DNA of 64,000 bases. Source: Cyanidioschyzon merolae. Its lineage: Eukaryota. This document shows, piece after piece, positions 1 through 64,000 of this stretch; positions within the stretch are counted from its first letter, which is position 1, and each line of letters begins with the position of its first letter. The stretch is taken from the NCBI GenBank assembly GCA_000091205.1, contig AP006487.2; one strand, written 5' to 3'. The notes under the pieces were generated by a model. That model was not told where the DNA came from. It did no database searches and was given only the letters and a program-made list of their open reading frames with translations. The translations under genes and the position numbers were made by a program.

Positions 1-2518
1 TGAGCAGCGGCGATACACTCGATGGTGTCGAGTTCTCTGTCTGCAGAGACGGTGTGCCGGTGCATGTGCCGGTGCCGGTCTCGCTGGGGCCTCCTCCAAA
101 CTCCGGTCCTTCGCTAGATGATGCAGCGCGGCTAGCGCACGCGTTCTCAGCAACCGCTGCTGGTACGACTCCAGTCCCAAGGATGCTTCCTGGCGTGATT
201 GTGGCCGCAGCCGAAGCCGCAGCAGCTGCGTGGGGCGAAAGCGGCGATATGCGCGCATAGCTCCATGGGCCCCAGTCTGCTTGAGGCTGCTCCAAGAACG
301 TTCCTCTCATTGGGGCCAGGTAAAACGAGTGCCCGAACGGGTCTAGGTGCTGATCAGATTCATCATTGCTGGGAGTACCAAGAACAGAGCAACCAGCTGC
401 ACCGGTAGGCGCGACACACAGCGAGCTGCTGAATCCTCCAGGGTGCTGCTCGCAGACCTCTCCGCCTGGAATCTCCAGCGGCGGGAGCAGCCTCTGGCGA
501 GCGCGTACACCCCGCAAGGCATCTTGCGTTGCTATCGCTCGAGACGGTGACCTTGTCGCTGCGAACATGAGCGGTGTCGGTGTCGGTATCGGTGTCGGCG
601 GTACTGCTGTAGCGCACTGCTCCATTGGGGTAGAGGGCGCTCGGCTCAAAGCTCGTGTCGTTTGTGGTGCGCATGTCGATGCTACCGACAACGAAGTCGA
701 TGCTGATGTTGACGACGACGACGACGACGACGATGGCGGCGGCGGCGGCGGTACATGCAAGGCATCCGTTGTCCTCGTTGCCGACAGGAAGCGTAGCAGC
801 TCTGCAACGACCTCGTTGTGGCCATGCTGCGCAGCCAGGTGAACCGCAGTCTGTCCGTTCATGTTCGCTGCGTGCGCATTGACGGCGGGCAGTACACCAG
901 CGCCCCGAATCCAAGCTGCAACCTGCAGCAAAAGGCGCACGCTTTCCGTCTTACCGTACTTGGCTGCGATCATAAGCGGCGTGTTCCCATCCTGTGCATC
1001 GGGCATGTCAAGCACATCGGCGGCATCCCAGAGCGGTACGCCCTGTGCCACCGGTGGTAAACCCAAGCACGCGCGCACGTCTGTGACCGTGATGAGTTCG
1101 CGCAGCACTTCGACATGGCCATAGCGTGCAGCGAAAGTCGCCGCCGTCCACCCTCGAGTGGAAGTTCTGCGCCTAGGATCGACACCGTCCCACAACGAGA
1201 GCAAATGGCGTACACATTTCGCGTGCCCGTGCTGCGCTGCGAGCATGAGCGCGGTGGCGCCCTCACCACATGGTGCATCGAGCACTGCCTGAAGCCACCG
1301 CTTTGCTGTGATAGTGACTGTCCCATTGGAGTCTGTGCCTGTCGTAAGGAGTGCAGATACCCTATGTTTCGCGAATTCGACCAGGAGCGCAACCACAGCC
1401 TCTTGACCGTGCTTCGCCGCGACGTGAATCGGCGTCATCCGCTTCCAATCAGCGGCAACGAGGTCCGCTTCGATTCGGACGAGCTCTTCGCCACCGTTCT
1501 TCAGCGCCGATTCGAGAATGGTCTGCACAACCTGAATATGGCCAAAGCGGCATGCGTAGTGCAGCGGAGTTGAGTTCTTCTTCCGAGACGGCGACACTGG
1601 GCCTTGAATGGCGGTCAGGGACGAGTAATTCGTGGTCGCCGAAGTTGGCGTGCTGATCGTGGACAACGGTGACGCCAGAGGGCATGTGCCTGCGCCCGCC
1701 GTTGCCAGCGGGCTTGGTTGCACTGCGCACACCAACCCTGGCGCCAGCGCTTGCGCAGCGGCAGGCGCGCACTTCACATACTGGAGCCCAGCGGAGACGC
1801 ACGCAGTGGTGCCGCTTTCGCTGCCGGTGTGCTCGCCTCGGAACGTGAACGCTGGGTCAGTTCGCTCATCGATGGAGCATAGAGGCGGCGTTATCTCGGC
1901 GGGCGCAGTTGCTCCACAGCGACTCTGTCTGAGCCCGGCGATATGCCCCGCGAACGTCTGCTCGTTCCGTGTACTGACGGCAGCGGCGCTTGCAAACGCG
2001 GGCGCATTTGGGTTCGGTGCTCCCGTTGCCTTCGCCGACGCTCCCTGGATGGCTGCATTCGCGTACGGAGTATGAACGTCCGCAGGGATTCCCGATACCG
2101 TTGCCGACGCCGGCGGTAGGCAGTTCGTCTCGAAAGCGCGGTTTCGGAGTGAACTTGCTTGAAACGCCTCTGCGACCCGAGAGGCACGCAGGCCGCCGAC
2201 CCGAGCACATCCAGCCGAACGCTCAGCGCCCGCTCCCGGCAATCTACGAGCCACGCTGGGCAAGGGCTTGCGTTCTGCTTGGGACCTATGTATGGCATCT
2301 TTGTGAAATCTCTGCTCCTCGTTTGAAGCTAGCGATTGCTCTGACCCGAGAGCATTCCGGACCGAGAAGTGACCATTGATATAGCTGCCAGTGCTGCTGG
2401 GTATACGCTCCGTGCTTTGCGTTCCCATCCGAGGCTCGCCCGATGGTCGCCGTTCCAGACGCTCTGACGATACGGGCTTTGCGCCCAGCACACCCGGAGT
2501 TCCAGCTCCGTGCTCCAT
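1..2518 (-). CDS. Ankyrin-repeat protein, partial (3' end beyond the window start); N-terminal Ala/Ser/Gly-rich region, central ankyrin repeats, S/T/P-rich C-terminal region
   Basis: Not in the supplied ORF track, probably because it has no stop inside the window. The third minus-strand frame is open from an ATG near 2516-2518 to position 1. Manual translation gives at least 5 canonical ankyrin repeats between about 800 and 1650: NSTPLHYACRFGHIQVVQTIL, MTPIHVAAKHGQEAVVALLV, GATALMLAAQHGHAKCVRHLL, GNTPLMIAAKYGKTESVRLLLQ, GQTAVHLAAQHGHNEVVAELL. A (GAC)n/(GGC)n run at about 700-745 encodes poly-Ser/Pro. Start coordinate is accurate to within a few nt. Confidence 0.75.
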   Translation of the reverse strand, partial: MEHGAGTPGVLGAKPVSSERLERRPSGEPRMGTQSTERIPSSTGSYINGHFSVRNALGSEQSLASNEEQRFHKDAIHRSQAERKPLPSVARRLPGAGAERSAGCARVGGLRASRVAEAFQASSLRNRAFETNCLPPASATVSGIPADVHTPYANAAIQGASAKATGAPNPNAPAFASAAAVSTRNEQTFAGHIAGLRQSRCGATAPAEITPPLCSIDERTDPAFTFRGEHTGSESGTTACVSAGLQYVKCAPAAAQALAPGLVCAVQPSPLATAGAGTCPLASPLSTISTPTSATTNYSSLTAIQGPVSPSRKKNSTPLHYACRFGHIQVVQTILESALKNGGEELVRIEADLVAADWKRMTPIHVAAKHGQEAVVALLVEFAKHRVSALLTTGTDSNGTVTITAKRWLQAVLDAPCGEGATALMLAAQHGHAKCVRHLLSLWDGVDPRRRTSTRGWTAATFAARYGHVEVLRELITVTDVRACLGLPPVAQGVPLWDAADVLDMPDAQDGNTPLMIAAKYGKTESVRLLLQVAAWIRGAGVLPAVNAHAANMNGQTAVHLAAQHGHNEVVAELLRFLSATRTTDALHVPPPPPPSSSSSSSSTSASTSLSVASTCAPQTTRALSRAPSTPMEQCATAVPPTPIPTPTPLMFAATRSPSRAIATQDALRGVRARQRLLPPLEIPGGEVCEQHPGGFSSSLCVAPTGAAGCSVLGTPSNDESDQHLDPFGHSFYLAPMRGTFLEQPQADWGPWSYARISPLSPHAAAAASAAATITPGSILGTGVVPAAVAENACASRAASSSEGPEFGGGPSETGTGTCTGTPSLQTENSTPSSVSPLL

Positions 2519-4128
2519 TGTGCAATCCAATGTTCCCAGATGCAATCTATATGCTAGCAACGAAGAAGTAGTAGGCTTCAAAGAAGCGATGTCAACCGTC
2601 TCTTACCAGTAAGAGTCGGACAAAGCACTCAGCACAAAACGAAGCAGAACGAAACGGTGGCACTTGCGCTGCAGCGTGCCAGAGTGCGTGTCCAGCTGTC
2701 AGACACCGTCGTCACTTACGCGTCCGCTCTGAAAGCTGGACACGAACTTGCCCAAGGGCCTTGGCGAGAACGCGTCTTCGTTCCAAAAGCCTACTTTCGT
2801 ATGCCCAGTTTCCGAGGCTCCTTCACTATAAGAGAGCAAAGTCACAACCAAAGTCGTTGATTTGTTGCAACTTTCCCGCAACGTACCAAACTCGCGACTC
2901 TGCGTCTTGGTTGCGCTTTCACCAACTCGATTCCAGTAGCTGGAGGCTAGTGTCCACAAAAAGCACAAGTCCGACGTGAAACTCGTTCTACGCAGGTAGA
3001 GATGCTCCCAGAGGTCCGCACCGTCGTCGAGTCACCCCGAGGGCGTTGTCGGGTTTCGCGAACGAAGGAATATGTCGCAGTAGCAACGAGTTCCTTTCGA
3101 ATCCGAAACCTACGCCTCGTCAGTGTGTTTGGCCCGTCGATATCAAGTATGCGTTTCCCCGTATATGATATGACGTAACGGCACAATTGTCTGTTACTCG
3201 AAGAGCGAGCGACGCACGGACCGATGCGCGGGAAAAACCGACGGAACGGATGCGTGCACCGCCGTGACGCAGCGTCGATTTCTCCTTCGACGACACGCAT
3301 TCGATTTTGTGACACTTTAATGTAACGCTCGCGGGAGCGCGCGCGGCCACCCCGCGGGGATTTCGATTACATAGAGGTTATAGAGTTTCATGTCAATTGT
3401 GTTCCACTGCCAGGTGCAAGTACGCAACTGGTGTTTCGCGGTTCATAGAAGATGTATTCGGAGTGCGTTCAGTTCAAGAAATAAATACGCTAGAGGCAAT
3501 GGTTTCGACATGGGGTTCGTGGATCCCAGAGGCCCCGTATTGCAGGTTTCGACAAAAAAAGTGAAAAAATTCCTCTTCTTACGGAGCGTCGAGCAAAGAA
3601 GAGCGATTGACGAAGAAGCAGAAGGGGCGAACTGGGCGAGAAGAGGTATTTTCCGGACGGTGCGAAAATGAGACTCATGTCATACATAGGACGCTAGTCT
3701 TACGAATACTTGCATCGGTGAGTTCAACCAGAGGCAATGAACGCAATGAGTTCGTGAACCGGGAATCTCACACCGTCATTAAAATCAGAAAATGTGCGGT
3801 GCTGAACATGAGATTCGAGGAGCTGACGCGATCGAAGTAACTTGGGCAGCCTCTGGTACTCGACGTGTCCAGAAATATTCTGAAACCGATAAAAGTCGGC
3901 CGGTCAACGAAGGCGGGGAGGCGTATGCGCGTGCGTATACATACATAGCCTCCGTGGTCGTAGAACGTCTATTGGTTTCACGAAACATCGTATAAATGGA
4001 GCAGGTGCACTTGGCTAACTCTCGCGTCTACCCTAAAGATTTAGGCTGTTTCCAATGTCATCGACACCAGGCTTTGTGGAGGTTTTCTGAGACTGCTCCC
4101 TTTTTCTTGGACGTTGATACAGTTTTTT

Positions 4129-5299
4129 ATACGCTGCTCCGTCCTTTCATCCAGTTTCCCTCCTGATAGTCGAAGGCTGTCAACAGCTGCGTTCGAGTTC
4201 GGACGTGAAGTTTCGGGCACTTATCTATCTATGCCGTTCATGCAGAGGCCGAAGTCGTCATCTACATTTCGCTCGCCATTTTGATCTTCTTTGTATGCAG
4301 CAGCAGCAGCAGCAGCAGCAGCAGTGCACCGTCTCCAGCGGCGACACTTGGGTGCCGTCGGGTGCTTCTATAGGCGCACCACCATCCAGCCTCCTCCAGA
4401 CGCTGCCTCGTGTCGCGTCAAACTTGCTTCATCGCAAGGTGTACGCCCTTGAAGGACACAGGGGCGCTCCACTCGATGCCCCCCTCCGTTTCGACGCCTG
4501 GTGTCGTACACTGTGGTCGCGGCCTTCCTCTTGGCGATTCGTTCTGCGACTGTTCTGTCTGCTGGACACGCAAGAACGTACTGTTGCATCCAATAAGATA
4601 TTTTGTGGAAAGCGATCTTGTCCTTGATAAAACACGAACCAGAAGGAGAATTCAGACTGGACAACACGTCGAGGAATTCCGACCCGGCTACGCTTGCACC
4701 ATTGCGAGCGAGAGATACAAAAAAACTCAGACCGGAGTCCAAGCGCCTGTCCCGTGCAAACAGAAGCGACGTCAGCCACTGAGCACAGATCCCCAAAGAG
4801 GTATCATGCAGATTTCGAATCCAGATTCGTCGATGGCCACGACGAGAGGAGCAATCATCTATCAAACCGAAATTATTACAGGACATGGTATGTTCAGTGA
4901 TCTTTTCGCATGAGCTTGCGAAAAATTCGCCAACGGTCAACGTCGAGATTTTCTCCTCGTCAGTTCAGCAGCGCGAATCGCTGCGTACGATGGTTGCCTT
5001 TAAACATAAAGATCGAGAACGTGAAGAATATGTGATTTGAACCTGCTACACACAAGCAAAGAAGGATCGTGGATGCTTGCACGTCTGCATTGCATACGGA
5101 TATCGATTCTTTCTTGCGTTCCCATGTTCGACTGCGTCGCGAATCCTCTTCATTCCAGTGGTGTCACGCCTTGCAGCGACAATGCTTCCAAGGCGCTACA
5201 TCGAAAAAAAATAACGACCGAGAATCCTGAATCGACGTATGAATCCGCATCCCCTTATGGTTGCTCTTCTAGTATCGAGTCTGTACATCTCAAAAACAT
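4129..5299 (+). repeat. Copy A of a ~1.17 kb dispersed repeat; near-identical inverted partner at 61448-62604. Contains an internal (CAG)9 run at about 4298-4325
   Basis: The two regions are co-linear at the DNA level. The same ORF translations appear in both: MKFRALIYLCRSC... (4205-4627 + and 62115-62528 -), MTVGEFFASSCEKITEHTMS... (4368-4940 - and 61801-62313 +), MNLL[H/Y]TSKE[G/E]SWMLARLHCIRIS... (5037-5360 + and 61324-61704 -). They differ only by scattered substitutions and CAG-run length. Ends were estimated where flanking sequence diverges. Confidence 0.85.
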
Positions 5300-6338
5300 G
5301 CTCGGAAAATATCGACATGCCGGCACTGGCCAAGCAGTTCAGTATTCCATTCTAGTGTGACATGGGCGTAGCGTTCGAACGTTTCCGCATTGATCGACGG
5401 AAATGACATACTCAGTAGAGATCCCGGCTGGCAGGGTGATTTTCCGGGATTCGCGCCCATATTCCACCATTCCTCGCGCAAACCCCAGGTTCCGACATCC
5501 TCCTCCTAAACGCCCGTCGGAGACAATAGCCGTTTCGTAAGTTCCGGCCTGCACTGAGCCTGCCAAGAGCGTTTGCAATAATCCCTATGGCACCGGTGCG
5601 TACCTGGCACGACGAGAGCGCGGCTTTGGGAAACCACTGAAGGCGTCGGCTTGAGGCATGGTTCACCCGACACGAGGTCAGATCTCATAGACATTCCGAA
5701 GTCCAGCGGACTTGCTATGCAGGCGTGCCTTAAAGGCAAGACCCGTTCGAGTTACATGGCTTACAGGAGGAATCCTGGGGGCTCGTCTCCCCTTCACAAC
5801 CCTCTGAGGAAAGCGTCGTCGTTTCGCAAAATAGCGGTTTTGCTCCGAACCCGCGCGTGAGAAGGTGCACGAATCGCTGAACTCGTGTGCTCTTCCGTTT
5901 CGTGCCAAATTTCGCCTAAAAGGTACGGAGCACACGAAAGCGCACGCTCTTGGTGAACGTACCACCCGGCTCGATGGCCGACCCGGGGGATTCAGGTCAA
6001 AATGATCAGACTTGCAACGTAAAAAATCCGTTCAAGCTGATTCCACCTCAAGACGACTCCACTCTAAATCATCCATACCATAGCATAGAATTTGCTCTCG
6101 AGCCGGCAACCAACGGCATCCAAATGTTTTTCTGAGGAAGCACCACGACACAGCAAACCGGGAAGCGGAACACGCGCGGCAACGTCGGCGCCACCGGACA
6201 CACCATCATCTGCGCCACTACATAACTGCATATTTGTGCTGCTACTTGTTCAGTTCAAGCTGGTGCATTTTTTTGAAAAAGTGATCCTAGTCGACGTGAA
6301 CAAATACATATTTCCTTCCAACATACTACGAACAAGGT

Positions 6339-7652
6339 ATGCGGTTGAGATCACCGGACCAGTGGCTACGGATTCGGCGCTGGCGAAGAACTGGCGGGCG
6401 TTCAGGGCACCCCGTGCGCAACCTTGCCCTGCTTGTTGTTATGCTTGGCGTTGGCCTGCTCTGGCTACACCCCGAAGCGCACTGGTACCAGCGCCTCAGC
6501 GGGCAAGTTCGGGCTAGGTTACGAGAGCAGTCTGCCGGACACCTCGTGAGCAGCGCCGACCGGAGCGAATCGGCCTTGCGTGAGGCTGGACGTGGAATGA
6601 GTGCGACTGCGTCAGTGAAACTGGGTCAAGCTCGCTGCAGCTGTGCACAAGAAATAGATACAGCGTTTAACTGCTTAAAAGTTCAAAGCGACGTTTTGGT
6701 AAGAGCGCTGGTGACGACGGCGCTCAGTTACGCGAAACCGTGGCGCTGTCAAGACGCTGCCAGCCTGCTGGCTACGTGTTATCTGGATCAACGATATGGG
6801 AACTTGTCCAGCCCGACAGTAAGTCTCGCTACGGTGGAACAGCGCGTACTTGGCGGGTACAGTGATCCGTTCCAGGCGCTCTGGGCCTGTGAGTTCTACC
6901 TCGCCAACTTCCTGCTCTGCGTCGACGACCTGGTTGGCGGTTCCGGAAACACAACGCGGAGCCTCCTCGGCGGTGCAGGACATATTCTGGGCGAGCTCCT
7001 GGTGCCTGTGAGTCGACCAGACATGCGGAGTCGGCAAATACTTCGCGATCCGAAGCGGACGAGTAGCATCCTTTATTGTCTCTTGAACTGGCATCGATGG
7101 GTGCTCCATCTTCAAGAAAATACTGCATGTATCGAGCCCTGCGAGGCTGTTGATGCAGCGCCCACATTCGACAAGATCTGCACGGGCTCGCTCTGTGCGG
7201 TGCTGTTTCGCGAGCCGCGGGGTCCACCGGTGACGCTCGCGAGCCTCACGACACCGGAACGGCCAGTACCGCGAGCCTGCATCGCCTGGTTGTTTGATGT
7301 GCTCGCGCAACTGGCGCTGCTCGCGGACGAGAAAGAGCTCGGGTCCAATAACCTATTCGCGCTCAGTGAAACAGCGAGCTATGGATCATGCTGGCCAATC
7401 GCTCAGCGTCTCGCTGGTTGCCTGTATACAAACGTTGTCGACGGCAATGGTGGTGGCCTCATCGGCCCAGTGCATCGTTGTGATAAATCACTAGGTGATC
7501 TCAGCGAATGCATCGGGGGGATCGCTCTTCGAGAGACGGCCCTACATTGTGCGACGCGGGATAATCTCTGGGCAGTGCGATGTGCACCCATGGTAGATCT
7601 TGACTATCGATCTTGGTACTTTGGTACCATGCAACTTGCCGCAAAAACGTAG
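6339..7652 (+). CDS. Hypothetical protein (437 aa), no motif recognised; Cys-rich, possibly secreted or membrane
   Basis: Longest ORF in a 3.8 kb stretch with no other candidate. ATG start. Composition is protein-like rather than low-complexity. I could place no family. Confidence 0.4.
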   Translation: MRLRSPDQWLRIRRWRRTGGRSGHPVRNLALLVVMLGVGLLWLHPEAHWYQRLSGQVRARLREQSAGHLVSSADRSESALREAGRGMSATASVKLGQARCSCAQEIDTAFNCLKVQSDVLVRALVTTALSYAKPWRCQDAASLLATCYLDQRYGNLSSPTVSLATVEQRVLGGYSDPFQALWACEFYLANFLLCVDDLVGGSGNTTRSLLGGAGHILGELLVPVSRPDMRSRQILRDPKRTSSILYCLLNWHRWVLHLQENTACIEPCEAVDAAPTFDKICTGSLCAVLFREPRGPPVTLASLTTPERPVPRACIAWLFDVLAQLALLADEKELGSNNLFALSETASYGSCWPIAQRLAGCLYTNVVDGNGGGLIGPVHRCDKSLGDLSECIGGIALRETALHCATRDNLWAVRCAPMVDLDYRSWYFGTMQLAAKT

Positions 7653-8459
7653 TGAGCACATCGAAAGCGACATTCCCGCTTCTCGTTCCTTGAATATCTT
7701 ATGGAGCACGGGCGTGGTGCGGATGCTTTTCTGGTGCAGTGCTCCAGGTGGTAAGAGCGTTCGCAGAGCTGCGCGCTCGCCACCGAAAACGGTGCGGATT
7801 CACATCCGTGGACGAACGAGATGTCGTCATGACCGGAATTGGCTAGTTTTGGCCAGAACACTTTGCATATGGCTACCCTCGAGCTATTTGATGGCCAATC
7901 GGGTACCGCAAGCGGTGCACGACATGAGGGCGTCTCTTCCGAGCGAAGCGTGCTCGCAGACAGACAACCGCACAACCGTGCCGTCGTACAGGAACGCTGC
8001 CAAACAATTTCGCGAAGCAGTCCCACCGTCAACAAATCCTTTCCCCGCATGTTTTCACGAGGCGCTCGATCTCTAAGTCCAATACCCGGTACGAGGCAAA
8101 AGCAGCCAACAAACATCCTCGTTGGTGAACCCAATGGTCGCGACTCGCGAGACCTACACTGCCACAGACAGAGTGACTCGAATGCGTCATTATCAGCGGA
8201 CCAAAAGCATTCTCACCTCGTGTCTGAGAATATCATCGCAATGAGCGTCTTGACTCTATCTACGGACTCGCATCTGGGCAAGCGGGCTGCTTCGTTCCAG
8301 GCGCCACCTCGAACCACAAGGCGTGACACCATAGAGAGCACCTGTACCAGCAAAATAGACGGACACCGTCGACGTTCACGACCAAGAGGAGCAGCGCTAG
8401 CAACGACGAAGTACAGTTGCAAAGCTAAAATTGCAGTGCTCGAGTACGAATGCGTTATG

Positions 8460-8477
8460 ACACACACACACACACAC
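8460..8477. repeat. (AC)n dinucleotide microsatellite
   Basis: acacacacacacacacac seen directly. Confidence 0.9.
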
Positions 8478-9004
8478 GTAAATCTTCGACGTAATCCACT
8501 GCACTGTCCAGCGCCGGGCGGGTTGTTCGGAAGCGGCGCACCGCGCACGCGAGCTCAGTTAGCGCAGCGAAAAAGACGCACGCTCAAAAAATCAGTCGCA
8601 TAAAATGCCCAACATGTGAAGCGGATCTACCGCAAACAATCGGGAGACAACAGTCGACGTTGCGCCAAGTGCACCTGCCCTGAGAACAACCGTCAAGCTA
8701 CTGTTTCAGTGGAGGCGGCACACAGGCAAACCCATGAACCACCTTGATGCGTACCTCTAGAGCATCATAGAACTTCTCTTGCGCGCTCAGCGACGGTCGT
8801 CCCAGTTCCACTTTGTTCTCGTGTACCATAGACGGAGCCTTCGCGAGCGTAACTCCTCCACGTCCATCGCAAGTGGCGAAACGGAAGCCTGCCTGCAGCG
8901 CCTATCGGCACGTCGCTTGCGCCAGGACGTGCGATCACGCGCTCCTTTGCGCATCCTTCGTGTCATATTCATACGAAAATGTTCTATTATGTACTATATG
9001 CACG

Positions 9005-9118
9005 AAACGCGCACCAGCGCCCATCGATGGCGTCCAATGAATCCGAAAGGGTCATGTGCTGTACCAGTAGGGCAAACGCGCACCAGCGCCCATCTGTCAC
9101 GTCCAATTAATCCAAACT
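9005..9118 (+). repeat. Imperfect 2x direct repeat (about 45 bp unit, about 69 bp period) 220-330 bp upstream of the PEPC ATG; a TATA-like tactatatg lies just 5' at about 8990
   Basis: aaacgcgcaccagcgcccatcgatggcgtccaatgaatccgaaag and aaacgcgcaccagcgcccatctgtcacgtccaattaatccaaact read directly. Also visible as the repeated TRTSAH in ORF 8779-9285. Confidence 0.7.
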
Positions 9119-9337
9119 TGTTCCTATTCTCATGCAACCGGCCTGTCGACGCCGCGGCCGCGCGAGCATTCATGGCCCCTCAACGTCTGCTTGCGATCCA
9201 GATGCGCGCAGTGCCCCGAGCCGCCGCAGCCGCCGCAGCTGCCGCAATGCATCTGTGGCGATGGCGGCATTCTTCCATACGTTGAGCTCCACTGAAATTT
9301 CAGGGATTGGTCGTAGCTGCCCCAACTGCCCCACAAC

Positions 9338-12157
9338 ATGAATAGTTCTCTCATGAAACGTGTCGATTCAGTCGACTTTACCTCCCCGTTGCAGGCTAAC
9401 GTCGAGTTGCTGACCTCGTTGCTGGTGAGCGTCGTCGAACAGCACTGCGGTGAGGCAGTCGCGGGAGCTTTCGAGAAAGTGAGAACGCTGTCGCGTCTCT
9501 ACGACCTCACGCACGAAGAAAAGCACTTTGAGGAACTGTGGTCGCTTGTGCAAGAGCTCCCGATTGATGATCTCGTGAAAATCTGTTCTACTTTCAGCAA
9601 CCTGTGCAACTTGACGAACATTGCAGACCATGTGCACCGCATCCGCCGCCGCCGAGCTTACGAGCGGGGCGAGTCCTCGTTCCTCTTGCACTACGGCGCC
9701 GCGGAAACCTTCGAGTACCTGGTCAAGGCAGGCTTCACTCCTGAGGAGATCTATCGCAATTTATGCAACCAGACGATCGATATGGTTTTGACGGCGCACC
9801 CGACGCAGTCGGTGCGACGCTCGCTGCTAAGCAAGCTGCACAGCATTGGAATGCTGCTCATTGAGCTGGATCGCAACGACTTGACCCCACAGGAGCGAGA
9901 TCTCTTGCACATGCGGATTGAAGCAGAAATGAATGCCTTATGGCGGACAGATGAGGTTCGACGCAGTCGTCCGAAGCCGGAAGACGAAGCGCGGGCCGCC
10001 CTCAATGTCATCACGTCTACGGTATGGGACTCTGTTCCGCGTTTCCTACGGCTGTTGGATATTGCGCTCCGCAAGATTGGTATCGAGGGGGGGATACCCC
10101 TTGATTGTCGTCCGTTCGTGTTTTCCTCGTGGGCCGGCGGCGATCGCGACGGGAACCCCAACGTGACCGCTCAAGTGACTTGGGAGACGGTGCTCCTTAA
10201 TCGTTTCCGCGCTGCAGAGCTCTTCCTTGAGGCGATCGAGAGCCTAATGTTTGATCTCTCGCTGCATTACTGTAGCCCCGAGCTGCGCAAGTACATTCAG
10301 ACGTTACCCGAGCCACAGCTGGTTGAAAAAGGCGCCCGAATATCTCTCATATATCGCGAGTTTTCGCACCACGTACCACCATCGGAACCTTATCGACAGG
10401 TTCTGGCCCACGTGCGTGATCGAGTACGTCTCACGAGAGACTATTTCGGGGCATTGCTCTCCCAAAATCATGCGTTAGCGGATCAGATCGATCCCAGCAT
10501 TGTGCTTACCCACGAAGAAGAGCTACTGGAGCCACTGCGCCAAATCTACGCCTCCTTGCTAGCCGAGAGTGACGTTGCGGTGGCTCGCGCAGGACTCACC
10601 GACCTTATCCGCCGTGTTCAGGCCTTTGGTTTATCACTTTTGCGCCTCGATATTCGTCAAGAGGCGAGCATGCATACCGAAACCATGGACGCAATCACTC
10701 GGTATATCGGCGGCGGGTTGAAGCCGTACACCGAGATGACCGAAGCAGAACGGATGGCGTTTCTGTCGGAGACGCTGCAAGGACGCCGCCCACTCATTCC
10801 CCGCGACGGCATACCGGACTGCAGCGCTGCCGTCCAGGAGGTCTTGCGTACCTTTGAGGTATGCGCGAAAATCTCCCGTGAGATATCCACCACCGCGCTC
10901 GGTGCCTACGTCATTTCGATGTGCATGGAGCCGAGCGACGTCCTCTGTGTGGAGGTACTCCAACGCGAGTTCGCACCAAAACGGCCTCAGAGGGTGGTAC
11001 CGCTCCTCGAGACCATCGGAGCGTTGCAGAAGGCTACTGAATTGTTGACAAGCCTGTTTGAAGTGCCGTGGTACCGCGAGCACCTCAGGAGCGACCACGA
11101 CAATGTTCAGGAGGTCATGATCGGTTACAGCGACAGTGGCAAGGACGGTGGTCGAATCACCTCGGCGTGGGAGCTTTATCTTGGCCAAGAGCGTCTGGCC
11201 CAGACTGCCCGAAAGTACGGCGTGCACTTGCGCTTCTTTCACGGTCGCGGAGGCACCGTGGGCCGCGGCGGTGGGCCCCAGCACCTCGCGATCATGTCAC
11301 AGCCGCCGGATACCATCAACAAGTATTTGCGGGTAACCATCCAGGGAGAAGTCATTCAGCAGGATTTCGGAATGCCGGCCCTTGCGGATCGTACGCTGGA
11401 AACCTTCACAACAGCAGTTCTCCGGCAAGAACTGATGCCTTTCCGCAACGTACATCCCAAGTGGCGTGAAATCATGGACCGCATGAGCCACGTGAGCTGT
11501 GAGCACTATCGTTCGATCGTCTACAAGCAACCGAACTTTGTGCGCTATTTCCGGTGCGCTACACCAGAACCTGAGCTCGGCATCCTGAACATTGGGTCAC
11601 GACCCCAGAAGCGACGCGAAGGTGGCGTGGAAACGCTGCGGGCGATACCATGGGTCTTCAGTTGGAGCCAAAATCGACTCCAGTTACCGGTCTGGCTGGG
11701 CATCGGCGACGCCATCGAGGATGCCATCGAGCGAGGCGATGGCGACACCCTTCGCAAAATGTACCTCGAATGGCCCTTCTTCCGGTCGTTTATGGACCTT
11801 ATTGAAATGGTGCTCGCAAAGGCCGATACCCATATCGCTGCCAAGTACGACGAGGTGCTGGTTCCGGATCCCGACATGCACGCCATTGGGTCAGAGCTGC
11901 GGAGGCGGCTCCAGCATACCATCGCTTTGGTGATGCGCGTGTCGGGCTCTCGGCGTCTTCTCGATAACGACCGTCCACAGCAACGAGCGATTGATGCGCG
12001 GCGGCCTTGGTTGACCCCCATGAACTTGGCACAAGTGCGAGCGCTGAAACTCATGCGCACTGCAGCAGCGCAACAGAGCGAGCCGGAGTCGAACGTCACC
12101 GATTTGTTTGTGATTAGTGTCAAGGCGTTGGCGGCAGGCCTGCAGAACACCGGTTAA
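9338..12157 (+). CDS. PEPC: Phosphoenolpyruvate carboxylase (939 aa)
   Basis: Diagnostic PEPC motifs: VLTAHPTQ (catalytic His loop), GYSDSGKDGG, FHGRGGTVGRGGGP (Gly-rich loop), and the invariant C-terminus ...LQNTG. The full-length architecture sits in one ORF with an ATG start. Confidence 0.95.
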   Translation: MNSSLMKRVDSVDFTSPLQANVELLTSLLVSVVEQHCGEAVAGAFEKVRTLSRLYDLTHEEKHFEELWSLVQELPIDDLVKICSTFSNLCNLTNIADHVHRIRRRRAYERGESSFLLHYGAAETFEYLVKAGFTPEEIYRNLCNQTIDMVLTAHPTQSVRRSLLSKLHSIGMLLIELDRNDLTPQERDLLHMRIEAEMNALWRTDEVRRSRPKPEDEARAALNVITSTVWDSVPRFLRLLDIALRKIGIEGGIPLDCRPFVFSSWAGGDRDGNPNVTAQVTWETVLLNRFRAAELFLEAIESLMFDLSLHYCSPELRKYIQTLPEPQLVEKGARISLIYREFSHHVPPSEPYRQVLAHVRDRVRLTRDYFGALLSQNHALADQIDPSIVLTHEEELLEPLRQIYASLLAESDVAVARAGLTDLIRRVQAFGLSLLRLDIRQEASMHTETMDAITRYIGGGLKPYTEMTEAERMAFLSETLQGRRPLIPRDGIPDCSAAVQEVLRTFEVCAKISREISTTALGAYVISMCMEPSDVLCVEVLQREFAPKRPQRVVPLLETIGALQKATELLTSLFEVPWYREHLRSDHDNVQEVMIGYSDSGKDGGRITSAWELYLGQERLAQTARKYGVHLRFFHGRGGTVGRGGGPQHLAIMSQPPDTINKYLRVTIQGEVIQQDFGMPALADRTLETFTTAVLRQELMPFRNVHPKWREIMDRMSHVSCEHYRSIVYKQPNFVRYFRCATPEPELGILNIGSRPQKRREGGVETLRAIPWVFSWSQNRLQLPVWLGIGDAIEDAIERGDGDTLRKMYLEWPFFRSFMDLIEMVLAKADTHIAAKYDEVLVPDPDMHAIGSELRRRLQHTIALVMRVSGSRRLLDNDRPQQRAIDARRPWLTPMNLAQVRALKLMRTAAAQQSEPESNVTDLFVISVKALAAGLQNTG

Positions 12158-13432
12158 GCGTGGTATCCAGGGTTCGTCCCTGGATGCTCTGTACGATAGG
12201 GAAAAGAGCGGAGCTTGTCTGCGTGAGTTCACGATTGAACAAGCGCAGAACGAGCGATCGGCGAAAGCGTCTTTCAGGCCAAGCGTAAAGCAGCACAGCC
12301 TCCACCTGTGATTGATCAGCGCGGAACACCGACCCGTGCGCTCTGTTCGTGCATTCCGATTCTCTCTGGGAAGTTTCTCTCTCAGATGCACCGACTCGAT
12401 ATTCCAAGGGCCGGCACAAGGGCTGGTGGATGCATACATAGGTACGGGATGCTCGGTCTGTTTTCCCAAGCGACTTCAGCGACGCTTTCTCGCGGGAATT
12501 CGATACGTTACTGGCATCAAAATGGTTCATGGTAGGTCAGGACTCGGATTCAGAGTACTGCGGTTATCATGAGACCATGGAGACATACAGGGCTCCTCTC
12601 TGCTTTTTCACTGACATGCAGCATGCTCGAATCGCGCGTTCATCAAGTTTCCGATATTTCTGTTTCAGGTTGCTTTGTCGACACATCCATTCGCGCTGCG
12701 GAATGGATGAGGGGAACGGGAACGAAGATGCCCCTTGGCGATTTCCTCACAAGCTCCGGCAGCAAGCCCCCTGAATCTATCGCCTCAAACAATCGACTCG
12801 GTCTGAACGGCAAATCCCCCGCTCTTGGTGATCATCGACGGAACAACATTGGACGGCAGCATGAAACCTCCCACGGGAGATGATGCAGGACGCGTTCTTT
12901 CGTTCGGTGTTTGCCAGGAAGAAGACCACGGGATCGGAATGGATTCCAGTCAGCGATCGCTTCGAGTGGAGCGTGCTTCACTGCGTTGCCCGAACGAAGC
13001 GTGTTCAGATCGATATTCGTCGAATTGTTCTCCCGTTTTGGATGTTCGTTTCGGTACTTGTTTTTCCATGGTAAACATCGCGCTCCATAAACACTCTATC
13101 GAATGGAATAGCCTGTTCTTGCACGTCCAATAGACAGCGTGCTCGAGCAGGAAATCGCAAACGAGAAGCCTGTCATCGTTGCATGTTGCAGCGGGCGCGA
13201 AAACGAGCAAGCACATCGCGGGAAGCCTTCTGTACCAGTCGAGGGCATGTACCGAACGATGAAATGAGGTTTCACGCGCCACAGCGTTGTCGTCTTCCTC
13301 CTCAGCGGAGGACTAGGACTAGTTGGAGAAAGTTTGATATACTTATGAGAACACGCAACTACCGTGGATTGTCAGCGCTACGAAGCGCGCACCGATGCTT
13401 TATACAAAGCAGATGAAAATGGCAAGCAACGC

Positions 13433-14065
13433 TTACATCTCAACGAAAAGCTGCGCATCCAGTGTGTCGATAGCAGCTGTGCGTGTCGACATTGCGACTG
13501 GAACACCGCAATCAACATCCTTCGACTCCTGACAACAGAGCTGGAGGGGCAGGAATGACCGGCGTCTTTCATGCTGCAGAGAAGAGATAGAGGAAACGGA
13601 GCTAATCATACAAAACCCCGCAACAGGCTGGTGATGACGACAAAGTATACTGACCCAAACTTGAGCATGATCATCCGAATGAGAGCACCCGTCCCTTTCT
13701 AGTCTAACATGGGCGTCACGTGATGCACGCCGTATAAACGCCGGGAACTGGACCAGAGCGTCACCATCACCATCACTATCATCATCACGATCATTATCAT
13801 CATCACCATCACCGTCACTATCAGCATTGTCATCACCATCATCACTATCATTATCACCATCCTGGATTCGGATCGCGAGTGTACGCTTTACAGGGGCTGT
13901 CTCCGTGTATACCCTCGGATGAAGCAATCCAAAACCGCCTGACGTGTCGCACACTATATCCAGGGAACCGGAGTATCGCCTTCTTGGGTACGGCGTGCGA
14001 GCGCAGACTTGACACCAGATGCCTCCGCAATGAACATCAGGTAGAACAACCACAGCAGCAGACAT
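13433..14065 (-). CDS. Hypothetical acidic protein (Asp/Gly/Asn-rich run DGDDNADSDGDGDDDNDRDDDSDGDGD); possibly spurious
   Basis: ORF of 210 aa. The acidic run is the antisense reading of an imperfect (CAY)n His-codon microsatellite. No recognisable domain. Confidence 0.2.
   Translation of the reverse strand: MSAAVVVLPDVHCGGIWCQVCARTPYPRRRYSGSLDIVCDTSGGFGLLHPRVYTETAPVKRTLAIRIQDGDNDSDDGDDNADSDGDGDDDNDRDDDSDGDGDALVQFPAFIRRASRDAHVRLERDGCSHSDDHAQVWVSILCRHHQPVAGFCMISSVSSISSLQHERRRSFLPLQLCCQESKDVDCGVPVAMSTRTAAIDTLDAQLFVEM
13760..13860. repeat. Imperfect (CAC/CAT/TAT)n trinucleotide array, about 100 bp
   Basis: caccatcaccatcactatcatcatcacgatcattatcatcatcaccatcaccgtcac... seen directly. It reads as poly-His/Tyr in one frame, but a stop lies immediately upstream and no ATG, so it is probably non-coding on the plus strand. 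Confidence 0.8.
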
Positions 14066-14471
14066 AGCGTCCTACATACTGACCTCTATGTAACGGTAAA
14101 GCGGTACGCAGTCTGTTCTCTGATGATGTGCCAGGCGATGCTCCAGCGTCGCAGCATCGATGCACTGTGCTGCATCCTGCCCGCTGCTGGTCAGCTGCTG
14201 CTCTTGCAACTGCCACTGTTCCGAAGAGCAGACACGTGCTTCTCGTTTGCTGTTACTTTGCAAACAAAACTGCGCTCGTGTTCAAAACGACTCCATGAAA
14301 CAGCCCGTTGACGTGAACGGTGAGCGATCACGACGGACGCGCTGTAGCCCGCACAGCGACTCTGGACTAGCACCCATGCAATGATGACCATGATACATTA
14401 ATCTTTAAGACCTATGCACGTACAAAAGCATACACAAATCCAGACACCCCGCATTCTCGTTCCCGATAGCT

Positions 14472-14474
<3 letters not shown>

Positions 14475-14511
<37 letters not shown>

Positions 14512-14523
14512 GGAGAGAGAGAT
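14475..14523. repeat. (CA)17 followed by a (GA)n compound microsatellite
   Basis: cacacacacacacacacacacacacacacacacagagggagagagaga seen directly. It lies in the 3' flank of the CCCH gene. Confidence 0.9.
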
Positions 14524-14675
14524 CCCCTAGTTTCCTGAAGAGCGTCGATGCGCTCGTCCGTGCCTGCGACTCGCGGTCACTCGCCACCGTTGTGCGGCAG
14601 CAGCATGGATCCAGTCCTCCGTCGACTTCGAGCTTGCTCCGTGGTAGGGCATACAAACACCGATCGTACGGGTCG

Positions 14676-16742
14676 TTAAGGTCGCTCCAGTGAGGGCGTG
14701 GGCGCTGCGGTGGCCGCTGTCGTGCGCTCCGGGTTCGTGGACCTCCCGGCGGCATGCTCGGATCCGGGTGTCGGTAACGATGTCGGATGCACTGCGGAAG
14801 CGCGCAACGGAGGTGAGAAATCATCCAGCCATTCTGCAGTTAGCTCAGGTTCGTTCGGTGTTCGCCCAACAGGCCAACTTGAGTACGGAGCGCTCGACGA
14901 TAGCGCCTTGGAATCGTTCGATGACCATACAGAAGCTTGCCACTCGTGCATTTCCCGGCCCGTGGTATAGACGGGGTCCGCCCCGGCGTCACGTCCAGGA
15001 CCCGCTTCGAGTCCACTGAACGACAGCCGGCCAGCGCTGACACCGTCTTCGTTCCATGATGAAGCCGGCTCTGTGCTCGGGCGCTGCGGACCCGACCAGT
15101 AACCCTGTGTTGTCCAGGTATTTGGCGGCACCGGGCTTGCAGCAAAAGGCACTGCGTTCACGTTCGTGCCCGGTGTACCGGGCACGTGGTCGCGCACATC
15201 CAACACGCTCGAAACCAGCGGTGCATGAAAACTTCTCGCGATGGACTCTCGAGTTGCCGAGGCCGGCGAGTGCCCCGTGGTGCCCCCTGGAATCGTTTTG
15301 CCCAGTGATGCATTACCTGCGATCGACAAGCAACCCGCCCCGCTGGTATCCGGTGTCGAGAACGAGTGTGGCGAACGTGCAGGCGGCAGGAGCGGCGGTG
15401 GCGGTAACGATCGATGAACCGGTGTTCCAGGTGCTGCATTGAAGGGTTTCAGTACAGGTTGACTGCGGCCGTGCGATAACCCGCGCTGGGACGGCGACCA
15501 CAGCAGCGGATCCGAACTTCGCTCCGCTGCACCTGGCCAACTGCCAACATGTTTCTCGGACGGCGTTTGTTCGCGTGGCGACGGCAGCGACCAGGAAAGC
15601 TCTGTGGGCGAGCACGTTGGTGCCGATCCAATGCTCACTGTGCTCTCTGCTCGGCACATGGTGTCGTCGTCACACGAGCGATGTTTTGGGACGCTGCTGG
15701 ACAACCAGGAGGATGCGGCATCCGCGGCTCGCTCGTGTTCGGAGCGGCGGCGAGCGTCACGCGGGGCTGCAGCCCCCACCGAACCGCTCACGTGATGCAG
15801 GCGCATAGGCCGCTCCGCGGGATCCAGTGCGGGATGGTTATACTTACAGCTGCTCCCATAAGGACATGAGCCGGTCATGACCCAGTCGAAGCAGTCACGA
15901 CGGTTGAGCGAATCAATCAGTCGTGCGTCTCGGGGCGGATGATTGAACTTGCAGCGAGCCCCGAACTGGCAGCGGCCAGTCTTCAGATAATGCAAACAAT
16001 CGGGTGCACCCTCGCGACACGGGTAGACGCCCGGTCGACTCGTGAGCTGGGCGGTGTTCGCGCCAGCCGACAGCATTCCAGCAGCACCCGACGCATTGTT
16101 TCTGGGTCCACTGGATGCATGACTTCGCGGAGCACCGCGTCGATCAGACATGGCGAGTGAGCTGCCGGGACTCGATACGCTCGCTGTTGTCGCTAGCGAG
16201 CTATTCGACGAGAACTTGGGTGAGCGCGGGTGAAGCGGAGACGATGCGCTGCTCCGTATGACCGGAGCCCCGGAAGCAGGAACATTCACGTTCGGGGATG
16301 GAGGCGCAGAGGCACGTCCCGCTCCAGTGCCGTTGGTCGGTGGGAGATTCGCACCTGGCGGCTCACGCCTTGGCCAACTAGTGGTGCCGGCCTCTGCTCG
16401 AGTGACTGGCCATTTTTGCTCTGCGACGTGACTAGAACCCAGAACGCTATCGAATGAAGACCCCAAGCTGCTGGAGTGGGCGGCTCCTGCAAGAGAGCGG
16501 CGGGCGCTCGGATACTGCTGCGTGTCCCGTGCGGAACCCGAGGTTTTCGGCCAACCCCCGGATTCATCTTTATCCACCAAACTCCATGCTCCCTGCAAGT
16601 CCAGACCAAACTCGAGTGGAGAATAGGAGCTTGCGGCGTTTTCACTCGCTACCGCCTCGGCAGCAGAAGCAGCCGTGTCCGTGCGATCCCAGGCAGGTAC
16701 GATACCCTCCGAGTTTCGCTCTAGCTGCACACGCTGTGCCAT
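14676..16742 (-). CDS. Tandem CCCH (C-x8-C-x5-C-x3-H) zinc-finger protein, Pro/Ser/Ala-rich, about 688 aa
   Basis: Two adjacent fingers: [20 protein letters not shown] and [20 protein letters not shown], with the aromatic residues typical of TIS11/ZFP36-like RNA-binding fingers. The ORF-track start at 16748 is GTG, so I placed the start at the first ATG, 2 codons in. Confidence 0.8.
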
Positions 16743-19700
16743 TCTCACTAGTTACACGCCCGCAATTCAGAATACACGGAGTCAACAGATCGGCTCCACC
16801 CAAGAAAACTGTGCAAAAGATACAAAACTCTTGTCCAGGAAGCGAGTACGCCCCGCGAAAGCTCCCGGAACAAAAAAGCGCTTCAGAGGGCACGGAGCTA
16901 CCGCGCACCCTAGTCTGTGCGGTAGCAAACTTTGCGTCGTGTACGCTCTATGCTCGCCAGTCCGCTGCCTGAATAGACACAAGACAACACACCAGAGCAG
17001 TGCGTGCGGTACACGCGCACCAAAAAAAAACGACGAATGACGTTACACTCAAAGCTCGTGGAGTCTCTGCCAGAAGCGCTCCTAACGAGCGCTGCCGGAC
17101 TCGCGTGCCCGTTGCACGTCACCACCCTCAGATGCATTATTGTACATGATTGTACTAAATGGAACCGTTTCTAAGAATCTCCTGGTGGCGGCAAGCGCAC
17201 TGCGCCTCTCGTGATCGGGTTCGTGACGCGCGCACGCAGCATCTCGCCACCGGAGTCGGCAGGCGTCGTTGACGGACAGCGCGCGTGTCACGCAAGCGCC
17301 TGGCGTCGCTCCGGCACGCAGCGCGGCTGAACGGAGGCACGCAGGATGTCGCCACTGGCGTCGCTGCGGCACGCGATGCCCATGAGGCGCAGCCAGGTCG
17401 CAGTGCGCGCTAGCTGACGGGCTCAATAGGACTCTTGCACGCGCATGCAAGCGGAACCGGCGCTATGGGCTGTGCACGAGCAAGGCAGATCACGGTCGTG
17501 ACATGTGTACAGGAGCAGGATTCGAGCTTCTGCATCGGGCCTGGACATTGCCTGTGCAAACGCGAACGGAAAAGATGTCGACGCTGTAGGCGGCGTTTCG
17601 TGTGCCAGCTGCCGACGACGCATGGCGCACGGTAATGCGCAGGCATGTCGGGAAAAACTGGAACAGGCCCTGTAACTCGGGTATACATTCTAAAGTTTGG
17701 GTATCTTCCTGCGATTGTCAATTGCAGGTGTTGCAGGATTTTCTGTCACTGATTCTTTACCTCTCTCTTGTCTCCGCCCGTATATACGACAGTCGATACT
17801 GACCAGCCAGCTTCGATGTCAGGATTCGAAGGGTGTTGACGGTGGCACGCAAGTGCCGAGTTCACGGCGTCCGGCTGTTGCCCAGGCATTTCATGCACTA
17901 GTGAAAGTTACGATCTAGGCTTCGGTTGCCGAATTCACCTTCCATGTATACAGGCCTGGTGCGTTCTTTTGGAGCGATGACGTACCCGGTTGTGATCGGG
18001 TGTTCAGTGATGTCTAACGCGCCTCTTCCTCCGAGTGCTGCCCTGTGGCGCGCAAACGCTTGCTTTATTGCCTGATACTCGTACTTGGCGGGTACGAAAG
18101 GCCCCTTTGGATGCCGTCCTCAGTTTCCTCGCCAGCCGCGGCACCCTGCGATGACGGCATTCTTGTGCGCGATTCCATCGGCGCGTACGATGCCCGTTGC
18201 ACACACCAAAAGCGGCTGCAGCCCACTTGGTGGAGGATTTGTGAAACGTGGTGTTTTCCATGATGAAACAAGTGCCGGACGGCGAAGGCTCGTCGGAGAA
18301 CAAATCGAGAGCTCATGATCCGTGTACACTACCCTGGTGCAAATTGGTGAAGAACGATGCACTGGAAGCGATCGCTGCGATGACTCATATCCGAGTTTCA
18401 GACATTTTCGCATGCAAACCGGAGGAGTGCGAGCCTCAGGGAACATGTCACATGACGCACCCCGCACTGGGTTCGAATCCCGTTTTATCGATGTTCACAC
18501 CGAGAGGACGTGTCTCCTTTACAAACGAGATCAACGATTTGACGCGACAGGTCCAGTGAACCTTTGGGATGCGCTGGTGAACAAAGCGTCAAGAGACGAC
18601 ATCGATGATCTTGCTGTTTTACTCCTGCCACGCAAATCGCTTCGCCCACGATCAGCCTTGAAACAGAGAGGTCGATAACGTGAAGTATACGTGATTTGAA
18701 CATTCTGCACATGAAGAGAGGAGAGGAGTCGATGCTTGTACGTACGCTTTGAATGATCATATTTGTTATGTTGTATGCCCGTATTCAAGGGAGTCATGAA
18801 TCATGGCAATTCCGATGACGCTAAGAATTCCAGTGTTCAAGCGTCGGAGGAGCCTTTCCAAAACGAAGACCGAGACACCCGAACCTGCGTTTGAGTCCAA
18901 AAAAACCCGGACTGCTGCACTGGTACTGTCGAAGATGTACTTGTACAAAAGAATCAAAAGCCAAGAACACACCATGCAGTTCAGCGTTCTATTCTAAACT
19001 GAGACAAGCGTAGATTCGATTTGTGCGAGATAATCCTTTCGTTCTGGATAGAATGCATTCCTGCAGGAAGACCGCGGAAAGCACCACGATTCAGTCAATC
19101 TGGACACCATGCTCTCCAGCTGACTTTTGATTTACGGTCCTAGTCGTTTCAAACACCAGGTCGGGACGACTCCGGGCAGCTCGATACCCCCGTGAAAGCG
19201 CAAGCGTAGCGGCCAGAGAACGCTGGAGCGCAGGCGTGTTCTGACCCAGGGCGGGCAGCAGCGTCTCGAGACGGTGCAGAGCGGCGAGCAGCGCAGGCGC
19301 TCGACGACCCCAACAAGGAGATAGCGTCGCCGTTCCGTTTCTGTGCGATGTCTGCGGTAGCGCTATAGGATTCATTGCCGGCGCCCGCGCGACAGAATGC
19401 ACGGAGCGTGTTCCCAAAAGTAAAGCAGAGTTCGGAACCGGTGAAACTCGGATGTATGGTGCGGAATAATGGGTGCTCTCCCGAACGGAAGCGACACTCT
19501 GGCAGTCGGGTGTCTCTTTGTTCGTGAGAACGATACGACAACTATACGTGCCTCGTGAAACAAAAAATATTTCACGAACTTGTCGGGTACATGAATATGC
19601 CCACGCGCAGACGCGTCCCAGCATTGTTTTACCGACCGACGGCTATCGGCTTCAGTTTCTAATTGAACACTTCAACTCTGGGAAGCAGCCCCACAAAGTT

Positions 19701-20164
19701 GGATCGCAACAGCTTCTCGGGCATCGTCTTCCGCACCGCACATCATCTGATACGGAGAGCGTTGTTAAAGTCCCGGTTACCGAATTCCATTCGTCAATTG
19801 CCTCTGGTTGAACGCACCAATGCAAGGATTCCTACAATTCGAACCAACTGAACAACTACAGACTCTTCATCGCTCCCTCAGGGAAACACAGTTTCTCGCC
19901 TATCTCCCATGTTCTTCACCTGCTTTTCCTCGCTCGATAGTAGCCGAAACGAGGATTCTCTCGTTCTTTTCCAGCAGCCAGCGATGCAGGCCTTCCAGAA
20001 TCCTCGACTTGCAAGTCCAAGCCTTTCCCTTTGATTTTTGTTTCTTCAATATGAACGCAATTCGAACGCGTCAGCTATAAAGGCGCCAAACAGCATGTGC
20101 GCACACGCTCCCGGGGGCGAAGCTCTGGTGCGATGAAAGCCCTGCGCAAAACTCGCGGATCGGT

Positions 20165-20290
20165 GCGGCGCATCGCCCTGCAGGCGCGATTGCTGTCGCT
20201 TTCGGCAGGCTCGTCACACGATAGGACGTATGAAACGACCAGAATATCCGAGATGAAGTATAGGTAATGCAACTTGGGAATAGGGGGTTG
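20165..20290 (-). repeat. Copy 1 of a short dispersed element (about 130-170 bp family; other copies at 38120-38260 and 55390-55580)
   Basis: The reverse complement aligns to 38120-38245: ...tctcggatattctggtcgtttc[a/g]tacgtcctatcgt[g/a]tg...gcctgccgaaagcgacagcaat[c/a]gcgcct[g/a]cag... It also shows up as shared peptides in the spurious ORFs: LGYSGRF[I/V]RPIV, LPKATAIAP, ISDILVVSYVLS, AESDSN. It sits about 230 bp upstream of the CenH3 ATG. Confidence 0.75.
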
Positions 20291-20513
20291 ATGGATACCT
20301 CACCGCGCACTGAAACAAACACACATAAAAAAGTAAGAGAAGAAAAATGCGCATAATCGGAGAACGCTGGCCTAGGGAAACGTTTTGTGCATGAAAAAAA
20401 TCGCCCTGCAGGTCCATGACATCAATCCTTCCTTTTTATAAACCTTTAGGTATATAGCGGCCACAGGGTTCGCAAACGCTCCAGCGGCGCGCCAATTCAA
20501 ATCCGATCGTGTA

Positions 20514-21425
20514 ATGGTGCGCGCAGCACGCGTTCGCTTACCAGCTACCAGGGGGCAGGCAGTGCCGCACGAGCACGCTTGCGGTGAGCAGGTCTCCATG
20601 GTGCGCGTGTTTGGGAACCCCGTCGGGGGTGCGCATCAATACCGTCAGACTCAGGCGTTGAACCGCGATGAGTCTCTTAGAGAACAGCTACAAAGAACGA
20701 CTGTGGCGGAGCAGGATGAAAACATTGAGCCAGAACCTGAACGCAGTTCACCGGACGAGGCACAGTCGCGCCTCAAGTCGCTGCTGGGGAGCGTCGCACG
20801 CTCCAGTTCACTGCTCGGTCGACGCGTGGCCGGTCCGCCCGGCTCGTCGTTATCGAATCTAGCGGAGACGAGGCTTCTCACGGAAGAAGCGGCAAACAGG
20901 CCTACTGGCGCGGGACGCAGCGAACGCGTCTCAGCCGGCAGAGCGGAGCCGTTGCCACCGGGACCCACCACCGCCACTACCAACGCTGATGCGAATACAG
21001 TTCAGCGAGGGCTATCTGTGGCGAGCGCGTTTCCACCTCGAGCACCGCTGCAAGCCGCCGGTTTCACTGTCGCGCGACGGACGACACGGTCTGGTGTACA
21101 ACGCAAGCACCGCTTCCGGCCCGGATCACGTGCTATCATGGAGATTCGCAAGTTCCAACGCTCCACGGAGTTGCTGCTCCGCCGTTTACCGTTCGCGCGC
21201 CTTGTACGAGAGATTTGTGAGCGTTTGTTTGGAAGCTCCGCGTTCCGCTGGCAGGCAAGTGCGCTCGAGGCATTGCAAACCGCAGCAGAGGATTATCTCA
21301 TACACCTCTTCGAAGACAGCAATCTTTGTGCAATCCACGCTCGCCGAGTGACCATCATGCCGCGAGATATCGCCCTTGCACGAAGAATTCGTGGCTATCA
21401 TAGCGATCCGCACGGGTACCTCTGA
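20514..21425 (+). CDS. CENH3: Histone H3 variant, centromeric CenH3/CENP-A candidate (303 aa; about 190 aa divergent N-terminal tail plus histone fold)
   Basis: C-terminal about 110 aa aligns to the H3 histone fold: [35 protein letters not shown]...[45 protein letters not shown] (compare canonical H3 [35 protein letters not shown]...[33 protein letters not shown]). Loop 1 is 2 residues longer than canonical H3 ([15 protein letters not shown] against DFKTDLRFQSSAV). The N-tail is long and unalignable and the C-terminus is divergent. All are CenH3 hallmarks. Confidence 0.7.
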
Positions 21426-22746
21426 GCACGGACGCGCGGCATTTACGTTGCCCGGTGCGAATCGCACACCGAAGCCAGCCGCCTGCGCACGCAGCGTTGT
21501 GGTGCCTCTTGCCAGTGCCTATATCTGGCATGGAACTGGTGGGAGCGGCGGCGGCGGCGGCGGCGGCGCTCAAAGTGCCGATGCAGCCACGGAGACGCAA
21601 CGTGGATGTATGCGTAGATGCACCAGAATCTCACGACAAGCATGCCGCTGCGCATGCGTTCGTATGACGCCCGAACTGGAGCGTCGCTGCGGCGAATACT
21701 CACGACCTCGGGACATAGACCGATGCCTATCGCTCGACGCTAGAAGACGTGCATCTAGAACGCATCTGGTACGCGTTTGAATCCGTGGCATTTTTTGGTG
21801 ACATGATCTGGTTGAAAAGCTCGTGTGCACGAACTCTATCAGAAGCCGTCATTCAGGGCTAGCGTCATTCCAGATCATCATGCGTTTATGGCATGATGTT
21901 CATGAAACTGCAGGGCATGAACAAGTGGCTTGTGCGTTCGAATGCGGTCCGCTGCAGCCGGCGTCGTGTGCTATAAGCAAGCCGACAAGCGGATGCAGTG
22001 AATACACGTGCGCGCTCGCTGGTCTGGCGATGCAACATCGCATATGTGCAGCTCATCCCTTTTGGATTGCATGAAGCACGCGTAGAATGCGGCGCTCGCT
22101 ACCCGGATGGTGCCTGCGTACGTTGCATGCCAGCCGAGGCCACTCGACATGCAATTCGAGATGCCGGCTATCAGAAGCATGATGAGCGTCCAAAGCGCAC
22201 TGCAGAGCTCTCTTCGGGAATTTCGTCGTTCGTTGCAATCGACTTGTGCAACTTTTTTGACGCCTGCATCGTGACCAACGTTACGTATGACTATATGCAG
22301 CACCCGATTCGTTTCTGCAACAGACGGGCAACTCAGCTCTTCCGCTCTCAAGCGTGCGTCCTAACCACTCACCTCGAATATCGATTGTCGGCCGGTATCC
22401 GGTTACCGTGAACCACAGCGCATGCGGCTGACGTTGCAAAAGAAAGCTTGCGCCGCCTCTAAACCTGCAGCCGATACGCATTCTCGGTAAGTCGAGTTCG
22501 GCCAATGTGCGCTCGTCGTCAACGAATCATCGCAGCGGGCGTGCCTCTGCGACTCGACGTATACCTATACGTACGAAACGTATCACCAAACGAGATGCCA
22601 GCCGATGCACCGGACGGCGGCTTTGCACATCATCGCGTAGAACGCTCTACACACACACACCCATACACACAGAAGCAAACGCCCAGAAACATGAACAAGT
22701 AGCCGCCACCGCTTTACAGATCAAACCAACGCATCATGAACTCCCG

Positions 22747-24267
22747 TTAATGACCCTGATAGTAGTCTTTGGAATACAGCAAAAAAAGCAATGCGGGTCC
22801 AAAGAACATTCCGAACCAGAAGAAGAGGTTCGCTCCACGCCGCATGAGCGGCTTGTTCGACGTTTTCGCCGGTATGAGCTTCGCCATGTATATGAGCGGA
22901 ATCTGTAACATCATGAGCGTGAACATCCAGACCCGCACTCGCAGAAAAGTTATGCTCAGCAACATTTCATGAAAAATGGCGCTGAACAGGAACACGAACA
23001 TCTGCGCGATGGCCTTGGGATAGCGCTGCTTCACCAAACAGCGGTACACGTGCAGGTAGAGCCAGTCGTGAACTGGTCGATTCCATTTGCGGGAAAACTC
23101 GCTCAGATTGGTGCTGTTCCACCAGTCCTCGTAAAAGCGCCGATCACCGAAGTACGTCACTTCGGCAAACACGTTCAGGATCACCTCGAAGGTCACCGTG
23201 AAAAGCATTGTCCAGAGCAGCACAGCCGGTATCATGAGCTCCACGATGAACTCCACGTTCGATAGCTCGTTGACCTGTTTAAACACCGGCAGCATGGAAT
23301 AGACGACGAGCTCGTAGATGAGGAACATGCAGCCCAGTGCCTGGAGCGTGCGCCGCACCAAAAAGTCGACCCGAATGCGGGGTGAATGCGGGTAACCCTC
23401 AATGCGGTAGACCAGCGTGGGGATAACCAAAAAGTACAGGAAACGTCGCAGGCTGACGAGTTCGGGGCACAGGGACTGGCGTTCTAGTTGGACAGCGCGA
23501 ATACCAAAATAGTAGGAATGGTTTTTCAGGAGCAGCGAAAGGCTCTGAAGTCCAATGAAAAAGGCGGGTACCGGTGAAAGCGAGCGCTGAAAGAAGACCT
23601 TATAGGGCACCAAAAGATGGATGCCACAGGCGAAACGATAGAGCAACTCTCGAAGCGGAACCGATATCCAACCGTTGGCGGCGAGCCAGTGCAGGACAAA
23701 CACCGAAAAGGAGCCCACGACCATTGCGGCATAGAGTAGCAACGTGCTCACTGCGCCGTCCAGTGACCACATCAAGAACTCGAGATCCAAGGGCGGCTTC
23801 CCGCGGATATAGTTCAGCAGCAGTGGACGCAGCGCCAGTACCGCGATAATGAGAAAGAGGAGGTTGGTGAATCCCCACAGAACAGCTGTCGTCACTTCAT
23901 TATCGTCCCAAAAATCTTTCTCCGGGAGACGAGAGTTCTCCAGATGTGTCGTCACCTCTTGTATGAGCGATGGCTGCAGCTCATATTTGCCTTTGCTGGG
24001 ACGATGCCACAGCGGCGTGAAACGTCCATGCGAACCGAACGAAAATGAGCGAGGCGTTTCGAGCTCTTGCTCGGTCTCCGTATCGTGCGCAGTGCCGCCC
24101 CGCTTCACGTGCCGTGCGGCAGCGGAGGACGCTGCCTCAGTTTCGGAGGTTACGGCGAGCAGCGCGCCGAACTCTCCGGTACCGGCTGCCTCGGTGGTAT
24201 GCTCATCGGCAGTCAACACCTGGCCTGCAACTGCTGTAGAGGCAACGGAGTTCTGACGTCGACGCAT
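22747..24267 (-). CDS. DGAT1: Diacylglycerol O-acyltransferase 1-type MBOAT enzyme (DGAT1/ACAT family), 506 aa
   Basis: FGDRRFYEDWWNSTNLSEFSRKWNRPVHDWLYLH matches the DGAT1 FGDREFYRDWWNS...WNIPVHKW block. FHEMLLS contains the MBOAT catalytic His. YFLVIPTLVYRIEGYPHSPRIRVDFLVRR matches DGAT1 [28 protein letters not shown]. The C-terminus has ...KDYY. Multiple TM segments; ATG start. Confidence 0.85.
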   Translation of the reverse strand: MRRRQNSVASTAVAGQVLTADEHTTEAAGTGEFGALLAVTSETEAASSAAARHVKRGGTAHDTETEQELETPRSFSFGSHGRFTPLWHRPSKGKYELQPSLIQEVTTHLENSRLPEKDFWDDNEVTTAVLWGFTNLLFLIIAVLALRPLLLNYIRGKPPLDLEFLMWSLDGAVSTLLLYAAMVVGSFSVFVLHWLAANGWISVPLRELLYRFACGIHLLVPYKVFFQRSLSPVPAFFIGLQSLSLLLKNHSYYFGIRAVQLERQSLCPELVSLRRFLYFLVIPTLVYRIEGYPHSPRIRVDFLVRRTLQALGCMFLIYELVVYSMLPVFKQVNELSNVEFIVELMIPAVLLWTMLFTVTFEVILNVFAEVTYFGDRRFYEDWWNSTNLSEFSRKWNRPVHDWLYLHVYRCLVKQRYPKAIAQMFVFLFSAIFHEMLLSITFLRVRVWMFTLMMLQIPLIYMAKLIPAKTSNKPLMRRGANLFFWFGMFFGPALLFLLYSKDYYQGH

Positions 24268-24295
24268 TCGCGTTCAGTGACGCTCGAACCTATCC

Positions 24296-24329
24296 TGGTG
24301 GTGGTGGTGGTGGTGGTGGTGGTGGTGGT
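24296..24329. repeat. (GGT)11 microsatellite about 30 bp upstream of the DGAT1 ATG; reads (ACC)n on the gene strand
   Basis: ggtggtggtggtggtggtggtggtggtggt seen directly. Confidence 0.9.
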
Positions 24330-25091
24330 CGGACGGCTTCACGGCCCACGAGTCGTTGCTCGGCACTCGCGCTGCAGGTTCCGCCTCGAGCACGCGCAGA
24401 CCCCCTAAACGGTATTCCCCAAAGAAGATTTGCAAAAAAAGGTACACCCGTTATGTGGCGTACCAGCAGGTGCGGTCTGAAACACAACCAGCGCTCTTGA
24501 CCAGCACCGGCAACGTTCTCCGTGTTATTCGCTTTTGACAAGCGCCCTGTAACGCAAGCCGGATGTAGTACCCCAGAAGACAAACTTGAGCGAAAGCCAC
24601 AACGAGGCACGCACGCGCACAGGCCCAAGAGACACTCGGAAACGCGTTGCCCACCCACTGAGCAAAAGAAACACACACAGACAAGTTGCGTTTGGGGGAG
24701 CTCTTTCTCGAGCGCCGCTGAGCGCTACGCAGAAGCATCTCAGTAGCTCGTGCGTCGAGATGAACGCATCGCAGCTTCCGGAGCGCACCGGGGCGTGCCG
24801 CGCTGCACAGAGGGGCGGGACGCATGCGCCACATCCGCATGGGGCAATACATCCCTAAATATTCATAAAAGTTCGTTTAGTCACTGCTTCAGACACGAGA
24901 TCGACATGTCCGTTATTAACGTTTATTTCCATACATGTTCCAAAAGGACCTGAATTTAGGAAACCTGCCAGTGCGAGGCGCTGCTGCTCCGCGGCAGCGA
25001 TCGCGCCATCGCGCACAGGGTACCAGCTCGGAAGCCAAGTGCTGGAGCCGCCAAAAAAAACACAAAACACCGCCAAGACACCTGGAAACGA

Positions 25092-28000
25092 ATGAATGAT
25101 CCTGGAACGGCGAATGATCTAGAACTAGCATCACCTGTTCGCGATCTGGAGTACAAGTGGAAGCTCATTCCACTCTATCTCCAAGCACAGCCGCTCATTC
25201 GTCACCACATTGCCTCATTTAACTACTTCGTCGACACGGAGCTCAAAAAGATCGTTAAATGGAACGGCTACGTAACCAGTGAAGCTTCATCACAATGGTT
25301 TCTCAAGTACCTGGATATACGGGTCGGTACGCCCAGCGTCTATGAGCACGTTGACGTGCAGCGACCGCTGACACCGCACCAGTGTCGCGTCAGCGACCTC
25401 ACCTACGCTGCGCCAATCTTCGTCGATATTGAGCACTATCACTGCGGTCGGCGCGAAACGGTATCGAACTTGTTCATAGGTTACTTACCGATCATGCTGC
25501 GCTCTTCGCGTTGCTGCCTCCTGCAGGCTCGCAGCGACACCGAGCTTGCGGAGCGCTTCCGTGAGTGCCCGCTCGACCCCGGCGGCTACTTCATTGTGCG
25601 TGGCGCAGAACGTGTCATCGTCATCCAGGAGCAACTCTGTAAGAATCGCATGTTGATTGAGCTCGATTCGCGCGGCGACCTGTGTGCGACGGTGACGAGT
25701 TCCACTGCGGAGCGCAAGTCACGCACTGCGGTTGTTTACCGGGGTGAGCGTCTCTTTCTGCGGCATAACACCTTGACGGAGGATATTCCGATCGTGGTGA
25801 TCTTCCGCGCCATGGGCATACGGAGTGCAGCAGAGCAGGTTGCGCTCATCAGTTGGGATGCATCGCTGTTGGAGCCGTCGCTAGAGCACGCCGAAAGACT
25901 CGGCGTGCACTCGGCAAGCGATGCCCTGCGCTACATAGGGCAGCGCCTGCGTTCGTTGAGCCGCCTGTATGCGTGGCGAAGTGCGGAGATAGCTACCGAG
26001 CAACGCCAACGACGGAAACCGAGCCTAGAAGAGGAAGCTCGTGCGCTACTTCGGACCCTCGTGCTCCCGCACATCCCCTGTGACGGCATCGATTTTAGCG
26101 ACAAGTGTCTATATCTCGCACTGATGATTCGAGGTGTCCTGGCGGCCAAGGCGAATCCAGAGAGCCTCGATGACAAGGACTATTATGGGAACAAACGGCT
26201 AGAGCTTGCGGGTCCCTTGTTGGCGTTGCTCTTCGAGGACCTGTTCAAGAAGCTGAATGCGGATATCCGCCGGCACGCGGATCAGGTGCTCGCGAAGCCC
26301 AGTCGAACGCAGGACTTTGACGTGACGCGCTGTATACGCAGCGAAACCATTAGCCACGGATTTGAACACGCCCTCAGCTCGGGAAACTGGGCGCTGAAAC
26401 GGTTCCGTATGGAGCGGCAAGGCGTCACGCAGGTGCTCAGTCGACTCAGCTACGTCGCTGTCATCGGGATGATGAGCAGAATCACCTCGCAGTTCGAGAA
26501 GACGCGCAAAATTAGCGGACCACGGGCTTTACAACCTAGCCAATGGGGTATGGTCTGCCCGTGTGATACCCCCGAGGGTGAATCCTGCGGCCTCGTCAAG
26601 AATCTGGCGTTGCTGGCCGACGTTACCACCGAGGAAGAGGATACGGCGGTGCGTCGCCTGGTGTACGACCTGGGTACGCAGGATATCCGAGCCCTCGCCG
26701 ATTACGACTTGGCAAGTAGCGAAAGCTGGCGCTCCGCGTCTGGTGACGGCCTCCGACCTGCCGGGGCGCCCGATGCCGATGAACGGCCGGCTTTGGTGTT
26801 TGTGAATGGTCTTCTGCTGGGTATGCACCTGCATCCCAGCGCGCTCACTGAACAGTTACGAGCGCATCGCCAGCGCGGGGCCCTGGGTGCTTTTCTTTCC
26901 ATATGGGAAAGCTCAACGCGGGCATGGCGAGCTGTGCACGTCGCCACGGATGCTGGACGCGTTTGTCGACCGCTTCTCGTCGTAGATCGTGAACGGGGGA
27001 CGCTGCGACTCCAGCGTCGCCACCTGGAGGACCTGGAACTCGGGCTCTTGCGTTGGGAAGACCTCCTCCAGCAAGGTATTGTAGAATATCTGGATCCGAA
27101 TGAAGAGAACGACGCGCTGATCGCTCTCGATATTGCGCAGTTACAACAGGACGATCGACAGCAGGAACAAGAGCAGCGTTTAACGCAAAAAACGAATCGT
27201 TATACGCACTTGGAAATATCGCCAGAGAGCATTCTAGGTGCTTGTGCGGGTCTGATTCCGTTCGCAAACCATAACCAGTCACCTCGCAACACCTATCAGT
27301 GTGCCATGAGCAAACAGGCTATCGGTGCAATGGCCTATAATCAGCATCTACGAACGGATGCACTGCTTTATCTGCTGAACTATCCCCAGCGACCCCTGGT
27401 CCAGACACGAGCAGTAGAGTTTACGCACTATCATCGACTACCCGGTGGACAGAACGCTGTCGTGGCAGTCATGTCGTACAGCGGATACGACATCGAGGAT
27501 GCCCTGGTCGTGAACAGGGCCAGTGTGGATCGCGGCCTGGGGCGTTGCACGGTGCTGCGCAAGTACCCCGTGAGCCTGCGCGTCTACCCAAACGGCACTC
27601 GTGACACCATTGAACCGGCAATGACAACGACAACGACGACGACAACACCGACCGTGGCCTACACAACTGCCACCGAGGGTGCCCCGGGCACCACTGCCTC
27701 CATATCTGTGACGGGGGTGCGTTCGACGTCCGGCCAGGAACCCGAGCTCGCCGCCGAACGCAGACGACGCTATCTAGAGCAAGCACTCGATAGCGACGGT
27801 ATCGTTGCTCCGGGTATGCCGCTGCCGCCGGGGGCAATCCTGGTCAACAAGGTGATGCCGACCGAGACGCTGCACCAGCCGTTGCTGCGTTCCGGACCAG
27901 AGTCGCAGGCAGGTCATTCCACAGCGCTCACTGCTGGTGCTGCTGCTGGTGCTGCTGCTGCTGCTGCTGCTGGCACTACAGGAACCCAACGAGATGCCGC

Positions 28001-28901
28001 TGGCTCTCTCGCCTCTAGTTGGCAACGCTCGCTTCGACGACCGGCACCGGCGGTTTATCGAGCGCCGGGCGGTGCCGGTGTCGTTGATCAGGTGCTCGTC
28101 ACACAGGATCAGAATGACCTGCGCCTCATCAAAGTCATGGTGCGGCAAACGCGTCGAGTCGTTGAGGGTGACAAGTACGCTTCTCGTTTCGGTCAAAAGG
28201 GCGTCGTTGGACTGATTCCCCCTGAAACCGACTTGCCATGGCACGGCAACAGCGGCATACGCCCAGACATTGTGTTCAATCCGCACGGTATGCCGTCGCG
28301 GATGACAGTTGGCAAGGTGTTCGAGTTGATCGCGGGCAAAGCGGCAGCTCTTGACGGGTGTTTGCGCGACGCAACCGCTTTTGTGGAACGCACCGGACTC
28401 GATAGCACCGAGGCTTGCGCCGAAGTGCTCCTTCGTTCGGGCTACTCTTACGCCGGCCGCGACCTGCTGTATTCCGGCATCACCGGGGAGCCGCTCGCTG
28501 CGCACGTCTTTTTTGGACCGATCTACTATCAACGCCTGAAACATATGGCAGTGGATAAGTGCTTCGGGCGGGCACGAGGGCCTCGTGCGGTGCTCACGCG
28601 CCAGCCCACGGAGGGTCGCAGTCGCGACGGCGGTCTCCGACTCGGTGAAATGGAACGCGACTCGCTGTTGGGTCACGGGGCGAGTTTGTTAGTGCTCGAG
28701 CGTCTCATGTACAGTTCGGACGCCTTTACGGCTTTTGTGTGTGAGTCGTGCGGGTATCTGGGCGCCAGAGACTGGTGTCAGGTTTGCCGTCGAGGGGATG
28801 CGATGCAGCGAGTCCTGTTACCGTATGCCTGCAAACTTTTGTTCCAGGAGTTACAAGCGATGAACATTGTAACCAAGCTGCGACTTGGAGAGGCTGCTTG
28901 A
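25092..28901 (+). CDS. RPC2: DNA-directed RNA polymerase III second-largest subunit (RPC2/POLR3B orthologue), 1269 aa, with low-complexity inserts
   Basis: The N-terminus [58 protein letters not shown] matches POLR3B [90 protein letters not shown] matches [32 protein letters not shown]. The C-terminal zinc ribbon and tail ...[23 protein letters not shown] match ...[23 protein letters not shown]. Single ORF, ATG start. Confidence 0.95.
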   Translation: [1269 protein letters not shown]

Positions 28902-29092
28902 GCCGCCTTGGCGACACGCGCCAGCCGGGAAGCTTTTGCTGTCGCATGTGACAGCGCCAGTGGCTCGCGGTTGTACGCGGGAGCGACTGTCCGTCGAGTG
29001 TCTTGTGCGGGGGCGTCCCAGGTCAGCGCGGCAGTCGATTGTGGCCTGCGTCGTGGTTAGATAATGGCGATACTCGATAGCCAGTGGCGATC

Positions 29093-30136
29093 TCATGGCG
29101 AGGGTCGCTCAACGAAGTAGTGTCGCCGCGCCCATTCGGTATCGCTCGGCGCGTACGGTAGACTTGTCAGGGCAGCATCATGAGCCGCACAGTAGTATCC
29201 AAAGACCGCTCGGTCGTCTGGATCGAACAAGAGGTGCCACGACGCTGGTGTTTTGGCGTTGGCCTCACGTGGCACTGTGCGTTCAAGGGGTATCGGGTTG
29301 GCGTTCGCCGCTGCGGCTATGCCGAGCGCGTTCGTGGCACCTGGGGCGCTGCAAGGCGGTGTCATGCGCTCGACACAGGGCGCAAACGGCGCTCGACCGC
29401 GAACAGGTCGTGTCCGCTGACGCCGGCCCTGTGCTGCCGCCGAGCGAGGTGGCTGGATATTGACGGAAGAGCCGGAACCGGATCGAAGCGCGACCGGCAG
29501 CGCTGGTGTTCGCTCGGCGCCCGTCCAAGGGGGCGCTCCTGCTCCTGTTGCTACATCTACGGACGTCCGGTGCAGCGACGGCAGGCTGGACGCATCCATT
29601 GCGAGCTTGGCGTCGATGTCGCTGCCGGTGTGGTGGAGGCGCTTCTTGTAGCGTACACCACAGGCGTTACAGAGCGACTTGGGCCCGGCGGGTCCAGAGC
29701 GCCATAGTGGTGTCACGGTGGCACCGCACTGGGCACAACGACGAACCGTTCCAGCATTCACGAACAGATGACTGCCTCCAGCGGAATTCAGGGTGGTTGT
29801 CGTTGTCGCCGTTGTGGCGTCGTCGATCCATGCGACGGGGCTAGACTTGAGCGCAGAGCGTGCAGGGAACGTTGCCGCAGGTCGTCGTCCGCGTTTGATC
29901 ATGCAGCGTTTTGTGGTCAGCAGTTCGTAGTTGAGCGCGTTACCCCAATCATTCCATGAACTTGCACATGGTTGGTGCCCAGAATCTGCCTTGCCCTTAA
30001 AAGCGGCTAAAGCTCCGCGCCAGGAACCTACGTGACGCTCCAGACTGTCTTCCGTCTCGCTCGTACACTGCTCTGGGGTTCGGTCGTCCTCATCCGAGGT
30101 AACTGCGTCCGGTAAGCTGTCCACGTGGCAACTCAT
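29093..30136 (-). CDS. GATA-type zinc-finger transcription factor (about 347 aa from the first ATG)
   Basis: [32 protein letters not shown] is a C-x2-C-x18-C-x2-C GATA finger followed by a basic tail. The ORF-track start at 30175 is TTG. The first in-frame ATG is 13 codons downstream, about 30136. Confidence 0.75.
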
Positions 30137-30506
30137 AGGCAAAAGCACACGCGCGCTGCGTTTCAGCGCTGTCAAGTGAGGCGTACTACCGCCAAACGGA
30201 GGAATAGCGCCAGACGCCGCGTGCGCCCGGCGGAGAGCACTCGCCTCCGACGCGTTTCCCCTCAGAGACTCTCCGAAGTTTCGTCACCGAGAGTACGCCT
30301 CACACCCCGAGTGCCGTATACAATACACCAAGTTTTCTCAAGTTCCTTATGCGCTGCGATAGCGTCTTGTGGTGTCACGCCCCAGCACTGCTTCGAAGCG
30401 TACCACCGCAGTGAGTGGACGCGATCCCAGGGAGGCGGCAGATGCAGCGCGCACGTATCTCGCGCGTCCAGATGAACGGCGCCTGCGTGCATCTCCGGGG
30501 CCATGC

Positions 30507-30535
30507 GTGTCTGCGTGCGTGCGTGCGTGCGTGCA
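30507..30535. repeat. (GCGT)n tetranucleotide microsatellite in the divergent intergenic region between the GATA and MIT genes
   Basis: gtctgcgtgcgtgcgtgcgtgcgtgcat seen directly. Confidence 0.85.
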
Positions 30536-30957
30536 TTCGAAACCCTTTTGGCGCCAAATTTGGAGCGTGCGTGCCACCGGACACCAAATTAAAACCTGAA
30601 TCTTTCTGTATATATCTGGATAAGAAGGACACTTCCAATGGAGATGCGCGCACCTTGCCGGCTGCGACTTCTCTGCAGCGCCCTCGCCCGAGTGCCGAGC
30701 GCCTCCATCCGGGCCATCTCCGTCGCGTCCTGCCTCCGCATGGCGCCCGCAGCGGCGTATCCAGTGTGGCAGGGCGCGCGCGCCCGCAGTAGACGCCGCA
30801 CACGTCCAGTTGCTGGATCGATCAGGCTGCTGTTCAAGATGAACGGACTGCTCTGGAGCCTGCCAATTCCAGGAGCGCCTCTGCGCGGGCATCGCGCTGG
30901 TCTCGCGGTGTCCCGCCAAGCAGCGCACAGCCTCGGCGTATCTGCTGGGTGCGGCGG

Positions 30958-33900
30958 ATGCACCCCCCAGCGTCACGTCCAGCGTTGATCGCCGCCGCGG
31001 CTTTTTCGATGTGCCTGCGGCGATTCGAAATGCGCGTCACGAAGGCGCGGTGCAGCGACGCGGCGGGCGCGCTCCCTCAGGTTCCTCGGGGGCGTACTGC
31101 GCAGGTTCTGGCGTTCCGGGGTATGGAGCTTGCTGCCAAGCGCTACTCGACAGCGTTCTGTGAACGACCGATCAGAGCGTGGAGAGAGCACAGTCCGGCT
31201 CGGTCATCTGTTGTATTAGCGCGGCTGCTTGCAGAGGACGCGGTTGCTGCGGAGGTGCGGAACGATTACGAAGCTGCCTACGAGCGGTATTTCGCTTCGG
31301 CAGACGCTCTCTTCCGTGCCGTACAAGTTTTGGAAGCGTGCCCCGATGATCAGGTGCTGACTAGTCATGATCCGGTTGGTGAAAGAGTCCACGGTAATGA
31401 CTTTCAAAAAGAGACCCCAGAGCGGGCGCGGGGCTCAAGTCCGCTCCCCAGTGAGACGTTGCGCACGCTCTGTTATCGGCAAATCGAAGCGCTCATTGCG
31501 CGCTGCGAAGCCATTCGAGAGTACCTGTACGCGTCTGCCATGGCCAACGAGGACGCATCCGACTCGTCGCTTGATGAAAACTTTCTACACATTGGATATT
31601 CGCCTGGAGAGAAGCTGCGCTCGGAAAAGCCCCGTTGTACCGGTAGCGACAGCGGAGACAGAGAGCAGGTCGGATCTGCACTTCGCCAGCGCCTAGAAGC
31701 GTGTCGAGCGATGCAGGAGGCGCTTGAGCAGAGTCGCTCGGCAGCATGGCTCATGGATGCCACCTTGCTCGTTCAGCGGAATCATACGAGCGCCCGCATT
31801 CCGCTGCAGAAAATCCCCGAGCGTGCCGTTCCGTCGGAAGCAGCGCCAAAGCGAAACCTAGCAGCGGGAAAATTCGATGAGCGCTGGAATCTTGTTCCAG
31901 GCTCTGATCCCGTCCACATCTCTTCTCCGGGTGACGAAGCGCGTACACCGTCACCAGCGCAGCGCAGGCTCGCTCGGGGACTCGCTTGGATGCAATCACC
32001 GAGCACGCCATCCGAAAGCGATGCGTCTAGTGCGACAGCAGCAGTACCAGCCGCAACAGCTAGTGCGCACAGCAGTTTCGTGTCTCGTACACCGCAGATA
32101 CTAGCGACGACAACGGTCGAGACGCCTCGCCAACGTACGGAACCGGAGCGCCTTATCGCAAGATCGCCCAGTGATGCCCGTCATGAAAGTTACGCGACAG
32201 AGAGCAATCTTTCTCACGGGACGCAAATGACCGCTTCATATCGCTCGCGAGCTGTGAAACCTACGCTGGTGGACGAGCGGCCGCCCACAGTGCCAAGCCC
32301 GTCCGCCTCTTCAGCGCAAGCAATCCACCGCCAAGCAACCAAACCGGAGCAAGACGTCAGACAAAGCACGCGGGGGCATGCAGCGGCGCGAGCACCAGCT
32401 GCATCCGCAGCATCCGACGATGCTGTGAGAGGCAACCGTTCATCAGCAAGCCCCAGTGAGGCTTCGGAAATCCGCTGGCCCCAACGCCTGGAGTTTGTCT
32501 CCTCTGGAGAGCGTTCACTGACGCCAGAAAAACCACGCACACGAACAGACGATGCACATGTCGCTGCAAATTCATTGGATAGCGATATGAGATCCTTTCG
32601 CACGGCGCCGGATGAACGGAATCCGGATACACCAGCCGAGCGCACCCTGGATGTGGCTGCATCTGGTTGCTCGGGAATCGTCCCGGACCCCAGTGCCGGA
32701 GACGAAGATATTCTCGTTCATACGCAAGCAGCAGCAGCAGCAGCAGCTGCTGCTGCCGAAGCCCGTCTCGTTATTCAGCAAGAGCTCGCTCGACGTTTCC
32801 AGGAAATTCGCCAGCAGCAGCGGGAGCATGCACATCCCGCACACCCCGAGCAACAGCAGCGGGAACAACGAGACCGTGCGACTGATCAGCAGCTGGATGT
32901 ACGAGATACCTCGACAGTGGCAGCAGCAGCAGCAGCAGCCCCGTCGATCCGTACGGATCCGAGCGTTTTCGAAACGACTTGCTCGTCGGAGTGGTGCTCA
33001 AACCAGTCCTCCATTTCCCGTTCGCGATACGAAGCGATGAAGACGCGTGTAGCACTCATGAAAGAGCGCCTCGGCAAGATGATGCTCGCGGGCACCTGCT
33101 CGACAACGATCGTCATGAGTGCAGCGCCTGCCGAAGATGCCACCCGTTTCCCCAGACACGAAGCACCACCCAAAACGACTGCTGCTGCAATGCAGACACG
33201 GCACACGGCGAGTTCGCCAAGTTCCCTCGGTGCCGCATCGAATGCGCTTCAGCTAAGTCATGCTATCGTGAACCTCCATGCCGGTACATTCGGGGAGTTC
33301 AAGCGCCTCGAACCGCTGCCAGCACAAGCGGCGACACGCTGGAGCATGGAAATCGACTTTCTGCTATCGCCATGTGAGCAGATCGTCGTTCGTACGCCAG
33401 TCAGACGAACACTTCCAGACGGAACCAGTGTTGAAGTGTTAGAGAGTCGTCTGCGCGCAGATATCGGAGAGCACCTTCCACGACTACGCAGTTTGGATCA
33501 TGCGATCCGAGAAATGCTGCGTTCCTTTCGAGAGCTCAGCGGTGTGCTTCATTACGAATCAACGGCTACTCGAGGACCGGACTGGTGGATTGAACGCCCA
33601 CGAGTTCCCACCGAGGGCCTATCACCAGGCATCCGAGCGTTGTTGCAGCGCTCGTTCGCCGAGGCTCAAGATATCCAGCGCGTTGCTCGCAGCATTAACG
33701 AACAGGTCTTGCGTTCGATACCTTGTCCAACCCGCGAGTATTCCTGTAGCTGTTTCGGGTATGATCTCAGCGAGCTGACCAGCGCTTGGTCGCTGACCCC
33801 ACGGCGACGTCCGCTTATTCGCGTCCGCGAGGTGCTTGGCCCAGACCTCTACGAAGCAGTGACCAAGAACGCCGCCTTCAGTGCCGTTGCCTATGCTCGA

Positions 33901-34884
33901 ACTGCCGTGCTCCGCTTGTCAACGGATGCTGTGCTGCCGCTGGGCGTCGACGCGGATGCACAAAACGCAAAACTAACCCAACTGGTGGAGCGTCTGGAAA
34001 GAGCCGAGTTTGTGTATCGGCTGAAGATTGACAGACTGAACCAAGCAAGTCGCTTTGGGATTCCATGGCGCCGGGAGAAGCTCGAGCGTTGCTATGCTGC
34101 ACGTCGTCGGTGTGAGCGAGGTGCACACGCTTTACGGGAGATATTCACGGGGGTAGGCCATACAACCAGAGATCAGTGTGCCATTCGTTACAATACGGAT
34201 GTGGGCACAGCGATTCTCGAGGCATACGCCCGTGTTCTGGAACATCGGGCTGCGGCGATTGGCAAGCGCATTCGACTGGTACTAGAAGCGGATCAGCGAC
34301 AGCAACAGCAACTACAACAACAACAACATCAACGGCTGCGGTCTGGACGAGCAGGTGTGTCCCTGCGAGCATCAGGGTCGCGGCTGGAGCTTTCTAGTAC
34401 GCAGCGTGCCGACGCTTGTAGCAGCAGCAGCAGCAGCAGCGGCAGCAGCAGCGGCAGCAGTAGCAGTGGCTATCCTGCGAGCGACTTGCCGCCGCCGCCG
34501 CCGCCGCCGCCGCCTGCACTTGTGGAACGTCCTCGGACGATGCCAGCGGGTCTCTTTGCTCGCCAGCATCGCAGCAGCGCCTGTCGCTCGCACCACTGCC
34601 ACGCTGAGGAGCTCACCACCGAGGCCAGCGTATCGCAAGGCATGCGTTGCGGAGCTGCTGTTTCAGCGAACAAGGCATCACGCACTGATCCTCTCGCTGC
34701 CGTGAGAGACAGCGGCGCAGAGACGCTTCCGGTGCGACGCACGACGGCCTTGGCACTGTGGACGAACGCTCACCCGCCTGCACCAGAGCAGGCTATCGAC
34801 ACCAGTCCTGCATGTGGTCGGTCGGTGGTATCGAAGCAGCGAACGTCTCCAGAGACGGCATCCGAACATGAGCGACCTGCATAG
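30958..34884 (+). CDS. Large (about 1308 aa) low-complexity protein with an N-terminal MIT-like three-helix domain and an uncharacterised conserved-looking C-terminal region
   Basis: Residues about 90-200 follow the MIT pattern: helix 1-2 VLARLLAEDAVAAEVRNDYEAAYERYFASADALFRAVQVLEAC and helix 3 LRTLCYRQIEALIARCEAIREYLYAS. Several poly-Ala, poly-Gln and poly-Ser runs. The C-terminal about 450 aa (about 33200-34300) is non-repetitive and domain-like but I could not place it. The ORF-track start at 30949 is GTG, so I used the first ATG, 3 codons in. Confidence 0.5.
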   Translation: MHPPASRPALIAAAAFSMCLRRFEMRVTKARCSDAAGALPQVPRGRTAQVLAFRGMELAAKRYSTAFCERPIRAWREHSPARSSVVLARLLAEDAVAAEVRNDYEAAYERYFASADALFRAVQVLEACPDDQVLTSHDPVGERVHGNDFQKETPERARGSSPLPSETLRTLCYRQIEALIARCEAIREYLYASAMANEDASDSSLDENFLHIGYSPGEKLRSEKPRCTGSDSGDREQVGSALRQRLEACRAMQEALEQSRSAAWLMDATLLVQRNHTSARIPLQKIPERAVPSEAAPKRNLAAGKFDERWNLVPGSDPVHISSPGDEARTPSPAQRRLARGLAWMQSPSTPSESDASSATAAVPAATASAHSSFVSRTPQILATTTVETPRQRTEPERLIARSPSDARHESYATESNLSHGTQMTASYRSRAVKPTLVDERPPTVPSPSASSAQAIHRQATKPEQDVRQSTRGHAAARAPAASAASDDAVRGNRSSASPSEASEIRWPQRLEFVSSGERSLTPEKPRTRTDDAHVAANSLDSDMRSFRTAPDERNPDTPAERTLDVAASGCSGIVPDPSAGDEDILVHTQAAAAAAAAAAEARLVIQQELARRFQEIRQQQREHAHPAHPEQQQREQRDRATDQQLDVRDTSTVAAAAAAAPSIRTDPSVFETTCSSEWCSNQSSISRSRYEAMKTRVALMKERLGKMMLAGTCSTTIVMSAAPAEDATRFPRHEAPPKTTAAAMQTRHTASSPSSLGAASNALQLSHAIVNLHAGTFGEFKRLEPLPAQAATRWSMEIDFLLSPCEQIVVRTPVRRTLPDGTSVEVLESRLRADIGEHLPRLRSLDHAIREMLRSFRELSGVLHYESTATRGPDWWIERPRVPTEGLSPGIRALLQRSFAEAQDIQRVARSINEQVLRSIPCPTREYSCSCFGYDLSELTSAWSLTPRRRPLIRVREVLGPDLYEAVTKNAAFSAVAYARTAVLRLSTDAVLPLGVDADAQNAKLTQLVERLERAEFVYRLKIDRLNQASRFGIPWRREKLERCYAARRRCERGAHALREIFTGVGHTTRDQCAIRYNTDVGTAILEAYARVLEHRAAAIGKRIRLVLEADQRQQQQLQQQQHQRLRSGRAGVSLRASGSRLELSSTQRADACSSSSSSSGSSSGSSSSGYPASDLPPPPPPPPPALVERPRTMPAGLFARQHRSSACRSHHCHAEELTTEASVSQGMRCGAAVSANKASRTDPLAAVRDSGAETLPVRRTTALALWTNAHPPAPEQAIDTSPACGRSVVSKQRTSPETASEHERPA

Positions 34885-34974
34885 ATGACGGCTTTGACCC
34901 GTCTACGCGGCATCTTTTCGAATGAACATCCCTCGAACAGTATGCTCATGGAGCGCGTCCGGCTTTCGTGAAGG

Positions 34975-35340
34975 TCATCCGCTGAGAGCGATGGCGGCAT
35001 GTGTCCGACGAACGCTCGAGCTTCGTTCACCGCGTCGACTCATTCTGGATCGACGCTGACGCAGGCACGTTTCGTAGGTATCGGCATCCAGGTTCATGAG
35101 CAGGGTCTGCAACTGTCGTGTCAGCTGTTGGATGCGCGAGTCCCAGTGACGCGCGTTCACGTAAATAGCCTCGGCGAGTACCGGAAACGTATCACTTCGA
35201 TACAGCAACAGCATTTGGCGAAACCATGAACGCGGTGTTTCCAACGCGGGATGCTGCTTGCGTCCATAGGTCTGCTGGTGGACTCCATGGTGTCCAGCGG
35301 GTCTGGACTCGTCAGCGGTATGGTGCAGCAAAGCGCGTCC

Positions 35341-35379
<39 letters not shown>

Positions 35380-35595
35380 ATCATCATCGTCGTCATTGTC
35401 ATGAAGAATGCGATTGGGGGTCGCATGGCCAACTGCGTCCCAGGGGTCGCCCGCTGAGCCATACTCGCGCCCCGAGTCATTCTCCAGGAGCAGCAAAAGC
35501 GCCTCCTCGGCGACGTCCCGGTGCGCAGAAGTCATACAACGCGCCAGTCGGCGAAACACCAGAGGCACCAGCGATGCATCGCGGGAATCGGGTGC

Positions 35596-35632
<37 letters not shown>

Positions 35633-37746
35633 AGTCCACGCGCTGGTGCTGCCCGCCATTGCTGCTCCAACAACGACGCCATTTCATCGAGAAAGAGCAT
35701 CTCTTTGCGCGTATGACTCACTGGCCAGTGTCGAAGCAGGTACATCACCGTAGCGGTTGCCAGCGTGCTGTCCTTGGCAGCAAACTGAAGCGCACACTCT
35801 ATGAGCTCCGTCGCGTACACCACGTATCCATCTGGTGCGTGAAGCGGAAGCAACGCCTGACAATAAAACTCCGCATGCTCTCGCTTGAGCGGTACAGCCA
35901 ACCCCTGGATAATGAGCACCAGAATACTCAGCAGATCGGCAAGTCCACGCACCAGCTGTGCATACGCAACGCCATCGTAGCGATAGGGCAAGCAAAGATC
36001 GCAACTGATGCGACTGCGGATCAGCGTTCGCAGGTCCCGAAAACGCGCATAGATACGGTACAAACAGATCTTGACGTATTCGCGTTCGTAAGCGGGTGCC
36101 TGGAACAGTCGCAGGATGTGCGGAATGAGTCGTTCCCAGAGATCCACGCGTGTGGTCGGCGAGACGGCCACCAGACCAGCCAGTCGTTGCTGACGTACGT
36201 CGGTATCGTGGCGTTCGGGGTCCAGGAACTCGAGCACCAGCGCATACGCACACTCGACCTGGGGCCACCAGGTATCGCCTGCCGTTGGGTCAGTGTCGCC
36301 TGCCGCTGGAGCCGGGCTCCGGCTCGATACGCTGGTAGGCACCGGTTGCCCGCCAGGCAAGCTCCATGGAACGAAGACCTCGTCGTCGGCGAGCGCAAGA
36401 CGCTCGTCTTCGGACATGGGCGGTGGCTCCCTGGCTGCCAAGTGCTCATGGACGAGAATCAGTAGCGCGCTGTACACTGCGGCGTCGGGGGCAAACGCGT
36501 CTGGCTGGGTCTCGGCCCAGTCGACCAGGTCGTTGAGTGCCTCGACTCGTTGTCGCACCTGAGCTGCATGGCGAGCGTCCCAGCTGCGACTACTGTATAA
36601 CGGTTGGCTGCATGCCTGCAGCTGATACAGGAAATCGTCCTGACTGCGTACCTGGGAACGTCCGCGGGGCGATCGACTGTGACCCGCGTCCGAGGACGAC
36701 TGGGATCGACGAGAGCGCGACCTTGAGCGTCTCTCGCGGAAGCTCGGTGGTGCCGCGGCGCGTGCACCCGCAACTCCGTACAATGAGGCAGGAGCATGGA
36801 AGCTGGTGCCGAATGCGCCCATACCGCTGCCACCCGAGGACGCTGTGCCGTTCGGTGCGGCACCGGGCTGACGCTCGCTTGCAGCATCTGCCAGCGAAGC
36901 GACGCTTGGTAGCGAAGGAGTACCAGCACCAGTGGCGCCAGCGGATGACGGCGGTGGCGAGCCTACCGGGGTGCCTGTGTCCGTCGCCCAGGCGGCAGAG
37001 CGCCAGCGCCACGCGTCGCTTGGGGCGTCGGGGCGCGGGCCGCGGCGCTGGCTCCACACTGCAGCAAACGCGCTCGATGTTCCCGCAATGGGCATCGGGG
37101 GCGACTGCTCGTGACTCGCTGCTGCCGAGAGGGCAGGCTCGGGTATGGGCTCCTCGGCGGCTCCCGGGTCGCAGGGCCTCGGCCACGCTGTCCCCAGCGC
37201 CAAAGCCTGGTGCGCAGTCCGCTGCTGATCGACAGCGTCCGGCACTGTAGAGTCGCTCGAAGTGCTCTCGTCGTCGGTTTCGCTTGTGCCGGGCGAGTAT
37301 CGAGACAGCGGCTCAGGTCGCGTCATCGTATCGCTGCTGGGATAGCTGACGCTGCCCAGTGTACCAGCACTGTTCCCGTGGGCGCTGCGCGCCGACGTGG
37401 ACCGGTGCACGTCGCCGGCTCTGCGCTCGGCTGCTCTGGGAAAGCCAGACGACATCGGCTCGCTACTCGCCATTTGGCCAGATATTCGGCCAGTCTGCGC
37501 TGTCTGCAACGCCGAGGGACTCGAACGCTCAGCGCCTGTCCTGTGTTCGATGACGGTCAGTCGATCGAGTGCCTGTAGCGCTGCCACCGAACTGGGGCGC
37601 GATGCTCGACGTTCCGAGTCGCTGCGACTCGGCGACGCAACAGCCGGTGCTGGCAGCTGTGCTTTGGCCTCTGGCCCCAGCGGTACACTCGACTGGGGTG
37701 ATGACGCTGCTGCACCATGTTTCCTGTCTCGGAAGGGCCACCGCAT
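34975..37746 (-). CDS. PP2A regulatory subunit B56/B' (PR61) family, 923 aa; about 450 aa Ser/Pro/Ala-rich N-terminal extension, poly-Q and poly-D inserts
   Basis: B56 core motifs in order: FLDPERHDTDVRQQRLAGL, ICLYRIYARFRDLRTLIRS, HAEFYCQALLPLHAPDGYVVYATELIECALQFAAKD, YLLRHWPVSHTRKEMLFLDEMASLLE, VFRRLARCMTSAHRDVAEEALLLL. ATG start. Confidence 0.85.
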
Positions 37747-38119
37747 CAGTTAAGCGGCCGTTGCATACGCCGTTTACGTTTCAGGAGAAATAATGATACC
37801 CGAATCGGCGCGCTGGGCGTTGCTCTCGGCCATCGACGCCGAGCGCCGCTGGGCGCGGCATATCATCGTCGGGTGCGGCTGCGCGCCTGTGCTCCCTGGT
37901 CCATCAGTGATGCAGCTGGGCTCGTGATCATCACAGCAGTGCCCGCTGGAGTACCTTCTGAAGCATGGTATTTGCATTGGTTTGTGTTGCGCATAGGTAG
38001 TCAACGCATGGCATGGATGTGCGCGCTCGGCTGCAACCAGCGGATGTGCCGAGACGTGGTGCGGTCGCTGCATGGGGCTACGAGAAGAAACGGGCATTTA
38101 TTGTACAATTCAGTCATCC

Positions 38120-38260
38120 TATAGGTACTCGCTGGATCTCGGATATTCTGGTCGTTTCGTACGTCCTATCGTATGTGCCTACTGCCTGCCGAAAGCGACA
38201 GCAATAGCGCCTACAGCGCCGATGCGGTCGCTGCACGGAGACAGAACGGCGTTGCCGTGC
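38120..38260 (+). repeat. Copy 2 of the short dispersed element (see 20165-20290 and 55390-55580)
   Basis: DNA alignment to the other two copies as described for copy 1. It lies in the divergent intergenic region between the B56 gene (ATG at 37746) and the MARVEL-like gene (39767). Confidence 0.75.
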
Positions 38261-39766
38261 ACCATACGGAGGGCGTCGGCTCGCGTGTCATCGCTGGATG
38301 CGCCTCGTTTCTCGAGTCCGTTTCCTGTGTGTGTGGTATGCGCGTCAACCGGGCCGTATTCGACGCTACCTACGCGACTAGGTCCTTGGAAATCCATAAA
38401 GGTACGATTGACAAGTCATGGAATGCAAAGTTTTCGTCCCGTTGATACGAACGTCGCTGAAGGGAAACGGATGCATGCAGGGGTACGCACGCTGGCGTGG
38501 GAGAGCTGCTCGCGCGTTCATCGATACTCGCGATCGATTTCGTGCGGGAACGCGAATACTGATTGCAACACGATCGGCTATTCGTCTCATTCGGACGGAA
38601 TGTATCCGGGGGCTACATGGTATACTCGTCTGTGGGTGCAAACTTAGTGCAAAGCGCTACTCGTAGATCGGCGACCGGCGTGCATCCCGACACCTCGAAT
38701 TCCGTCGTACGCATGCAGGATGCACGGCTTTGCACGCTTCATTCAGCGCGTTCGTAAGCGTCTGCACGGCTCTTGCAGACCAGATTCGCAAGCGTCGAGA
38801 TGATCAAGCCGGTGCTCGCCGATGATTCGTATTGTAGCGAGACAAGACGTGTGCTCTCGCCAGTTCGTTCAGCGCTTTCGAAAAGAAAACGACCGACAAG
38901 CGGCATCGTTTACTGGTGCTAGCCTCTGTCGCAAGACGTGCCGTACCGTGTCAAGGCCGTGCGCTTGCGCTTTCGATAAGAACGCCCAACGCGTGCTGGA
39001 ATCGACGCAGTCAGATTCCCGTCGATGCCCCCAGGGCGACAAGCATGCATCGGCATCTGGGGCGCGCGCTGAAACTGGTAAATATAACCATCACGTAGCG
39101 GTTTCGACGTTCGAATGGCCTCAGCATCGTGCTCCTGTTGGAGATAGGGCCTGGATCGATCCAGCGACCTCGTGACTGCCAGTTTGATCAGGGCGCTTGA
39201 TCCGTCACGCGTCGATGTATCGTTACCGCGTTCGCGATACCTCCACCGAACGAGACGCCCGTGTTTGTCCTCGCGTCATCCCAGGGCGTAGCGACCTTGA
39301 GCGGCAACACCCGAAAGCACGCGCGCATGCCACAGCCCGTCATCGCTGCATCGGGACGCGCGCAAACTGCCGAATCCTCCCCGAATGACCCAGAGGTTTT
39401 CCGTCTCGATCATCAACTCGTATCCGTGCATTTAGCGAGGCGTTCCGGGATACGCGTATGCCGTCTGGTATCAGGAAAGCAGCACACACGCTTCTGTGTT
39501 TATGTTTATGCGGGTGCATATGCCTTGGCGTTCACCACTCGACATTATTCCAGAATCCGTGCACGCGATGCTGCCTGCAGCGCGCCTATCGCCACCGCGC
39601 GGACACGTCGCGCACGCGATCTGCGCGCCAGCCAGCCGTTGATGCGTGTCCTGCAATGCGTGTATTTTCTGTTTTACGTGACGTGTTACGTTGCCGCCTT
39701 CTTCACCGGTGCGCTTTGACGAACATTGCCTTCGAGGCGGCACGTTTCGTAGTGGATTGATTTTTC

Positions 39767-40723
39767 ATGGATTTCGAGCAGGGCTGGTCACAGAGGGCAC
39801 AGCGACCGGAGACACAGCGTGCTGAGGGGTCGCGCTGGACCCCAGACCCCAAGACGCGACCTGTTGCCAGCGAACGCAACGCTCGACCCGCTGGCGACGC
39901 GTACATTCCGAGCACTTCCGTTCAAGGCTGGAAAGCTGCACCAGCGCCGGTGGAGCTTGGCAACGACACACTCGACGACACGGACTCGGTGGGCAACGTT
40001 GGTGGTGGCGGGCCCCAGACGGGTCCCACGAAGGTCGGCGCCGGTGCCGCTGAACCCGCTTTGACGTTCGGTGCGGCGAGTGTTGGACCCTTTCCACCAG
40101 AGCAAGAGCCGGTGTGCCTCTGTCGTGTGCGCTCAGTGGGTGAACTCGCGTTTCAGACCTGGTGCAGCCTGTCCAAGACCCTGCTCTATTTGTGTGAGTT
40201 TACCTGGGCAATCGTGGTTTTCGGTGTGACAGCGAATTCCCTGTACAATGGGAGTCAGTGCGCGCTGTCGAGCACGAACTCGACGGCGCTTTGCCGCTAC
40301 GCCATCGCCCTGGGAGTCATCGGCTGGGTCCTCGTCCTGATCCTGTCTGTTGTGTATTTCGCAACCAACGCACTGGCGAGGATTCTGCCGCCCGTGTACG
40401 AGATGATCGTGCAGTTGTTTCTGATGGTCTGGTGGTTCATCGGCAGTGTTGTGATTAGTGCAAGCCTTGGAAGCTCCTCTCCGAATCAGGTCAGCATCAA
40501 TACGGTAATTGCTTTTAGTTGGATGCTATTTGTCATGCATTTGGTGCACAGCGGTATTTGTCTTTGGCAGTGGCTGGAATCAGCCGGAGTGCTAGCAACG
40601 AAGACGACGACGACAACAACAACAACAACGACTATTGCGCGTGAACAGCACGCACCTGCGACGCGAAAGACAGGACCGCCATCACCGGTTCTAAGTGACC
40701 ACACGGTGCACAGCGGCGTGTAG
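39767..40723 (+). CDS. Four-transmembrane MARVEL-like (physin/CMTM-like) membrane protein, 318 aa, poly-Thr tail
   Basis: Four hydrophobic segments of about 20 aa: LLYLCEFTWAIVVFGVTA, AIALGVIGWVLVLILSVVYF, MIVQLFLMVWWFIGSVVISA, VIAFSWMLFVMHLVHSGICLW. Spacing and conserved Cys/Trp positions are typical of MARVEL domains. ATG start. The family call is tentative. Confidence 0.45.
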   Translation: MDFEQGWSQRAQRPETQRAEGSRWTPDPKTRPVASERNARPAGDAYIPSTSVQGWKAAPAPVELGNDTLDDTDSVGNVGGGGPQTGPTKVGAGAAEPALTFGAASVGPFPPEQEPVCLCRVRSVGELAFQTWCSLSKTLLYLCEFTWAIVVFGVTANSLYNGSQCALSSTNSTALCRYAIALGVIGWVLVLILSVVYFATNALARILPPVYEMIVQLFLMVWWFIGSVVISASLGSSSPNQVSINTVIAFSWMLFVMHLVHSGICLWQWLESAGVLATKTTTTTTTTTTIAREQHAPATRKTGPPSPVLSDHTVHSGV

Positions 40724-41675
40724 AAGTCGATGCGGTCCCAGAGCGCAGTGCGCTGCACGGACGGTGTCCAGCGTCTGGAGCCGTCAAGAGTCGTGAACGC
40801 TGGTTTGTTCACAGCGTTTCGGCTGGATTCGGCGGCATCGGGGTCATCGTGTGGTTCGCGGATGCATCATCTCGGAGACGTTCCCTGCTGAGCCGCATCT
40901 TGTTTCGGGGATTTGTGCGAACACTTGTCGCAGGAAAAGAGGGAGAACCACGCGATCGCTGGCAGCGTCGTATGCAGCGATGTCGTCACTGAGTGGTACG
41001 GCTTGAGCGCGTTCAATTTAGCGATGCTCGCTGGGAGCTATTTTGTCTCTGCGGAAAGGCAGTCGTCGAGGCTGTTCATACCAGATGCTTCATTTTATCG
41101 AGCAGCGCAGACGATTGTTGTTGAATTCGCTATTGGACGGAGGAGAACAGCGCGCTTGCGCTTGCTTTTGGAGCGAATTGCATCCGAGCGATGCCCGGAG
41201 AGCGCGCATGCACGCTCTGTCTTTTGCACGCGAGTATCATGCGCACTCAAAGACTAGAGATCTGGAGAGCAGTTTGAAAGCCCCTAGCGCGCTAGCATTT
41301 GCCTAGGTCGGAATGCGCTTCCAGCGATGGATCTGAGCCCCGAGCGCCGTGCAAGCAACAGCGAAGCACATGCCGCAGTTGCCAAGAACGCAACCACGGG
41401 TTTTTTGTCCGCAGGCGTCCCGCGTGAGCGAAACGCAACCGAGTTCAGTGCTTGCTGGCTGAACACCCGAAGATCGTGAAACGCACACTGTCCAAATCAT
41501 CGATATAGTAGGATGTCCAAATAGACAGCATGCTTTAGAGCTACTCGAGGCATGGTAAAAAGATACAAGGCACCGCATCTGCATCGTCTACGCAAATCTG
41601 CACCGCGATCCCAACGACAACGAGCCGCAGCAGCCGAGTCCGACGAGGCATGCGCACACATCGAGTATCGAACAG

Positions 41676-42115
41676 CTACCGCTTGCACAAAGCAGCACCG
41701 CCATCATGAAAGGTAAAGCACGCGATGCGTTTGAGCGTCAAAGGCAAACACCCGTGTCAGTTTCAAATGGAACGGGTTCACTAGGCTACCGCTTGCACAA
41801 AGCAGCACAGCCATCATGAAAGGTAAAGCACGCGATGCGTTTGAGCGTCAAAGGCAAACACCCGTGTCAGTTTCAAATGGAACGGGTTCACTAGGCTGAC
41901 GCTTGCACAAAGCAGCACAGCCATCATGAAAGGTAAAGCACGCGATGCGTTTGAGCGTCAAAGGCAAACACCCGTGTCAGTTTCAAATGGAACGGGTTCA
42001 CTAGGCTACCGCTTGCACAAAGCAGCACCGCCATCATGAAAGGTAAAGCACGCGATGCGTTTGAGCGTCAAAGGCAAACACCCGTGTCAGTTTCAAATGG
42101 AACGGGTTCACTAGG
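41676..42115 (+). repeat. Minisatellite: 110 bp unit x 4 head-to-tail copies (>95% identical)
   Basis: Unit ctaccgcttgcacaaagcagcaccgccatcatgaaaggtaaagcacgcgatgcgtttgagcgtcaaaggcaaacacccgtgtcagtttcaaatggaacgggttcactagg, repeated from 41676 to 42115 with 2-3 substitutions per copy. 110 is not a multiple of 3, so it is not a coding repeat. Confidence 0.9.
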
Positions 42116-43507
42116 CTGATCTGGACGCACATCGCAAACCCCTGGTCTCTTCCAAATGTCATCAAGGCTAACCTCTGCGGGACTTGTCTGCGACTGCTTG
42201 CGTTTCCTATCTATTGCCTCCAGTTTTAAATGCGCCGGTCTCTCCAGTGTCAGTGGCTCCGATGCAAGCAGTTGATGGGTCCTCGTGGCAACCTTAGAAT
42301 CCCGAGAGCGCCGCTTCCGGCTATTGTGGAGACATATGACGCACAGGCGCTAGTCCCGATCCAGGCATCGCGTAGAAACTGAATGCGTTTCTCAGACAAC
42401 CTCGGTGCGTCCTGTGTAGCGGCGACACGCGCCAGTGATTATGCGTCCCCATTCGTTCACGCAACCAGCGCCACCAGCGCCTGCTCTTCCGAGCGCCGCA
42501 CGATGGCGCCCAAACGCTCGCTTGCTCGCTCCACACAGGTCATTGACGAGTACGGAACGCTTCCCTAGATATCCTCGCGCGTTTCAGCGCCAGACACCGG
42601 CCCCCGCGATCACGTACCTGTTCCGGGCGATGCCGTCGACGAGTACGCTGTCGGATGCACACACAAGCGCACACTGTTTCATTCGATCAAGGATTTGTGG
42701 AATGCGCGGTTGTCCATAATGAGAATCGTGCCGGGAGAAGGACTACCCAAACCGGAGAACAAGTCGAGAAATTTCGATCTGTCTACGCGCCATTCATGAA
42801 AGCGGAGGCGTACTCTGTACGTTTAGCGATCGCTGCAAACATCAAGGTCCGAATCCAGGACCCTTTTCCATGCAAACAGAAGCATAGGGAACCTCTGGTA
42901 GCATATTCCGAGAGAAATATCACGCAGATGTGGAAAGTTGTCCAGTCGATAACCAAAAAATGCGGAGTATTTGTCTTTGGAATGAAATTCTTTACTTGAC
43001 GGTGCACGCTCAGTGACCGTTCGACGTGCGCTCGGGAACAACTCGTCAACAAACGACGTCGAGTATCCTCGCTCGTCGATTCAGCGACGCGGTTAACGGT
43101 ACCCATGAGTTGCCTCGAAAGAGAACGGTCGAAAACTTGAAAATTGCCCGATTGATGCACGTTCCACGCATCGAAACGAGATGCGTGAACGCATTGACGT
43201 GCGAATCAAAGAACCACGTCGGTTACTTGACAAACCCGTGGTTGCATGCATCACGAGTCACACAGAGTCCTCTGAGGTACCATATTCCAGCACCGAAGCG
43301 TCAAACAAGTCACTCCAAAGAAACAACCAAGCATTCTAGAACAAGGTTCGAATCCGTTATCTCCTCTGCCTGCACGGCCTATGTCGATGTTGCCCATCTA
43401 AACGTGTCCGACGGTAATCGCTTGGCAAGAGCAGACCATTGCTCCACCCAAGTGAAACACAGAGATACGTACAGAGAGCCACTTTTGTGTGGCATGCATG
43501 CAGCCTA

Positions 43508-43514
43508 TCGACAC

Positions 43515-43547
<33 letters not shown>
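43508..43547. repeat. (CAG)12 microsatellite, intergenic, about 450 bp upstream of the second B56 gene
   Basis: cagcagcagcagcagcagcagcagcagcagcagagg seen directly. Confidence 0.85.
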
Positions 43548-43549
<2 letters not shown>

Positions 43550-43999
43550 GGCAGCCTTGCGCGCGCTGCACGCACGCGCGGTACCAGGCATCGAATCATC
43601 GCGAGATCGCGCTGCACGCGCACGCACCTACGTGTCCAGCAGTCGAGCGTAGAGCGCCTCGATCACGCGCATCGCGGAGGCCTCTGGATGTAGCCGCTGA
43701 TCGAGATTGCGCCGCGCGCGCGGGCGGCGTCGACAACCTCATACCGGCACGCCATCGTAGAAAAGCCCCAAAAGCCACCATCGTCGTCGTCGCCGTCGTC
43801 GGTGGTATCGAGGCTGCGCGTGGGTGTATCTGGGGTCTATCCTCGTTGTTTGGGTCTATACAAACACACACACACACGGGCAAGTCGTTTGCCGTTTAAC
43901 AGTTGCGGGCTCTACAGTCTGTGAAGGGAAAACGCTTGTATAACTTTTGGGTTGTGCATATGGGCGCTTTGTGTTGAATTCAACAAAGTGCTCACGTCA

Positions 44000-46900
44000 A
44001 TGAACGAGCTTGCAGAGCAGGAAGGCGTTCAACGTTCTCGCACTGCTGCGCGGCCTATTCGACCGTTGAGTCGGGCGTGGAGTGCCGGTTCTATGGGGTT
44101 TGGCGAGCACCACCAGGCTTCATGGGTCACTCCAGAGTATGAGTCGACGACGATCGGGGTTTCTGCGCGGAAGCCGCAGCTGGAGCGCCCTATCGCGTGT
44201 GGCGGTTCCAGTAAGGTCGCCTCGGGTTCCGTGGCTGGCGAACGCGGCGCGAGCAACGCGTCGCCGCTGCCACCGCCACATGAAACCCCGGAGCCTCACT
44301 TTCCGGAACAAACGGAGCGGGTTTCGCTGGAACTGGAACCATCACCGGACAGCTTTCTGCAGGATGAGCCCGAGCTACGGAAAACAACGGGCGCAGATCG
44401 CAACGGTGCGGCACTGCGCTCGCAAAGTCTCCAACGTGCACTGGATGCGCTGGTGCAGCCATACGCGCCACCCCAGAGGGAACAGAGGCGCACGCGTGTG
44501 ACGGAGACACAGCGTGCGCAGCCGGCCTCTCCGTCCATCGAAGCATGCGGGAGTACACGAATCACAAGTGAACAGAGAATAGTTGCTCAGACGGAGCGTC
44601 CATTGTGGAACGACAACACTGGAGCGCTGCGCCGTCCTGTGCAGCAGCTGCATCCACGACATGAGCTTTTTGTGCAGATGATGCGGGATCTCGGTGCCTT
44701 CGAAGGCACATCGTCCCGTGGGAATGGGGATACCTCGGGTGAGGCGGCTGCGTTAACGCTCTCGGAGATTCTGAACTTACCTCCGATTCGCACGATTGTT
44801 GACGATGAGGCACGAGCGCGGGCAATAGCGCTCAAACTTGAGTTCTGCACCGTTGTGCCGTCATTACCGGAATGGATTGCGGAAACCGAGTATAACCAGC
44901 GTGTTGAGCGGTGGCTCCATTATCGACACGCCCAGGCTCTGCAATCTCTCCGTACAATGGTAGCCATTTCAGATCAGCTTGAACCGGAATCCTCGGAAAG
45001 CGTTCAAGAGGAAAGTAAGCGCCAACCGATTGGCGGCGAGCACGGCAACTTGGGCGGAATGTACGTTGGTCTGCTGGCACACAAGAGCTCTCGAGCCGGC
45101 TCTATTGAACGGACATCGCCTCCGCGTATGCGAGCGAGCCGCTCAGCGCCGGCCCTTGGACAACTCGCCTGCGAAGATACGATGCTGGAGGGTCGCGCTG
45201 CGCTCCGCAACGTGGTTGAGCGCTTTACGCGATTAGCCACGAACAAAAATGCTTGCCGGGCAGCCGCAGAACAGCAAGGCGTAGCACCCGGCGATACGCA
45301 GCAGGGGACGGTTGCTGGACTTGAGGTGCCGCGCACGACGCAGCACAGCGGCACGGGAGTAGTCTGTTCGGCTGGTGCGTCAGCAGCACCTGCTGCAAGT
45401 AGTATTGGTGCTCTGTCTGGCTCCACGGCGCCCGATCGTAGCGTATTGCCCGAAGAATCGTCGTCACCGACGCTGTCAGCAATGCCCGCAACGACCACGA
45501 CAGATGAACCAGGCGATTACAAGCAGGAACCTCTGATCAGAACGCCAGCAGACCTTATGGACCTGAAACGCGCTGTACTGGCGGACCTCTTGGACGCCGC
45601 AGAGCAAGCGCGACAGCATGGAGAATCAGCGTTCACGGGTATATGGAAGGAGCAGGAGCGGGAGCAGGCATCCGCTCCTCCAAGTCCGCGAATGCCATTC
45701 ATCTTTCAGATTACGAGCAGCGGCAACGCCTTGGAACGCCCAGTACGTGATGCCGGTATGAGCGCCGCCAGCTGGAGTTGTCGCTCACAAACGAGTTCCT
45801 CCTTCTTTTGTTATCCTCTCTTGTCCAAGTGGGTGCGGTTTTTTGCAGCCAATCTCTTCAGACCGTTGCCGCTGCGAAAGCGTCTCGCTGAACCCGAGTA
45901 CTTGAGTGAACGGGAAACGCCGACTCTGCACTACGTCTCGGAGCGCAGCAGCAGCAGCAGAGCGTCAGCCGCGCGACCAGGCAGCCCTGCACCCGTCGAG
46001 GGAGCAGCTGCCCGTGGATGTGTCGCCGATATCGACCACGTTGTATTCGTCGATGATGAGTTGACCAATCCGTGGAACCTACTCGACCCGGTCTGGCCGC
46101 ACTTGGAACTCGTGTACTCGCTTTTCATCGAATTTTCGCTCTGCCGCATCGGCCAAGTACCCGAAGGCGTGCAACTGGGCGAAGAACTTGCCGCGAAACA
46201 TTTCAACGAACGCTTCTTGCATGCACTTTTGAGCCTCTTTGTTTCGGAGGATCCGCGGGAGCGAGATGCGCTCCGGACGGTCGTGCACCGTCTCTACGCT
46301 CGGTATGCAGCACTCCGTCCGTCCATTCGCAAGGTGATGGCTGAGGTGGTCTTTGCGCGGCCTATTGCGGAAGATGATGTTTTCCGGCAAATCTCCTGGT
46401 TTCCACACTGTGCCCACATGCGTACGTCGAGTGCGTTAGCGCGCACAACTTGCCCAGCAGAGACGAGGTCACGTAGTGAGCGTTATCCCCAGCGAGCACG
46501 CTGCACGAACCTCCCCGAGAGTGCAGCACTCGCTGCCGATTGTGGTCTCCGCGTCCAGAACACTGAGGTTTTCCTCGCTGGCTCACATCCGGCTGCGATC
46601 TGGGGAGGACTCTGCTACAACGGCGTCAGTGAAGCACTCGATATTCTCGCCGCGATCGTTGCTGGGTTTTCGACCCCGCTGCGCGAAGAACATCGGTACT
46701 ACTTTCGTCGAGTACTTCTGCCGATGCACAAAGCGCGTGGACTAGCGCGCTATCATCGGGAACTCACCATGTGCATTGTGTTTTACGTTTCCAAGGACGT
46801 TTCACTGGGTGTGGAAGCGATTCGGACTCTGCTGCGCCACTGGCCTCAGACGAGTGCGCGGAAGCAGCTTCTTTTCCTCACGGAGATGAACGACATTCTC

Positions 46901-47467
46901 ACAGCTTGCGGCATTGCGTTGAGCCGCTCAGCGGATACCGCTCGACAGCGCACCGCGCATCCAGGGACGATCCAGTCAAGTCGTCGTCGAGTCGCCTTTC
47001 ATGGACGGTACGCGATGATTGCGGAGCGTTCACGCCAGCAACAGCAACAGCAACAGCAACAGAGTGCGCACATCAACCTGGTTTCTCTGGTGAATCAGTT
47101 TGCAGTGCTGGTGCCTGCGATATTTTCGCGGCTTGCGGAATGTATATGCAGCTCGCAGATGGATGTGAGTGAACGTGCGATTTACATGGTTAGCAACCAG
47201 GAGTTAATCGGAGAACTAGTTGAAAAGTATCGCGCCCAGGTCTATCCGATACTGGTACCCGCGGTGTACCGAACGAGCTCCGAGCACTGGTCTCAAGAGG
47301 TGCGGCACATGGCAACCGTGCTTGCGGGGCTTCTCGAGCAGCTCGATGTGGATCGTTTTCGACAATGGGCACGAGCCGGGCACATGGAGAGCCCTTCGCA
47401 AACTTCACCTTGTCATGCGGAGCGTGAATCACAAGACTTGCACAGAATGCTCAGCTATGCCTCGTAA
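44000..47467 (+). CDS. Second PP2A regulatory subunit B56/B' paralogue, about 1155 aa; about 700 aa low-complexity N-terminal extension
   Basis: B56 core at about 46020-47400: FIEFSLCRIGQVPEGV, FVSEDPRERDALRTVVHRLYARYAALRPSIR, EHRYYFRRVLLPMHKARGLARYHRELTMCIVFYVSKD, LLRHWPQTSARKQLLFLTEMNDIL, FSRLAECICSSQMDVSERAIYMVSNQ. The ORF-track start at 43952 is TTG. The first ATG (MNELAEQEG) is at about 44000. Confidence 0.85.
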   Translation: MNELAEQEGVQRSRTAARPIRPLSRAWSAGSMGFGEHHQASWVTPEYESTTIGVSARKPQLERPIACGGSSKVASGSVAGERGASNASPLPPPHETPEPHFPEQTERVSLELEPSPDSFLQDEPELRKTTGADRNGAALRSQSLQRALDALVQPYAPPQREQRRTRVTETQRAQPASPSIEACGSTRITSEQRIVAQTERPLWNDNTGALRRPVQQLHPRHELFVQMMRDLGAFEGTSSRGNGDTSGEAAALTLSEILNLPPIRTIVDDEARARAIALKLEFCTVVPSLPEWIAETEYNQRVERWLHYRHAQALQSLRTMVAISDQLEPESSESVQEESKRQPIGGEHGNLGGMYVGLLAHKSSRAGSIERTSPPRMRASRSAPALGQLACEDTMLEGRAALRNVVERFTRLATNKNACRAAAEQQGVAPGDTQQGTVAGLEVPRTTQHSGTGVVCSAGASAAPAASSIGALSGSTAPDRSVLPEESSSPTLSAMPATTTTDEPGDYKQEPLIRTPADLMDLKRAVLADLLDAAEQARQHGESAFTGIWKEQEREQASAPPSPRMPFIFQITSSGNALERPVRDAGMSAASWSCRSQTSSSFFCYPLLSKWVRFFAANLFRPLPLRKRLAEPEYLSERETPTLHYVSERSSSSRASAARPGSPAPVEGAAARGCVADIDHVVFVDDELTNPWNLLDPVWPHLELVYSLFIEFSLCRIGQVPEGVQLGEELAAKHFNERFLHALLSLFVSEDPRERDALRTVVHRLYARYAALRPSIRKVMAEVVFARPIAEDDVFRQISWFPHCAHMRTSSALARTTCPAETRSRSERYPQRARCTNLPESAALAADCGLRVQNTEVFLAGSHPAAIWGGLCYNGVSEALDILAAIVAGFSTPLREEHRYYFRRVLLPMHKARGLARYHRELTMCIVFYVSKDVSLGVEAIRTLLRHWPQTSARKQLLFLTEMNDILTACGIALSRSADTARQRTAHPGTIQSSRRRVAFHGRYAMIAERSRQQQQQQQQQSAHINLVSLVNQFAVLVPAIFSRLAECICSSQMDVSERAIYMVSNQELIGELVEKYRAQVYPILVPAVYRTSSEHWSQEVRHMATVLAGLLEQLDVDRFRQWARAGHMESPSQTSPCHAERESQDLHRMLSYAS

Positions 47468-48703
47468 TGGAATTTACAAGCGCTTGAGTATGAAGGCATG
47501 GACTCGCTCGCGTGTGCATGCAAGTGCTTGTTGGGGAGCATACCCCCCGACCCGAGGACCTGAGCGTTAACAGAGCTCCGTACCTCGTTCACGATAGATC
47601 GCGATCGTCTAGCGGTGCAACTGCCCGACACCTGACCCGAGCGCATGTATACCGGGCCGAATAGAGGCGCTCCATGGGTGTCCATGCGCAGCAGCGTGGC
47701 ACGGAACGCTGCAGCGCGCCGACGAGCCACGTGAATACCCGTCGTCGAGATGTAGCAGCAGTGAAACGTCACTTTCTAGCGCTCGTGCTTACCGGGGGAT
47801 TTATTCCATGTTTGGAAACAAGGTTTCTCCAGTGCAACGTGACTGGTACGACGTGCTACCAGCAGCGTTGCTGGTAAAGCTATTCAAATACACGAGCGCA
47901 GCATGCAGCCATGCGAGCTGCTGCTGCTGATGCTGCTGCTGCTGACGACTGCGACGACGACGCGAAATGAATGTTTGCGGAGATTGTCCGCTCGTGCCAA
48001 TCCAGCTAGATGTTCATAAGATGTATGTTGTAGAGCAGATGAAAAGCAATGACAATGCGCGGTGGTCATGACTTGAATTGTTGAGCGCGCTGTATCTATG
48101 ATGTCGGAAGCGATGCTATTGGGCACCAGCGCTCAGACAACCAGAGTCATGGCTGGTGGAAAGGGGATGAAAACGGGACCAGCCCCATCGCGCCAAAGCT
48201 TCCCATTCTGACTTAAACTTAATCGAGCCGGAGGGAGAAATCGAAGCGACGCATTCACGTCCGTCCTTGTACCCGTCAGCATGCGCATGCTGCTGTTGGT
48301 GCTGCTGCATTCGCAGCGACACCCGCTTTGCGACCTGCGTTGGTGGCGAGCGCACCAGTCCGCTCCCGCGCGGCCACCGCTGCGGGCTAAAGCTGTCGTC
48401 TGACATGTGCCGGTGTCTCGCGAGCTGGTCTCGTTGCGGACACTGGTTACGAGTATCAAGTCACCAGTCCGCAGAAAAGCTGCGCATGTGCTCCGGTTCG
48501 CGACCTAGCCACGCGCTCCAGCACGTACCACGGGTGCGTTTCCCGTTCGTTCAGTGAGCGCGCTGCTGCCGACCAGTGCCGCGATGCGCAAAAGCCGCAT
48601 TTTTCACACCAACGGCATGCAGGCGTCCACATTGACGACTGTGCTCGACCAGGCCGCCTGCACGCACTACATCTGTCGGCGCTTGAAGCGCGCGTCGCAA
48701 CCC

Positions 48704-50014
48704 TCAAGTGAAAATTCTATAGACCTGTACCAATAACCACCAGAGCGCAAGCTGGATCACAGTGATTTTCATCATGACTGTGAAAAGCTTTCCCCAAGTA
48801 GCCGGTTGATATCGCGCGACGCGGTCACTGAGAAAGCGCTTTTCCGCAAAGGCCTGCTCAAGAAGGCGTTCTTTTTCGGCGAAATTCCTGAAAAGCCAAC
48901 GGGCAATCGACTGATCGTCGACAGGTATCTCTTCAATGGGCGTTCTACGGACATGAACGTGGACGCGAAACCGTCGCTTCTGCGCAAAACGCGTCGCTCT
49001 CAGAAACAGATCCGCAGCGGTTGGCTTCGGGTGCCACAGTGCGGGTCGACCGGCGCCGCCTGGCGCAAGGTTTTCGTAGAAAATGGTGCAATCGTACACT
49101 GCACCGAGCGCGGGGCGTAAGCCTTGCACCGCCTGACGAAAGCCCTTGACGCGTGGCACCAAGCAGAAGCGGGGCTCGACCACGGGTCCGTCTGGCGACG
49201 GCGCGTCGACGTTGTTAGCACTCGCACTAGCATCGACGTTTCCAGCGTGATCAGCGCAAAGTCGATGGTAGAAATCCTGTGCTTGTTTCAGCTTCTCTTC
49301 CGCGTTGAGACGCGTCCCCTCGGGAAAGATTGTGAACCAGAACGGAGCTCGCCGCTGCGTCAGTTGTCGATACGTGCGCCGCATCTTGGCCTCGTCGCGA
49401 GCGTAGTTCCGACTAATGAAGAGGACGCCGCCTGTCAGCTTTGCCGCCAGTCCAATAATCGGCAGATACGCCAGCGACCGTTTGCCCAGGAAGCGAAAGT
49501 CGCCCGCACGCCCGGCGTTCATGGCGAGGCAGAAGATAATGAGCGAATCGACCCAGGACCTATGATTCGCCAGCACAATACAAGACTCATCAGATCGCAT
49601 GTCGTCTCCGGTTACGACGAGCTCAAGGCCGCCAACGGTTTCAGCCCAAGAGACCAGAGCTTCCACCCAGAGCCGTAGTCCGTGAGCACGGATCGCGGAA
49701 CGCACCTGCCGCACAGCCTGTGCCAGCGGAAGCGACTCTATTCGGCGGGCAAGTTTCCATATCAGACCAAGAAGAGATAGTAAAAGGGGATTGTAGATGA
49801 CTAGCGGCAAGAAGACGTCGTAGGCAATGAGAATGTAGCTATGCAGCCATACCAGGAACAGGAGGGAAAGCAGCCGCAGGTACCAGAGCGCGATGATGTG
49901 ACGACCCCTGTCCGTGCCGAGGGCAAACTGCATTAAAATCAACAGCGCAGTAACCAGCGGTGACCCAGCAACTTGTTTAACCAGTCGCACTAGTTTTTCC
50001 CATGTTTGCGACAT
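48704..50014 (-). CDS. Lysophospholipid/1-acylglycerol-3-phosphate acyltransferase family enzyme (AGPAT/LCLAT1-like), about 436 aa from the internal ATG
   Basis: Motif I NHRSWVDSLI (HX4D), motif III FPEGTR, plus a C-terminal hydrophobic anchor (ITVIQLALWWLLVQVY). Overall order matches LCLAT1/AGPAT. The ORF-track start at 50263 is GTG with an arginine-rich unlikely leader. The plausible start is the ATG of MSQTWEKLVRL at about 50012-50014, followed by a TM segment. Confidence 0.8.
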   Translation of the reverse strand: MSQTWEKLVRLVKQVAGSPLVTALLILMQFALGTDRGRHIIALWYLRLLSLLFLVWLHSYILIAYDVFLPLVIYNPLLLSLLGLIWKLARRIESLPLAQAVRQVRSAIRAHGLRLWVEALVSWAETVGGLELVVTGDDMRSDESCIVLANHRSWVDSLIIFCLAMNAGRAGDFRFLGKRSLAYLPIIGLAAKLTGGVLFISRNYARDEAKMRRTYRQLTQRRAPFWFTIFPEGTRLNAEEKLKQAQDFYHRLCADHAGNVDASASANNVDAPSPDGPVVEPRFCLVPRVKGFRQAVQGLRPALGAVYDCTIFYENLAPGGAGRPALWHPKPTAADLFLRATRFAQKRRFRVHVHVRRTPIEEIPVDDQSIARWLFRNFAEKERLLEQAFAEKRFLSDRVARYQPATWGKLFTVMMKITVIQLALWWLLVQVYRIFT

Positions 50015-53000
50015 AGACACAGCGGACACGAACGCGTCGATACAAGTTCGTGTGTCGAAGCGCGAAAGAGCGCTGTGCGCGTACCAGAAATGGCGTGCGC
50101 ACGCATCGCATCGGATGTGACATTGCGTGCGCGTTCGTGACACAGCACGCATCGCCCAGTGGATACGATGCGTGCGCCCGCATCGATAGCGCGCGTTTAG
50201 CGCATGCCGTCGCAAGCCCTGGTTGGCCTGACGGGTACCAGCGATCGGTGAAACGTATACCACGCATCACATTATATCCAGGTTGTCTCTCCAAAACTCG
50301 CATTCCGAGATACGAATGAAAGCGAACGTTCCATGGTGTGCTGATGCTGCTGCTTCTGAGTTCGTTGGTAGGACGCATTGGATCATGTATGTGACACAGG
50401 TACGCTCGTGAGGGAATGCAGTGGGATTCCATCCGTTTTGCGCTGTAACCATTGGATCGCGGGATTCACGCAAGCGTTGTGCTTCGTACGGCCCGGTGTT
50501 GCCGTCTAGATCGGCTCGTACGGTGCACAGAAGCGCTGGAGAGCGTAGCGGCGAGCAAGCATGCCACAGAGGTGATCTTCTCAAGTGCGTCGGTGGATTC
50601 GATGGTTAGGCAATGGTGCAGCGCGGGTAGCATTCGGGCCACTCTGCACTGCCGCGTACAATATTTCGCGCATCCGTCTGCGGGGCCACTCCAGAAGGCG
50701 CCCGAAGATGCAGTGATCGGGGTCGCGCAAGGTCCCCGAGTCCGTGCCGTCCCGGTGCCGGCGCTCGCTAGACTCGATTTCCGAGTCCTCGGTGGATCAG
50801 CCGAGCCTCTGATGCATGAGAACGTACTGCTCCGGAGCGAATGGCACGCAGATGCTTGTGCAGAGAAACAAGGGTTTCTTTACTGGGAACCCGGTGATGT
50901 GGTCGCGTTCGGCACCGTCTGGTCAGTTTCCATGAGTCATGCACCATCTGGGAGGCCGTCGGCGTCGCTGCTTGGCAGCTACCATCATCAAACTGAAGGC
51001 GCTGACACATGTTGCCGGTCATGAGGAAAGCGTCTGCGATAAAGCGGGATCTACCAGGGGCTCGGCACACACCGGTACAACCGTTTCCGCGACGTTCTGG
51101 ACTCGAGCAGCAATGGTGCCTCGTAGACGTCAATGCACCAGACTAGCGATGCTACCCAGTCAAGGCAGATGTCTGTGAGGCACGCCCGTCGCTGGCCCAC
51201 CAGAGACTGCGTGCAGCCGTTGCCGACGCCGCGCGTCGCCACTCCAAGTATAAACGTTCCAGAATAAGGGAGCAGAGATGCATGTACCTAGCATGGGTGG
51301 ATGCAGTAAACGTTGCGCCTCTTCCCATTGCCATGAATATCAGTCCTTGGGCAGGTTCCTGCGACTGCTTCCTTTTCGCTCTATCCTCTCCCCGGCATGC
51401 GATACACCGAACGCTCGCTTCCCTGCCTGTACAGTGTAAGCAGTTGAAGGATGTTGATGGCAGCGTTCAGGCTCTGATTCCGCTGCTTTCGACCATGGTC
51501 GACATATCCCATGCACATGCAGAAGTTGCGATCTACAGTTCCCCTTCCATTTTCATACACGTCGTGTCCAGCCTCGGTGTGTCAGTCGCAGGGGTGATGC
51601 TTGCCTGTGGTCGGGTGTTTCTATTTGTCCAGTAGGCATCTTCCCCGAAGCACTGCGCTGGGGCGCGTGACAGCTGGTTTCATGGAGCGCTATACGTCCT
51701 TGACGGGTACAGAAGGCTCGTCTGGACGCCCTGCTCTGTTTCCATGCTCGCTGGCTGCTGCACACAACGATCACGGACTTGTTCTGGGCGATCGCCTCAG
51801 TGCGTATTTTGTCGTCTGTACAGGGGAACGCGCGCTATCTCGTTCGATAGACACTTTAAGGACCATGATGTTGTCCATGATGAAAAAGTTACCCAAAAGG
51901 AAACTCCAAGCCGGAGAGCAAAGCAAAAAACTCCGAATCATCCAGGTTCACGTCGAGCAACGCGGTGATACATGCCCCACTGGAAGCGATCGCTGCGATG
52001 ACTCACGGGTTCGAGTCCGAAACGCTTTTCCATCCCGAAAGACGCAACGCAAGCCTGTGGGATCATATGCAGTGAGAGGCGCAATGTGCCTGTTCAATAT
52101 CGTTCACCCGGCAGCCGTGAAGAGAGGAGAATTTTTTTTGGAACCAAGCCGATTCTTGGACGTGACAAGATCACAGACCTATGAGCATGAGCTGGAGAGC
52201 AACTCGTCGCCGGACGAGGTCAGATGTTTCGCCTTGTCAATCCAGAGGCGCGAACGGTTGCCTCCACGAAAGTTGCCCGGATACAGAAACACCGGTACCC
52301 AGAAGCGTGTTCCATTCGCGTGCGATACATCTAGGGAGACGAGAGGAATAGAGGCTAGTACGTATACATCGAAAAATACTTATATCGGTTGGTTTACGAT
52401 GCCTCGTTCGAGTGCGTTGCGAATCATCCTGAATCCTCTGGTGTAACGTACTCCACAGACGAAGCGCCTAGTCCGCCGCTTTATTCCTCCGATAGAGGCT
52501 CGTAGAAAACTATGTGTGAATCCTCGCAGGCATATAGCTGTACTGCGACTTGCAAGAATTTTCCATTAAACATCTTCGGAAAATAGTCAAAAAGTAGGAA
52601 CAGAGCGTGCAGTTCACTGTCCGATGTCATGCTGCTACAGAAACGGAGAGCATGCGCTTCAGGCGAACGCGTACAGTTGGCGAGAATGCCGCGCCAGCCA
52701 GTCAGCCGCAGTGCAACGTGCAACGGACTTGCTGCACTGAGCATACTGACGTCCGCGCAGGCACGGCTGCGTCGGAGCGCCGATGTAGGGCCCTGGTCTT
52801 CATGAAGCCCCTTGTTTTCCTTGTTTCGGCTGACGAGCGCTCTGGCCCGACGCGCGGCAACGGCAGCGTGGGCCAGCGGGTCGCAGCCTGGCATACAAGC
52901 GGTGTGCACAGCAGCCAGCGCCTGCTGCAAACGCGTGTTCGAAGGGTTTGCGCCCAGCGACTGGCGCCGGCACCGAACTTCGGCAAAGCTTCCCACTCTT

Positions 53001-53706
53001 TTTCCGGACTGAAGCAGCAAACGCAACTTTGTTTGAATCAAGAGCGCAACGCGAGCCAGCGTCCGTCGCAAGCAACAACCTGGGAGCGTGCTCTGAGGGA
53101 GCAACGGCGACGACGACGACGACGTCGACCGCCCAACGCGCTGCCCTTATCGCGAGCACTCGTCGGAACAGTATCCGACCGCGTATGGACGTGGATTGTA
53201 ACGGTTTTGGACTTGTCCCGGTACTCGTTTCAACAGCTGGTGCGAGCGATGATCCGTTTCACCAAGCGCATGATCCGACGCAATATGGATCTCCATAGCG
53301 GCAGTGAGCTCGAGATCGTCGTTGAAATTCTCGGCATACAGGAGGAGCCATACATAGATCCTCTGGATGATTGGAAACTGACAAAAAGAGTCTGGTATCA
53401 GTTACCAGGTGGTCAGCGAGCGTACTTACCGAGCCTTCATGCATCCACAGCGGATGCCGAGGACGGATACCAGTATCATGAGGCGGAGCAGGTCCCCGGT
53501 GACGCCCAAGACGCGAGTACGCAGGGCCCGGATCCATCGGCGCTGGAGGATGCGCAGGTGCCGCGGCCTGCCTGCGAGTGACGCTGCCGAACAGGGTTCT
53601 ACAGCGCTCTTGATTGACAGGGTACTTGTACTGAGGCAGGACGAGCGCTGCTTGTCGTTGACACGAGCTTGGGCCGCACGCAAGACCACGGGCATGATGG
53701 TACAGC

Positions 53707-54147
53707 ATGGGTAGTCGCGTGTCTAGTTTGGAAGATGCCTATTTTATGAATTCGACGAGGATGTGCATCGCGTCGTTCGACGCATACGGCGTGGCGTTCG
53801 AGCACCACGCATCCTCGGGGCGCGCATGTGTGCCTACCCGAGTCGACCGCTCAGCGCAGCGTACGCTTACCTGGCATCGAATCCGGAGTATTGGCCGGGG
53901 CGGCTTCGAGGAGTATGCGGAGGATCCTGCTTGCTGCCTGTTAGATGGATACACGCTCTTCCTTCTCAATGCGGAACTGCGGGAAAATTCAATGTTGCTG
54001 ATCCGAAACACCGACGATCTGGAGCGAATGCCTCGTCAAGGCATCTCCATCTTCTGGGCACAACGTGGGCCAGCATCGCGCCACCCGAAACCCCACATCA
54101 AGTTTCGGTTGCCTGCAGCCATACCGCTCGATGTGAATGTCGTCTAG
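53707..54147 (+). CDS. Hypothetical protein (146 aa), begins MGSRVSS (N-myristoylation-like Gly2/Ser6); possibly part of a longer gene with the overlapping frame 53763-54560
   Basis: ATG start. Composition is protein-like. The overlapping +0 frame ORF (53763-54560, GTG start) has a protein-like C-terminal half (FRFIYKGRYAWFCIEQKG...). No homology recognised. Confidence 0.25.
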   Translation: MGSRVSSLEDAYFMNSTRMCIASFDAYGVAFEHHASSGRACVPTRVDRSAQRTLTWHRIRSIGRGGFEEYAEDPACCLLDGYTLFLLNAELRENSMLLIRNTDDLERMPRQGISIFWAQRGPASRHPKPHIKFRLPAAIPLDVNVV

Positions 54148-55389
54148 CAGCGGATTCGGGGCCAGCGCAGGCCGCTGCTACGGCGTCCGGGCGTCTCTTT
54201 TCTGCAAGCTGTGTTACACTGCAAGTTGGCGACCCAGAAAGCCACTTTCGATTCATTTACAAAGGACGGTATGCGTGGTTTTGTATTGAACAAAAAGGTC
54301 CGAGTCCCGGTGACTTGACGCGAAACGAGGCGTATGTGTTCATGCAGATGCATCGTCCACACAGAGAGCGTCGCTCATGGATTTCGGAGACGCATCTGGC
54401 TACTGGGACAAAGCGCGATGTGGTATTGGGTGTGTGCTTCCACTGCCATGAGCTGATGCCTCGTAAGGGGCGTTCGAGCGGCGGTCTATTTTATTGGTGG
54501 ACGTCAACGAAGACGAGACTGATCCACGGGTCCGGTATCGCAAACGTCTCAAGCTGCTGACGCCCTCGAATCGCTCACTGACGCCACTGAGGTTTGTCTA
54601 TCGCTCCTGGAGCGCTCTTTTTAGAGATGCGCTGTAGCGAGGGTATGTCGATGGCGCTCAGGCAAAGGTCGTTTGCTGCTGCACGGGCGACGGGCATTGC
54701 GCTCTGCAGCAGCAACAGCAACAGCGACTTTCGCGGTCGCCGGTTGAGCAGACCTTGAGTTCGCTTGACGGGCGATCTTGGACAGTATCACTGGGTGCTG
54801 GGCAAACCTGCGTTTGTGCAACCATTCATATGCGTCAAGTGCATTGGACGAGCACCTATGAAAGATCTTGTCGCATGCAGGCATACCCCAGCGAGTCACT
54901 TTGAGCATACGTGATCATGTGCACTGCACTGGAATACCTGCGACGTACTCGGTTCCACACTTGTTCTTATCTGTCCAGGTGGAGCGTTCATCCGTTGGAA
55001 TCGCCGACTTGTTTCTGTAATGGTTCTGCTGGCAGTGTCGCGTTCGAGCGACAGGTTGGACGCTCCACCGAGACCCCTGAATGGCGGAGAGCTTGCTGTG
55101 GCGTATTCGTTGCGTCCTGCGTGCAGCAGGCACGATGGAGGCCAGCCCGATGCCTTCACGGTACTGAGCGTCTCGTTTCCATGTGTGGATTGTATCGCAG
55201 CTGCCCTGCACTCGAGTTTAGCGTGCCTAGTTGCCACGGCTTGCTTGCGTGCTCGCTCGCGCTGCTCCAGCGATAAACAACCGACAGACTGTTTACCCTG
55301 ACCCCAGAGCCTGCAATCGGTGATCAATATCGGCAGCCGTGGCATAGTATGAATCGTTCCGTGCCATATCTCCAAGTTCCGCTAGCGGT

Positions 55390-55580
55390 ACTGCCCTTCG
55401 GGTATTCTGGTCATTTCGAATATTCCAGACCTGAAAGTTCCACTGGCCTGAGGCTATACCTGCCGTCGAAGATACTGGTTATTTCGTACCTTCTTTCGCC
55501 CTTCTGTGCATCGAGGTTGCCGTTAGCATCCGCACTAGCGCCGCTACATCGCTGCGGACACCGCACGGAGACGGAAAGGT
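55390..55580 (+). repeat. Copy 3 (more degenerate, internally duplicated) of the short dispersed element
   Basis: gggtattctggtcatttcgaatattcc... and gatactggttatttcgtaccttc... both match the core ggatattctggtcgtttcgtacgtcc. The downstream ...agcgccgctacatcgctgcggacaccgcacggagacgg matches 38200-38250. Confidence 0.6.
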
Positions 55581-57640
55581 TCGGCTATATCACTGATATG
55601 GTCGGCTCGAGCCGAGCTCGAGTTATATCGTGACGCGGGGATCCAGCAGTCGATGTATGCAGGCCTACCTTCGCGTGACGACGCGCTCAAGGAACTTGAT
55701 CGTTAGAACGAAACCTGGGCACCGGTTCTTGCTTGCGCTAACGCCACTTGAATGCTTCACTGTATCGCCACGCGGACTTTTGCACGGCACCCGTCCAGTG
55801 GGCAGCTGCATGAACCGCTGTACCCGTGTGCTCATCCATTTCCCGAGACCTTTTGCCAGGATGGCAGACACGCCGTCCCTGCATCGGGAAGCACGCCTCA
55901 TGTCCTCGGTGTGCGTCGACAGCACCTGTGTCCAGTACCCGAACATATCGCCTATTGCGCTAGCGAAGCAGCTCCATACTGCCTCTGCTTCGGCACTATC
56001 GGGCTATTCCGAATGCAAAGCTCAGTATCGGCGCATTATGGAACATACGATATGACCAGCGTCTTCAACGGGAAGTATGAGCATTGGAACGCGGAGAAAC
56101 GATGAAGCATCAAGGGCGCTTTCCCGATCGCGTCTATCAGGCGCATTACAGTCTTTCAGCTCAACATCGGTTCAAAGTCGCTGCAGTGGACAGCAGGAGA
56201 TCGAAATCAGGATGCCATGTACTGAATAGGCTGTTGAGGAATTACCTGTAGAATATATATTCTTAACTGAACAGCACAAGGAGGACTGCATTCGTCTTTC
56301 AGGTCAGACGCATCACAATACGTAGATGGTCGAGGAACACTGAAAGAAACACGTAGATGCGCTCCGCTCCAAAATCCGGTATTCTCGAAGAGTACCTGCT
56401 GTCAATCGCAGAGAGCCGGTCAGTTGAATACCTTACGGAAAGCAACAGCGACGATCGTAGCGACTACGTGGGTCAAATTTTCTCGCCAGCTTGTTCGTGT
56501 AATCCTGAAAACACTGGGATACGAGCGCAAAAGAGTCCTAGATGAGACACGGCCTTCCTCGACCGAAATCGCAACTACAACAAAAAACCCTGGAACGATG
56601 CGATGTGTACGAAGTATAGGATCGTCGGTTTGTTATTTTTGCAGTCGATGAGACTTGCTTCGGATGAAAGCGTCGGAGCGTATATGGGTACTCGCGGAGC
56701 AGGGCGCCCGTTGCGAATGGACGATTGAACTTGAGGAGACAGAGGACATTGTCTGTTCTAGCTTTAGTGGATTTATTTGGCGGCCCCAGTTAAGCTTATA
56801 GAGAACGCTCATATAACAGCACGGACACTGTTGTCGAATCATCGAAGAGTTTCCCCGAACCTCGGGCGACGTTCCCCTGCAGGACAGAGTGGCATTTCAC
56901 GATGCGCTGTGCGTTCGCGCTTCTCCGGATTCTATCGGGATCGCGCCGCTTTCCATTCCTCGGTACGCTCCATAATTCAGCCTCATCGAAGGAGTATTTT
57001 CTATTGTAAAAAAAGTAATGATTGCTTTTCTGGACGAATCGCTGAAGCGTTCAGCACACAGTGACACGCAGGAACACATGTCGTTGTCCTTCTGCACGTC
57101 CTTCTTCCTCCGGGAGGGCCCTGACTCACGGTCATGCAGCTGTGCGTCCTCTGAAGAAATGAAAAATCCAAGGGATAGGTATCGTCATGAAAGTCGAGGA
57201 TCCCAGAGGCCCCGTGTCGAAGAGTTTCACTGAAAAACGGAAGAAAACCGCTTCGCGCGTCTCTTCAATCTTCTCTCTGCTCGATTATCAGCGAGGTGGA
57301 TGTTTTCGGGGGGTTTTCGGGGGGTTTTCCCGGCACTCGGCGACACTGGACCCACTAGAATCCCCTACATCCACGTCCATATCTATCCCTCGGATTTTGT
57401 CTTCCACCAAATGGTTGCACCTCGAACAGTCTGTTAAAAAAAGCGAAACAAGCATTTGATGACACGCATCTGGACGTGGAACACAATTCAGGTGAAAGAC
57501 CAGAAACGTCGACAAGTGCGCGACGCAGCAGCAGCGGCAGCCGCATTCTTGTTGAGGTTGTCGTTCTACCGCTGCGACTGCGCTCGCGTGCTGTACAACA
57601 ACTCGCTGCTGCTCATTTCGGCTTGTGTCCAGGACCAAGC

Positions 57641-58435
57641 ATGGCATCTGGAGCGAGTGCGGAACATCTGTGTGGTTTTCTGGGGCTACCCGGGGTTGCG
57701 TTTCTCCGCAGAGGAACAGTCGTGCGTGCGGCAGAGCGGAGGCAGTTGGCGTCTCCGGGAGTCCGGCGAAGAGCACCCGCGTCGCGCAGACGAGAACGCA
57801 GCACACGGACGCTGGTTCAGGAGTTTTCGCGACGTGGTCAGGATGCCATTGACTCGCGTGTACCGGAGCTTGTGGAGGAAGTCGACCCTGGCATCGTGCC
57901 AGGCGTCAGTCTGCGCATCGTTCGTTACCCGCACCGCGTCCTCCGGGCACCGAACGAACCGGTTACCGTTTTCGACGACGCTTTGCTGAAACTCGTACGT
58001 GACATGTTCAAGGTTATGTATGCAAGCAGGGGCGTTGGACTTGCAGCTCCGCAAGTTGGTATCAACAAACGGGTGATGGTCTTTAACCCAAAAGGTGACC
58101 CCCGGGCGTGGCTGAGCGAGGTTGCGCTCGTGAACCCGCGAATCATTGAGCGAAGCGAGGCCACGGAGGAGGGTATGGAAGGCTGTCTCAGTTTCCCAGG
58201 GGTATCGGGCGATATCGAGCGCTCGCTCATGATCAAGGTGGAGGCGATGAAACCGAACGGGAAACGCTTTCAGGTCAAGTATCAGGGTTGGACGGCCCGA
58301 ATTTTCCAGCACGAATACGACCATCTGGATGGCGTGCTCTTCATTGATCGGATGAAACCGGCGGTGCGGGAGCAGAACCGCGGGGCGCTCGAGAACCTCA
58401 TGCGGCAAGTGCCCGAGTCGGAGCGTGCCCTCTGA
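57641..58435 (+). CDS. PDF: Peptide deformylase, organelle-type, with an Arg/Ser/Ala-rich N-terminal presequence (about 264 aa from the first ATG)
   Basis: The three PDF motifs are present: GVGLAAPQVG (motif 1 GxGxAAxQ), EGCLSFPG (motif 2 EGCLS), QHEYDHLDG (motif 3 HExxH metal site). The ORF-track start at 57476 is GTG. The first ATG is MASGASAEH at about 57641. The about 90 aa upstream of the catalytic core looks like a transit peptide. Confidence 0.85.
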   Translation: MASGASAEHLCGFLGLPGVAFLRRGTVVRAAERRQLASPGVRRRAPASRRRERSTRTLVQEFSRRGQDAIDSRVPELVEEVDPGIVPGVSLRIVRYPHRVLRAPNEPVTVFDDALLKLVRDMFKVMYASRGVGLAAPQVGINKRVMVFNPKGDPRAWLSEVALVNPRIIERSEATEEGMEGCLSFPGVSGDIERSLMIKVEAMKPNGKRFQVKYQGWTARIFQHEYDHLDGVLFIDRMKPAVREQNRGALENLMRQVPESERAL

Positions 58436-58918
58436 ACAACACACAGGCGACCAGGCACAACCCGGGGGATGCAAAGCGCATGCTCCACAACCGGTATCAC
58501 TTGGAGGTAGCGGGAACCAGCGCTGCAGCACATGCTCTAGCGGCATCAAGTGGACGTCGAGCTACGCGCGTGGAATCGGTCTTGAAGCGGTGTCTTCCTG
58601 TCCATGGAAGATCCCGTGCGAGGCTTTGAGTGTATGCGCTGACGACGTTGCAGGGTTGCGCTGCTGGGGCCCTGGCACCCGCTTTCGACACCCCGGATGC
58701 CAACAGTGACGTTTTGCATCGTCGCGCTTGATCAACAAGCTCCAGAAGACAAAAGCATCACCGGACCTTCAAGGCTGCTTGCAGTCGAGCGGTGGCTGAG
58801 TGCCTGCGTGTCTGCAATGTCCCAGTCGCGTGGTGCTCGTCGGATTCCCAGAACCCAGGAACGACTCATGCTGATGAGGTAATCGACGTCACCGAGCGCA
58901 CCCGTTCGCTCCGAAGCC

Positions 58919-60625
58919 TCAAATGCTGTGCAGTGATGACCCTGGCGTCGACTGCTCGAGTTGAACCTTCACGAGCTCCTCAAGAAGCACGGCTAGACAA
59001 ATCGTCACCATGGGTGAGGATGCAGGCGCATTCGCCCTTTGTAGTGCCGCTTTTGCCAGTTTTAAAAAGCATCCCGATGGAAGGCTTGGCGCAGAGGTCT
59101 GAATCGGATTCCACGCACTGATTTGCTCAGCGGGTAACGGTGCGTTCGGCAACGAACAGCCGTGTAAAGTGAGCACGTCTGACCCTGGCAGGCCGACTGC
59201 ACGGGACCATCGCGCAGCTCGTTGTATAAAGGCGGCGAGGCTGGTGCCCATGCGGACCTGTCGCTGAAACCCCAGCGGGGCCCCGTAAATCCAGGAGCCG
59301 CGAATGGACCCGTAGATACCGCAACAAGCCAGGATACAGTCTCCGTGCGACGGCAGCACGCCTAGCTTGACGAGTGTGCTTACCGATGCCCCATAGAGCG
59401 TGCGTTTGCGCGGCACCTGGGTTACAGGCCGGCACATCGGATTCGCCCGTATTGGCCTGGAGTGCAGCAGGGGCCACATGGACGCCGGCACACCCAGTCC
59501 GTCCAGCCTCAGTGCTGCGGCCACGAACGGCACTAGTTCGTCTCGGGGTACGGGCGTTCGGGCGCTTTGGTTGCAGCTGAACCAGCGAACGAGTCCATGA
59601 GCCAGAAACGCCTGCAGCGAAGGCCACGGGTATTGCGGTACTGGCGAGCATTCCGCAGCATCGCCGGCAGGCAGCGGGACGACGATGCCGCCCTCTCGAA
59701 CGATACCTACCACGTCCGGGGACGTTCCATGAGCCAAGTCGCCCGAGGCGGTTTCTGGTCCGAAGCAGATCCACGTCCCTGGTCCAAGGTAACCTAGTTC
59801 CCAGAGGTATGCTGGAAACCATTCCAGCTGACGCCATGCTTCGACGCTTTGATCGATTCGTGCCCCGCCTTGTGCGCTTAGCTGATACAGGTATTCGCGG
59901 TCGCTTGCCTTGGCGGCGTCCATACCCACACCGTAAAAGTAGAATGCACCAAGAAGCGTTACCAGTGATATACCGTAGGGATCCAAGGTTTCGAGTGGAG
60001 GCTCTGGTTCGCAGGTCGCGGAGTCTGGCGGTGCAGCGCTCGTCCATAACTGTGCTTCACAAAGCGCTCGCCATTCCGCTGCAGTACAGCGGGTACAGAA
60101 GAAAGTCTTCGACACAGCGGGTCCAGGAGATGCGCTTGTGTTAGCTGCTGTCGCTGTTACCCCCTCAACGACGCACGAGGCGTCATCCCGCAGCGTCGGA
60201 TAACGAGGCAGGTGTACGCGGAGACGATCACGTACCTGTCGCAGGGAGCGCGTTCCAACGTACGCTGCAACTCGCTGAACATCAACAAGGCCATCAGCTC
60301 TCCGAAACAACTCGCACGCCTCTGCCAAGCGAGTAAGTTCAACTGAACTCCAGTGTCGCCGCCGTTGTCGTCGTCGCGTGCTCCCCAAGTAGTTCGTGGT
60401 GGACGCGTCTCGCTCTGCCGGTGTCGGTGCTGGTGCGGAACGTTGCTCACGCAACCAACGAAGGTATACCTGTCGTTTGGTCCGCGTACCAACATGGGCA
60501 ACGACCTCTGCCCAGTTGATGCGCTCACTGGACTCTTGTTTCGCGAGCGCTTCTCGAAACCGAGCGAGTTCCGCAACGCTCCAGCGACTCGACGCTGCTC
60601 CGAAACGAGGCGCTGCGTCTGGCAT
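58919..60625 (-). CDS. Myb/SANT-domain protein (two Myb-like repeats in the N-terminal third), 568 aa
   Basis: WSVAELARFREALAK...INWAEVVAHVGTRTKRQVYLRW and WSSVELTRLAEACELF...VQRVAAYVGTRSLRQVRDRLRVHL fit the SANT/Myb W...W/Y...(R/K)Q pattern. The C-terminal 350 aa is uncharacterised. ATG start. Confidence 0.6.
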   Translation of the reverse strand: MPDAAPRFGAASSRWSVAELARFREALAKQESSERINWAEVVAHVGTRTKRQVYLRWLREQRSAPAPTPAERDASTTNYLGSTRRRQRRRHWSSVELTRLAEACELFRRADGLVDVQRVAAYVGTRSLRQVRDRLRVHLPRYPTLRDDASCVVEGVTATAANTSASPGPAVSKTFFCTRCTAAEWRALCEAQLWTSAAPPDSATCEPEPPLETLDPYGISLVTLLGAFYFYGVGMDAAKASDREYLYQLSAQGGARIDQSVEAWRQLEWFPAYLWELGYLGPGTWICFGPETASGDLAHGTSPDVVGIVREGGIVVPLPAGDAAECSPVPQYPWPSLQAFLAHGLVRWFSCNQSARTPVPRDELVPFVAAALRLDGLGVPASMWPLLHSRPIRANPMCRPVTQVPRKRTLYGASVSTLVKLGVLPSHGDCILACCGIYGSIRGSWIYGAPLGFQRQVRMGTSLAAFIQRAARWSRAVGLPGSDVLTLHGCSLPNAPLPAEQISAWNPIQTSAPSLPSGCFLKLAKAALQRANAPASSPMVTICLAVLLEELVKVQLEQSTPGSSLHSI

Positions 60626-61447
60626 GAAGACTACGGTTGAGACTCGGTGCTCGATGTCCGATAGCCGCGTGATGAGATATCGTTCGCAACTGCAGCTTCG
60701 AAGGCGGTTTCTTGATCATACTGGCAAGCGAACGAGCGCCTGTATCGACGGCAACTCCAACCTTGCCATCAAGGCGGATGCAGCGCTCAGCGCAGCGGCT
60801 CGAGGCTCTGCTGCAGCCGCTCCGCTCCCGCTGGTATGCAGCCACCCGAAACAACGCTTACTGTTTCCGGAAAAGTTATTTGTTTTCGGATATTGAGAAA
60901 CCAGTGGCAGTATTCAAGGGTTGCAGGTCCAGATGAACGCTGGTTCACAGGCACGCGACTGGACGTTCCGAGTTTGCACAGGAGGCTCGAGGCGGAACCA
61001 GCGAAGCGCCAGTGCTGTTTACAGGCCTCGTGAGCGTTCTGCTGGCGAATGCGTAGAATAAGCGAGCCAAATTCGTCTAATCGGCCTCAGGGTGTTTGGT
61101 TCGTTGAAAGGTATTCTGAAACTAGAGTCAAGTTTGCATGTTGAAAAGACGCCGCGCCCTATGCGGCGTCAAACGTGCGCATGCACCTTGCAGTGCAGGA
61201 GATTCGAAAGAATGCATAGCCCAGGCATGTGTTTATAATGTTGTGCATATGTTTTTGTATCTGAACGTATATGTGCGGCTTTGTGTCGACCGGTCTCGTG
61301 ACCGGCTAGTCTAACAAGCGAGCTCAGGCAAGGACCGGTCGTTTTGGAAAACGGCAGCATTTGGAACGCGACACACATCCGTGGTAGACCAGAACGGAGC
61401 AGTGCGCTCTGTACCTGCTTTGTTGATGTTCGCATCTGAACTTGTTT

Positions 61448-62604
61448 TTGAGATGTACAGACCCGATACTAGAAGAGCAACCATAAGGGCATGCGGATTC
61501 ATACGTCGATTCAGGATTCTCGGTCGTTATTGTTTTTCGATGTAGCGCCTTGGAAGCATTGTCGCTGCAAGGCGTGACACCACCGGAATGAAGAGGACTC
61601 GCGACGCAGTCGAACATGGGAACGCAAGAAAGCATCGATATCCGTATGCAATGCAGACGTGCAAGCATCCACGATTCTTCTTTGCTTGTGTATAGCAGGT
61701 TCAAATCACATATTCTTCACGTTCTCGATCTTTATGTTTAAAGGCAACCATCGTACGCAGCGATTCGCGCTGCTGAACTGACGAGGAGAAAAACTCGACG
61801 TTGACCGTTGGCGAATTTTTCGCAAGCTCATGCGAAAAGATCACTGAACATACCATGTCCAGTAATAATTTCGGTTTGATAGATGATTGCTCCTCCCGTC
61901 GTGGCCATCGACGAATCTGGATTCGAAACCTGCATGATACCTCTTTGGGGATCTGTGCTCAGTGGCTGACGTCGCTTCTGTTTGCACGGGACAGGCGCTT
62001 GGACTCCGGTCTGAGTTTTTTTTGTATCTCTCGCTCGCAATGGTGCAAGCGTAGCCGGGTCGGAATGCCTCGACGTGTTGTCCAGTCTGAATTCTCCTTC
62101 TGGTTCGTGTTTCATCAAGGACAAGATCGCTTTCCACAAAATATCTTATTGGATGCAACAGTACGTTCTTGCGTGTCCAGCAGACAGAACAGTCGCAGAA
62201 CGAATCGCCCAGAGGAAGGCCGCGACCACAGTGTACGGCACCAGGCGTCGAAACGGAGGGGGGCATCGAGTGGAGCGCCCCTGTGTCCTTCAAGGGCGTA
62301 CACCTTGCGATGAAGCAAGTTTGACGCGACACGAGGCAGCGTCTGGAGGAGGCTGGATGGTGGTGCGCCTATGGAAGCACCCGACGGCACCCAAGTGTCG
62401 CCGCTGGAGATGGTGCACTGCTGCTGCTGCTGCTGCATACAAAGAAGATCAAAATGGCGAGCGAAATGTAGATGACGACTTCGGCCTCTGCATGAACGGC
62501 ATAGATAGATAAGTGCCCGAAACTTCACGTCCGAACTCGAACGCAGCTGTTGACAGCCTTCGACTATCAGGAGGGAAACTGGATGAAAGGACGGAGCAGC
62601 GTAT
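61448..62604 (-). repeat. Copy B of the ~1.17 kb repeat, inverted relative to copy A (4129-5299); internal (CAG)6 run
   Basis: See copy A. The reverse complement of 61448-62604 aligns end-to-end with 4129-5299. Confidence 0.85.
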
Positions 62605-62885
62605 TTACCACCGGATATAAGAAAGAGACGAGAAGGAAGCAGTCAAACAAAAATCCCGCAAAGGCCGGTACGAATGACACTGGCAGGGGACGCAAACTTT
62701 TGCATCCAAGCGCTAGCTACCAATGCCTGCCGGTTCCGCTTCATGCTAACATGAATTTCATCAGCGGTCGCGTATACTGGGCCCGATCTATCCGGGTCCG
62801 CGTTCAGGAGCCTTGCAGTGCAGGGCGCTTCTCGCGATACCGCACCAGGTGCTTCAGCGTTTCGCAGTGCGCCACCTTAAAACCG

Positions 62886-63998
62886 CTACGTCGTTCGAAA
62901 CCCGAAACTACTCACTGCGCGCTGTTGCTGGTGTCGTTCGAGATGCTCCCTAATTCGGTACAGGGGACGTCGGCCAGCTGGCGCCGCCTCTTGCGCGTAC
63001 CACGCTCGCACGGCTATCTCGGCGACAATACCAAGACCAAGAAAAATGAGTGCAGTCAGGGTCACGGAGGCAGAGAGCACAAGCAATGCTGTACGGCTAA
63101 CGAGTCGACCCAAGGGGTTTCTGCTCAAGTTGGACACGCCGGCAATCATTCCCAGCAGCGGCATGATCAGGGCGTTGGGTAGGAGGGCCAGCACCACAGC
63201 GATTGCTCCCAGCACGAGGGCAATCGTCCCGAACCAGTGCATAGGCCGTGTCGCCTGCCGAGTAAGGTAATGGAGCAGCACCAGATCGCAAATGACGCGA
63301 AACGTGCGACCAAGGCCGTACTTGCTGGCACCGTAACGTCGCGGTCGATGACGAACCTCCATCTGACCGAGGCGAGCACCTTCGATTTTGGCTAAAACTG
63401 GTATAAATCGATGCATTTGGCCGAATAGTTGGATATCGCTCAGAATGTCGGCGCGGTAGGCCTTGAGTGAGCATCCTAGATCGTTCACTTCGTGGACTCC
63501 GGTTGCCGTGCGAATGAGCGCATTCGCCACCTGGCTGAGCCACGTGCGTATCGGGTCGTCGCGTCGCTGCCGACGCCATCCGCTCACGACATCGAGCGAT
63601 GCTTGCTTCAGCTTTTCCAGAAGAGGAAAGATATCTTGCGGCTCCTGCTGCAAGTCACCGTCCATGGTGACAACAACTTCGCCCTGGGCTGCATCAAATC
63701 CAGCTGCCAGCGCTGCTGTCTGTCCATAGTTTCGACGGAAAAAGACCCCCACGAGGTGCGAGGGCAGCAACAACCTCTCGCCAGCTGGGGCGTTGTACTC
63801 GTCACGCAGTATGTTACGTAGCAGTGCCGTCGTGCCGTCGGTAGAGCCATCGTCGACAAGCACAACCTCAACCTGCCCACGGTACTGCTCTGGTGCGCTC
63901 TCCGTCTCCAGTGCCTCGTAGAGCGCACGCAGCAAAGCAACCAGAGCCTCAGACTCGTTGTAGAGCGGGATCACAACAGAAACGGGGTATTTGTACAT
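62886..63998 (-). CDS. GT2-family polyprenyl-phosphate glycosyltransferase with GtrB/ArnC-type topology (N-terminal catalytic domain plus two C-terminal TM helices), at least 370 aa
   Basis: VSVVIPLYNESEAL, VDDGSTDGT, RNYGQTAALAAGF, TMDGDLQQEP and GWRRQR...SKYG align with the ArnC/GtrB catalytic domain (VSVVIPVYNE..., LIDDGSSD, RNYGQHSAIMAGF, TLDADLQNPPEE). Two C-terminal TM helices (WFGTIALVLGAIAVVLALL and LLVLSASVTLTALIFLGLGIVAEI) give the bacterial GtrB/ArnC topology, unlike the usual ALG5 topology. The ATG is 2 nt from the window end, so the true N-terminus could lie beyond 64000. Confidence 0.85.
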   Translation of the reverse strand: MYKYPVSVVIPLYNESEALVALLRALYEALETESAPEQYRGQVEVVLVDDGSTDGTTALLRNILRDEYNAPAGERLLLPSHLVGVFFRRNYGQTAALAAGFDAAQGEVVVTMDGDLQQEPQDIFPLLEKLKQASLDVVSGWRRQRRDDPIRTWLSQVANALIRTATGVHEVNDLGCSLKAYRADILSDIQLFGQMHRFIPVLAKIEGARLGQMEVRHRPRRYGASKYGLGRTFRVICDLVLLHYLTRQATRPMHWFGTIALVLGAIAVVLALLPNALIMPLLGMIAGVSNLSRNPLGRLVSRTALLVLSASVTLTALIFLGLGIVAEIAVRAWYAQEAAPAGRRPLYRIREHLERHQQQRAVSSFGFRTT

Positions 63999-64000
63999 AC

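Follow-up and report, generated by a model that had tools for sequence, protein, structure and literature searches.

Comparison of the sequences indicates that a 1.17 kb segment, present on chromosome 5 of Cyanidioschyzon merolae 10D as two near-identical copies (A and B) in opposite orientation and 56 kb apart, was probably homogenised by ectopic (non-allelic) gene conversion, acting in register between two old members of a dispersed, non-coding repeat family, here named Fam1. The window, that is, the whole stretch of DNA analysed, comprised 64,000 nucleotides, and the block bracketed by the pair runs from CME094C to CME112C. The neighbours of copy A are an ankyrin gene and ORF 6339 (CME094C); copy B separates the 3' end of the GT2 gene from the start of the Myb gene (CME112C). 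Both placements agree with the first-pass annotation.

The inverted pair had been described as about 97% identical, and this was confirmed by alignments and by environmental DNA contigs: the two cores were 97.4% identical with gaps counted and 98.4% identical by substitutions only, above the 90% threshold under which the pairing was not to be taken as real. Self-comparison of the window with blastn joined them in one HSP (4129-5306 vs 62604-61435, 97.37%, 1179 columns), and a repeat search returned three adjoining inverted segments (Table 1). The global alignment contained 21 substitutions (13 transitions and 8 transversions), 18 of them located before position 5299, and two indels. One indel is the CAG run, which had been noted to differ between the copies, with nine units in A and six in B [(CTG)6 at 62418-62435]; the other is an A/T run, A7 at 4719-4725 vs T8 at 62016-62023. 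A perfect stretch occupies the outer ~200 bp (4129-4330), and the similarity has sharp edges at 4128/4129 and about 5303. The sole other near-identical repeat in the window was a 110-bp tandem array at 41565-42224, which places the A/B pair far beyond chance. An assembly artefact was ruled out, as environmental DNA contigs of related strains hold each copy together with both of its flanks (copy A in contig L014; copy B in L015 and L027).

Table 1. Coordinates of the repeat copies, their segments and the associated transcript in the window.
Feature	Position	Strand	Basis or remark
Fam1 element holding core A	3993..5388	+	nhmmer extents; C-F profile collinear over 3993-5387
Core A, putative conversion tract	4129..5303	+	98.4% substitution identity to B, sharp ends
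(CAG)9 microsatellite, copy A	4298-4324	+	partner in B is (CTG)6
A/B inverted segment 1	4129-4315/62418-62604		100%; repeat search
A/B inverted segment 2	4306-4725/62017-62436		99%; repeat search
A/B inverted segment 3	4719-5306/61435-62022		97%; repeat search
Fam1 element holding core B	61352..62761	-	nhmmer; C-F profile aligns to 61365-62761
Core B, putative conversion tract	61438..62604	-	alignments; DNA contigs L015, L027
Fam1 copy E, diverged	12283..13692	-	~57% identical to A/B; E=1.6e-79
Fam1 copy C, diverged	17655..19016	+	E=2e-83
Fam1 copy F, diverged	42093..43460	+	E=1.2e-73
Fam1 copy D, diverged	51264..52626	+	E=4e-82
Fam2, separate old module abutting element A	3404..3998	+	nhmmer, E about 1e-55; second copy 19539-20120 (-)
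Fam3, separate old module, inner flank of A	5487..5924	+	nhmmer; copies 55435-55865, 38109-38285
Polyadenylated RNA, ~2.05-2.15 kb	4101..6254	-	wild-strain metatranscriptome contigs L021-L025
Poly(A) addition site of the copy A RNA	4101..4109	-	L023 tail vs genome at 4091-4135

Both cores are embedded in a longer unit. An nhmmer search of the window with positions 3400-6400 as query, together with a tiled search, delimited Fam1 as a non-coding dispersed unit of about 1.39 kb (query 3993-5388), with six full-length copies in the window, A and B included, that take up about 13% of it. Besides B, four full-length homologues lie inside the block (E 1e-73 to 1e-83), so that the region, previously regarded as otherwise single-copy, contains four additional copies with about 56% identity. 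All pairs of Fam1 copies except A/B showed identities of 55-58%; indels were few and the pattern was star-like. Two further modules, Fam2 and Fam3, flank element A, and their occurrence in other orders and orientations elsewhere identifies them as units separate from Fam1.

The five intergenic regions with Fam1 were 1038-2153 bp longer than their orthologues in Cyanidiococcus yangmingshanensis, compared with +13 to +374 bp for the four regions without it, and the copies therefore look like insertions of the Cyanidioschyzon lineage. Beyond the window, the family was traced through a chance ORF of copy D (281 aa, 51601-52446), which has no Pfam match and is not an annotated 10D protein. A HMMER search with this ORF against 1.84 billion representative proteins returned only short ORFs from family copies and one tandem-repeat protein. 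Thirteen of these were further short ORFs, 28-46% identical to the query, whose best amino-acid identity to the Fam1 copies of the window was only 28-40%; they thus come from other copies elsewhere, which implies that at least 13 further diverged copies would lie outside the window. The suggestion that the unit might be a high-copy family spread through the genome was accordingly half right: Fam1 is a multi-copy family, but only A and B are near-identical. Fam1 would have spread long ago in the Cyanidioschyzon lineage, leaving decayed copies in many intergenic regions.

As the first-pass annotation had proposed, the repeat encodes no recognisable protein and its long ORFs look like artefacts. 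None of the ORFs of copies A and B had a Pfam match, and no Rfam family matched the repeat unit at the gathering threshold or at E<=1, nor was any tRNA found in it. The longest ORFs of copy A (190 and 167 aa) span the A7/A8 indel, which shifts the frame in B, so that they are not common to the two copies; the 190-aa ORF, searched against 5.8 billion proteins, found only two clusters, both from samples bearing Cyanidioschyzon. Across Fam1, 3-nt codon periodicity was absent, no frame was favoured and the consensus had no ORF; tblastn gave matches in all frames at the level that DNA identity alone predicts, and among the ORFs matched by the copy D ORF, the frame left open over the best-conserved DNA motif differs from copy to copy. 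A family of protein-coding genes or pseudogenes was consequently ruled out. The same applied to a non-coding RNA gene, given the results for Rfam and tRNA and the lack of a conserved fold in Fam1 (SCI 0.13 vs 0.10 for shuffled alignments). Terminal inverted repeats, LTRs, target-site duplications and A-tails were absent from both A and B, as were the termini of canonical transposable elements (5'-TC...CTRR-3' ends included) and transposase or reverse-transcriptase capacity, a test based on A and B, decay being too advanced in the other copies for a judgement. A retrocopy origin of copy A was also discarded: an A6 run marks its outer edge, but the old flank is in register and no target-site duplication was seen. 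On these sequence features, Fam1 is best described as decaying non-coding DNA.

The sequences on either side of the cores carry the argument for conversion. Identity between A and B was 98% over 4129-5298 and fell to 57% over 3993-4128 and 48% over 5304-5388; the flanks are thus no more alike than those of any two members of Fam1, whose background lies at 50-60%. A profile of copies C-F, with A and B left out, matched collinearly across the whole of each element, and detected even the outer flank alone (E=6e-14 for A and E=4e-12 for B). Since the flanks of both copies are in register with Fam1, both loci are old insertions whose core was copied later, and what is observed is a block of high identity nested in longer paralogous homology, with an abrupt drop at both ends. 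The first-pass annotation had left recent transposition, duplication and ongoing gene conversion as possible origins. Gene conversion is the one upheld, whereas the family homology, which extends in register beyond the core on either side, contradicts a recent transposition or a new duplication into a naive site.

We infer conversion from this pattern. Two old Fam1 copies, inverted and 56 kb apart, would have had their central 1.17 kb homogenised by ectopic conversion. Homologous recombination at only ~57% identity is inefficient, so that a single recent conversion is mechanistically awkward, and either recurrent conversion or a route mediated by cDNA or microhomology is needed. The conversion was probably not a single event but recurrent, amounting to concerted evolution of the core; had the core been kept similar since early times, homology would have been available throughout, even as the flanks diverged. 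No function is attributed to the pair.

Wild relatives were surveyed through 30 core-bearing environmental contigs (L003-L004, L007-L025 and L027-L035), obtained from an ORF-cluster search, an exact 30-mer scan of JGI metagenomes, and GT2 and PEPC look-ups. All 30 mapped to the flanks of either A or B, so only two contexts were represented; these wild-strain contigs, if only indirectly, disfavour a third near-identical copy of the core in 10D. Several DNA contigs broke off 127-193 bp into the repeat, the behaviour expected of a repeat that is present twice. A young, active mobile element of 1.17 kb that recently transposed into both sites would account for the high A/B identity, and it would suit a dispersed family whose copies resemble lineage-specific insertions. 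We consider it highly improbable, because it would need an exact replacement of the core of an old copy at both loci, the hallmarks of transposons and any coding capacity are missing, and no third context was found among the 30 contigs.

Divergence between 10D and the wild strains was 1.1-1.45% in the core, and 0.27-0.56% (L014, L027) or 1.65% (L010) in unique intergenic flanks. The core is therefore evolving no more slowly than its flanks, and purifying selection does not explain the similarity of A and B. Alleles diagnostic for A or B were mosaic in the wild contigs, with the proviso that short-read assemblies can mix the copies, and the CAG run varied from 6 to 10 units. The excess of core divergence over the L014 and L027 flanks, together with the mosaic alleles, suggests that exchange between A and B may be continuing. 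Phasing of these alleles was mosaic and assembler-dependent, without power to separate inversion, conversion and chimeras. The conversion is older than the split between 10D and its wild relatives.

A polyadenylated minus-strand RNA of ~2.1 kb has copy A as its 3' 1.17 kb. The five contigs that define it map from 6147-6254 to 4014-4354, with 5' ends near 6150 and 6250, divergent from CME094C, and 3' ends placed at 4014-4142. These contigs belong to a sample series recognised as metatranscriptomes because two of its contigs (L001 and L002) carry a poly(A) tail absent from the genome. A non-templated A17 tail in L023 placed the poly(A) site 22-28 nt outside the outer edge of core A, and the RNA is apparently non-coding. 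This proximity makes cDNA-templated conversion conceivable, as a specific version of the conversion account in which a 5'-truncated cDNA of the locus A poly(A) RNA recombined with the old copy B. The entire tract lies inside the transcript, and the chance of an edge falling so close to the poly(A) site was estimated at ~8%; moreover, some transposable elements of C. merolae are reportedly retroelements. A 2017 article puts transposable elements at 0.7% of the genome (PMC5405695, citing Nozaki). We nevertheless regard the RNA-mediated route as unlikely: one positional coincidence is weak evidence, copy B has neither an A-tail remnant nor a target-site duplication, and the apparent shuffling of alleles in wild strains suggests repeated exchange, which is more simply achieved by conversion at the DNA level.

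The proteins encoded by the PEPC gene (BAM79319.1), ORF 6339 (CME094C/BAM79318.1) and the Myb gene (CME112C/BAM79332.1) were identical to 10D entries, and that of the GT2 gene was identical to the 10D 'probable dolichol-phosphate mannosyltransferase'. From the consecutive accessions BAM79318-BAM79332, the block has about 15 annotated CDS, in place of the 14 genes counted initially. The range from CME094C to CME112C covers 19 locus numbers for 15 CDS, which suggests that four loci of the block are non-CDS; these may correspond to the four internal Fam1 copies. Long intron-free ORFs of the block encode PEP carboxylase, a CCCH protein, an H3 variant, MBOAT, RPB2, GATA and PRONE proteins; two B56 subunits, MARVEL, an acyltransferase, peptide deformylase (PDF) and Myb complete the ORFs identified, while the GT2 and ankyrin protein genes are outside the block. 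Intergenic DNA is essentially unalignable between Cyanidioschyzon and Cyanidiococcus. GC content was even throughout the window. The housekeeping genes of the interior, the uniform GC content and the synteny with Cyanidiococcus rule out that the block is an integrated virus or a giant transposon bounded by terminal inverted repeats.

In Cyanidiococcus, the ankyrin-CME094C and Myb-GT2 adjacencies were the same, with the same gene order and orientation at both junctions, and no Fam1-like repeat was detected at either orthologous locus (word size 7, nhmmer). Two other accounts of the pair are, taken together, extremely unlikely: an inverted duplication produced by a staggered-break inversion, and cores held alike by purifying selection on a functional RNA. 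The staggered-break model is said to predict inverted duplications at the ends of inversions, but gene order and orientation at both junctions are those of Cyanidiococcus, and A and B are both old family members in register. Selection on an RNA would fit the transcription of copy A, but between-strain divergence of the core is no slower than that of neutral flanks, and conserved structure and ORF are both absent. Gene conversion between old copies remains the preferred reading of the pair.

The first-pass annotation had further presented the repeats as substrates for an inversion of the intervening block. With two inverted repeats of 1.17 kb that are 98% identical and share a perfect stretch of 200 bp at its ends, the CME094C-CME112C block could be inverted through non-allelic homologous recombination, and to this extent the proposal is mechanistically plausible; the conserved adjacencies in Cyanidiococcus and the DNA contigs, however, speak against its use. 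All three DNA contigs spanning a copy had the reference arrangement (L014 for A; L015 and L027, the latter from an 86 kb contig, for B), and other DNA contigs stop within the repeat. Among RNA contigs over the repeat, from short-read assemblies prone to chimeras, four were of the reference type and seven of the inversion type. The latter (L007, L011, L012 and L017-L020, from seven samples) place the repeat between the CME094C-side flank and the GT2 flank, the junction to be expected from an inversion, and recurrent conversion would also imply occasional crossovers. We doubt, even so, that the pair now mediates inversion of the block and that both orientations coexist in wild Cyanidioschyzon populations. 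All seven inversion-type contigs are metatranscriptome assemblies, and none of the contigs found had the reciprocal junction, in which the repeat would link the ankyrin and Myb flanks. The transcript of A stops ~25 nt past the repeat, whereas the B junction enters the expressed GT2 gene, so that a collapsed repeat with its short branch pruned gives exactly the inversion-type chimera. Mis-assembly of a collapsed repeat thus explains these contigs more simply. An inversion would be compatible with an origin of the pair by gene conversion and, if true, would represent a natural inversion polymorphism by non-allelic homologous recombination in a nuclear genome held to be among the simplest and most repeat-poor known.

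Cyanidioschyzon merolae is used as a model with a minimal, nearly repeat-free genome, in which gene targeting relies on homologous recombination. The present data show that its intergenic DNA holds an old family of ~1.4 kb units missed by identity-based repeat masking, and indicate that non-allelic recombination has probably acted between two of these units 56 kb apart. The A/B pair interrupts assemblies from short reads and probably gives rise to chimeric contigs of transcripts, which calls for caution with contigs from metatranscriptomes; its description should be useful for annotation and for the design of targeting constructs near CME094C and CME112C. No paper describing the pair was found in the literature.

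A 'novel interspersed repetitive element' has been described in C. merolae, with 253 copies of mean length 3.2 kb that amount to ~5% of the genome; it is transcribed and has a truncated ORF weakly similar to WSV486 of WSSV (Nozaki et al. 2007, BMC Biol 5:28, PMC1955436). Fam1 resembles it in being interspersed and intergenic in the same genome, in belonging to no standard transposon class and, for copy A, in being transcribed (the polyadenylated ~2.1 kb RNA of wild metatranscriptomes). It differs in unit size (1.39 kb vs 3.2 kb), in density, with 6 copies per 64 kb compared with about 1 per 65 kb (253 per 16.5 Mb), and in having neither a coding signal nor an ORF conserved among copies. Set against the published description, Fam1 may be a part of that element or a more decayed, unannotated family.

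With regard to inversion, the inverted-repeat-flanked inversions of F8 int22h are an established example, and in human Xq28 the 48 kb FLNA-EMD segment is reportedly inverted between repeats of 11.3 kb. The FLNA-EMD case shares with A/B the highly similar inverted repeats around a gene block of tens of kb and the intergenic breakpoints, but the A/B repeats are ten times shorter and all of the support for inversion comes from chimera-prone RNA assemblies. The RNA-mediated variant can be likened to the cDNA-mediated gene conversion reported for yeast Ty elements, since a polyadenylated repeat transcript is the proposed donor and the tract ends near its 3' end; unlike Ty, the A/B case has no reverse-transcriptase source or A-tail, and has one positional coincidence in its favour.

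The closest parallels are those of ectopic gene conversion, which is exemplified by conversion among yeast Ty/delta elements and which reportedly also acts from arm to arm in the palindromes of the human Y chromosome. In common with these, the A/B pair shows a block of near-identity with abrupt drops and inverted partners on one chromosome; its variants may also be shuffled, as mosaic alleles in short-read assemblies, which can mix the copies, would suggest. It departs from them in that the copies are decayed, non-coding, 56 kb apart and set in a background of ~57% identity, with a tract of 1.17 kb and no gene maintained by the exchange. The A/B tract is thus a known kind of event, a fairly ordinary trace of recombination that calls for no new mechanism.

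Besides Fam1, the old ~1.39 kb non-coding repeat family, the intergenic regions of the window contain at least three more old dispersed repeat modules (Table), which are independent units, since their order and orientation relative to Fam1 differ from site to site. Directly upstream of Fam1 copy F (42093-43460), and extending over the left edge of that copy, lies a tandem array whose 110-bp units share 98-99% identity in the array centre.

Coordinates of the features discussed in the text
Feature	Position (window unless stated)	Remarks
Tandem array	41565-42224	~five 110-bp units
Old repeat module	3404-3998; 19539-20120	
Old repeat module	5487-5924; 55435-55865; 38109-38285	
Old repeat module	20169-20258; 38132-38226	
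Conserved stretch	3212-3369	158 bp; pairs with 5924-6080 of L005 (Cyanidiococcus match)
H3-variant gene	20514-21425	long N-terminal extension
GT2 gene, 'probable dolichol-phosphate mannosyltransferase'	62886-63998	full 450-aa protein runs beyond window end
Unrelated-sequence ends of RNA contigs	L010 1-57; L012 1-55; L018 1-122; L020 1-252	junctions at window ~6107-6149

According to two metatranscriptome contigs (L001 and L002), the PEPC mRNA has its poly(A) site at window ~12283-12310, on the edge of Fam1 copy E, and the 3' end signals of this gene may be supplied by that old repeat. Near the 5' end of the A transcript, a polyadenylated minus-strand RNA carrying Fam1 copy A at its 3' end, four RNA contigs from different samples were joined to unrelated sequences that differed from one another, and these junctions are probably assembly chimeras at the transcript end. 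The junctions nearly coincided, right after a minus-strand CCTCAG motif; splicing is a less likely source.

In the intergenic region that separates the ankyrin gene from Fam1 copy A, the conserved stretch showed 79% identity to Cyanidiococcus, the rest of this region being unalignable; the stretch may act as a conserved regulatory element, give rise to a small RNA or hold a short ORF.

The H3 variant is probably CENH3-like; its open frame gave 303 aa, as opposed to 275 aa in the annotated 10D protein (BAM79321.1), and both lengths were present among wild relatives. Beyond its Cyanidiales orthologues, the GT2 protein best matched cyanobacterial GT2 proteins, at 42-46% identity. These matches hint that its origin was endosymbiotic or horizontal.

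Over 1583 bp (window 62418-64000), one environmental contig (L032, JGI 3300050356) matched the 10D reference with 100% identity, whereas other wild contigs differed from the reference by 0.3-1.7%. The public samples therefore include a number of closely related Cyanidioschyzon lineages, among them one that is 10D-like here.

Follow-up and report, generated by a model that had tools for sequence, protein, structure and literature searches.

This locus raises two questions: how a red alga came to carry two strongly diverged genes for the same family of phosphatase regulatory subunits so near to each other, and whether the long N-terminal arms that precede their conserved cores are really part of the proteins.

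Two B56 genes and the DNA between them

The window, meaning the whole stretch of 64,000 nucleotides that was analysed, comes from the red alga Cyanidioschyzon merolae 10D. ORF A, on the minus strand at 34975-37746, encodes an A-type B56 (B') regulatory subunit of PP2A of 923 aa, and its start ATG lies two codons downstream of an in-frame TAA. ORF B, on the plus strand, runs from its first ATG at 44000 to 47467 and encodes a B-type B56 (B') subunit of 1155 aa that matches BAM79328.1 / XP_005535614.1 (C. merolae 10D) exactly; the protein collection searched had no exact match to the 923-aa product of ORF A. Both match the Pfam B56 family (PF01603; E = 4e-51 for A and 5e-72 for B) and, in a sequence search of the PDB, the chains of human B56 (B56gamma; E = 5e-32 and 3e-50, respectively). 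Their AlphaFold2 (AF2) models, compared with B56 chains in Foldseek, give target-normalised TM-scores of up to 0.81 for A and 0.74-0.79 for B. A and B are diverged members of a known family, PP2A B56. The ORFs, Pfam, the PDB search and the predicted fold all bear out the first-pass annotation of this DNA, which had described two B56 paralogues of 923 and about 1155 aa on opposite strands and not in tandem, with the right coordinates and strands.

The elements that it had placed between the paralogues are also present. A MARVEL-domain gene occupies 39767-40723 on the plus strand (PF01284, E = 1.6e-8, 35.1 bits against a Pfam cut-off of 32.8) and is syntenic in four related loci (L001, L002, L004 and L005). 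Two repeats matter only as context: a 110-bp minisatellite in four copies at 41675-42117, between the MARVEL gene and B (TRF score 858, 98% matches), and, between A and the MARVEL gene, a copy of a 91-bp dispersed repeat at 38136-38226, which is 88% identical to 20169-20254 on the opposite strand.

N-terminal arms and inserts

The core of A begins at about aa 365 (aa 339-369 according to the B56 HMM built for this analysis), and its AF2 model is disordered over aa 1-331 (pLDDT < 50) and ordered from about aa 369. The estimate of about 450 aa before the core was thus too large. The arm (aa 1-365; 36652-37746, minus strand) is rich in S, A, P and R (S 18%, A 17%, P 11%) and contains conserved islands. 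One of these is ALQALDRLTVIEH (aa 55-68; 37543-37584, minus strand), in which A59-V65 and H68 are invariant among Cyanidioschyzon, Cyanidiococcus, a relative and Cyanidium, and where AF2 predicts a short helix at aa 53-64. Another is the Arg/Ser-rich RRSRSRSRRSxSSSDxGxSxSPR (aa 336-368; 36643-36741, minus strand), located directly before the core and near-invariant in all four A-type orthologues, which include P0002, P0003 and P0170.

For B, the overestimate was greater. The core starts near aa 250 according to the HMM, hhalign and pLDDT, and much of the supposed extension of about 700 aa is core plus a conserved insert. The arm proper (aa 1-247; 44000-44740, plus strand) is mostly disordered, with pLDDT < 50 over aa 1-217. 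It is followed by the first helices of the B56 core, in HEAT 1 (aa 248-330; 44741-44989, plus strand): HMM positions 33-74 map to aa 248-290 in all four B orthologues, hhalign gives a probability of 76% (E = 2e-5), pLDDT is 84-93 over aa 250-280, and the motif VPSLPEW is invariant among the aligned orthologues. An insert of about 185 aa (44990-45541, plus strand) then splits HEAT 1. It has no match in canonical B56, and its pLDDT is mostly low apart from a predicted helix at aa 394-426, yet it contains the conserved motifs GMYVGLLxH and VVERF, and aa 301-598 appear strongly constrained between two Cyanidiococcus-like genomes (dN/dS ~0.08, a rough value because dS is saturated). The rest of the core (aa 515-1155; 45542-47467, plus strand) carries further inserts at aa 644-693 and 796-872. 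The description of both extensions as long and low in complexity therefore stands only in part: the arms are real, but SEG classes about 31% of the A arm (aa 1-365) as low-complexity, and for B aa 1-690 the share is only about 15%.

It might be supposed that the upstream open frames are 5' untranslated sequence, left free of stops by GC richness, and that translation begins at an internal ATG near the core. Although stop codons are few in GC-rich sequence, and long antisense ORFs exist in the window, a run free of stops has a chance of only ~4e-4 in each arm (365 codons in A, 247 in B), and such runs recur in every orthologue. The Cyanidiococcus A model P0003 (597 aa) does begin at an internal Met, but this residue is Trp in C. 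merolae. Metagenome models produced by prokaryote-style gene callers are likewise shorter (487 and 889 aa), whereas the first ATG is orthologous and lies 2-16 codons past an in-frame stop across the A and B orthologues; the start Met of B aligns to within two residues in two Cyanidiococcus-lineage orthologues, and the Cyanidium sequence needs a five-residue gap. In B, moreover, the first core helices lie upstream of any start that could be called near-core. AF2 predicts disorder in the arms, but MRWPFR and other arm islands are kept as far as Cyanidium, no frame-breaking gaps occur in the arm alignments, and 333 codons of the A arm align gap-free between Cyanidiococcus and a relative with pN 0.23 against pS 0.55. 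The corresponding values for the B arm are 0.35 and 0.65. We regard the untranslated reading as very improbable; evidently, judging from these comparisons, translation starts at the first ATG and includes both arms. They appear to evolve under purifying selection that is weakened yet real, and they include conserved islands of Ser/Arg-rich and of acidic Ser/Thr sequence.

The poly-Q and poly-D inserts reported inside the core of the first paralogue are all located there. Q10, at aa 707, is part of an insert at aa 695-721 (35584-35664, minus strand) that lies at the site of the acidic patch, following the residue that corresponds to B56gamma E316, and coincides with a CTG repeat at 35599-35630. 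D5 (aa 785) and Q12 (aa 790) are in a disordered insert at aa 757-843 (35218-35478, minus strand), where pLDDT is mostly below 50 and a helix is predicted for the poly-Q run only; an insert at this point (after HMM position 396) is found only in A-type proteins, at 48-80 aa. B has an insert with Q9 at the same acidic-patch position as A (aa 969-1031; 46904-47092, plus strand), which includes a CAGCAA repeat at 47036-47062. Homopolymer runs occur in 7 of the 18 long ORFs of the window, and the length of the Q run in the acidic-patch insert of ORF A varies between strains. The poly-Q tracts are CAG/CTG microsatellites of a kind typical for this genome and variable from strain to strain, not conserved functional elements; the poly-Asp run is kept in all three full-length A-type sequences.

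Relationship and age of the pair

The cores had been called quite diverged, and alignment gives 28% identity over ~200 aa by BLASTP and 29-31% over 375 model columns. In neighbour-joining (NJ) trees, the A and B orthogroups are each recovered in 200 of 200 bootstrap replicates. The two are sisters in 165 of 200, or in 73-80% with gamma-corrected distances; this grouping comes from an NJ method with simple distances, and both branches are long.

These branches allow a different history, in which A and B are anciently separate B56 lineages brought together by chance or rearrangement and grouped in the tree by long-branch attraction. NJ support is no more than 73-83%, and when one type is removed from the tree the other moves to a single unrelated taxon; among the best 150 sequences, however, no other joins either clade. 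A third, canonical (C-type) cyanidialean B56, represented by Cyanidium caldarium CDCA06G1958 (P0171) and the metagenomic P0172, is no further from A in core identity (29-31%) than B is, and B resembles the C-type (37-39%) more than it resembles A. Against this, A and B have derived residues in common at otherwise conserved positions (Q-to-D at HMM 358 and Q-to-E at 283), as well as an insertion site. The insert after HMM position 334 is present in all A-type (15-30 aa) and all B-type proteins (46-64 aa), but in none of 142 other B56 representatives, and it is absent from the C-type.

Gene order bears on the same question. In Cyanidiococcus yangmingshanensis, the order PRONE/A/MARVEL/B/acyltransferase is identical to that of the window, with A and B a few kilobases apart, and metagenomic relatives have the same arrangement. 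Cyanidium caldarium also keeps both genes a few kilobases apart (CDCA12G3353 and CDCA12G3350), with the three-gene block PRONE-A-MARVEL inverted and an MCM_bind gene added. A and B are never directly adjacent, being separated by the MARVEL gene in the window and by PRONE and MCM_bind in Cyanidium, but they remain within 6 kb of each other in three genera despite the inversion. The chance of two given genes lying within two genes of each other is estimated at ~0.1%, for a genome that we take to hold about 5,000 genes. Separate origins therefore seem unlikely to us, and A and B are probably sister types, as far as the sequences and their order indicate.

The proposal of an old local duplication is thus supported by the linkage of both genes in Cyanidiococcus, Cyanidium and metagenomic relatives, where a check of synteny finds both copies kept, in rearranged order in Cyanidium. 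The duplication would have preceded the Cyanidium/Cyanidioschyzon split, and the copies would have been linked ever since. Independent elaboration of the N-termini, also proposed earlier, is supported by the arms themselves: no profile-profile similarity was detected between the A and B arms, and within each orthogroup the arm is conserved. As this conservation extends to Cyanidium, the elaboration must be old. Because the local duplication is old and common to related algae, the case belongs to the ordinary run of gene families, unusual only in a few details.

Function and comparison with known B56 proteins

The residues of the LxxIxE pocket (H187, R188, Y190, R197, R201, I227, I231, K240 and H243 in B56gamma numbering; those beyond H187, R188 and R201 are reportedly pocket residues in the 2016 papers of Hertz and of Wang) are kept in nearly all eight A/B orthologues, C. 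merolae A having H187Y. The acidic patch has fared differently: E276 and E310 are replaced in the A-type, E276 and D313 in the B-type, and E316 in both. The patch residues have been described as perfectly conserved (Wang et al., PMC7108865, which also covers pocket residues H187, R188 and R201).

Such losses could mean that one copy, most likely the more divergent A, is decaying and has ceased to act as a PP2A subunit. Of 90 B56 positions that are strongly conserved, 27 are derived in A, and to its changes in pocket and patch may be added the missing exact product noted above and a frameshift in the Cyanidiococcus copy in one assembly. This frameshift, however, is not in the model from a second Cyanidiococcus assembly (P0003), and the ORF is intact in C. 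merolae, a near-identical strain, a relative and Cyanidium. The remaining pocket residues of A are kept, its AF2 core is confident and has the B56 fold, and core dN/dS between two Cyanidiococcus-lineage genomes is 0.06-0.07, roughly, since dS is saturated (1.0-2.9). Decay is thus a most improbable explanation. That A and B are functional, diverged B56 genes, local duplicates with translated arms, is the best explanation as a whole, and we hold it with good confidence.

Both proteins retain the HEAT-repeat fold of B56 and, in the LxxIxE pocket, its basic and hydrophobic residues; for this reason they would most likely bring substrates of the LxxIxE type to the PP2A A/C core, in the manner of canonical B56. 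Part of the acidic patch has been lost in both, with a lineage-specific loop inserted at the same spot, and these changes probably alter which basic-patch substrates bind. Separately, A gained an arm of ~365 aa, and B one of ~250 aa together with its HEAT 1 insert; the median arm among 123 B56 representatives is 53 aa. The extensions may, as the first-pass annotation suggested, serve in docking or regulation. By analogy with human B56delta and yeast Rts1, their role would most likely be phospho-regulated control of localisation or activity.

Canonical B56 proteins (human PPP2R5A-E) share with A and B the Pfam family, the HEAT-repeat fold and pocket residues H187, R188, Y190, R197 and R201. The core identity is only ~25-39%, however, and A and B differ in their eroded acidic patch (E276/E310/D313/E316) with a 15-64-aa loop there, and B further in its split HEAT 1 and in inserts of 50-77 aa in other loops.

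Rts1, of 757 aa, is to our knowledge the only B56 of budding yeast. Like A and B, it has a long region N-terminal to the core, which in Rts1 is phosphorylated; the protein has several phosphorylation sites, among them Thr242, a target of Cdc28 (PMC6506691). It belongs to an unrelated lineage, and its extension is unrelated in sequence to the arms of A and B, which arose separately in linked red-algal paralogues. The best mechanistic precedent for these arms is human B56delta (PPP2R5D, PDB 8U1X), whose disordered N- and C-terminal arms carry phosphorylation sites and regulate the holoenzyme (PMC10769853). Its arms are much shorter, are present at both termini and place a substrate-mimicking SLiM in the groove, whereas A and B have short C-terminal tails and no conserved LxxIxE motif was found in their arms, compared as far as Cyanidium.

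The C-type protein belongs to the same lineage as A and B and has an S/P/A-rich N-terminal arm of ~200-225 aa. It differs in its single uninterrupted B56 HMM domain (644 bits), in retaining E276, E310 and an acidic residue at D313, and in being unlinked, on a different chromosome in Cyanidium. Long arms are thus not peculiar to the A/B pair, this third B56 also having one, and neither are homopolymer runs.

Identity and architecture of the two B56 proteins

The ORFs of the window are long, uninterrupted and compactly arranged on both strands in alternation (52-65% GC), in keeping with the C. merolae genome. ORF A (34975..37746, minus strand) starts with an ATG two codons past an in-frame TAA and encodes 923 aa, and ORF B (44000..47467, plus strand) encodes 1155 aa counted from its first ATG. 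The B56 domain (Pfam PF01603; cut-off 25) is found in both A (174.6 bits, E = 4e-51) and B (243.6 bits, E = 5e-72), with no other Pfam domain in either protein at E <= 0.01, and sequence search of the PDB returns human B56 chains for A (E = 5e-32) and for B (E = 3e-50). AlphaFold2 (AF2) models, generated from 88-sequence alignments and with core pLDDT mostly above 90, both have the all-helical HEAT-like repeat fold of B56; for each, the PDB matches at E <= 0.001 number 23 and are B56 chains without exception, the best target-normalised TM-score being 0.81 (A) and 0.79 (B). Because the ORF, Pfam, PDB and AF2 checks agree, the coordinates, strands and family assignment of both genes in the first-pass annotation are correct. 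The same annotation considered the cores quite diverged, and aligned they are only about 28-31% identical.

The product of ORF B is exactly BAM79328.1 / XP_005535614.1 (C. merolae 10D, 'similar to protein phosphatase 2A regulatory subunit B'), and it is present in a collection of 15 billion proteins, where the 923-aa ORF A product had no exact match. No NCBI or UniProt sequence occurs among the 15 of 24 members listed for the 90% cluster of ORF A, and it may be that the public C. merolae 10D record leaves this gene unannotated or models it otherwise. Long ORFs of up to 268 aa also run antisense to ORF A within 34975-37746 (for example, 35659..36465, plus strand); these are taken to be by-products of GC-rich, stop-poor sequence. 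A search for literature on C. merolae B56 or PP2A, or on red-algal B56 phylogeny, returned nothing specific.

The two N-terminal extensions, here termed arms, are long and disordered in the AF2 models, and the C-terminal tails are short. Against a B56 HMM made from 95 canonical representatives, the core of A starts at aa 339-369, and in the AF2 model aa 1-331 are disordered and order sets in from approximately aa 369. Since these two boundaries agree, the A arm is about 365 aa long, not the approximately 450 aa first proposed. In B, the first conserved helices (model positions 33-74) lie at aa 248-290, and at the same place in all four B-type orthologues. Profile-profile comparison of aa 240-335 with canonical B56 (Prob 76%, E = 2e-5), pLDDT values of 84-93 over aa 250-280 with helices continuing to aa 325, and a VPSLPEW motif in this stretch that is invariant from Cyanidioschyzon through Cyanidium point the same way. 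The HMM match picks up again at aa 515, where TPADLMDLKRAVLADLLDAAE is nearly invariant, and further segments lie at aa 599-643, 694-795, 873-970 and 1032-1133, with loop inserts of 50-77 aa elsewhere in the core. In place of the approximately 700 aa first proposed to precede its core, B therefore has an arm of about 250 aa and an insert of about 185 aa within HEAT 1. The arms had also been described as low in complexity, which was overstated, especially for B: SEG masks about 31% of the A arm and only about 15% of B aa 1-690. The poly-Q and poly-D inserts reported inside the A core are present as Q10, D5 and Q12 runs.

Linkage and origin of the pair

The gene order PRONE(+)/A(-)/MARVEL(+)/B(+)/acyltransferase(-) of the window recurs in Cyanidiococcus yangmingshanensis and in two metagenomic relatives, and the A-B linkage is also seen in a strain more than 99% identical. 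Cyanidium caldarium has its A-type gene (CDCA12G3353) and its B-type gene (CDCA12G3350) approximately 5 kb apart. In this Cyanidium locus (764..13537, JANCYW010000012.1) the PRONE-A-MARVEL block is inverted relative to C. merolae, so that A and B share one strand, and an MCM_bind gene lies between PRONE and B. Core identity between orthologues is only 53-60%. Given linkage in Cyanidium, Cyanidiococcus and Cyanidioschyzon, both types must have been present and linked before these genera split. A third, canonical B56 (C-type) is encoded at an unlinked locus in Cyanidium (CDCA06G1958) and has a close homologue in a metagenome-assembled relative.

The PRONE (Rop-GEF) gene (30949..34884, plus strand; 1311 aa; PRONE E = 1.9e-50) ends 90 bp from the stop codon of A in a tail-to-tail arrangement. 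Cyanidiococcus has a spacing of 93 bp and Cyanidium one of 10 bp, so the 3' UTRs of the two genes must be very short or overlapping. Between the B56 genes, the MARVEL gene, the 110-bp minisatellite and the dispersed repeat noted at first reading are all found. The minisatellite (41675-42117; 4.0 copies, 98% matches) is within the MARVEL-to-B spacer, which measures 3.2 kb here and only about 1.35 kb in Cyanidiococcus. The 91-bp dispersed repeat (38136-38226) lies in the A-to-MARVEL spacer and is inverted with respect to an 88% identical copy at 20169-20254. No Rfam families or tRNAs were found within 34000-48700.

HMMER was run exhaustively against 1.84 billion representatives and gave 2933 matches, among which cyanidialean orthologues and three multi-stretch gene models (from an orchid, Closterium and the tsetse fly) score highest; below them come generic B56 proteins at no more than about 237 bits. 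A word-indexed protein search with full-length A, full-length B and the trimmed two-core alignment gave at least 3, at least 3 and at least 1 matches, respectively. No A- or B-like sequence from Galdieria occurs among the best 150 of the 2933 HMMER matches. A neighbor-joining (NJ) tree was constructed from 152 sequences (375 model columns) with Kimura and gamma distances. In it, the A-type and B-type orthogroups are each monophyletic in 200/200 replicates, and they group together in 165/200 NJ replicates and in 73-80% under gamma distances. This grouping may reflect long-branch attraction, which is possible because removal of either clade relocates the remaining one to an unrelated single sequence. 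The identities of the cores also allow for it: A has 29-31% identity both to B and to the C-type, and the identity of B to the C-type is higher, at 37-39%. Against this explanation, all A-type proteins have 15-30 aa inserted after model position 334 and all B-type proteins 46-64 aa at the same site, whereas none of 142 other B56 representatives, nor the C-type, has an insert there. The two types also have in common two derived residues, position 358 having changed from Q to D and position 283 from Q to E, at sites whose conservation elsewhere is 85-91%. In combination with the conserved linkage, these sequence comparisons make it likely that A and B arose by local duplication. The old local duplication first suggested for the pair is favoured by linkage that predates the genera, by the NJ grouping and by the unique common insert.

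N-terminal arms and repeat tracts

Both ORFs begin at the first ATG just past in-frame stops, as do the orthologous ORFs. With the local base composition, stop-free runs of 365 and 247 codons would each arise by chance with a probability of about 4e-4, and they are repeated in every orthologue. The A N-terminus reads MRWPFR in Cyanidioschyzon, Cyanidiococcus and a metagenomic relative, and islands within the A arm (ALDRLTV.xH, an acidic SE(T)DDE...SSDS cluster and W..R...R) are kept as far as Cyanidium caldarium, as is the RRSRS.SRRS.SSSD.G.S.SPR stretch that abuts the core.

Substitution patterns were compared between C. yangmingshanensis (L001) and a related genome (L002, L004), which form closer pairs, since dS between C. 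merolae and Cyanidiococcus is saturated. The A arm aligns without gaps over 333 codons, with pN 0.23 versus pS 0.55, and the B arm, compared between Cyanidiococcus and a related genome, has pN 0.35 versus pS 0.65. The corresponding core dN/dS is 0.06-0.07, and B aa 301-598, 67% identical between two Cyanidiococcus-lineage genomes, is strongly constrained at about 0.08, these ratios being approximate because dS is saturated. A metagenome scan gave one locus, from a strain more than 99% identical, in which the A arm differs by two synonymous and two non-synonymous substitutions, too few for dN/dS. The lower pN than pS in the arms indicates relaxed purifying selection of the kind seen in disordered proteins, and not UTR. 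Judged by this comparative evidence, which is consistent throughout, the arms of A and B are translated.

Gene models of the A-type in Cyanidiococcus differ from one another. In C. yangmingshanensis (GCA_013995675.1, 4125..6639 of L001, minus strand), a frame shift near aa 667 is bridged by a small annotated 'intron', and the annotated product is 826 aa out of 2515 nt. The shorter model from another Cyanidiococcus assembly is read straight through in frame and starts at an internal Met, which is Trp at that site in C. merolae. Assembly error plus inconsistent start calling is probably the explanation.

In 123 B56 representatives whose N-terminal core is intact, arms have a median length of 53 aa; eight have arms of at least 250 aa and two of at least 350 aa, so that the A arm ranks within roughly the longest 2% and the B arm within the longest 7%. 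The arms are thus long, not unique. Arms of at least 200 aa occur in all three cyanidialean B56 types, with unrelated sequences. Homology of the A arm to the B arm, the B insert or the C-type arm was considered and rejected, as no comparison gave any similarity. The independent N-terminal elaboration proposed at first reading fits this lack of similarity between the A and B arms.

Homopolymer runs of at least five residues occur in 7 of the 18 long ORFs of the window. GCA/CAG-type repeats are found upstream of B in intergenic sequence (43515-43548) and at 35342-35379, 35599-35630 and 47036-47062, the latter three being the B56 poly-Q tracts. These tracts are CAG/CTG microsatellites in both genes, and Q-run length differs by 3-5 codons in near-identical strains; they are genome-typical noise, not designed inserts. 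The poly-Asp run in a loop of A is conserved across genera.

Docking surface and predicted function

B56 subunits determine which targets PP2A dephosphorylates, and to our knowledge both the groove used for docking and the acidic patch count as conserved, nearly without exception. B56gamma numbering was transferred to A and B via PDB alignments and the HMM. In eight A/B orthologues, the residues H187, R188, Y190, R197, R201, I227, I231, K240 and H243 are either retained or replaced conservatively, apart from H187Y (A of C. merolae) and H243N (A of Cyanidium). His187 of B56gamma contacts the phospho-Ser/Glu of LxxIxE motifs, and we take Y190, R197, I227, I231, K240 and H243, from the structural papers of 2016, to be LxxIxE-pocket positions as well. 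H187, R188 and R201 are described as pocket residues (PMC7108865). The Tyr at the position of His187 is encoded by codon 563 of ORF A (approximately 36058-36060) and is also present in the A-type sequence of a near-identical strain; all other A-type and B-type orthologues have His there, as do 136 of 142 representatives.

The acidic patch residues E276, E310, D313 and E316 are reported to be perfectly conserved in B56 and required for basic-patch substrates (PMC7108865). In the A-type, E276 is replaced by A, T or D, E310 by S, V or L, and E316 by W, Q or R; in the B-type, E276 is replaced by S, D313 by T and E316 by G. Since E316 is itself variable among the 142 representatives, the firm deviations are those at E276, E310 and D313. 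The insert common to A and B directly follows the E316 equivalent. In canonical B56 the conserved acidic patch lies next to the pocket; A and B retain the pocket and have an eroded patch.

Because the pocket is kept, the patch is eroded and the insert follows E316, the most likely prediction is that A and B would each act in an ordinary PP2A-B56 holoenzyme, with LxxIxE docking retained and secondary, charge-based recognition altered. Such a role would require both to assemble with the PP2A scaffold (A) and catalytic (C) subunits; the models show a conserved fold. The arms, with their conserved Ser/Arg and acidic Ser/Thr clusters, would by analogy most plausibly be phospho-regulated elements for localisation or autoinhibition.

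A and B belong, as divergent members, to a well-known family, and the genome that encodes them is published. Neither this family nor its fold nor the concept of regulatory arms is new, and none is overturned here; a specialist would be mildly surprised only by the remodelled acidic patch, with its common insert, and by the split of HEAT 1 in B. C. merolae cells can be manipulated genetically and have a minimal gene set, and a linked, long-retained B56 pair that combines a kept groove and a remodelled acidic patch with separate conserved disordered arms makes a simple test system. It could be used to ask what part the arms and the acidic patch play in the choice of substrates, and how work is divided between the paralogues. 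A bolder reading, that A and B form a B56 subfamily to date found in Cyanidiales only, in which an inserted loop has taken the place of the acidic patch, a conserved module of about 185 aa interrupts HEAT 1 of B and substrate selection or autoregulation follows a mode undescribed for B56, seems improbable. If it were true, the basic Arg/Ser island or the poly-Asp loop of A could substitute for the contact between basic patch and acidic patch, and the tight linkage could then point to complementary holoenzymes under joint regulation in a cell with a minimal gene set.

Two LxxIxE-like sequences occur in B, LRNVVE (aa 402) and LHYVSE (aa 643), both kept in Cyanidiococcus and not in Cyanidium, and the A arm has no such match. 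No candidate for a self-binding LxxIxE motif in either arm is conserved as far as Cyanidium.

Analogues for regulatory arms are available in yeast Rts1, which is phosphorylated (PMC6506691), and in B56delta (PMC10769853). B56delta has long disordered arms at both termini and a SLiM that mimics substrate in its own groove, whereas A and B have long arms at the N-terminus only, followed at the other end by short tails.

Follow-up and report, generated by a model that had tools for sequence, protein, structure and literature searches.

The stretch of DNA analysed here (the window, 64,000 nucleotides of Cyanidioschyzon merolae contig AP006487.2) carries long intronless ORFs on both strands, which include those for a PEP carboxylase (PEPC, identical as a protein to C. 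merolae 10D BAM79319.1), a CCCH zinc-finger protein, a CenH3-like histone, an MBOAT protein, two B56 subunits, a MARVEL protein, an acyltransferase and a Myb protein. That the two PEPC proteins are identical follows from their falling in one 90% cluster and from exact-sequence look-ups, in which both return the same polyadenylated transcript contigs. The intergenic DNA contains a dispersed repeat, six copies of which are found in the window by nhmmer with a profile built from the copies (D, E, B, A, C and F in order of position, Table 1), as well as larger repeat modules termed M1 and M2.

Table 1. Repeat copies, flanking direct repeats and larger repeat modules in the window
Feature	Coordinates	Strand	Description
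Copy D	5442..5968	-	old, ~530 bp, 65% identical to LINE 3' consensus; runs into LINE sequence 5' of the tail
Copy E	19303..19569	+	degenerate, nearly full-length tail unit, model positions 16-277; nhmmer E=4.4e-18
Copy B TSD, 5' copy	20172..20184	.	perfect 13 bp, ATCGCCCTGCAGG
Copy B	20185..20399	+	215-bp 5'-truncated LINE 3' end; nhmmer E=1.9e-65 (LINE 3' model), profile-match limits 20170-20404
Copy B TSD, 3' copy	20400..20412	.	ATCGCCCTGCAGG, immediately after the A-run
Copy A direct repeat, poly(A)-side junction	38129..38137	.	9 bp, TCGCTGGAT
Copy A	38138..38290	-	153-bp LINE 3'-region fragment, unit-model positions ~1-155; nhmmer E=2.6e-41, profile-match limits 38132-38283
Copy A direct repeat, 5' junction	38291..38299	.	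second TCGCTGGAT
Copy C	55282..55868	-	old, ~590 bp, 62% identical to LINE 3' consensus; runs into LINE sequence 5' of the tail
Copy F	55968..56145	+	degenerate partial tail unit, model positions 48-229; nhmmer E=3.9e-22
M1, six copies	3995-5379(+), 12323-13668(-), 17664-19019(+), 42145-43402(+), 51266-52625(+), 61361-62737(-)		~1.35 kb
M2	3386-3994(+), 19543-20138(-), 57244-57498(-) and 57142-57254(+)		~0.6 kb; ~62-65% identical between copies

The initial annotation had described three dispersed regions of a SINE/MITE-like element, and these regions are real and lie where it placed them. When 38001-38400 was compared with the window by BLASTN, copies A and B matched in inverted orientation (38136-38226 against 20254-20169, 87.9% identical over 91 bp, E=3e-21) and copies A and C matched at 69% over 117 bp (38139-38249 against 55466-55579, E=7e-11), with weaker matches at 5517-5651 and 19302-19384. 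An independent repeat search of the window returned a 40-nt inverted pair (20215-20254 / 38136-38175, 95% identical), and a degenerate 28-nt core pattern hit four sites exactly and a fifth with two mismatches, compared with none in 100 shuffles; by the BLASTN matches and these shuffles the three regions align well above chance. The core motif picked out at that stage is indeed the best conserved block of the family, and copy C is internally duplicated as described, with unit-model positions 124-175 present twice in the nhmmer match. Other parts of the description need revision. There are six copies in the window instead of three; the identity of 85-90% between copies applies to the A/B pair only, other pairs being ~60-70% identical; and the family unit is ~290 bp, about double the 130-170 bp proposed, the block originally delineated being the internal and 5' part of this unit read on its antisense strand.

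More copies were collected by scanning JGI metagenome contigs with the 28-nt pattern, which yielded 120 loci (~1.0 Mb) from acidic hot-spring samples. In these loci nhmmer finds 175-192 copies, and the number of unique insertion sites is ~75-93, depending on how they are counted (85 with flanks clustered at 95%, 75 under a stricter criterion). The copies have in common a single very sharp boundary, ~140 nt past the element as initially drawn (2464 pairwise alignments, 85 unique sites). On the opposite side of the core the main boundary is ~160-180 nt away, and minor classes of boundary are found at ~+100, +420-540 and +940-1214. The consensus starts with a T-run, so to speak the poly(A) tail seen from behind: the opposite strand ends ...GTAAACGTTTTGTCAATG-A(5-9). 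The consensus and the 58 listed copies terminate ...TTTTGTCAATG-A(5-9), and beyond the A-run the DNA is unrelated in every copy. A conserved block, GTAAACGTTTTGTCA, directly precedes the A-run, a near-invariant 35-nt core of the tail reads CGATAGGACGTATGAAACGACCAGAATATCCGAGA, and in many copies conserved sequence also extends 5' of the unit (...GACGACGAGACCCGATTCTACGTCGGG followed by TGAACCACGCC).

Compared with this common 3' end, the 5' ends are variable. Alignment depth along a 2.9-kb long copy (L070) is ~110 at the 3' end and falls steadily to 4 at 2.8 kb. The inserts measure from 140 bp up to 1338 bp or more, and starts near 290 and 640 nt are over-represented; truncation points located within contigs, not at contig ends, leave ~572, 655, 1072, 1088, 1126 and 1338 bp, and short copies bearing target-site duplications (TSDs) span ~140, 188, 220, 221, 235, 250, 282, 293 and 301 bp. 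In this series 235 bp is the span of copy B, which measures 215 bp between its TSDs.

The long copies connect the tail to a reverse transcriptase (RT). In L070 an RVT_1 domain (Pfam, E=2.6e-23) is encoded at 11477-12256(-), on the poly(A) strand and 1.2-2 kb upstream of the tail, and a second long copy (L116) has RVT_1 upstream of its tail at E=5.3e-14. An independent contig (L131), collinear with L070 at 91% identity, repeats the order RT, further ORFs, tail. Among PDB sequences the nearest solved structures to the RT are R2 (E=1.6e-13) and then LINE-1 ORF2p. With two C. merolae 10D proteins the RT of the long copy shares 85-89% identity. Both bear the name ‘retroelement, alive’, the annotation carried by the class I RT genes of this alga (Matsuzaki 2004; Nozaki 2007, PMC1955436), in which 26 class I elements, all non-LTR-like, have been counted (Nozaki et al. 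2007, PMC1955436). In the long copies L070 and L131 the core motif sits 3' of the last ORF, in the 3' UTR, and hence not inside a conserved coding exon. We note that the linkage between tail and RT is read from metagenome contigs near-identical to 10D, in which every long copy sampled either carries frameshifts or is interrupted by the end of its contig, no intact full-length element having been assembled, and that Pfam recognised no endonuclease domain, APE or restriction-like, in the tested ORFs flanking the RT.

We propose that the repeat is, very probably, the non-coding 3' end (~290 bp, comprising a 3' UTR and a short A-tail) of a C. merolae non-LTR, LINE-type retrotransposon, present mostly as 5'-truncated copies. 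The copies share their poly(A) end, vary at their 5' ends, bear TSDs, stand on the same strand as the RT ORF of the long copies and are excluded from ORFs. The family itself is one already annotated in C. merolae, and the repeat is ordinary mobile-element debris. The earlier view of an older non-autonomous family was right in recognising mobile sequence, which is of mixed age, but the non-LTR retrotransposon whose 3' ends these copies represent is autonomous and encodes an RT. In such a scenario, target-primed reverse transcription would copy the element RNA into the chromosome starting from its poly(A) end, and an early stop of reverse transcription, or of second-strand joining, would leave most insertions with the 3' end only. 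The target, cut in a staggered manner, would be duplicated around each insertion, for which the exact duplications found, of 13-18 bp, would be the trace. Selection would then purge the copies that landed in genes, and the survivors would be those in intergenic or promoter-side positions, decaying there.

The window copies, with identities to the LINE or L2 consensus (the latter that of a ~640-nt form considered below) from 92% down to ~62%, span a range of decay. Copy B, 92% identical to the LINE 3' consensus and with a 3' end that reads ...GTTTTGTGCATGAAAAAA (also given as ...GTGCATGAAAAAA), is the youngest family copy in the window. Copy D lacks the last ~65 nt of the unit. Copy A, in which the final ~130 nt of the unit and the poly(A) end are missing, is not what target-primed reverse transcription typically leaves, and in this respect speaks against the LINE explanation. 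Its TCGCTGGAT repeats bracket it exactly at its homology limits; however, since repeats of at least 9 bp occur in 1.5% of mismatched controls, they are only suggestive of a TSD. Copy A could owe its shape to internal priming or to the capture of a cDNA fragment, and not to later deletion.

Across the family, exact direct repeats of at least 13 bp (13-18 bp long) are present at both junctions of 11 of the 93 unique copies, whereas in control pairings of mismatched 5' and 3' flanks repeats of 11 bp occur in 0.05% and repeats of 12 bp never. Immediately after the A-run, T follows in 57% of copies and ‘TCG’ in 27%, against 1-2% expected (49 unique 3' junctions, metagenome and window), which hints that the endonuclease of the element mildly prefers certain target sites; in copy B the ATCG after the A-run is part of the duplicated target. 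Search for an empty site, in which the joined flanks of copies with enough flanking sequence (184 element intervals in all) were compared with all loci, gave no match, a point against the LINE explanation. Both B and E are fixed: all four environmental relatives (L127-L130), which are 99.2-99.5% identical, carry them. At the orthologous CenH3/PEPC locus of Cyanidiococcus (L005, L006) no homologous copy was found, the intergenic DNA there being too diverged to count as an empty site.

The direct repeats also bear on the initial label, SINE/MITE-like, in which the recognition of dispersed, multi-copy, mobile-element sequence was correct, although the copies are neither MITEs nor classical SINEs. 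A MITE, that is, a short non-autonomous DNA transposon moved by a transposase, was suggested by first impression from short copies dispersed through intergenic DNA, and small size and intergenic spread are indeed the only points of resemblance. Terminal inverted matches in the consensus units and in copies A and B reach 3-6 nt at most, at or near the means of shuffled sequence (4.7-5.1) and short of all its maxima (8-10), so neither consensus units nor these window copies have terminal inverted repeats (TIRs). The flanking repeats vary in length (9-18 bp overall), where those of MITEs would be fixed, one end carries an A-run, and the long copies encode an RT instead of a related DNA transposase. 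P-MITE found no MITE in C. merolae (PMC3964958). The absence of TIRs together with the RT linkage refutes this identification, and we leave it a probability that is practically nil.

With classical SINEs the copies share small size, a tail in common with a LINE, an A-rich end, TSDs and intergenic location; they differ in having no detected tRNA, 7SL or 5S head. ARAGORN predicted no tRNA genes, and Rfam gave nothing at gathering score, with no match at E<=1 on copy A or on one L2 copy; as neither program detected a pol III-type head or A/B boxes, we rejected the classical SINE. A structured non-coding RNA family was rejected as well, there being no Rfam match and no conserved or covarying structure: for 53 non-redundant tails RNAalifold predicts hardly any pairs (-0.76 kcal/mol), and the conserved cores of both consensus types are not unusually stable as single sequences (z-scores +0.3 to +1.4). 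Conservation of the 35-nt core and of the terminal block before the A-run is, we infer, best explained by selection on the master RNA for recognition of its 3' end by the RT and/or the polyadenylation machinery. The cores have neither a stable nor a covarying fold, so that structure lends no support to recognition of the tail by the RT.

Let us consider, however, a variant in which the short copies are not accidental truncations at all, but discrete non-autonomous, SINE-like retroposons that borrow the LINE 3' tail and are moved in trans. Two forms would be involved: a ~290-nt form, S, which is roughly the LINE 3' UTR alone, and a ~640-654-nt form, L2. Of 18 unique L2 copies, 10 start at one sharp 5' end (GAAAGAACAGAAACTAAC...), preceded by unrelated sequence; L2 bears an A-tail, and one copy (L017) is flanked by a perfect 13-bp TSD. 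Its tail is only ~64% identical overall to that of the RT-bearing element, yet agrees with it at 31 of the 35 core positions. Some 12-18 independent S insertions start within ~10 nt of one another (..CCTCGAGCCGACGCC), which is more clustered than random 5' truncation predicts and is thus a point against the plain LINE reading. S copies, too, have TSDs (exact in L083, 15 bp, and L065, 18 bp; ~12 bp, judged by eye, in L011), and copy A begins at the S-type 5' end and is nearer to the consensus of the 640-nt form (79%) than to the LINE 3' consensus (73%). Measured on a long LINE copy (L131 2465-2756, 2720-2996), S copies begin ~25-30 nt ahead of the stop codon that closes its last called ORF, and therefore match the LINE 3' UTR almost exactly. 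Nevertheless, the S copies do not form a clade: the tail nearest to an S copy is a LINE or L2 tail no less often than another S copy, a mixture that fits repeated truncation. Window copies B, C and D also lack discrete ends, B being cut at 215 bp and C and D continuing into LINE-type upstream sequence, and without a tRNA, 7SL or 5S head or an Rfam match the short forms are not classical SINEs. We regard this variant as possible though doubtful.

LINE-derived retroposons without a pol III head are known in several lineages: RIME with ingi in Trypanosoma brucei, NARTc with L1Tc, EhSINE with EhLINE in Entamoeba, and HAL1 with L1. The ~640- and ~290-nt forms of C. merolae resemble these in having discrete ends, if only loosely so in the ~290-nt form, while sharing only the 3' tail with the autonomous element, and in combining TSDs and A-tails with the absence of a tRNA, 7SL or 5S head. 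They differ in that the S copies are not a clade, that no promoter or transcript was identified for them and that independent propagation is only putative. One may, tentatively, carry the idea further. S and L2 would then be head-less SINE-like retroposons that parasitise the LINE through the 35-nt core and the terminal block; together with truncated tails they would amount to several hundred to more than 1000 copies, ~1-3% of the genome, and promoter-proximal copies such as that at CenH3 would be preferentially retained in gene orientation as terminators, insulators or parts of promoters. We hold this extended scenario to be conceivable, with odds clearly against it.

Returning to 5'-truncated LINE 3' ends as the preferred reading, the distribution of copies relative to genes has to be considered. 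Only ~4% of copies lie in long ORFs, compared with 37% of random positions in the same loci. The initial annotation had all three copies in putative regulatory DNA; they are intergenic, but this siting mostly reflects exclusion from coding sequence. The classes of intergenic DNA occupied (divergent 20, tandem 18, convergent 10) do not differ from random placement (chi-square ~2.4, not significant). Orientation, on the other hand, is biased. Where an ATG follows within 1 kb downstream, 32 tails point in the same direction as the gene and 13 in the opposite one (binomial p=0.007; 75 unique sites from the window and L007-L126, with crude gene calls, ORFs of at least 250 aa). In the window, copy B has the orientation of the CenH3 gene and stops 115 bp short of its ATG (20514), copy E lies 945 bp upstream of the same ATG, also in its orientation, and copy A lies 391 bp upstream of B56 in the orientation of that gene. 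The gap of ~230 bp previously given between copy B and the CenH3 ATG is too long, as the copy reaches 20399.

These observations could be taken to mean that the repeat is a host cis-regulatory module, promoter- or terminator-like, which is repeated for its function and not through mobility. The high conservation of the core, the same-direction bias and the positions of copies B and A in front of CenH3 and B56 would all suit such a module. The TSDs, the poly(A) end and the RT linkage, however, mean that the copies arose by insertion; nothing homologous is present at the Cyanidiococcus CenH3/PEPC locus; and the random-like split among intergenic classes, crude as the gene calls are, shows no significant enrichment in promoter-type regions. 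We consider a host module very unlikely as the origin of the repeat, while individual copies may have been exapted secondarily. Copy B probably adjoins the CenH3 core promoter, and such copies, B among them, might affect the genes next to them. C. merolae being a genetically tractable model, an effect of this young copy, which borders the CenH3 promoter on its upstream side, could be tested directly.

Another candidate for the origin of the repeat lies in the larger repeats around it. C. merolae has a known repeat of ~3.2 kb, with a truncated WSV486-like ORF and a Fanzor1 element, CMe-1A, which would also be present in the gene-poor stretches of the window, and the tail could be the best conserved part of it. 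The 3.2-kb repeat is abundant, 253 copies having been reported (Nozaki 2007, PMC1955436), CMe-1A and TE-N2_CMe have been described by Bao & Jurka 2013, and copies D, E and B adjoin M1 or M2. The details of the arrangement do not agree with a common unit. M1 stops sharply ~60 bp before copy D, and the M1 pair that is 92-97% identical (4011-5379 / 62723-61361) excludes D; the tail is antisense to M1 at D but runs in the sense direction at E; only two of the six M1 copies have a tail in their neighbourhood; a 4.4-kb LINE copy has no similarity to M1 or M2; and no metagenome match crosses the M2/M1 junction, while the tail has a sharp boundary of its own. The boundaries and orientation of M1 and M2 in the window and the metagenome loci argue against the tail as an internal collinear part of a ~3-kb unit, and we consider descent from the 3.2-kb repeat exceedingly improbable.

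M1 itself may be identical with the 3.2-kb ‘WSV486-like’ repeat already described, or else with CMe-1A, the Fanzor1 element. Its copies are mostly 58-60% identical, with similarity in all frames by tblastx; in the metagenome loci it has ~50 matches with a sharp common end (~5379) and variable starts. The M1 ORFs tested had no Pfam match below E=0.01, and a 281-aa ORF had no PDB match and no homologue beyond itself. M2, with three copies in the window, a sharp end at ~3990 and 19-31 matches in the metagenome loci, directly abuts M1 at one locus only, and in size resembles TE-N2_CMe (635 bp; Bao & Jurka 2013).

A secondary consequence of the LINE-debris reading concerns how many such fragments there are. 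Tail sequence makes up 1946 bp (3.0%) of the window; in the metagenome loci, which were selected for carrying the element, its share is 7%, and non-seed copies occur there at 0.41 per 10 kb. Extrapolation to 16.5 Mb would give several hundred to ~1500 fragments, a rough figure in that both window and loci were selected for having copies. The usual figures for this ‘simplest’ eukaryotic genome are 26 class I elements and 0.7% transposons. The tails resemble the ‘dead-on-arrival’ non-LTR copies of the C. merolae class I set in sharing a 3' end with RT copies, in their A-tail, in variable TSDs and 5' ends and in decay with age; they differ from the published set, counted by RT similarity, in that tail fragments are far more numerous and apparently uncounted. 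The near transposon-free reputation of C. merolae rests on counts of RT-coding copies, and our numbers suggest a retroposon footprint several-fold above the quoted figure. The result mainly serves annotation: a recurrent intergenic motif of C. merolae is explained as LINE 3'-end debris, and its exact boundaries, consensus and TSDs are usable for masking. The consensus sequences are 709 nt long for the LINE 3' end, 654 nt for L2 and 284 nt for S. Only three aspects are mildly new: non-coding tails outnumber what has been published, some SINE-like forms may exist that lack a head, and a young insertion borders the CenH3 promoter.

Lastly, a few further features of the window deserve mention. The inverted M1 copies 4011-5379 and 62723-61361, 56 kb apart, are 92-97% identical with stretches at 97-100%, far more alike than other M1 pairs. 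The pair brackets most of the window, and its likeness suggests that duplication or gene conversion took place recently. A tandem array with a 110-bp unit occupies 41565-42224 and overlaps the 5' edge of the M1 copy 42145-43402; among its 220-nt members, spaced 110 nt apart, the central ones are 98-100% identical and the two edge members 60-63%. The full PEPC mRNA is present in two metatranscriptome contigs (L001/L002), 99.6% identical to window positions 9280-12311, with a 5' UTR of 57 nt, a poly(A) site ~150 nt past the stop and ACGTAAAG ~25 nt upstream of that site. The LINE tail carries a similar GTAAACG shortly before its A-run, and motifs of this kind may be a poly(A) signal.

Follow-up and report, generated by a model that had tools for sequence, protein, structure and literature searches.

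A predicted bacterial-type polyprenyl-phosphate glycosyltransferase with a transit-peptide-like leader, encoded by a nuclear gene of Cyanidioschyzon merolae

The DNA analyzed here, referred to below as the window, is a stretch of 64,000 nucleotides from Cyanidioschyzon merolae, and one of its ends cuts through the gene that is the subject of this report. The open reading frame list of the window gives a 370-codon frame at 62886..63998, on the minus strand (as are all features described below), with its stop codon at 62886-62888 and an ATG that falls 2 bases short of the window end, just as the earlier note on this DNA had read it. In longer contigs of the same locus, the reading frame stays open for 80 codons past the window edge up to another ATG, and an in-frame stop lies 18 codons upstream of this true ATG (L001:8001-8240, on a contig that matches the window at 99.3% identity across the edge). 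The gene thus has its first 80 codons (240 nt) outside the window, past base 64000, and the in-window part corresponds to codons 81-450 of a 450-residue protein plus the stop. The gene is already catalogued in public databases as a nuclear gene of C. merolae 10D; the deposited protein (BAM79333.1 / XP_005535619.1) has 450 residues and is 100% identical to the in-window frame. It carries the label "probable dolichol-phosphate mannosyltransferase", which is probably wrong, and the present analysis corrects this likely mis-annotation. The earlier note had also seen no obvious presequence and had suggested looking upstream of base 64000 for an N-terminal extension. That reading turns out to be an artefact, because the window edge cuts the gene; the 80 additional codons supply a leader that resembles a transit peptide.

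The neighbors of the gene within the window are eukaryotic nuclear genes, as the earlier note had stated, and include those for PP2A-B56, a PRONE RopGEF, a MARVEL protein, Myb, Rpb2, GATA, a histone-fold protein and PEP carboxylase. No match to the arn family was found among the genes of the window and of the 8 kb past its edge, which consist of eukaryotic-type genes and other open reading frames. Downstream of the gene is a 1.17-kb repeat, and the open reading frames within this repeat gave no Pfam match.

The catalytic part of the protein occupies residues 84-300 (63339..63989) and is assigned to the GT-A fold by Pfam, by Foldseek and by an AlphaFold model with pLDDT >90 over most of the span (the complete monomer model has a pLDDT of 79.9 and a pTM of 0.75). 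The Pfam match is to Glycos_transf_2 (PF00535), with an E value of 1.6e-25 and a score above the gathering score, and among the NCBIfam models the one for ArnC ranks first (E 2e-46). Sequence matches in the PDB, over about 270 residues, were obtained to ArnC (E 2.5e-38), Synechocystis GtrB (3e-13) and Pyrococcus DPMS (6e-7), and so the alignment with ArnC and GtrB proposed in the earlier note holds, with GtrB as the weaker partner. Foldseek returned the same ranking over about 340 columns, the membrane part among them, with ArnC 9asc (E 5e-21, 29% identity) followed by GtrB and then DPMS, and its best 25 matches were all ArnC, GtrB or DPMS. These matches place the protein in the ArnC/GtrB/DPMS class of GT2 polyprenyl-phosphate glycosyltransferases (Pren-P GTs), with the corresponding predicted activity.

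Two groups of residues within this domain bear on the predicted reaction. The DXD metal/nucleotide motif D193-G-D195-L-Q-Q (63645..63662), read from the sequence and from a HMMER alignment to ArnC, has its counterparts in ArnC 100-DADLQN-105, GtrB 94-DADLQD-99 and PfDPMS 89-DADLQH-94, and both D193 and D195 are invariant in alignments of 115 and 60 sequences. The DxDLQ motif functions in metal and nucleotide binding, and its first Asp is the proposed catalytic base (PMC12690121). The second group is an arginine cluster, W-R222-R-Q-R225-R-D-D-P-I-R231 (63546..63575), which was located by alignment with ArnC. Here R222 and R231 correspond to R128 and R137 of ArnC, the residues by which that enzyme coordinates undecaprenyl phosphate (PMC12690121); across the 60- and 115-sequence alignments these two positions are invariant or nearly so, with full invariance in the set of 60, and R225 is invariant.

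The remainder of the protein likewise follows the architecture of this class. A helix predicted by AlphaFold at residues 311-327 (63258..63308) reads as the counterpart of the juxtamembrane helices that precede the membrane anchor in ArnC, GtrB and DPMS (PMC12690121). Kyte-Doolittle analysis of the full protein detects two C-terminal hydrophobic segments, residues 332-369 (peak 2.54) and 379-415 (peak 2.33), and both are helical in the AlphaFold model, in keeping with the bacterial-type pair of C-terminal transmembrane helices described in the earlier note. The first predicted transmembrane helix spans residues 332-352 (63183..63245), and the second, together with a putative cytosolic or stromal continuation, spans residues 375-418 (62985..63116). 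In the loop between them is an extra short hydrophobic helix, residues 354-366 (63141..63179), seen in both the alignment and the model; it is part of an insertion of about 15-25 residues that is present in the eukaryotic orthologues but not in the cyanobacterial ones. Close to the C-terminus, AlphaFold predicts a beta-strand at residues 429-434 (62937..62954) in a conserved Y-R-[IV]-R motif, of which Y427 is invariant and R428 and R430 are nearly invariant in the 60-sequence alignment. In ArnC, the corresponding C-terminal strand packs on the neighboring protomer of the tetramer (PMC12690121).

The nearest solved relative in both sequence and fold, at 28-29% identity, is ArnC (PmrF), the Und-P 4-deoxy-4-formamido-L-arabinose transferase of Salmonella and E. 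coli (PDB 8VXH, 9ASC, 9BHC, 9HWJ). The two proteins have in common the GT-A domain, DxDLQ, the counterparts of R128 and R137, the pre-anchor helix, the two C-terminal membrane helices and the C-terminal strand. The algal protein is not an ArnC orthologue, however, because it scores only 158.5 bits against an equivalog cut-off of 529 for ArnC proper (NCBIfam PRK10714). It also differs in carrying the 80-residue leader at its N-terminus, two catalytic-domain insertions, the inter-helix insertion of the membrane anchor and a tail at its C-terminus, and its gene resides among eukaryotic neighbors in a nuclear genome rather than in an arn operon. GtrB of Synechocystis sp. PCC 6803 (sll0501; PDB 5EKP, 9NYC), a UDP-glucose:undecaprenyl-phosphate glucosyltransferase, is alike in superfamily, architecture and DXD chemistry and comes from a cyanobacterium, but at 20-22% identity (E 3e-13) it is much more distant from the algal protein than is ArnC. 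E. coli YfdH, with 24% identity, is the most distant sequence in the alignment. The closest non-eukaryotic sequences are instead cyanobacterial proteins annotated as "glycosyltransferase family 2 protein" (Phormidium tenue FACHB-886, Geitlerinema sp. PCC 9228, Cyanobium, Nostoc), which form an ArnC-like paralogue family distinct from GtrB. These are 42-46% identical to the C. merolae protein and about 50% identical to its green orthologues, and the likeness extends over the full mature sequence, with both membrane helices and the YR[IV]R strand included; they differ in having no leader and a shorter inter-helix loop.

Orthologues of the gene occur in both the red and the green lineage. Those in Cyanidiococcus, Cyanidium and Galdieria phlegrea, along with that of Cyanidioschyzon, account for all four genera of the Cyanidiophyceae, and green-lineage orthologues were found in Physcomitrium, Sphagnum, Klebsormidium, Closterium, Spirogloea, Mesostigma, Pyramimonas and Chara. 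The lineage-specific pathway that the earlier note had listed among its candidates does not fit this distribution, which takes in mosses, streptophyte algae and a prasinophyte. A profile built from 16 eukaryotic sequences added no glaucophyte, other red-algal or secondary-algal lineage from a candidate list that was swamped by cyanobacteria.

The leader of the C. merolae protein is basic and predicted to be disordered (pLDDT <50 over residues 1-77), and similar leaders are found on orthologues of both lineages, including those of mosses, streptophyte algae and the prasinophyte Pyramimonas. Full-length eukaryotic gene models have 84-123 residues ahead of the first strand, compared with 9-24 in cyanobacteria, and these extensions are basic. 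A phenylalanine motif is known in the plastid transit peptides of red algae and glaucophytes. Phenylalanine is at position 5 in the three Cyanidioschyzon/Cyanidiococcus-type sequences and in Galdieria (MRPGF, MSTGF, MHEGF, MHTKF), and the Cyanidium leader carries GFVAP. The MRPGF start of the C. merolae leader is presumably typical of red-algal plastid transit peptides, and the extension as a whole resembles a transit peptide in character. The searched literature holds no experimental data on plastid localization.

The origin of the gene was approached with trees and with similarity rankings. A maximum likelihood (ML) tree of 48 taxa and 313 columns was computed with a home-made program (BLOSUM62+F+G4, NNI only, local support values) and placed the eukaryotic sequences, in the arrangement (red,(P0135,green)), as sister to the cyanobacterial clade. 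The local values of 2*deltalnL were 12.0 for eukaryotes plus cyanobacteria, 5.1 for red plus green, 47.9 for red and 20.4 for green. A second, unconverged ML search from a perturbed start again recovered the clade of eukaryotes and cyanobacteria but not the red plus green node. Neighbor-joining (NJ) trees of 115 and 127 sequences, using Kimura and Scoredist distances with 200 bootstraps, were weak at the deep nodes, with bootstraps of 3.5-8% for eukaryotes plus cyanobacteria, and the Scoredist tree split Galdieria from the other red algae. The NJ trees were dropped as support.

For the algal sequences, 37-43 of the 44 top matches are cyanobacterial, but this ranking was downgraded as proof of a cyanobacterial origin and carries little weight, because much the same tendency is shown by E. 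coli ArnC, with 31 of 44, and by ordinary bacterial members, with a median of 26.5 and a maximum of 41. In a contrast of cyanobacterial with other bacterial profiles (HMM), the red sequences scored -18 to -4, E. coli ArnC -23, bacteria in leave-one-out a median of -49 and cyanobacteria +73 to +150; the eukaryotic sequences share 1-5 of 11 cyanobacterial signature columns, and by both measures they are shifted modestly towards cyanobacteria. The similarity between red and green sequences is lower than that of either group to cyanobacteria. A cyanobacterial (endosymbiont) origin is thus likely but not proven, since the ML support is moderate and the NJ trees and similarity controls are weak. Among the three explanations that the earlier note had offered, an endosymbiont-derived gene is the best fit by virtue of the ML grouping, with the qualification that support is moderate and that distance methods do not settle the matter.

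The genomic surroundings of the bacterial relatives provide some indication of function. A GT-C glycosyltransferase of the ArnT/PMT_2 type is encoded within 8 kb, often adjacent and on the same strand, in 22 of 65 non-cyanobacterial loci and near the gene in 2 of 17 cyanobacterial loci (Geitlerinema and one other). Close bacterial relatives are fused to LPG_synthase_TM (flippase-like), PAP2 (Und-PP phosphatase) or deacetylase domains. A role in supplying a lipid-linked sugar donor fits these associations with GT-C enzymes and with flippase-like or Und-PP phosphatase domains. The only recurrent neighbors are GT-C, SDR-type and a few ArnE-like genes, and searches of the 82 related loci with GtrA, ArnB, ArnD, ArnF and YfdI seeds found no neighbors of these kinds. 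The usual cyanobacterial neighbors are an NlpC/P60 peptidoglycan hydrolase, a beta-lactamase-like gene and an MFS transporter. That most cyanobacterial orthologues have no GT-C beside them and adjoin a peptidoglycan hydrolase instead, yet red algae are considered in the literature to have no peptidoglycan, counts against the plastid interpretation developed below. With regard to pathway partners, published work reports GT83 for both red algae and P. patens and a putative undecaprenyl-PP synthase of bacterial type for Cyanidiales, and the literature also records a plastid-encoded dgdA in Cyanidiales, so sugar nucleotides should be available in the plastid.

Several other accounts of the gene can be weighed against this evidence. 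The bacterial-like protein and the position of its gene at the very edge of the window could suggest bacterial contamination or a chimeric contig end. However, the GC3 of the gene (0.62) and its RSCU correlation (0.75) are both within the range of the neighboring genes, four independent metagenome (environmental) assemblies span the edge at 99.3-99.9% identity and place the gene between the same eukaryotic neighbors on both sides, and three other cyanidiophycean genomes contain orthologues. Because codon usage is host-like and the four assemblies span the edge, contamination and chimerism are excluded, in accord with the earlier note, which had argued against contamination and had named a chimeric contig end as one observation that would overturn its reading. 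A second account takes the deposited name at face value and makes the protein an ER enzyme of the DPM1/ALG5 kind, which would synthesize dolichol-phosphate mannose or glucose for N-glycosylation and GPI synthesis. The protein does share the GT2 Pren-P GT superfamily with DPMS, along with the fold and the type of reaction, and PfDPMS is a detectable structural relative. Nevertheless, among the three structural relatives DPMS gives the poorest match (E 6e-7 versus 2.5e-38 for ArnC), and the named close homologues are all cyanobacterial or algal orthologues. Membrane topology differs as well, in that the algal protein is anchored by a C-terminal pair of helices and ALG5 by a single N-terminal anchor. 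Furthermore, canonical DPM1 and ALG5 genes have been reported for C. merolae in addition to this one, and the literature had already noted extra algal GT2 sequences "with unknown activity". The identification as DPM1 or ALG5 is therefore very improbable, and the contrast with ALG5 drawn in the earlier note finds indirect support in the ArnC-type best matches.

The other two accounts accept the enzyme class and differ on source or destination. The gene could have reached the ancestor of the Cyanidiophyceae by horizontal transfer from a non-cyanobacterial donor, with the green copy acquired independently. About 1% of Cyanidiales genes are attributed to horizontal transfer in the literature, including putative undecaprenyl-PP synthases. 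The poorly supported deep NJ nodes are compatible with such an event, as are the slightly negative red profile contrast, which overlaps the upper tail of ordinary bacteria, and the closer similarity of red and of green sequences to cyanobacteria than to one another. The red plus green node is also fragile, with a 2*deltalnL of only 5.1 and no recovery in the second, unconverged run, and no orthologue from Rhodophytina or glaucophytes was seen in searches that cyanobacteria swamped. On the other hand, both ML searches recovered the clade of eukaryotes with cyanobacteria, and leader-bearing orthologues occur in red and green lineages alike. Any transfer must be ancient, given that the codon usage of the gene is entirely that of the host and that each of the four cyanidiophycean genera possesses it; we regard a non-cyanobacterial source as unlikely. 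About equally unlikely is that the enzyme works outside the plastid, either behind a mitochondrial presequence or with a non-cleaved cytosolic extension on a protein of the ER or plasma membrane. A mitochondrial location is reported for bacterially derived enzymes of the lipid-A type (Lpx) in plants, and a basic, disordered leader would also suit a mitochondrial presequence. GT19/LpxB genes are, moreover, listed for C. merolae in the literature. Against this stand the phenylalanine at position 5 of four cyanidiophycean leaders and the GFVAP of Cyanidium, which resemble the plastid transit-peptide motif, and the plastid is further favored because the ML affinity to cyanobacteria also points there.

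The interpretation that we consider probable, if well short of certain, is that the gene encodes a Pren-P GT of the bacterial ArnC/GtrB type that is directed to an organelle, most likely the plastid, and that it is ancient and most likely descended from the plastid's cyanobacterial ancestor. The 80-residue leader would direct import and then be removed, and the two C-terminal helices would hold the mature enzyme in the membrane with its GT-A domain facing the stroma, the equivalent of the cyanobacterial cytoplasm. With a divalent metal bound at the DXD motif and the lipid phosphate held by the conserved arginines, the enzyme would transfer a single sugar from a nucleotide-sugar donor, probably a UDP-sugar, to polyprenyl phosphate. 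Once flipped, the lipid-linked sugar would be used on the far side of the membrane by a GT-C of the ArnT/PMT_2 type (GT83-like). The gene would have been kept in the Cyanidiophyceae, in streptophyte algae, in bryophytes and in at least one prasinophyte. No plastid Pren-P GT was found described in the literature searched, nor this gene by name.

A lipid-linked sugar donor implies, in turn, an acceptor and a GT-C transferase, and to our knowledge such a donor, acceptor and GT-C have been described in an organelle by nobody. As a more speculative proposal, which we hold to be possible but doubtful, cyanidiophycean plastids would retain a complete bacterial-style route of lipid-linked glycosylation, consisting of a bacterial-type cis-prenyltransferase, the Pren-P GT, a flippase and a GT83/PMT_2-type GT-C that modifies an acceptor, either in the intermembrane space or in the thylakoid lumen; bryophytes and streptophyte algae would still have the relic pathway, and seed plants would have lost it. 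The acceptor may be a lipid-A-like lipid, given the listed GT19/LpxB genes, or an envelope protein. Cyanidiophycean plastids are considered to be without peptidoglycan, and C. merolae has no cell wall, a tiny genome and the possibility of gene targeting, properties that make the hypothesis directly testable in this alga. Moss plastid peptidoglycan was itself a surprise survival of cyanobacterial envelope-building machinery. A leader-bearing, bacterial-type candidate polyprenyl-phosphate sugar synthase that is conserved from cyanidiophycean red algae to mosses would bear on how much of that machinery survives in plastids.

The gene for the C. merolae glycosyltransferase is an ATG-started open reading frame of 370 codons at 62886..63998 (-), and its ATG does lie, as the earlier note had said, 2 bases from the end of the window. 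The window product corresponds with 100% identity to residues 81-450 of a 450-aa C. merolae 10D protein already deposited (BAM79333.1 / XP_005535619.1 / UniProt M1VFM3) under the label 'probable dolichol-phosphate mannosyltransferase'. A look past base 64000 for an N-terminal extension, which the earlier note had proposed, found one of 80 residues, both in the deposited protein and on L001, an 86-kb environmental contig with the same locus. There the frame stays open for 80 codons upstream of the window's ATG; the full-length start is again an ATG, with an in-frame stop 18 codons above. The extra residues start MRPGFIVYYKLPCDQRRLQACRYR. Over the 86 residues that precede the first beta-strand motif, the extension has 19 R+K against 7 D+E, and residues 1-77 are predicted to be disordered (pLDDT <50 in the AlphaFold model). 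The impression that the protein has no obvious presequence was therefore an artefact of the window's cut, since the frame runs 80 codons past the window's ATG.

Plastid transit peptides of red algae and glaucophytes have as their recognised hallmark a phenylalanine close to the N-terminus and FVAP-like motifs. The orthologue of Cyanidiococcus yangmingshanensis (451 aa) has a comparable leader, starting MSTGF..., as does that of Cyanidium caldarium (486 aa), which contains ...GFVAP...; an environmental sequence from the Cyanidiales starts MHEGF..., and the Galdieria phlegrea orthologue (360 aa) starts MHTKF.... As judged from these sequence features, the C. merolae protein carries a predicted organelle-type leader.

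The gene's eukaryotic setting, cited in the earlier note as an argument against contamination, was borne out by several lines of evidence. The codon comparison that the note had suggested places the gene within the range of its neighbours: GC3 is 0.62, indistinguishable from surrounding genes, and relative codon usage correlates with the pooled neighbours at r = 0.75 (the neighbours' own range is 0.61-0.91). Those neighbours are typical eukaryotic nuclear genes, encoding PP2A-B56, a PRONE RopGEF, MARVEL, Myb, Rpb2, GATA and MBOAT proteins, a CENH3-like histone and PEP carboxylase. Bacterial contamination and a chimeric contig end are ruled out by this host-like composition and setting together with four independent metagenome assemblies that cross the window edge with the gene at 99.3-99.9% identity and share the same upstream genes (DUF1826, MT-A70 and an ABC transporter); L001, the longest of them, also has the downstream Myb and peptide deformylase genes.

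Several other features of the window deserve mention. The peptide deformylase ORF, at 57476-58435 (+) and about 4.5 kb from the glycosyltransferase, encodes a bacterial-type enzyme with about 145 residues before the PDF domain, counted from the listed GTG start, and may also bear an N-terminal leader. A 1.17-kb dispersed inverted repeat (97.6% identity) occupies 4129-5298 and 61443-62604. One copy begins 282 bp downstream of the stop codon of the glycosyltransferase gene, and environmental C. merolae contigs also have both. ORFs within the repeat gave no Pfam match, and a mobile element and a duplicated regulatory or non-coding segment are both candidates. A 110-bp unit is repeated four times in tandem, with 98% matches, at 41675-42117, between the MARVEL-domain gene and a B56 gene. 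The gene at 20514-21425 (+) encodes a protein of 303 aa in which the core histone fold is confined to residues 190-293, behind a long N-terminal tail; the protein looks like a centromeric H3 (CENH3) variant.

The description of the catalytic domain as ArnC/GtrB-like stands far beyond chance. It matches Pfam Glycos_transf_2 (E 1.6e-25), and the best NCBI model is ArnC (E 2e-46). Among PDB sequences the best match, which extends over about 270 residues, is ArnC of Salmonella/E. coli (E 2.5e-38), followed more weakly by Synechocystis GtrB (3e-13) and Pyrococcus DPMS (6e-7). An AlphaFold model built from a 60-sequence alignment (mean pLDDT 79.9, pTM 0.75) has a confident GT-A domain at residues 84-300 and a helix at 311-327, just ahead of the membrane anchor and at the place of the ArnC juxtamembrane helices. 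These are followed by a predicted membrane helix at 332-352, a short extra hydrophobic helix at 354-366, a long second membrane helix at 375-418 and a C-terminal strand at 429-434. The hydropathy profile shows hydrophobic segments at 332-369 and 379-415, in agreement with the two C-terminal membrane helices described from the sequence. Foldseek searches of the PDB with the model returned ArnC first (E 5e-21, 29% identity), then GtrB (2e-16) and DPMS (1e-13), in alignments of up to about 340 columns that include the membrane part.

The motif D193-G-D195-L-Q-Q aligns with 100-DADLQN-105 of ArnC, 94-DADLQD-99 of GtrB and 89-DADLQH-94 of DPMS, and the residues aligned with R128 and R137 of ArnC are R222 and R231. 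In a cryo-EM study of ArnC, R128 and R137 coordinate undecaprenyl phosphate, and the first Asp of the DXD motif is the proposed catalytic base (PMC12690121). Two alignments of the family, with 60 and 115 sequences, show D193, D195 and R225 as invariant and R222 and R231 as nearly so. On the alignments and the model, the protein has every sequence and fold feature needed for polyprenyl-phosphate glycosyltransferase (Pren-P GT) chemistry, probably works like ArnC and GtrB, and can be classed as a Pren-P GT, with all testable defining features present.

It is nonetheless neither ArnC proper nor GtrB proper. With 158 bits against a curated equivalog cut-off of 529, and without arn context, it is a relative of ArnC, not an orthologue; GtrB proper is much more distant, and there is no GtrA neighbour. 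Identity with DPM1 or ALG5 is very unlikely; Ulvskov et al. (2013) found canonical versions of both in C. merolae. Their tree contains further algal GT2 sequences 'with unknown activity', and a literature search found no paper on the C. merolae gene; it had therefore been noticed earlier but never characterised, and the deposited entry is probably mislabelled. Set against cyanobacterial homologues, the cyanidiophycean proteins are extended at both ends, by the leader and by a C-terminal tail that closes with a conserved FGF; they also have two insertions within the catalytic domain and one of 15-25 residues between the membrane helices.

The family extends into the green lineage. A distant match, P0158, comes from a eukaryotic contig that also has a split CRAL_TRIO gene, and a search seeded with it recovered members in Physcomitrium patens, Sphagnum, Klebsormidium, two Closterium strains, Spirogloea, Mesostigma and Pyramimonas; Chara braunii too has one. 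Full-length models have 84-123 residues before the first strand, versus 9-24 in cyanobacteria. The Chara gene model (P0163, GBG78209.1, 1284 aa) joins GT2 to a DUF92 domain, the family of the plant VTE6 phytyl-phosphate kinase; it is either a real prenyl(-phosphate) kinase/Pren-P GT fusion or two neighbouring genes merged by annotation.

As to origin, the named non-eukaryotic sequences in the best 120 matches of three large searches are all cyanobacterial; they are 42-46% identical to the C. merolae protein and about 50% identical to the green orthologues. The ranking carries less weight than it seems to, because E. coli ArnC has cyanobacteria as 31 of its 44 top matches and ordinary bacterial members have a median of 26.5 (up to 41) in their top 44; cyanobacterial sequences are simply the family's most consensus-like. 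A profile contrast (cyanobacterial minus other-bacteria HMM score) gave +73 to +150 for true cyanobacteria, a median of -49 (maximum 0) for left-out bacteria, -23 for ArnC, +2 to +15 for green orthologues and -18 to -4 for red. Of 11 signature columns for cyanobacteria, 1-5 recur in eukaryotes, versus a bacterial median of 1, and neighbor-joining trees placed (red,(green)) beside cyanobacteria with deep-node bootstraps of only 3.5-8%. Since all of this evidence was weak, a maximum-likelihood program was written (BLOSUM62-derived rates, +F, four gamma categories, alpha 0.8, NNI search) and applied to 48 taxa and 313 columns.

In the best tree (lnL -20076.0), five red sequences are sister to eight green ones plus the fragment P0135, and the sister group of red+green is the cyanobacterial clade, followed by Burkholderiales-type sequences. 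Local support was expressed as 2*deltalnL relative to the better of the NNI alternatives: the red clade has 47.9 and the green clade 20.4, red+green has 5.1, and eukaryotes+cyanobacteria have 12.0. A repeat search begun from a strongly perturbed tree, unconverged at lnL -20101.9, again gave a 28-leaf clade of eukaryotes and cyanobacteria, with red outside green+cyanobacteria. In our reading the gene is of bacterial origin, and its acquisition was certainly ancient. Independent horizontal transfer into the Cyanidiophyceae is a live rival; a cyanobacterial, endosymbiotic source common to the red and green lineages is most likely, though not proven.

The family is large (26,273 cluster representatives at E <=0.001; 1,180 at <=1e-30) and spread over many phyla. 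In one metagenomic relative, the third-best representative match (P0128, 633 aa), the whole Pren-P GT unit is tandemly duplicated, with membrane helices after each GT2 domain. E. coli ArnT and a cyanobacterial PMT_2 served as seeds for iterative searches of 82 related loci, which found an ArnT/PMT_2-type transferase (GT-C) within 8 kb in 22 of the 65 non-cyanobacterial loci, often directly adjoining on the same strand, but in only 2 of 17 cyanobacterial ones. In Geitlerinema PCC 9228 the gene order is epimerase, LPG_synthase_TM, GT2, PMT_2, and close relatives are fused to LPG_synthase_TM (the flippase-type domain of MprF), to PAP2 (the fold of undecaprenyl-diphosphate phosphatases) or to polysaccharide deacetylase. 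As a set, these neighbours and fusions outline a cycle in which undecaprenyl diphosphate is dephosphorylated and the monophosphate is glycosylated on the cytoplasmic side, flipped and used outside by GT-C.

Cyanobacterial orthologues mostly keep an order distinct from the GT-C setting: a beta-lactamase-like PF13354 gene (10/17), an NlpC/P60+SH3_16 peptidoglycan hydrolase (8/17), GT2, an MFS transporter (6/17) and MoaC, which hints at a cell-wall-linked role. This microsynteny, about 4 kb to each side of GT2 (L007, L021, L022, L025, L027, L028, L034, L042), spans cyanobacteria as distant as Prochlorococcus and Nostoc. The Flavobacteriaceae loci (L035, L062, L077, L081, L084) belong to Zobellia, Flagellimonas and Allomuricauda, with GT-C 48 bp downstream in Zobellia and 880 bp downstream on the opposite strand in the other two. 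The cyanobacterial clade of the maximum-likelihood tree includes the Zobellia sequence, nested with Prochlorococcus, a placement that could reflect transfer between marine bacteria or long-branch attraction.

In the alga, the imported protein would be anchored by its two C-terminal helices in either the thylakoid membrane or the inner envelope, and its catalytic domain would lie in the stroma. There it would convert nucleotide sugar and polyprenyl phosphate to a polyprenyl-phosphate monosaccharide, which would be flipped and then used by a GT-C. Genes of GT83 (the ArnT family) are reported in red algae and, among green plants, in P. patens only, the same odd spread as that of the glycosyltransferase gene. 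Putative bacterial undecaprenyl-diphosphate synthases are reported in Cyanidiales. Because the cyanobacterial DGDG synthase DgdA is encoded in the plastid genome of these algae, sugar nucleotides must be available within the plastid. A lipid-A-like acceptor is conceivable, since C. merolae and Galdieria are listed as having GT19/LpxB genes. Most of the green taxa with the gene are ones in which plastid peptidoglycan is known, or predicted, to persist; red algae are considered to lack it, and a purely peptidoglycan-linked role therefore cannot account for the cyanidiophycean copy. The evidence suggests that organelles of red algae, streptophyte algae and bryophytes have a lipid-linked sugar pathway of bacterial ancestry that has yet to be described, for which C. 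merolae is a tractable test organism.
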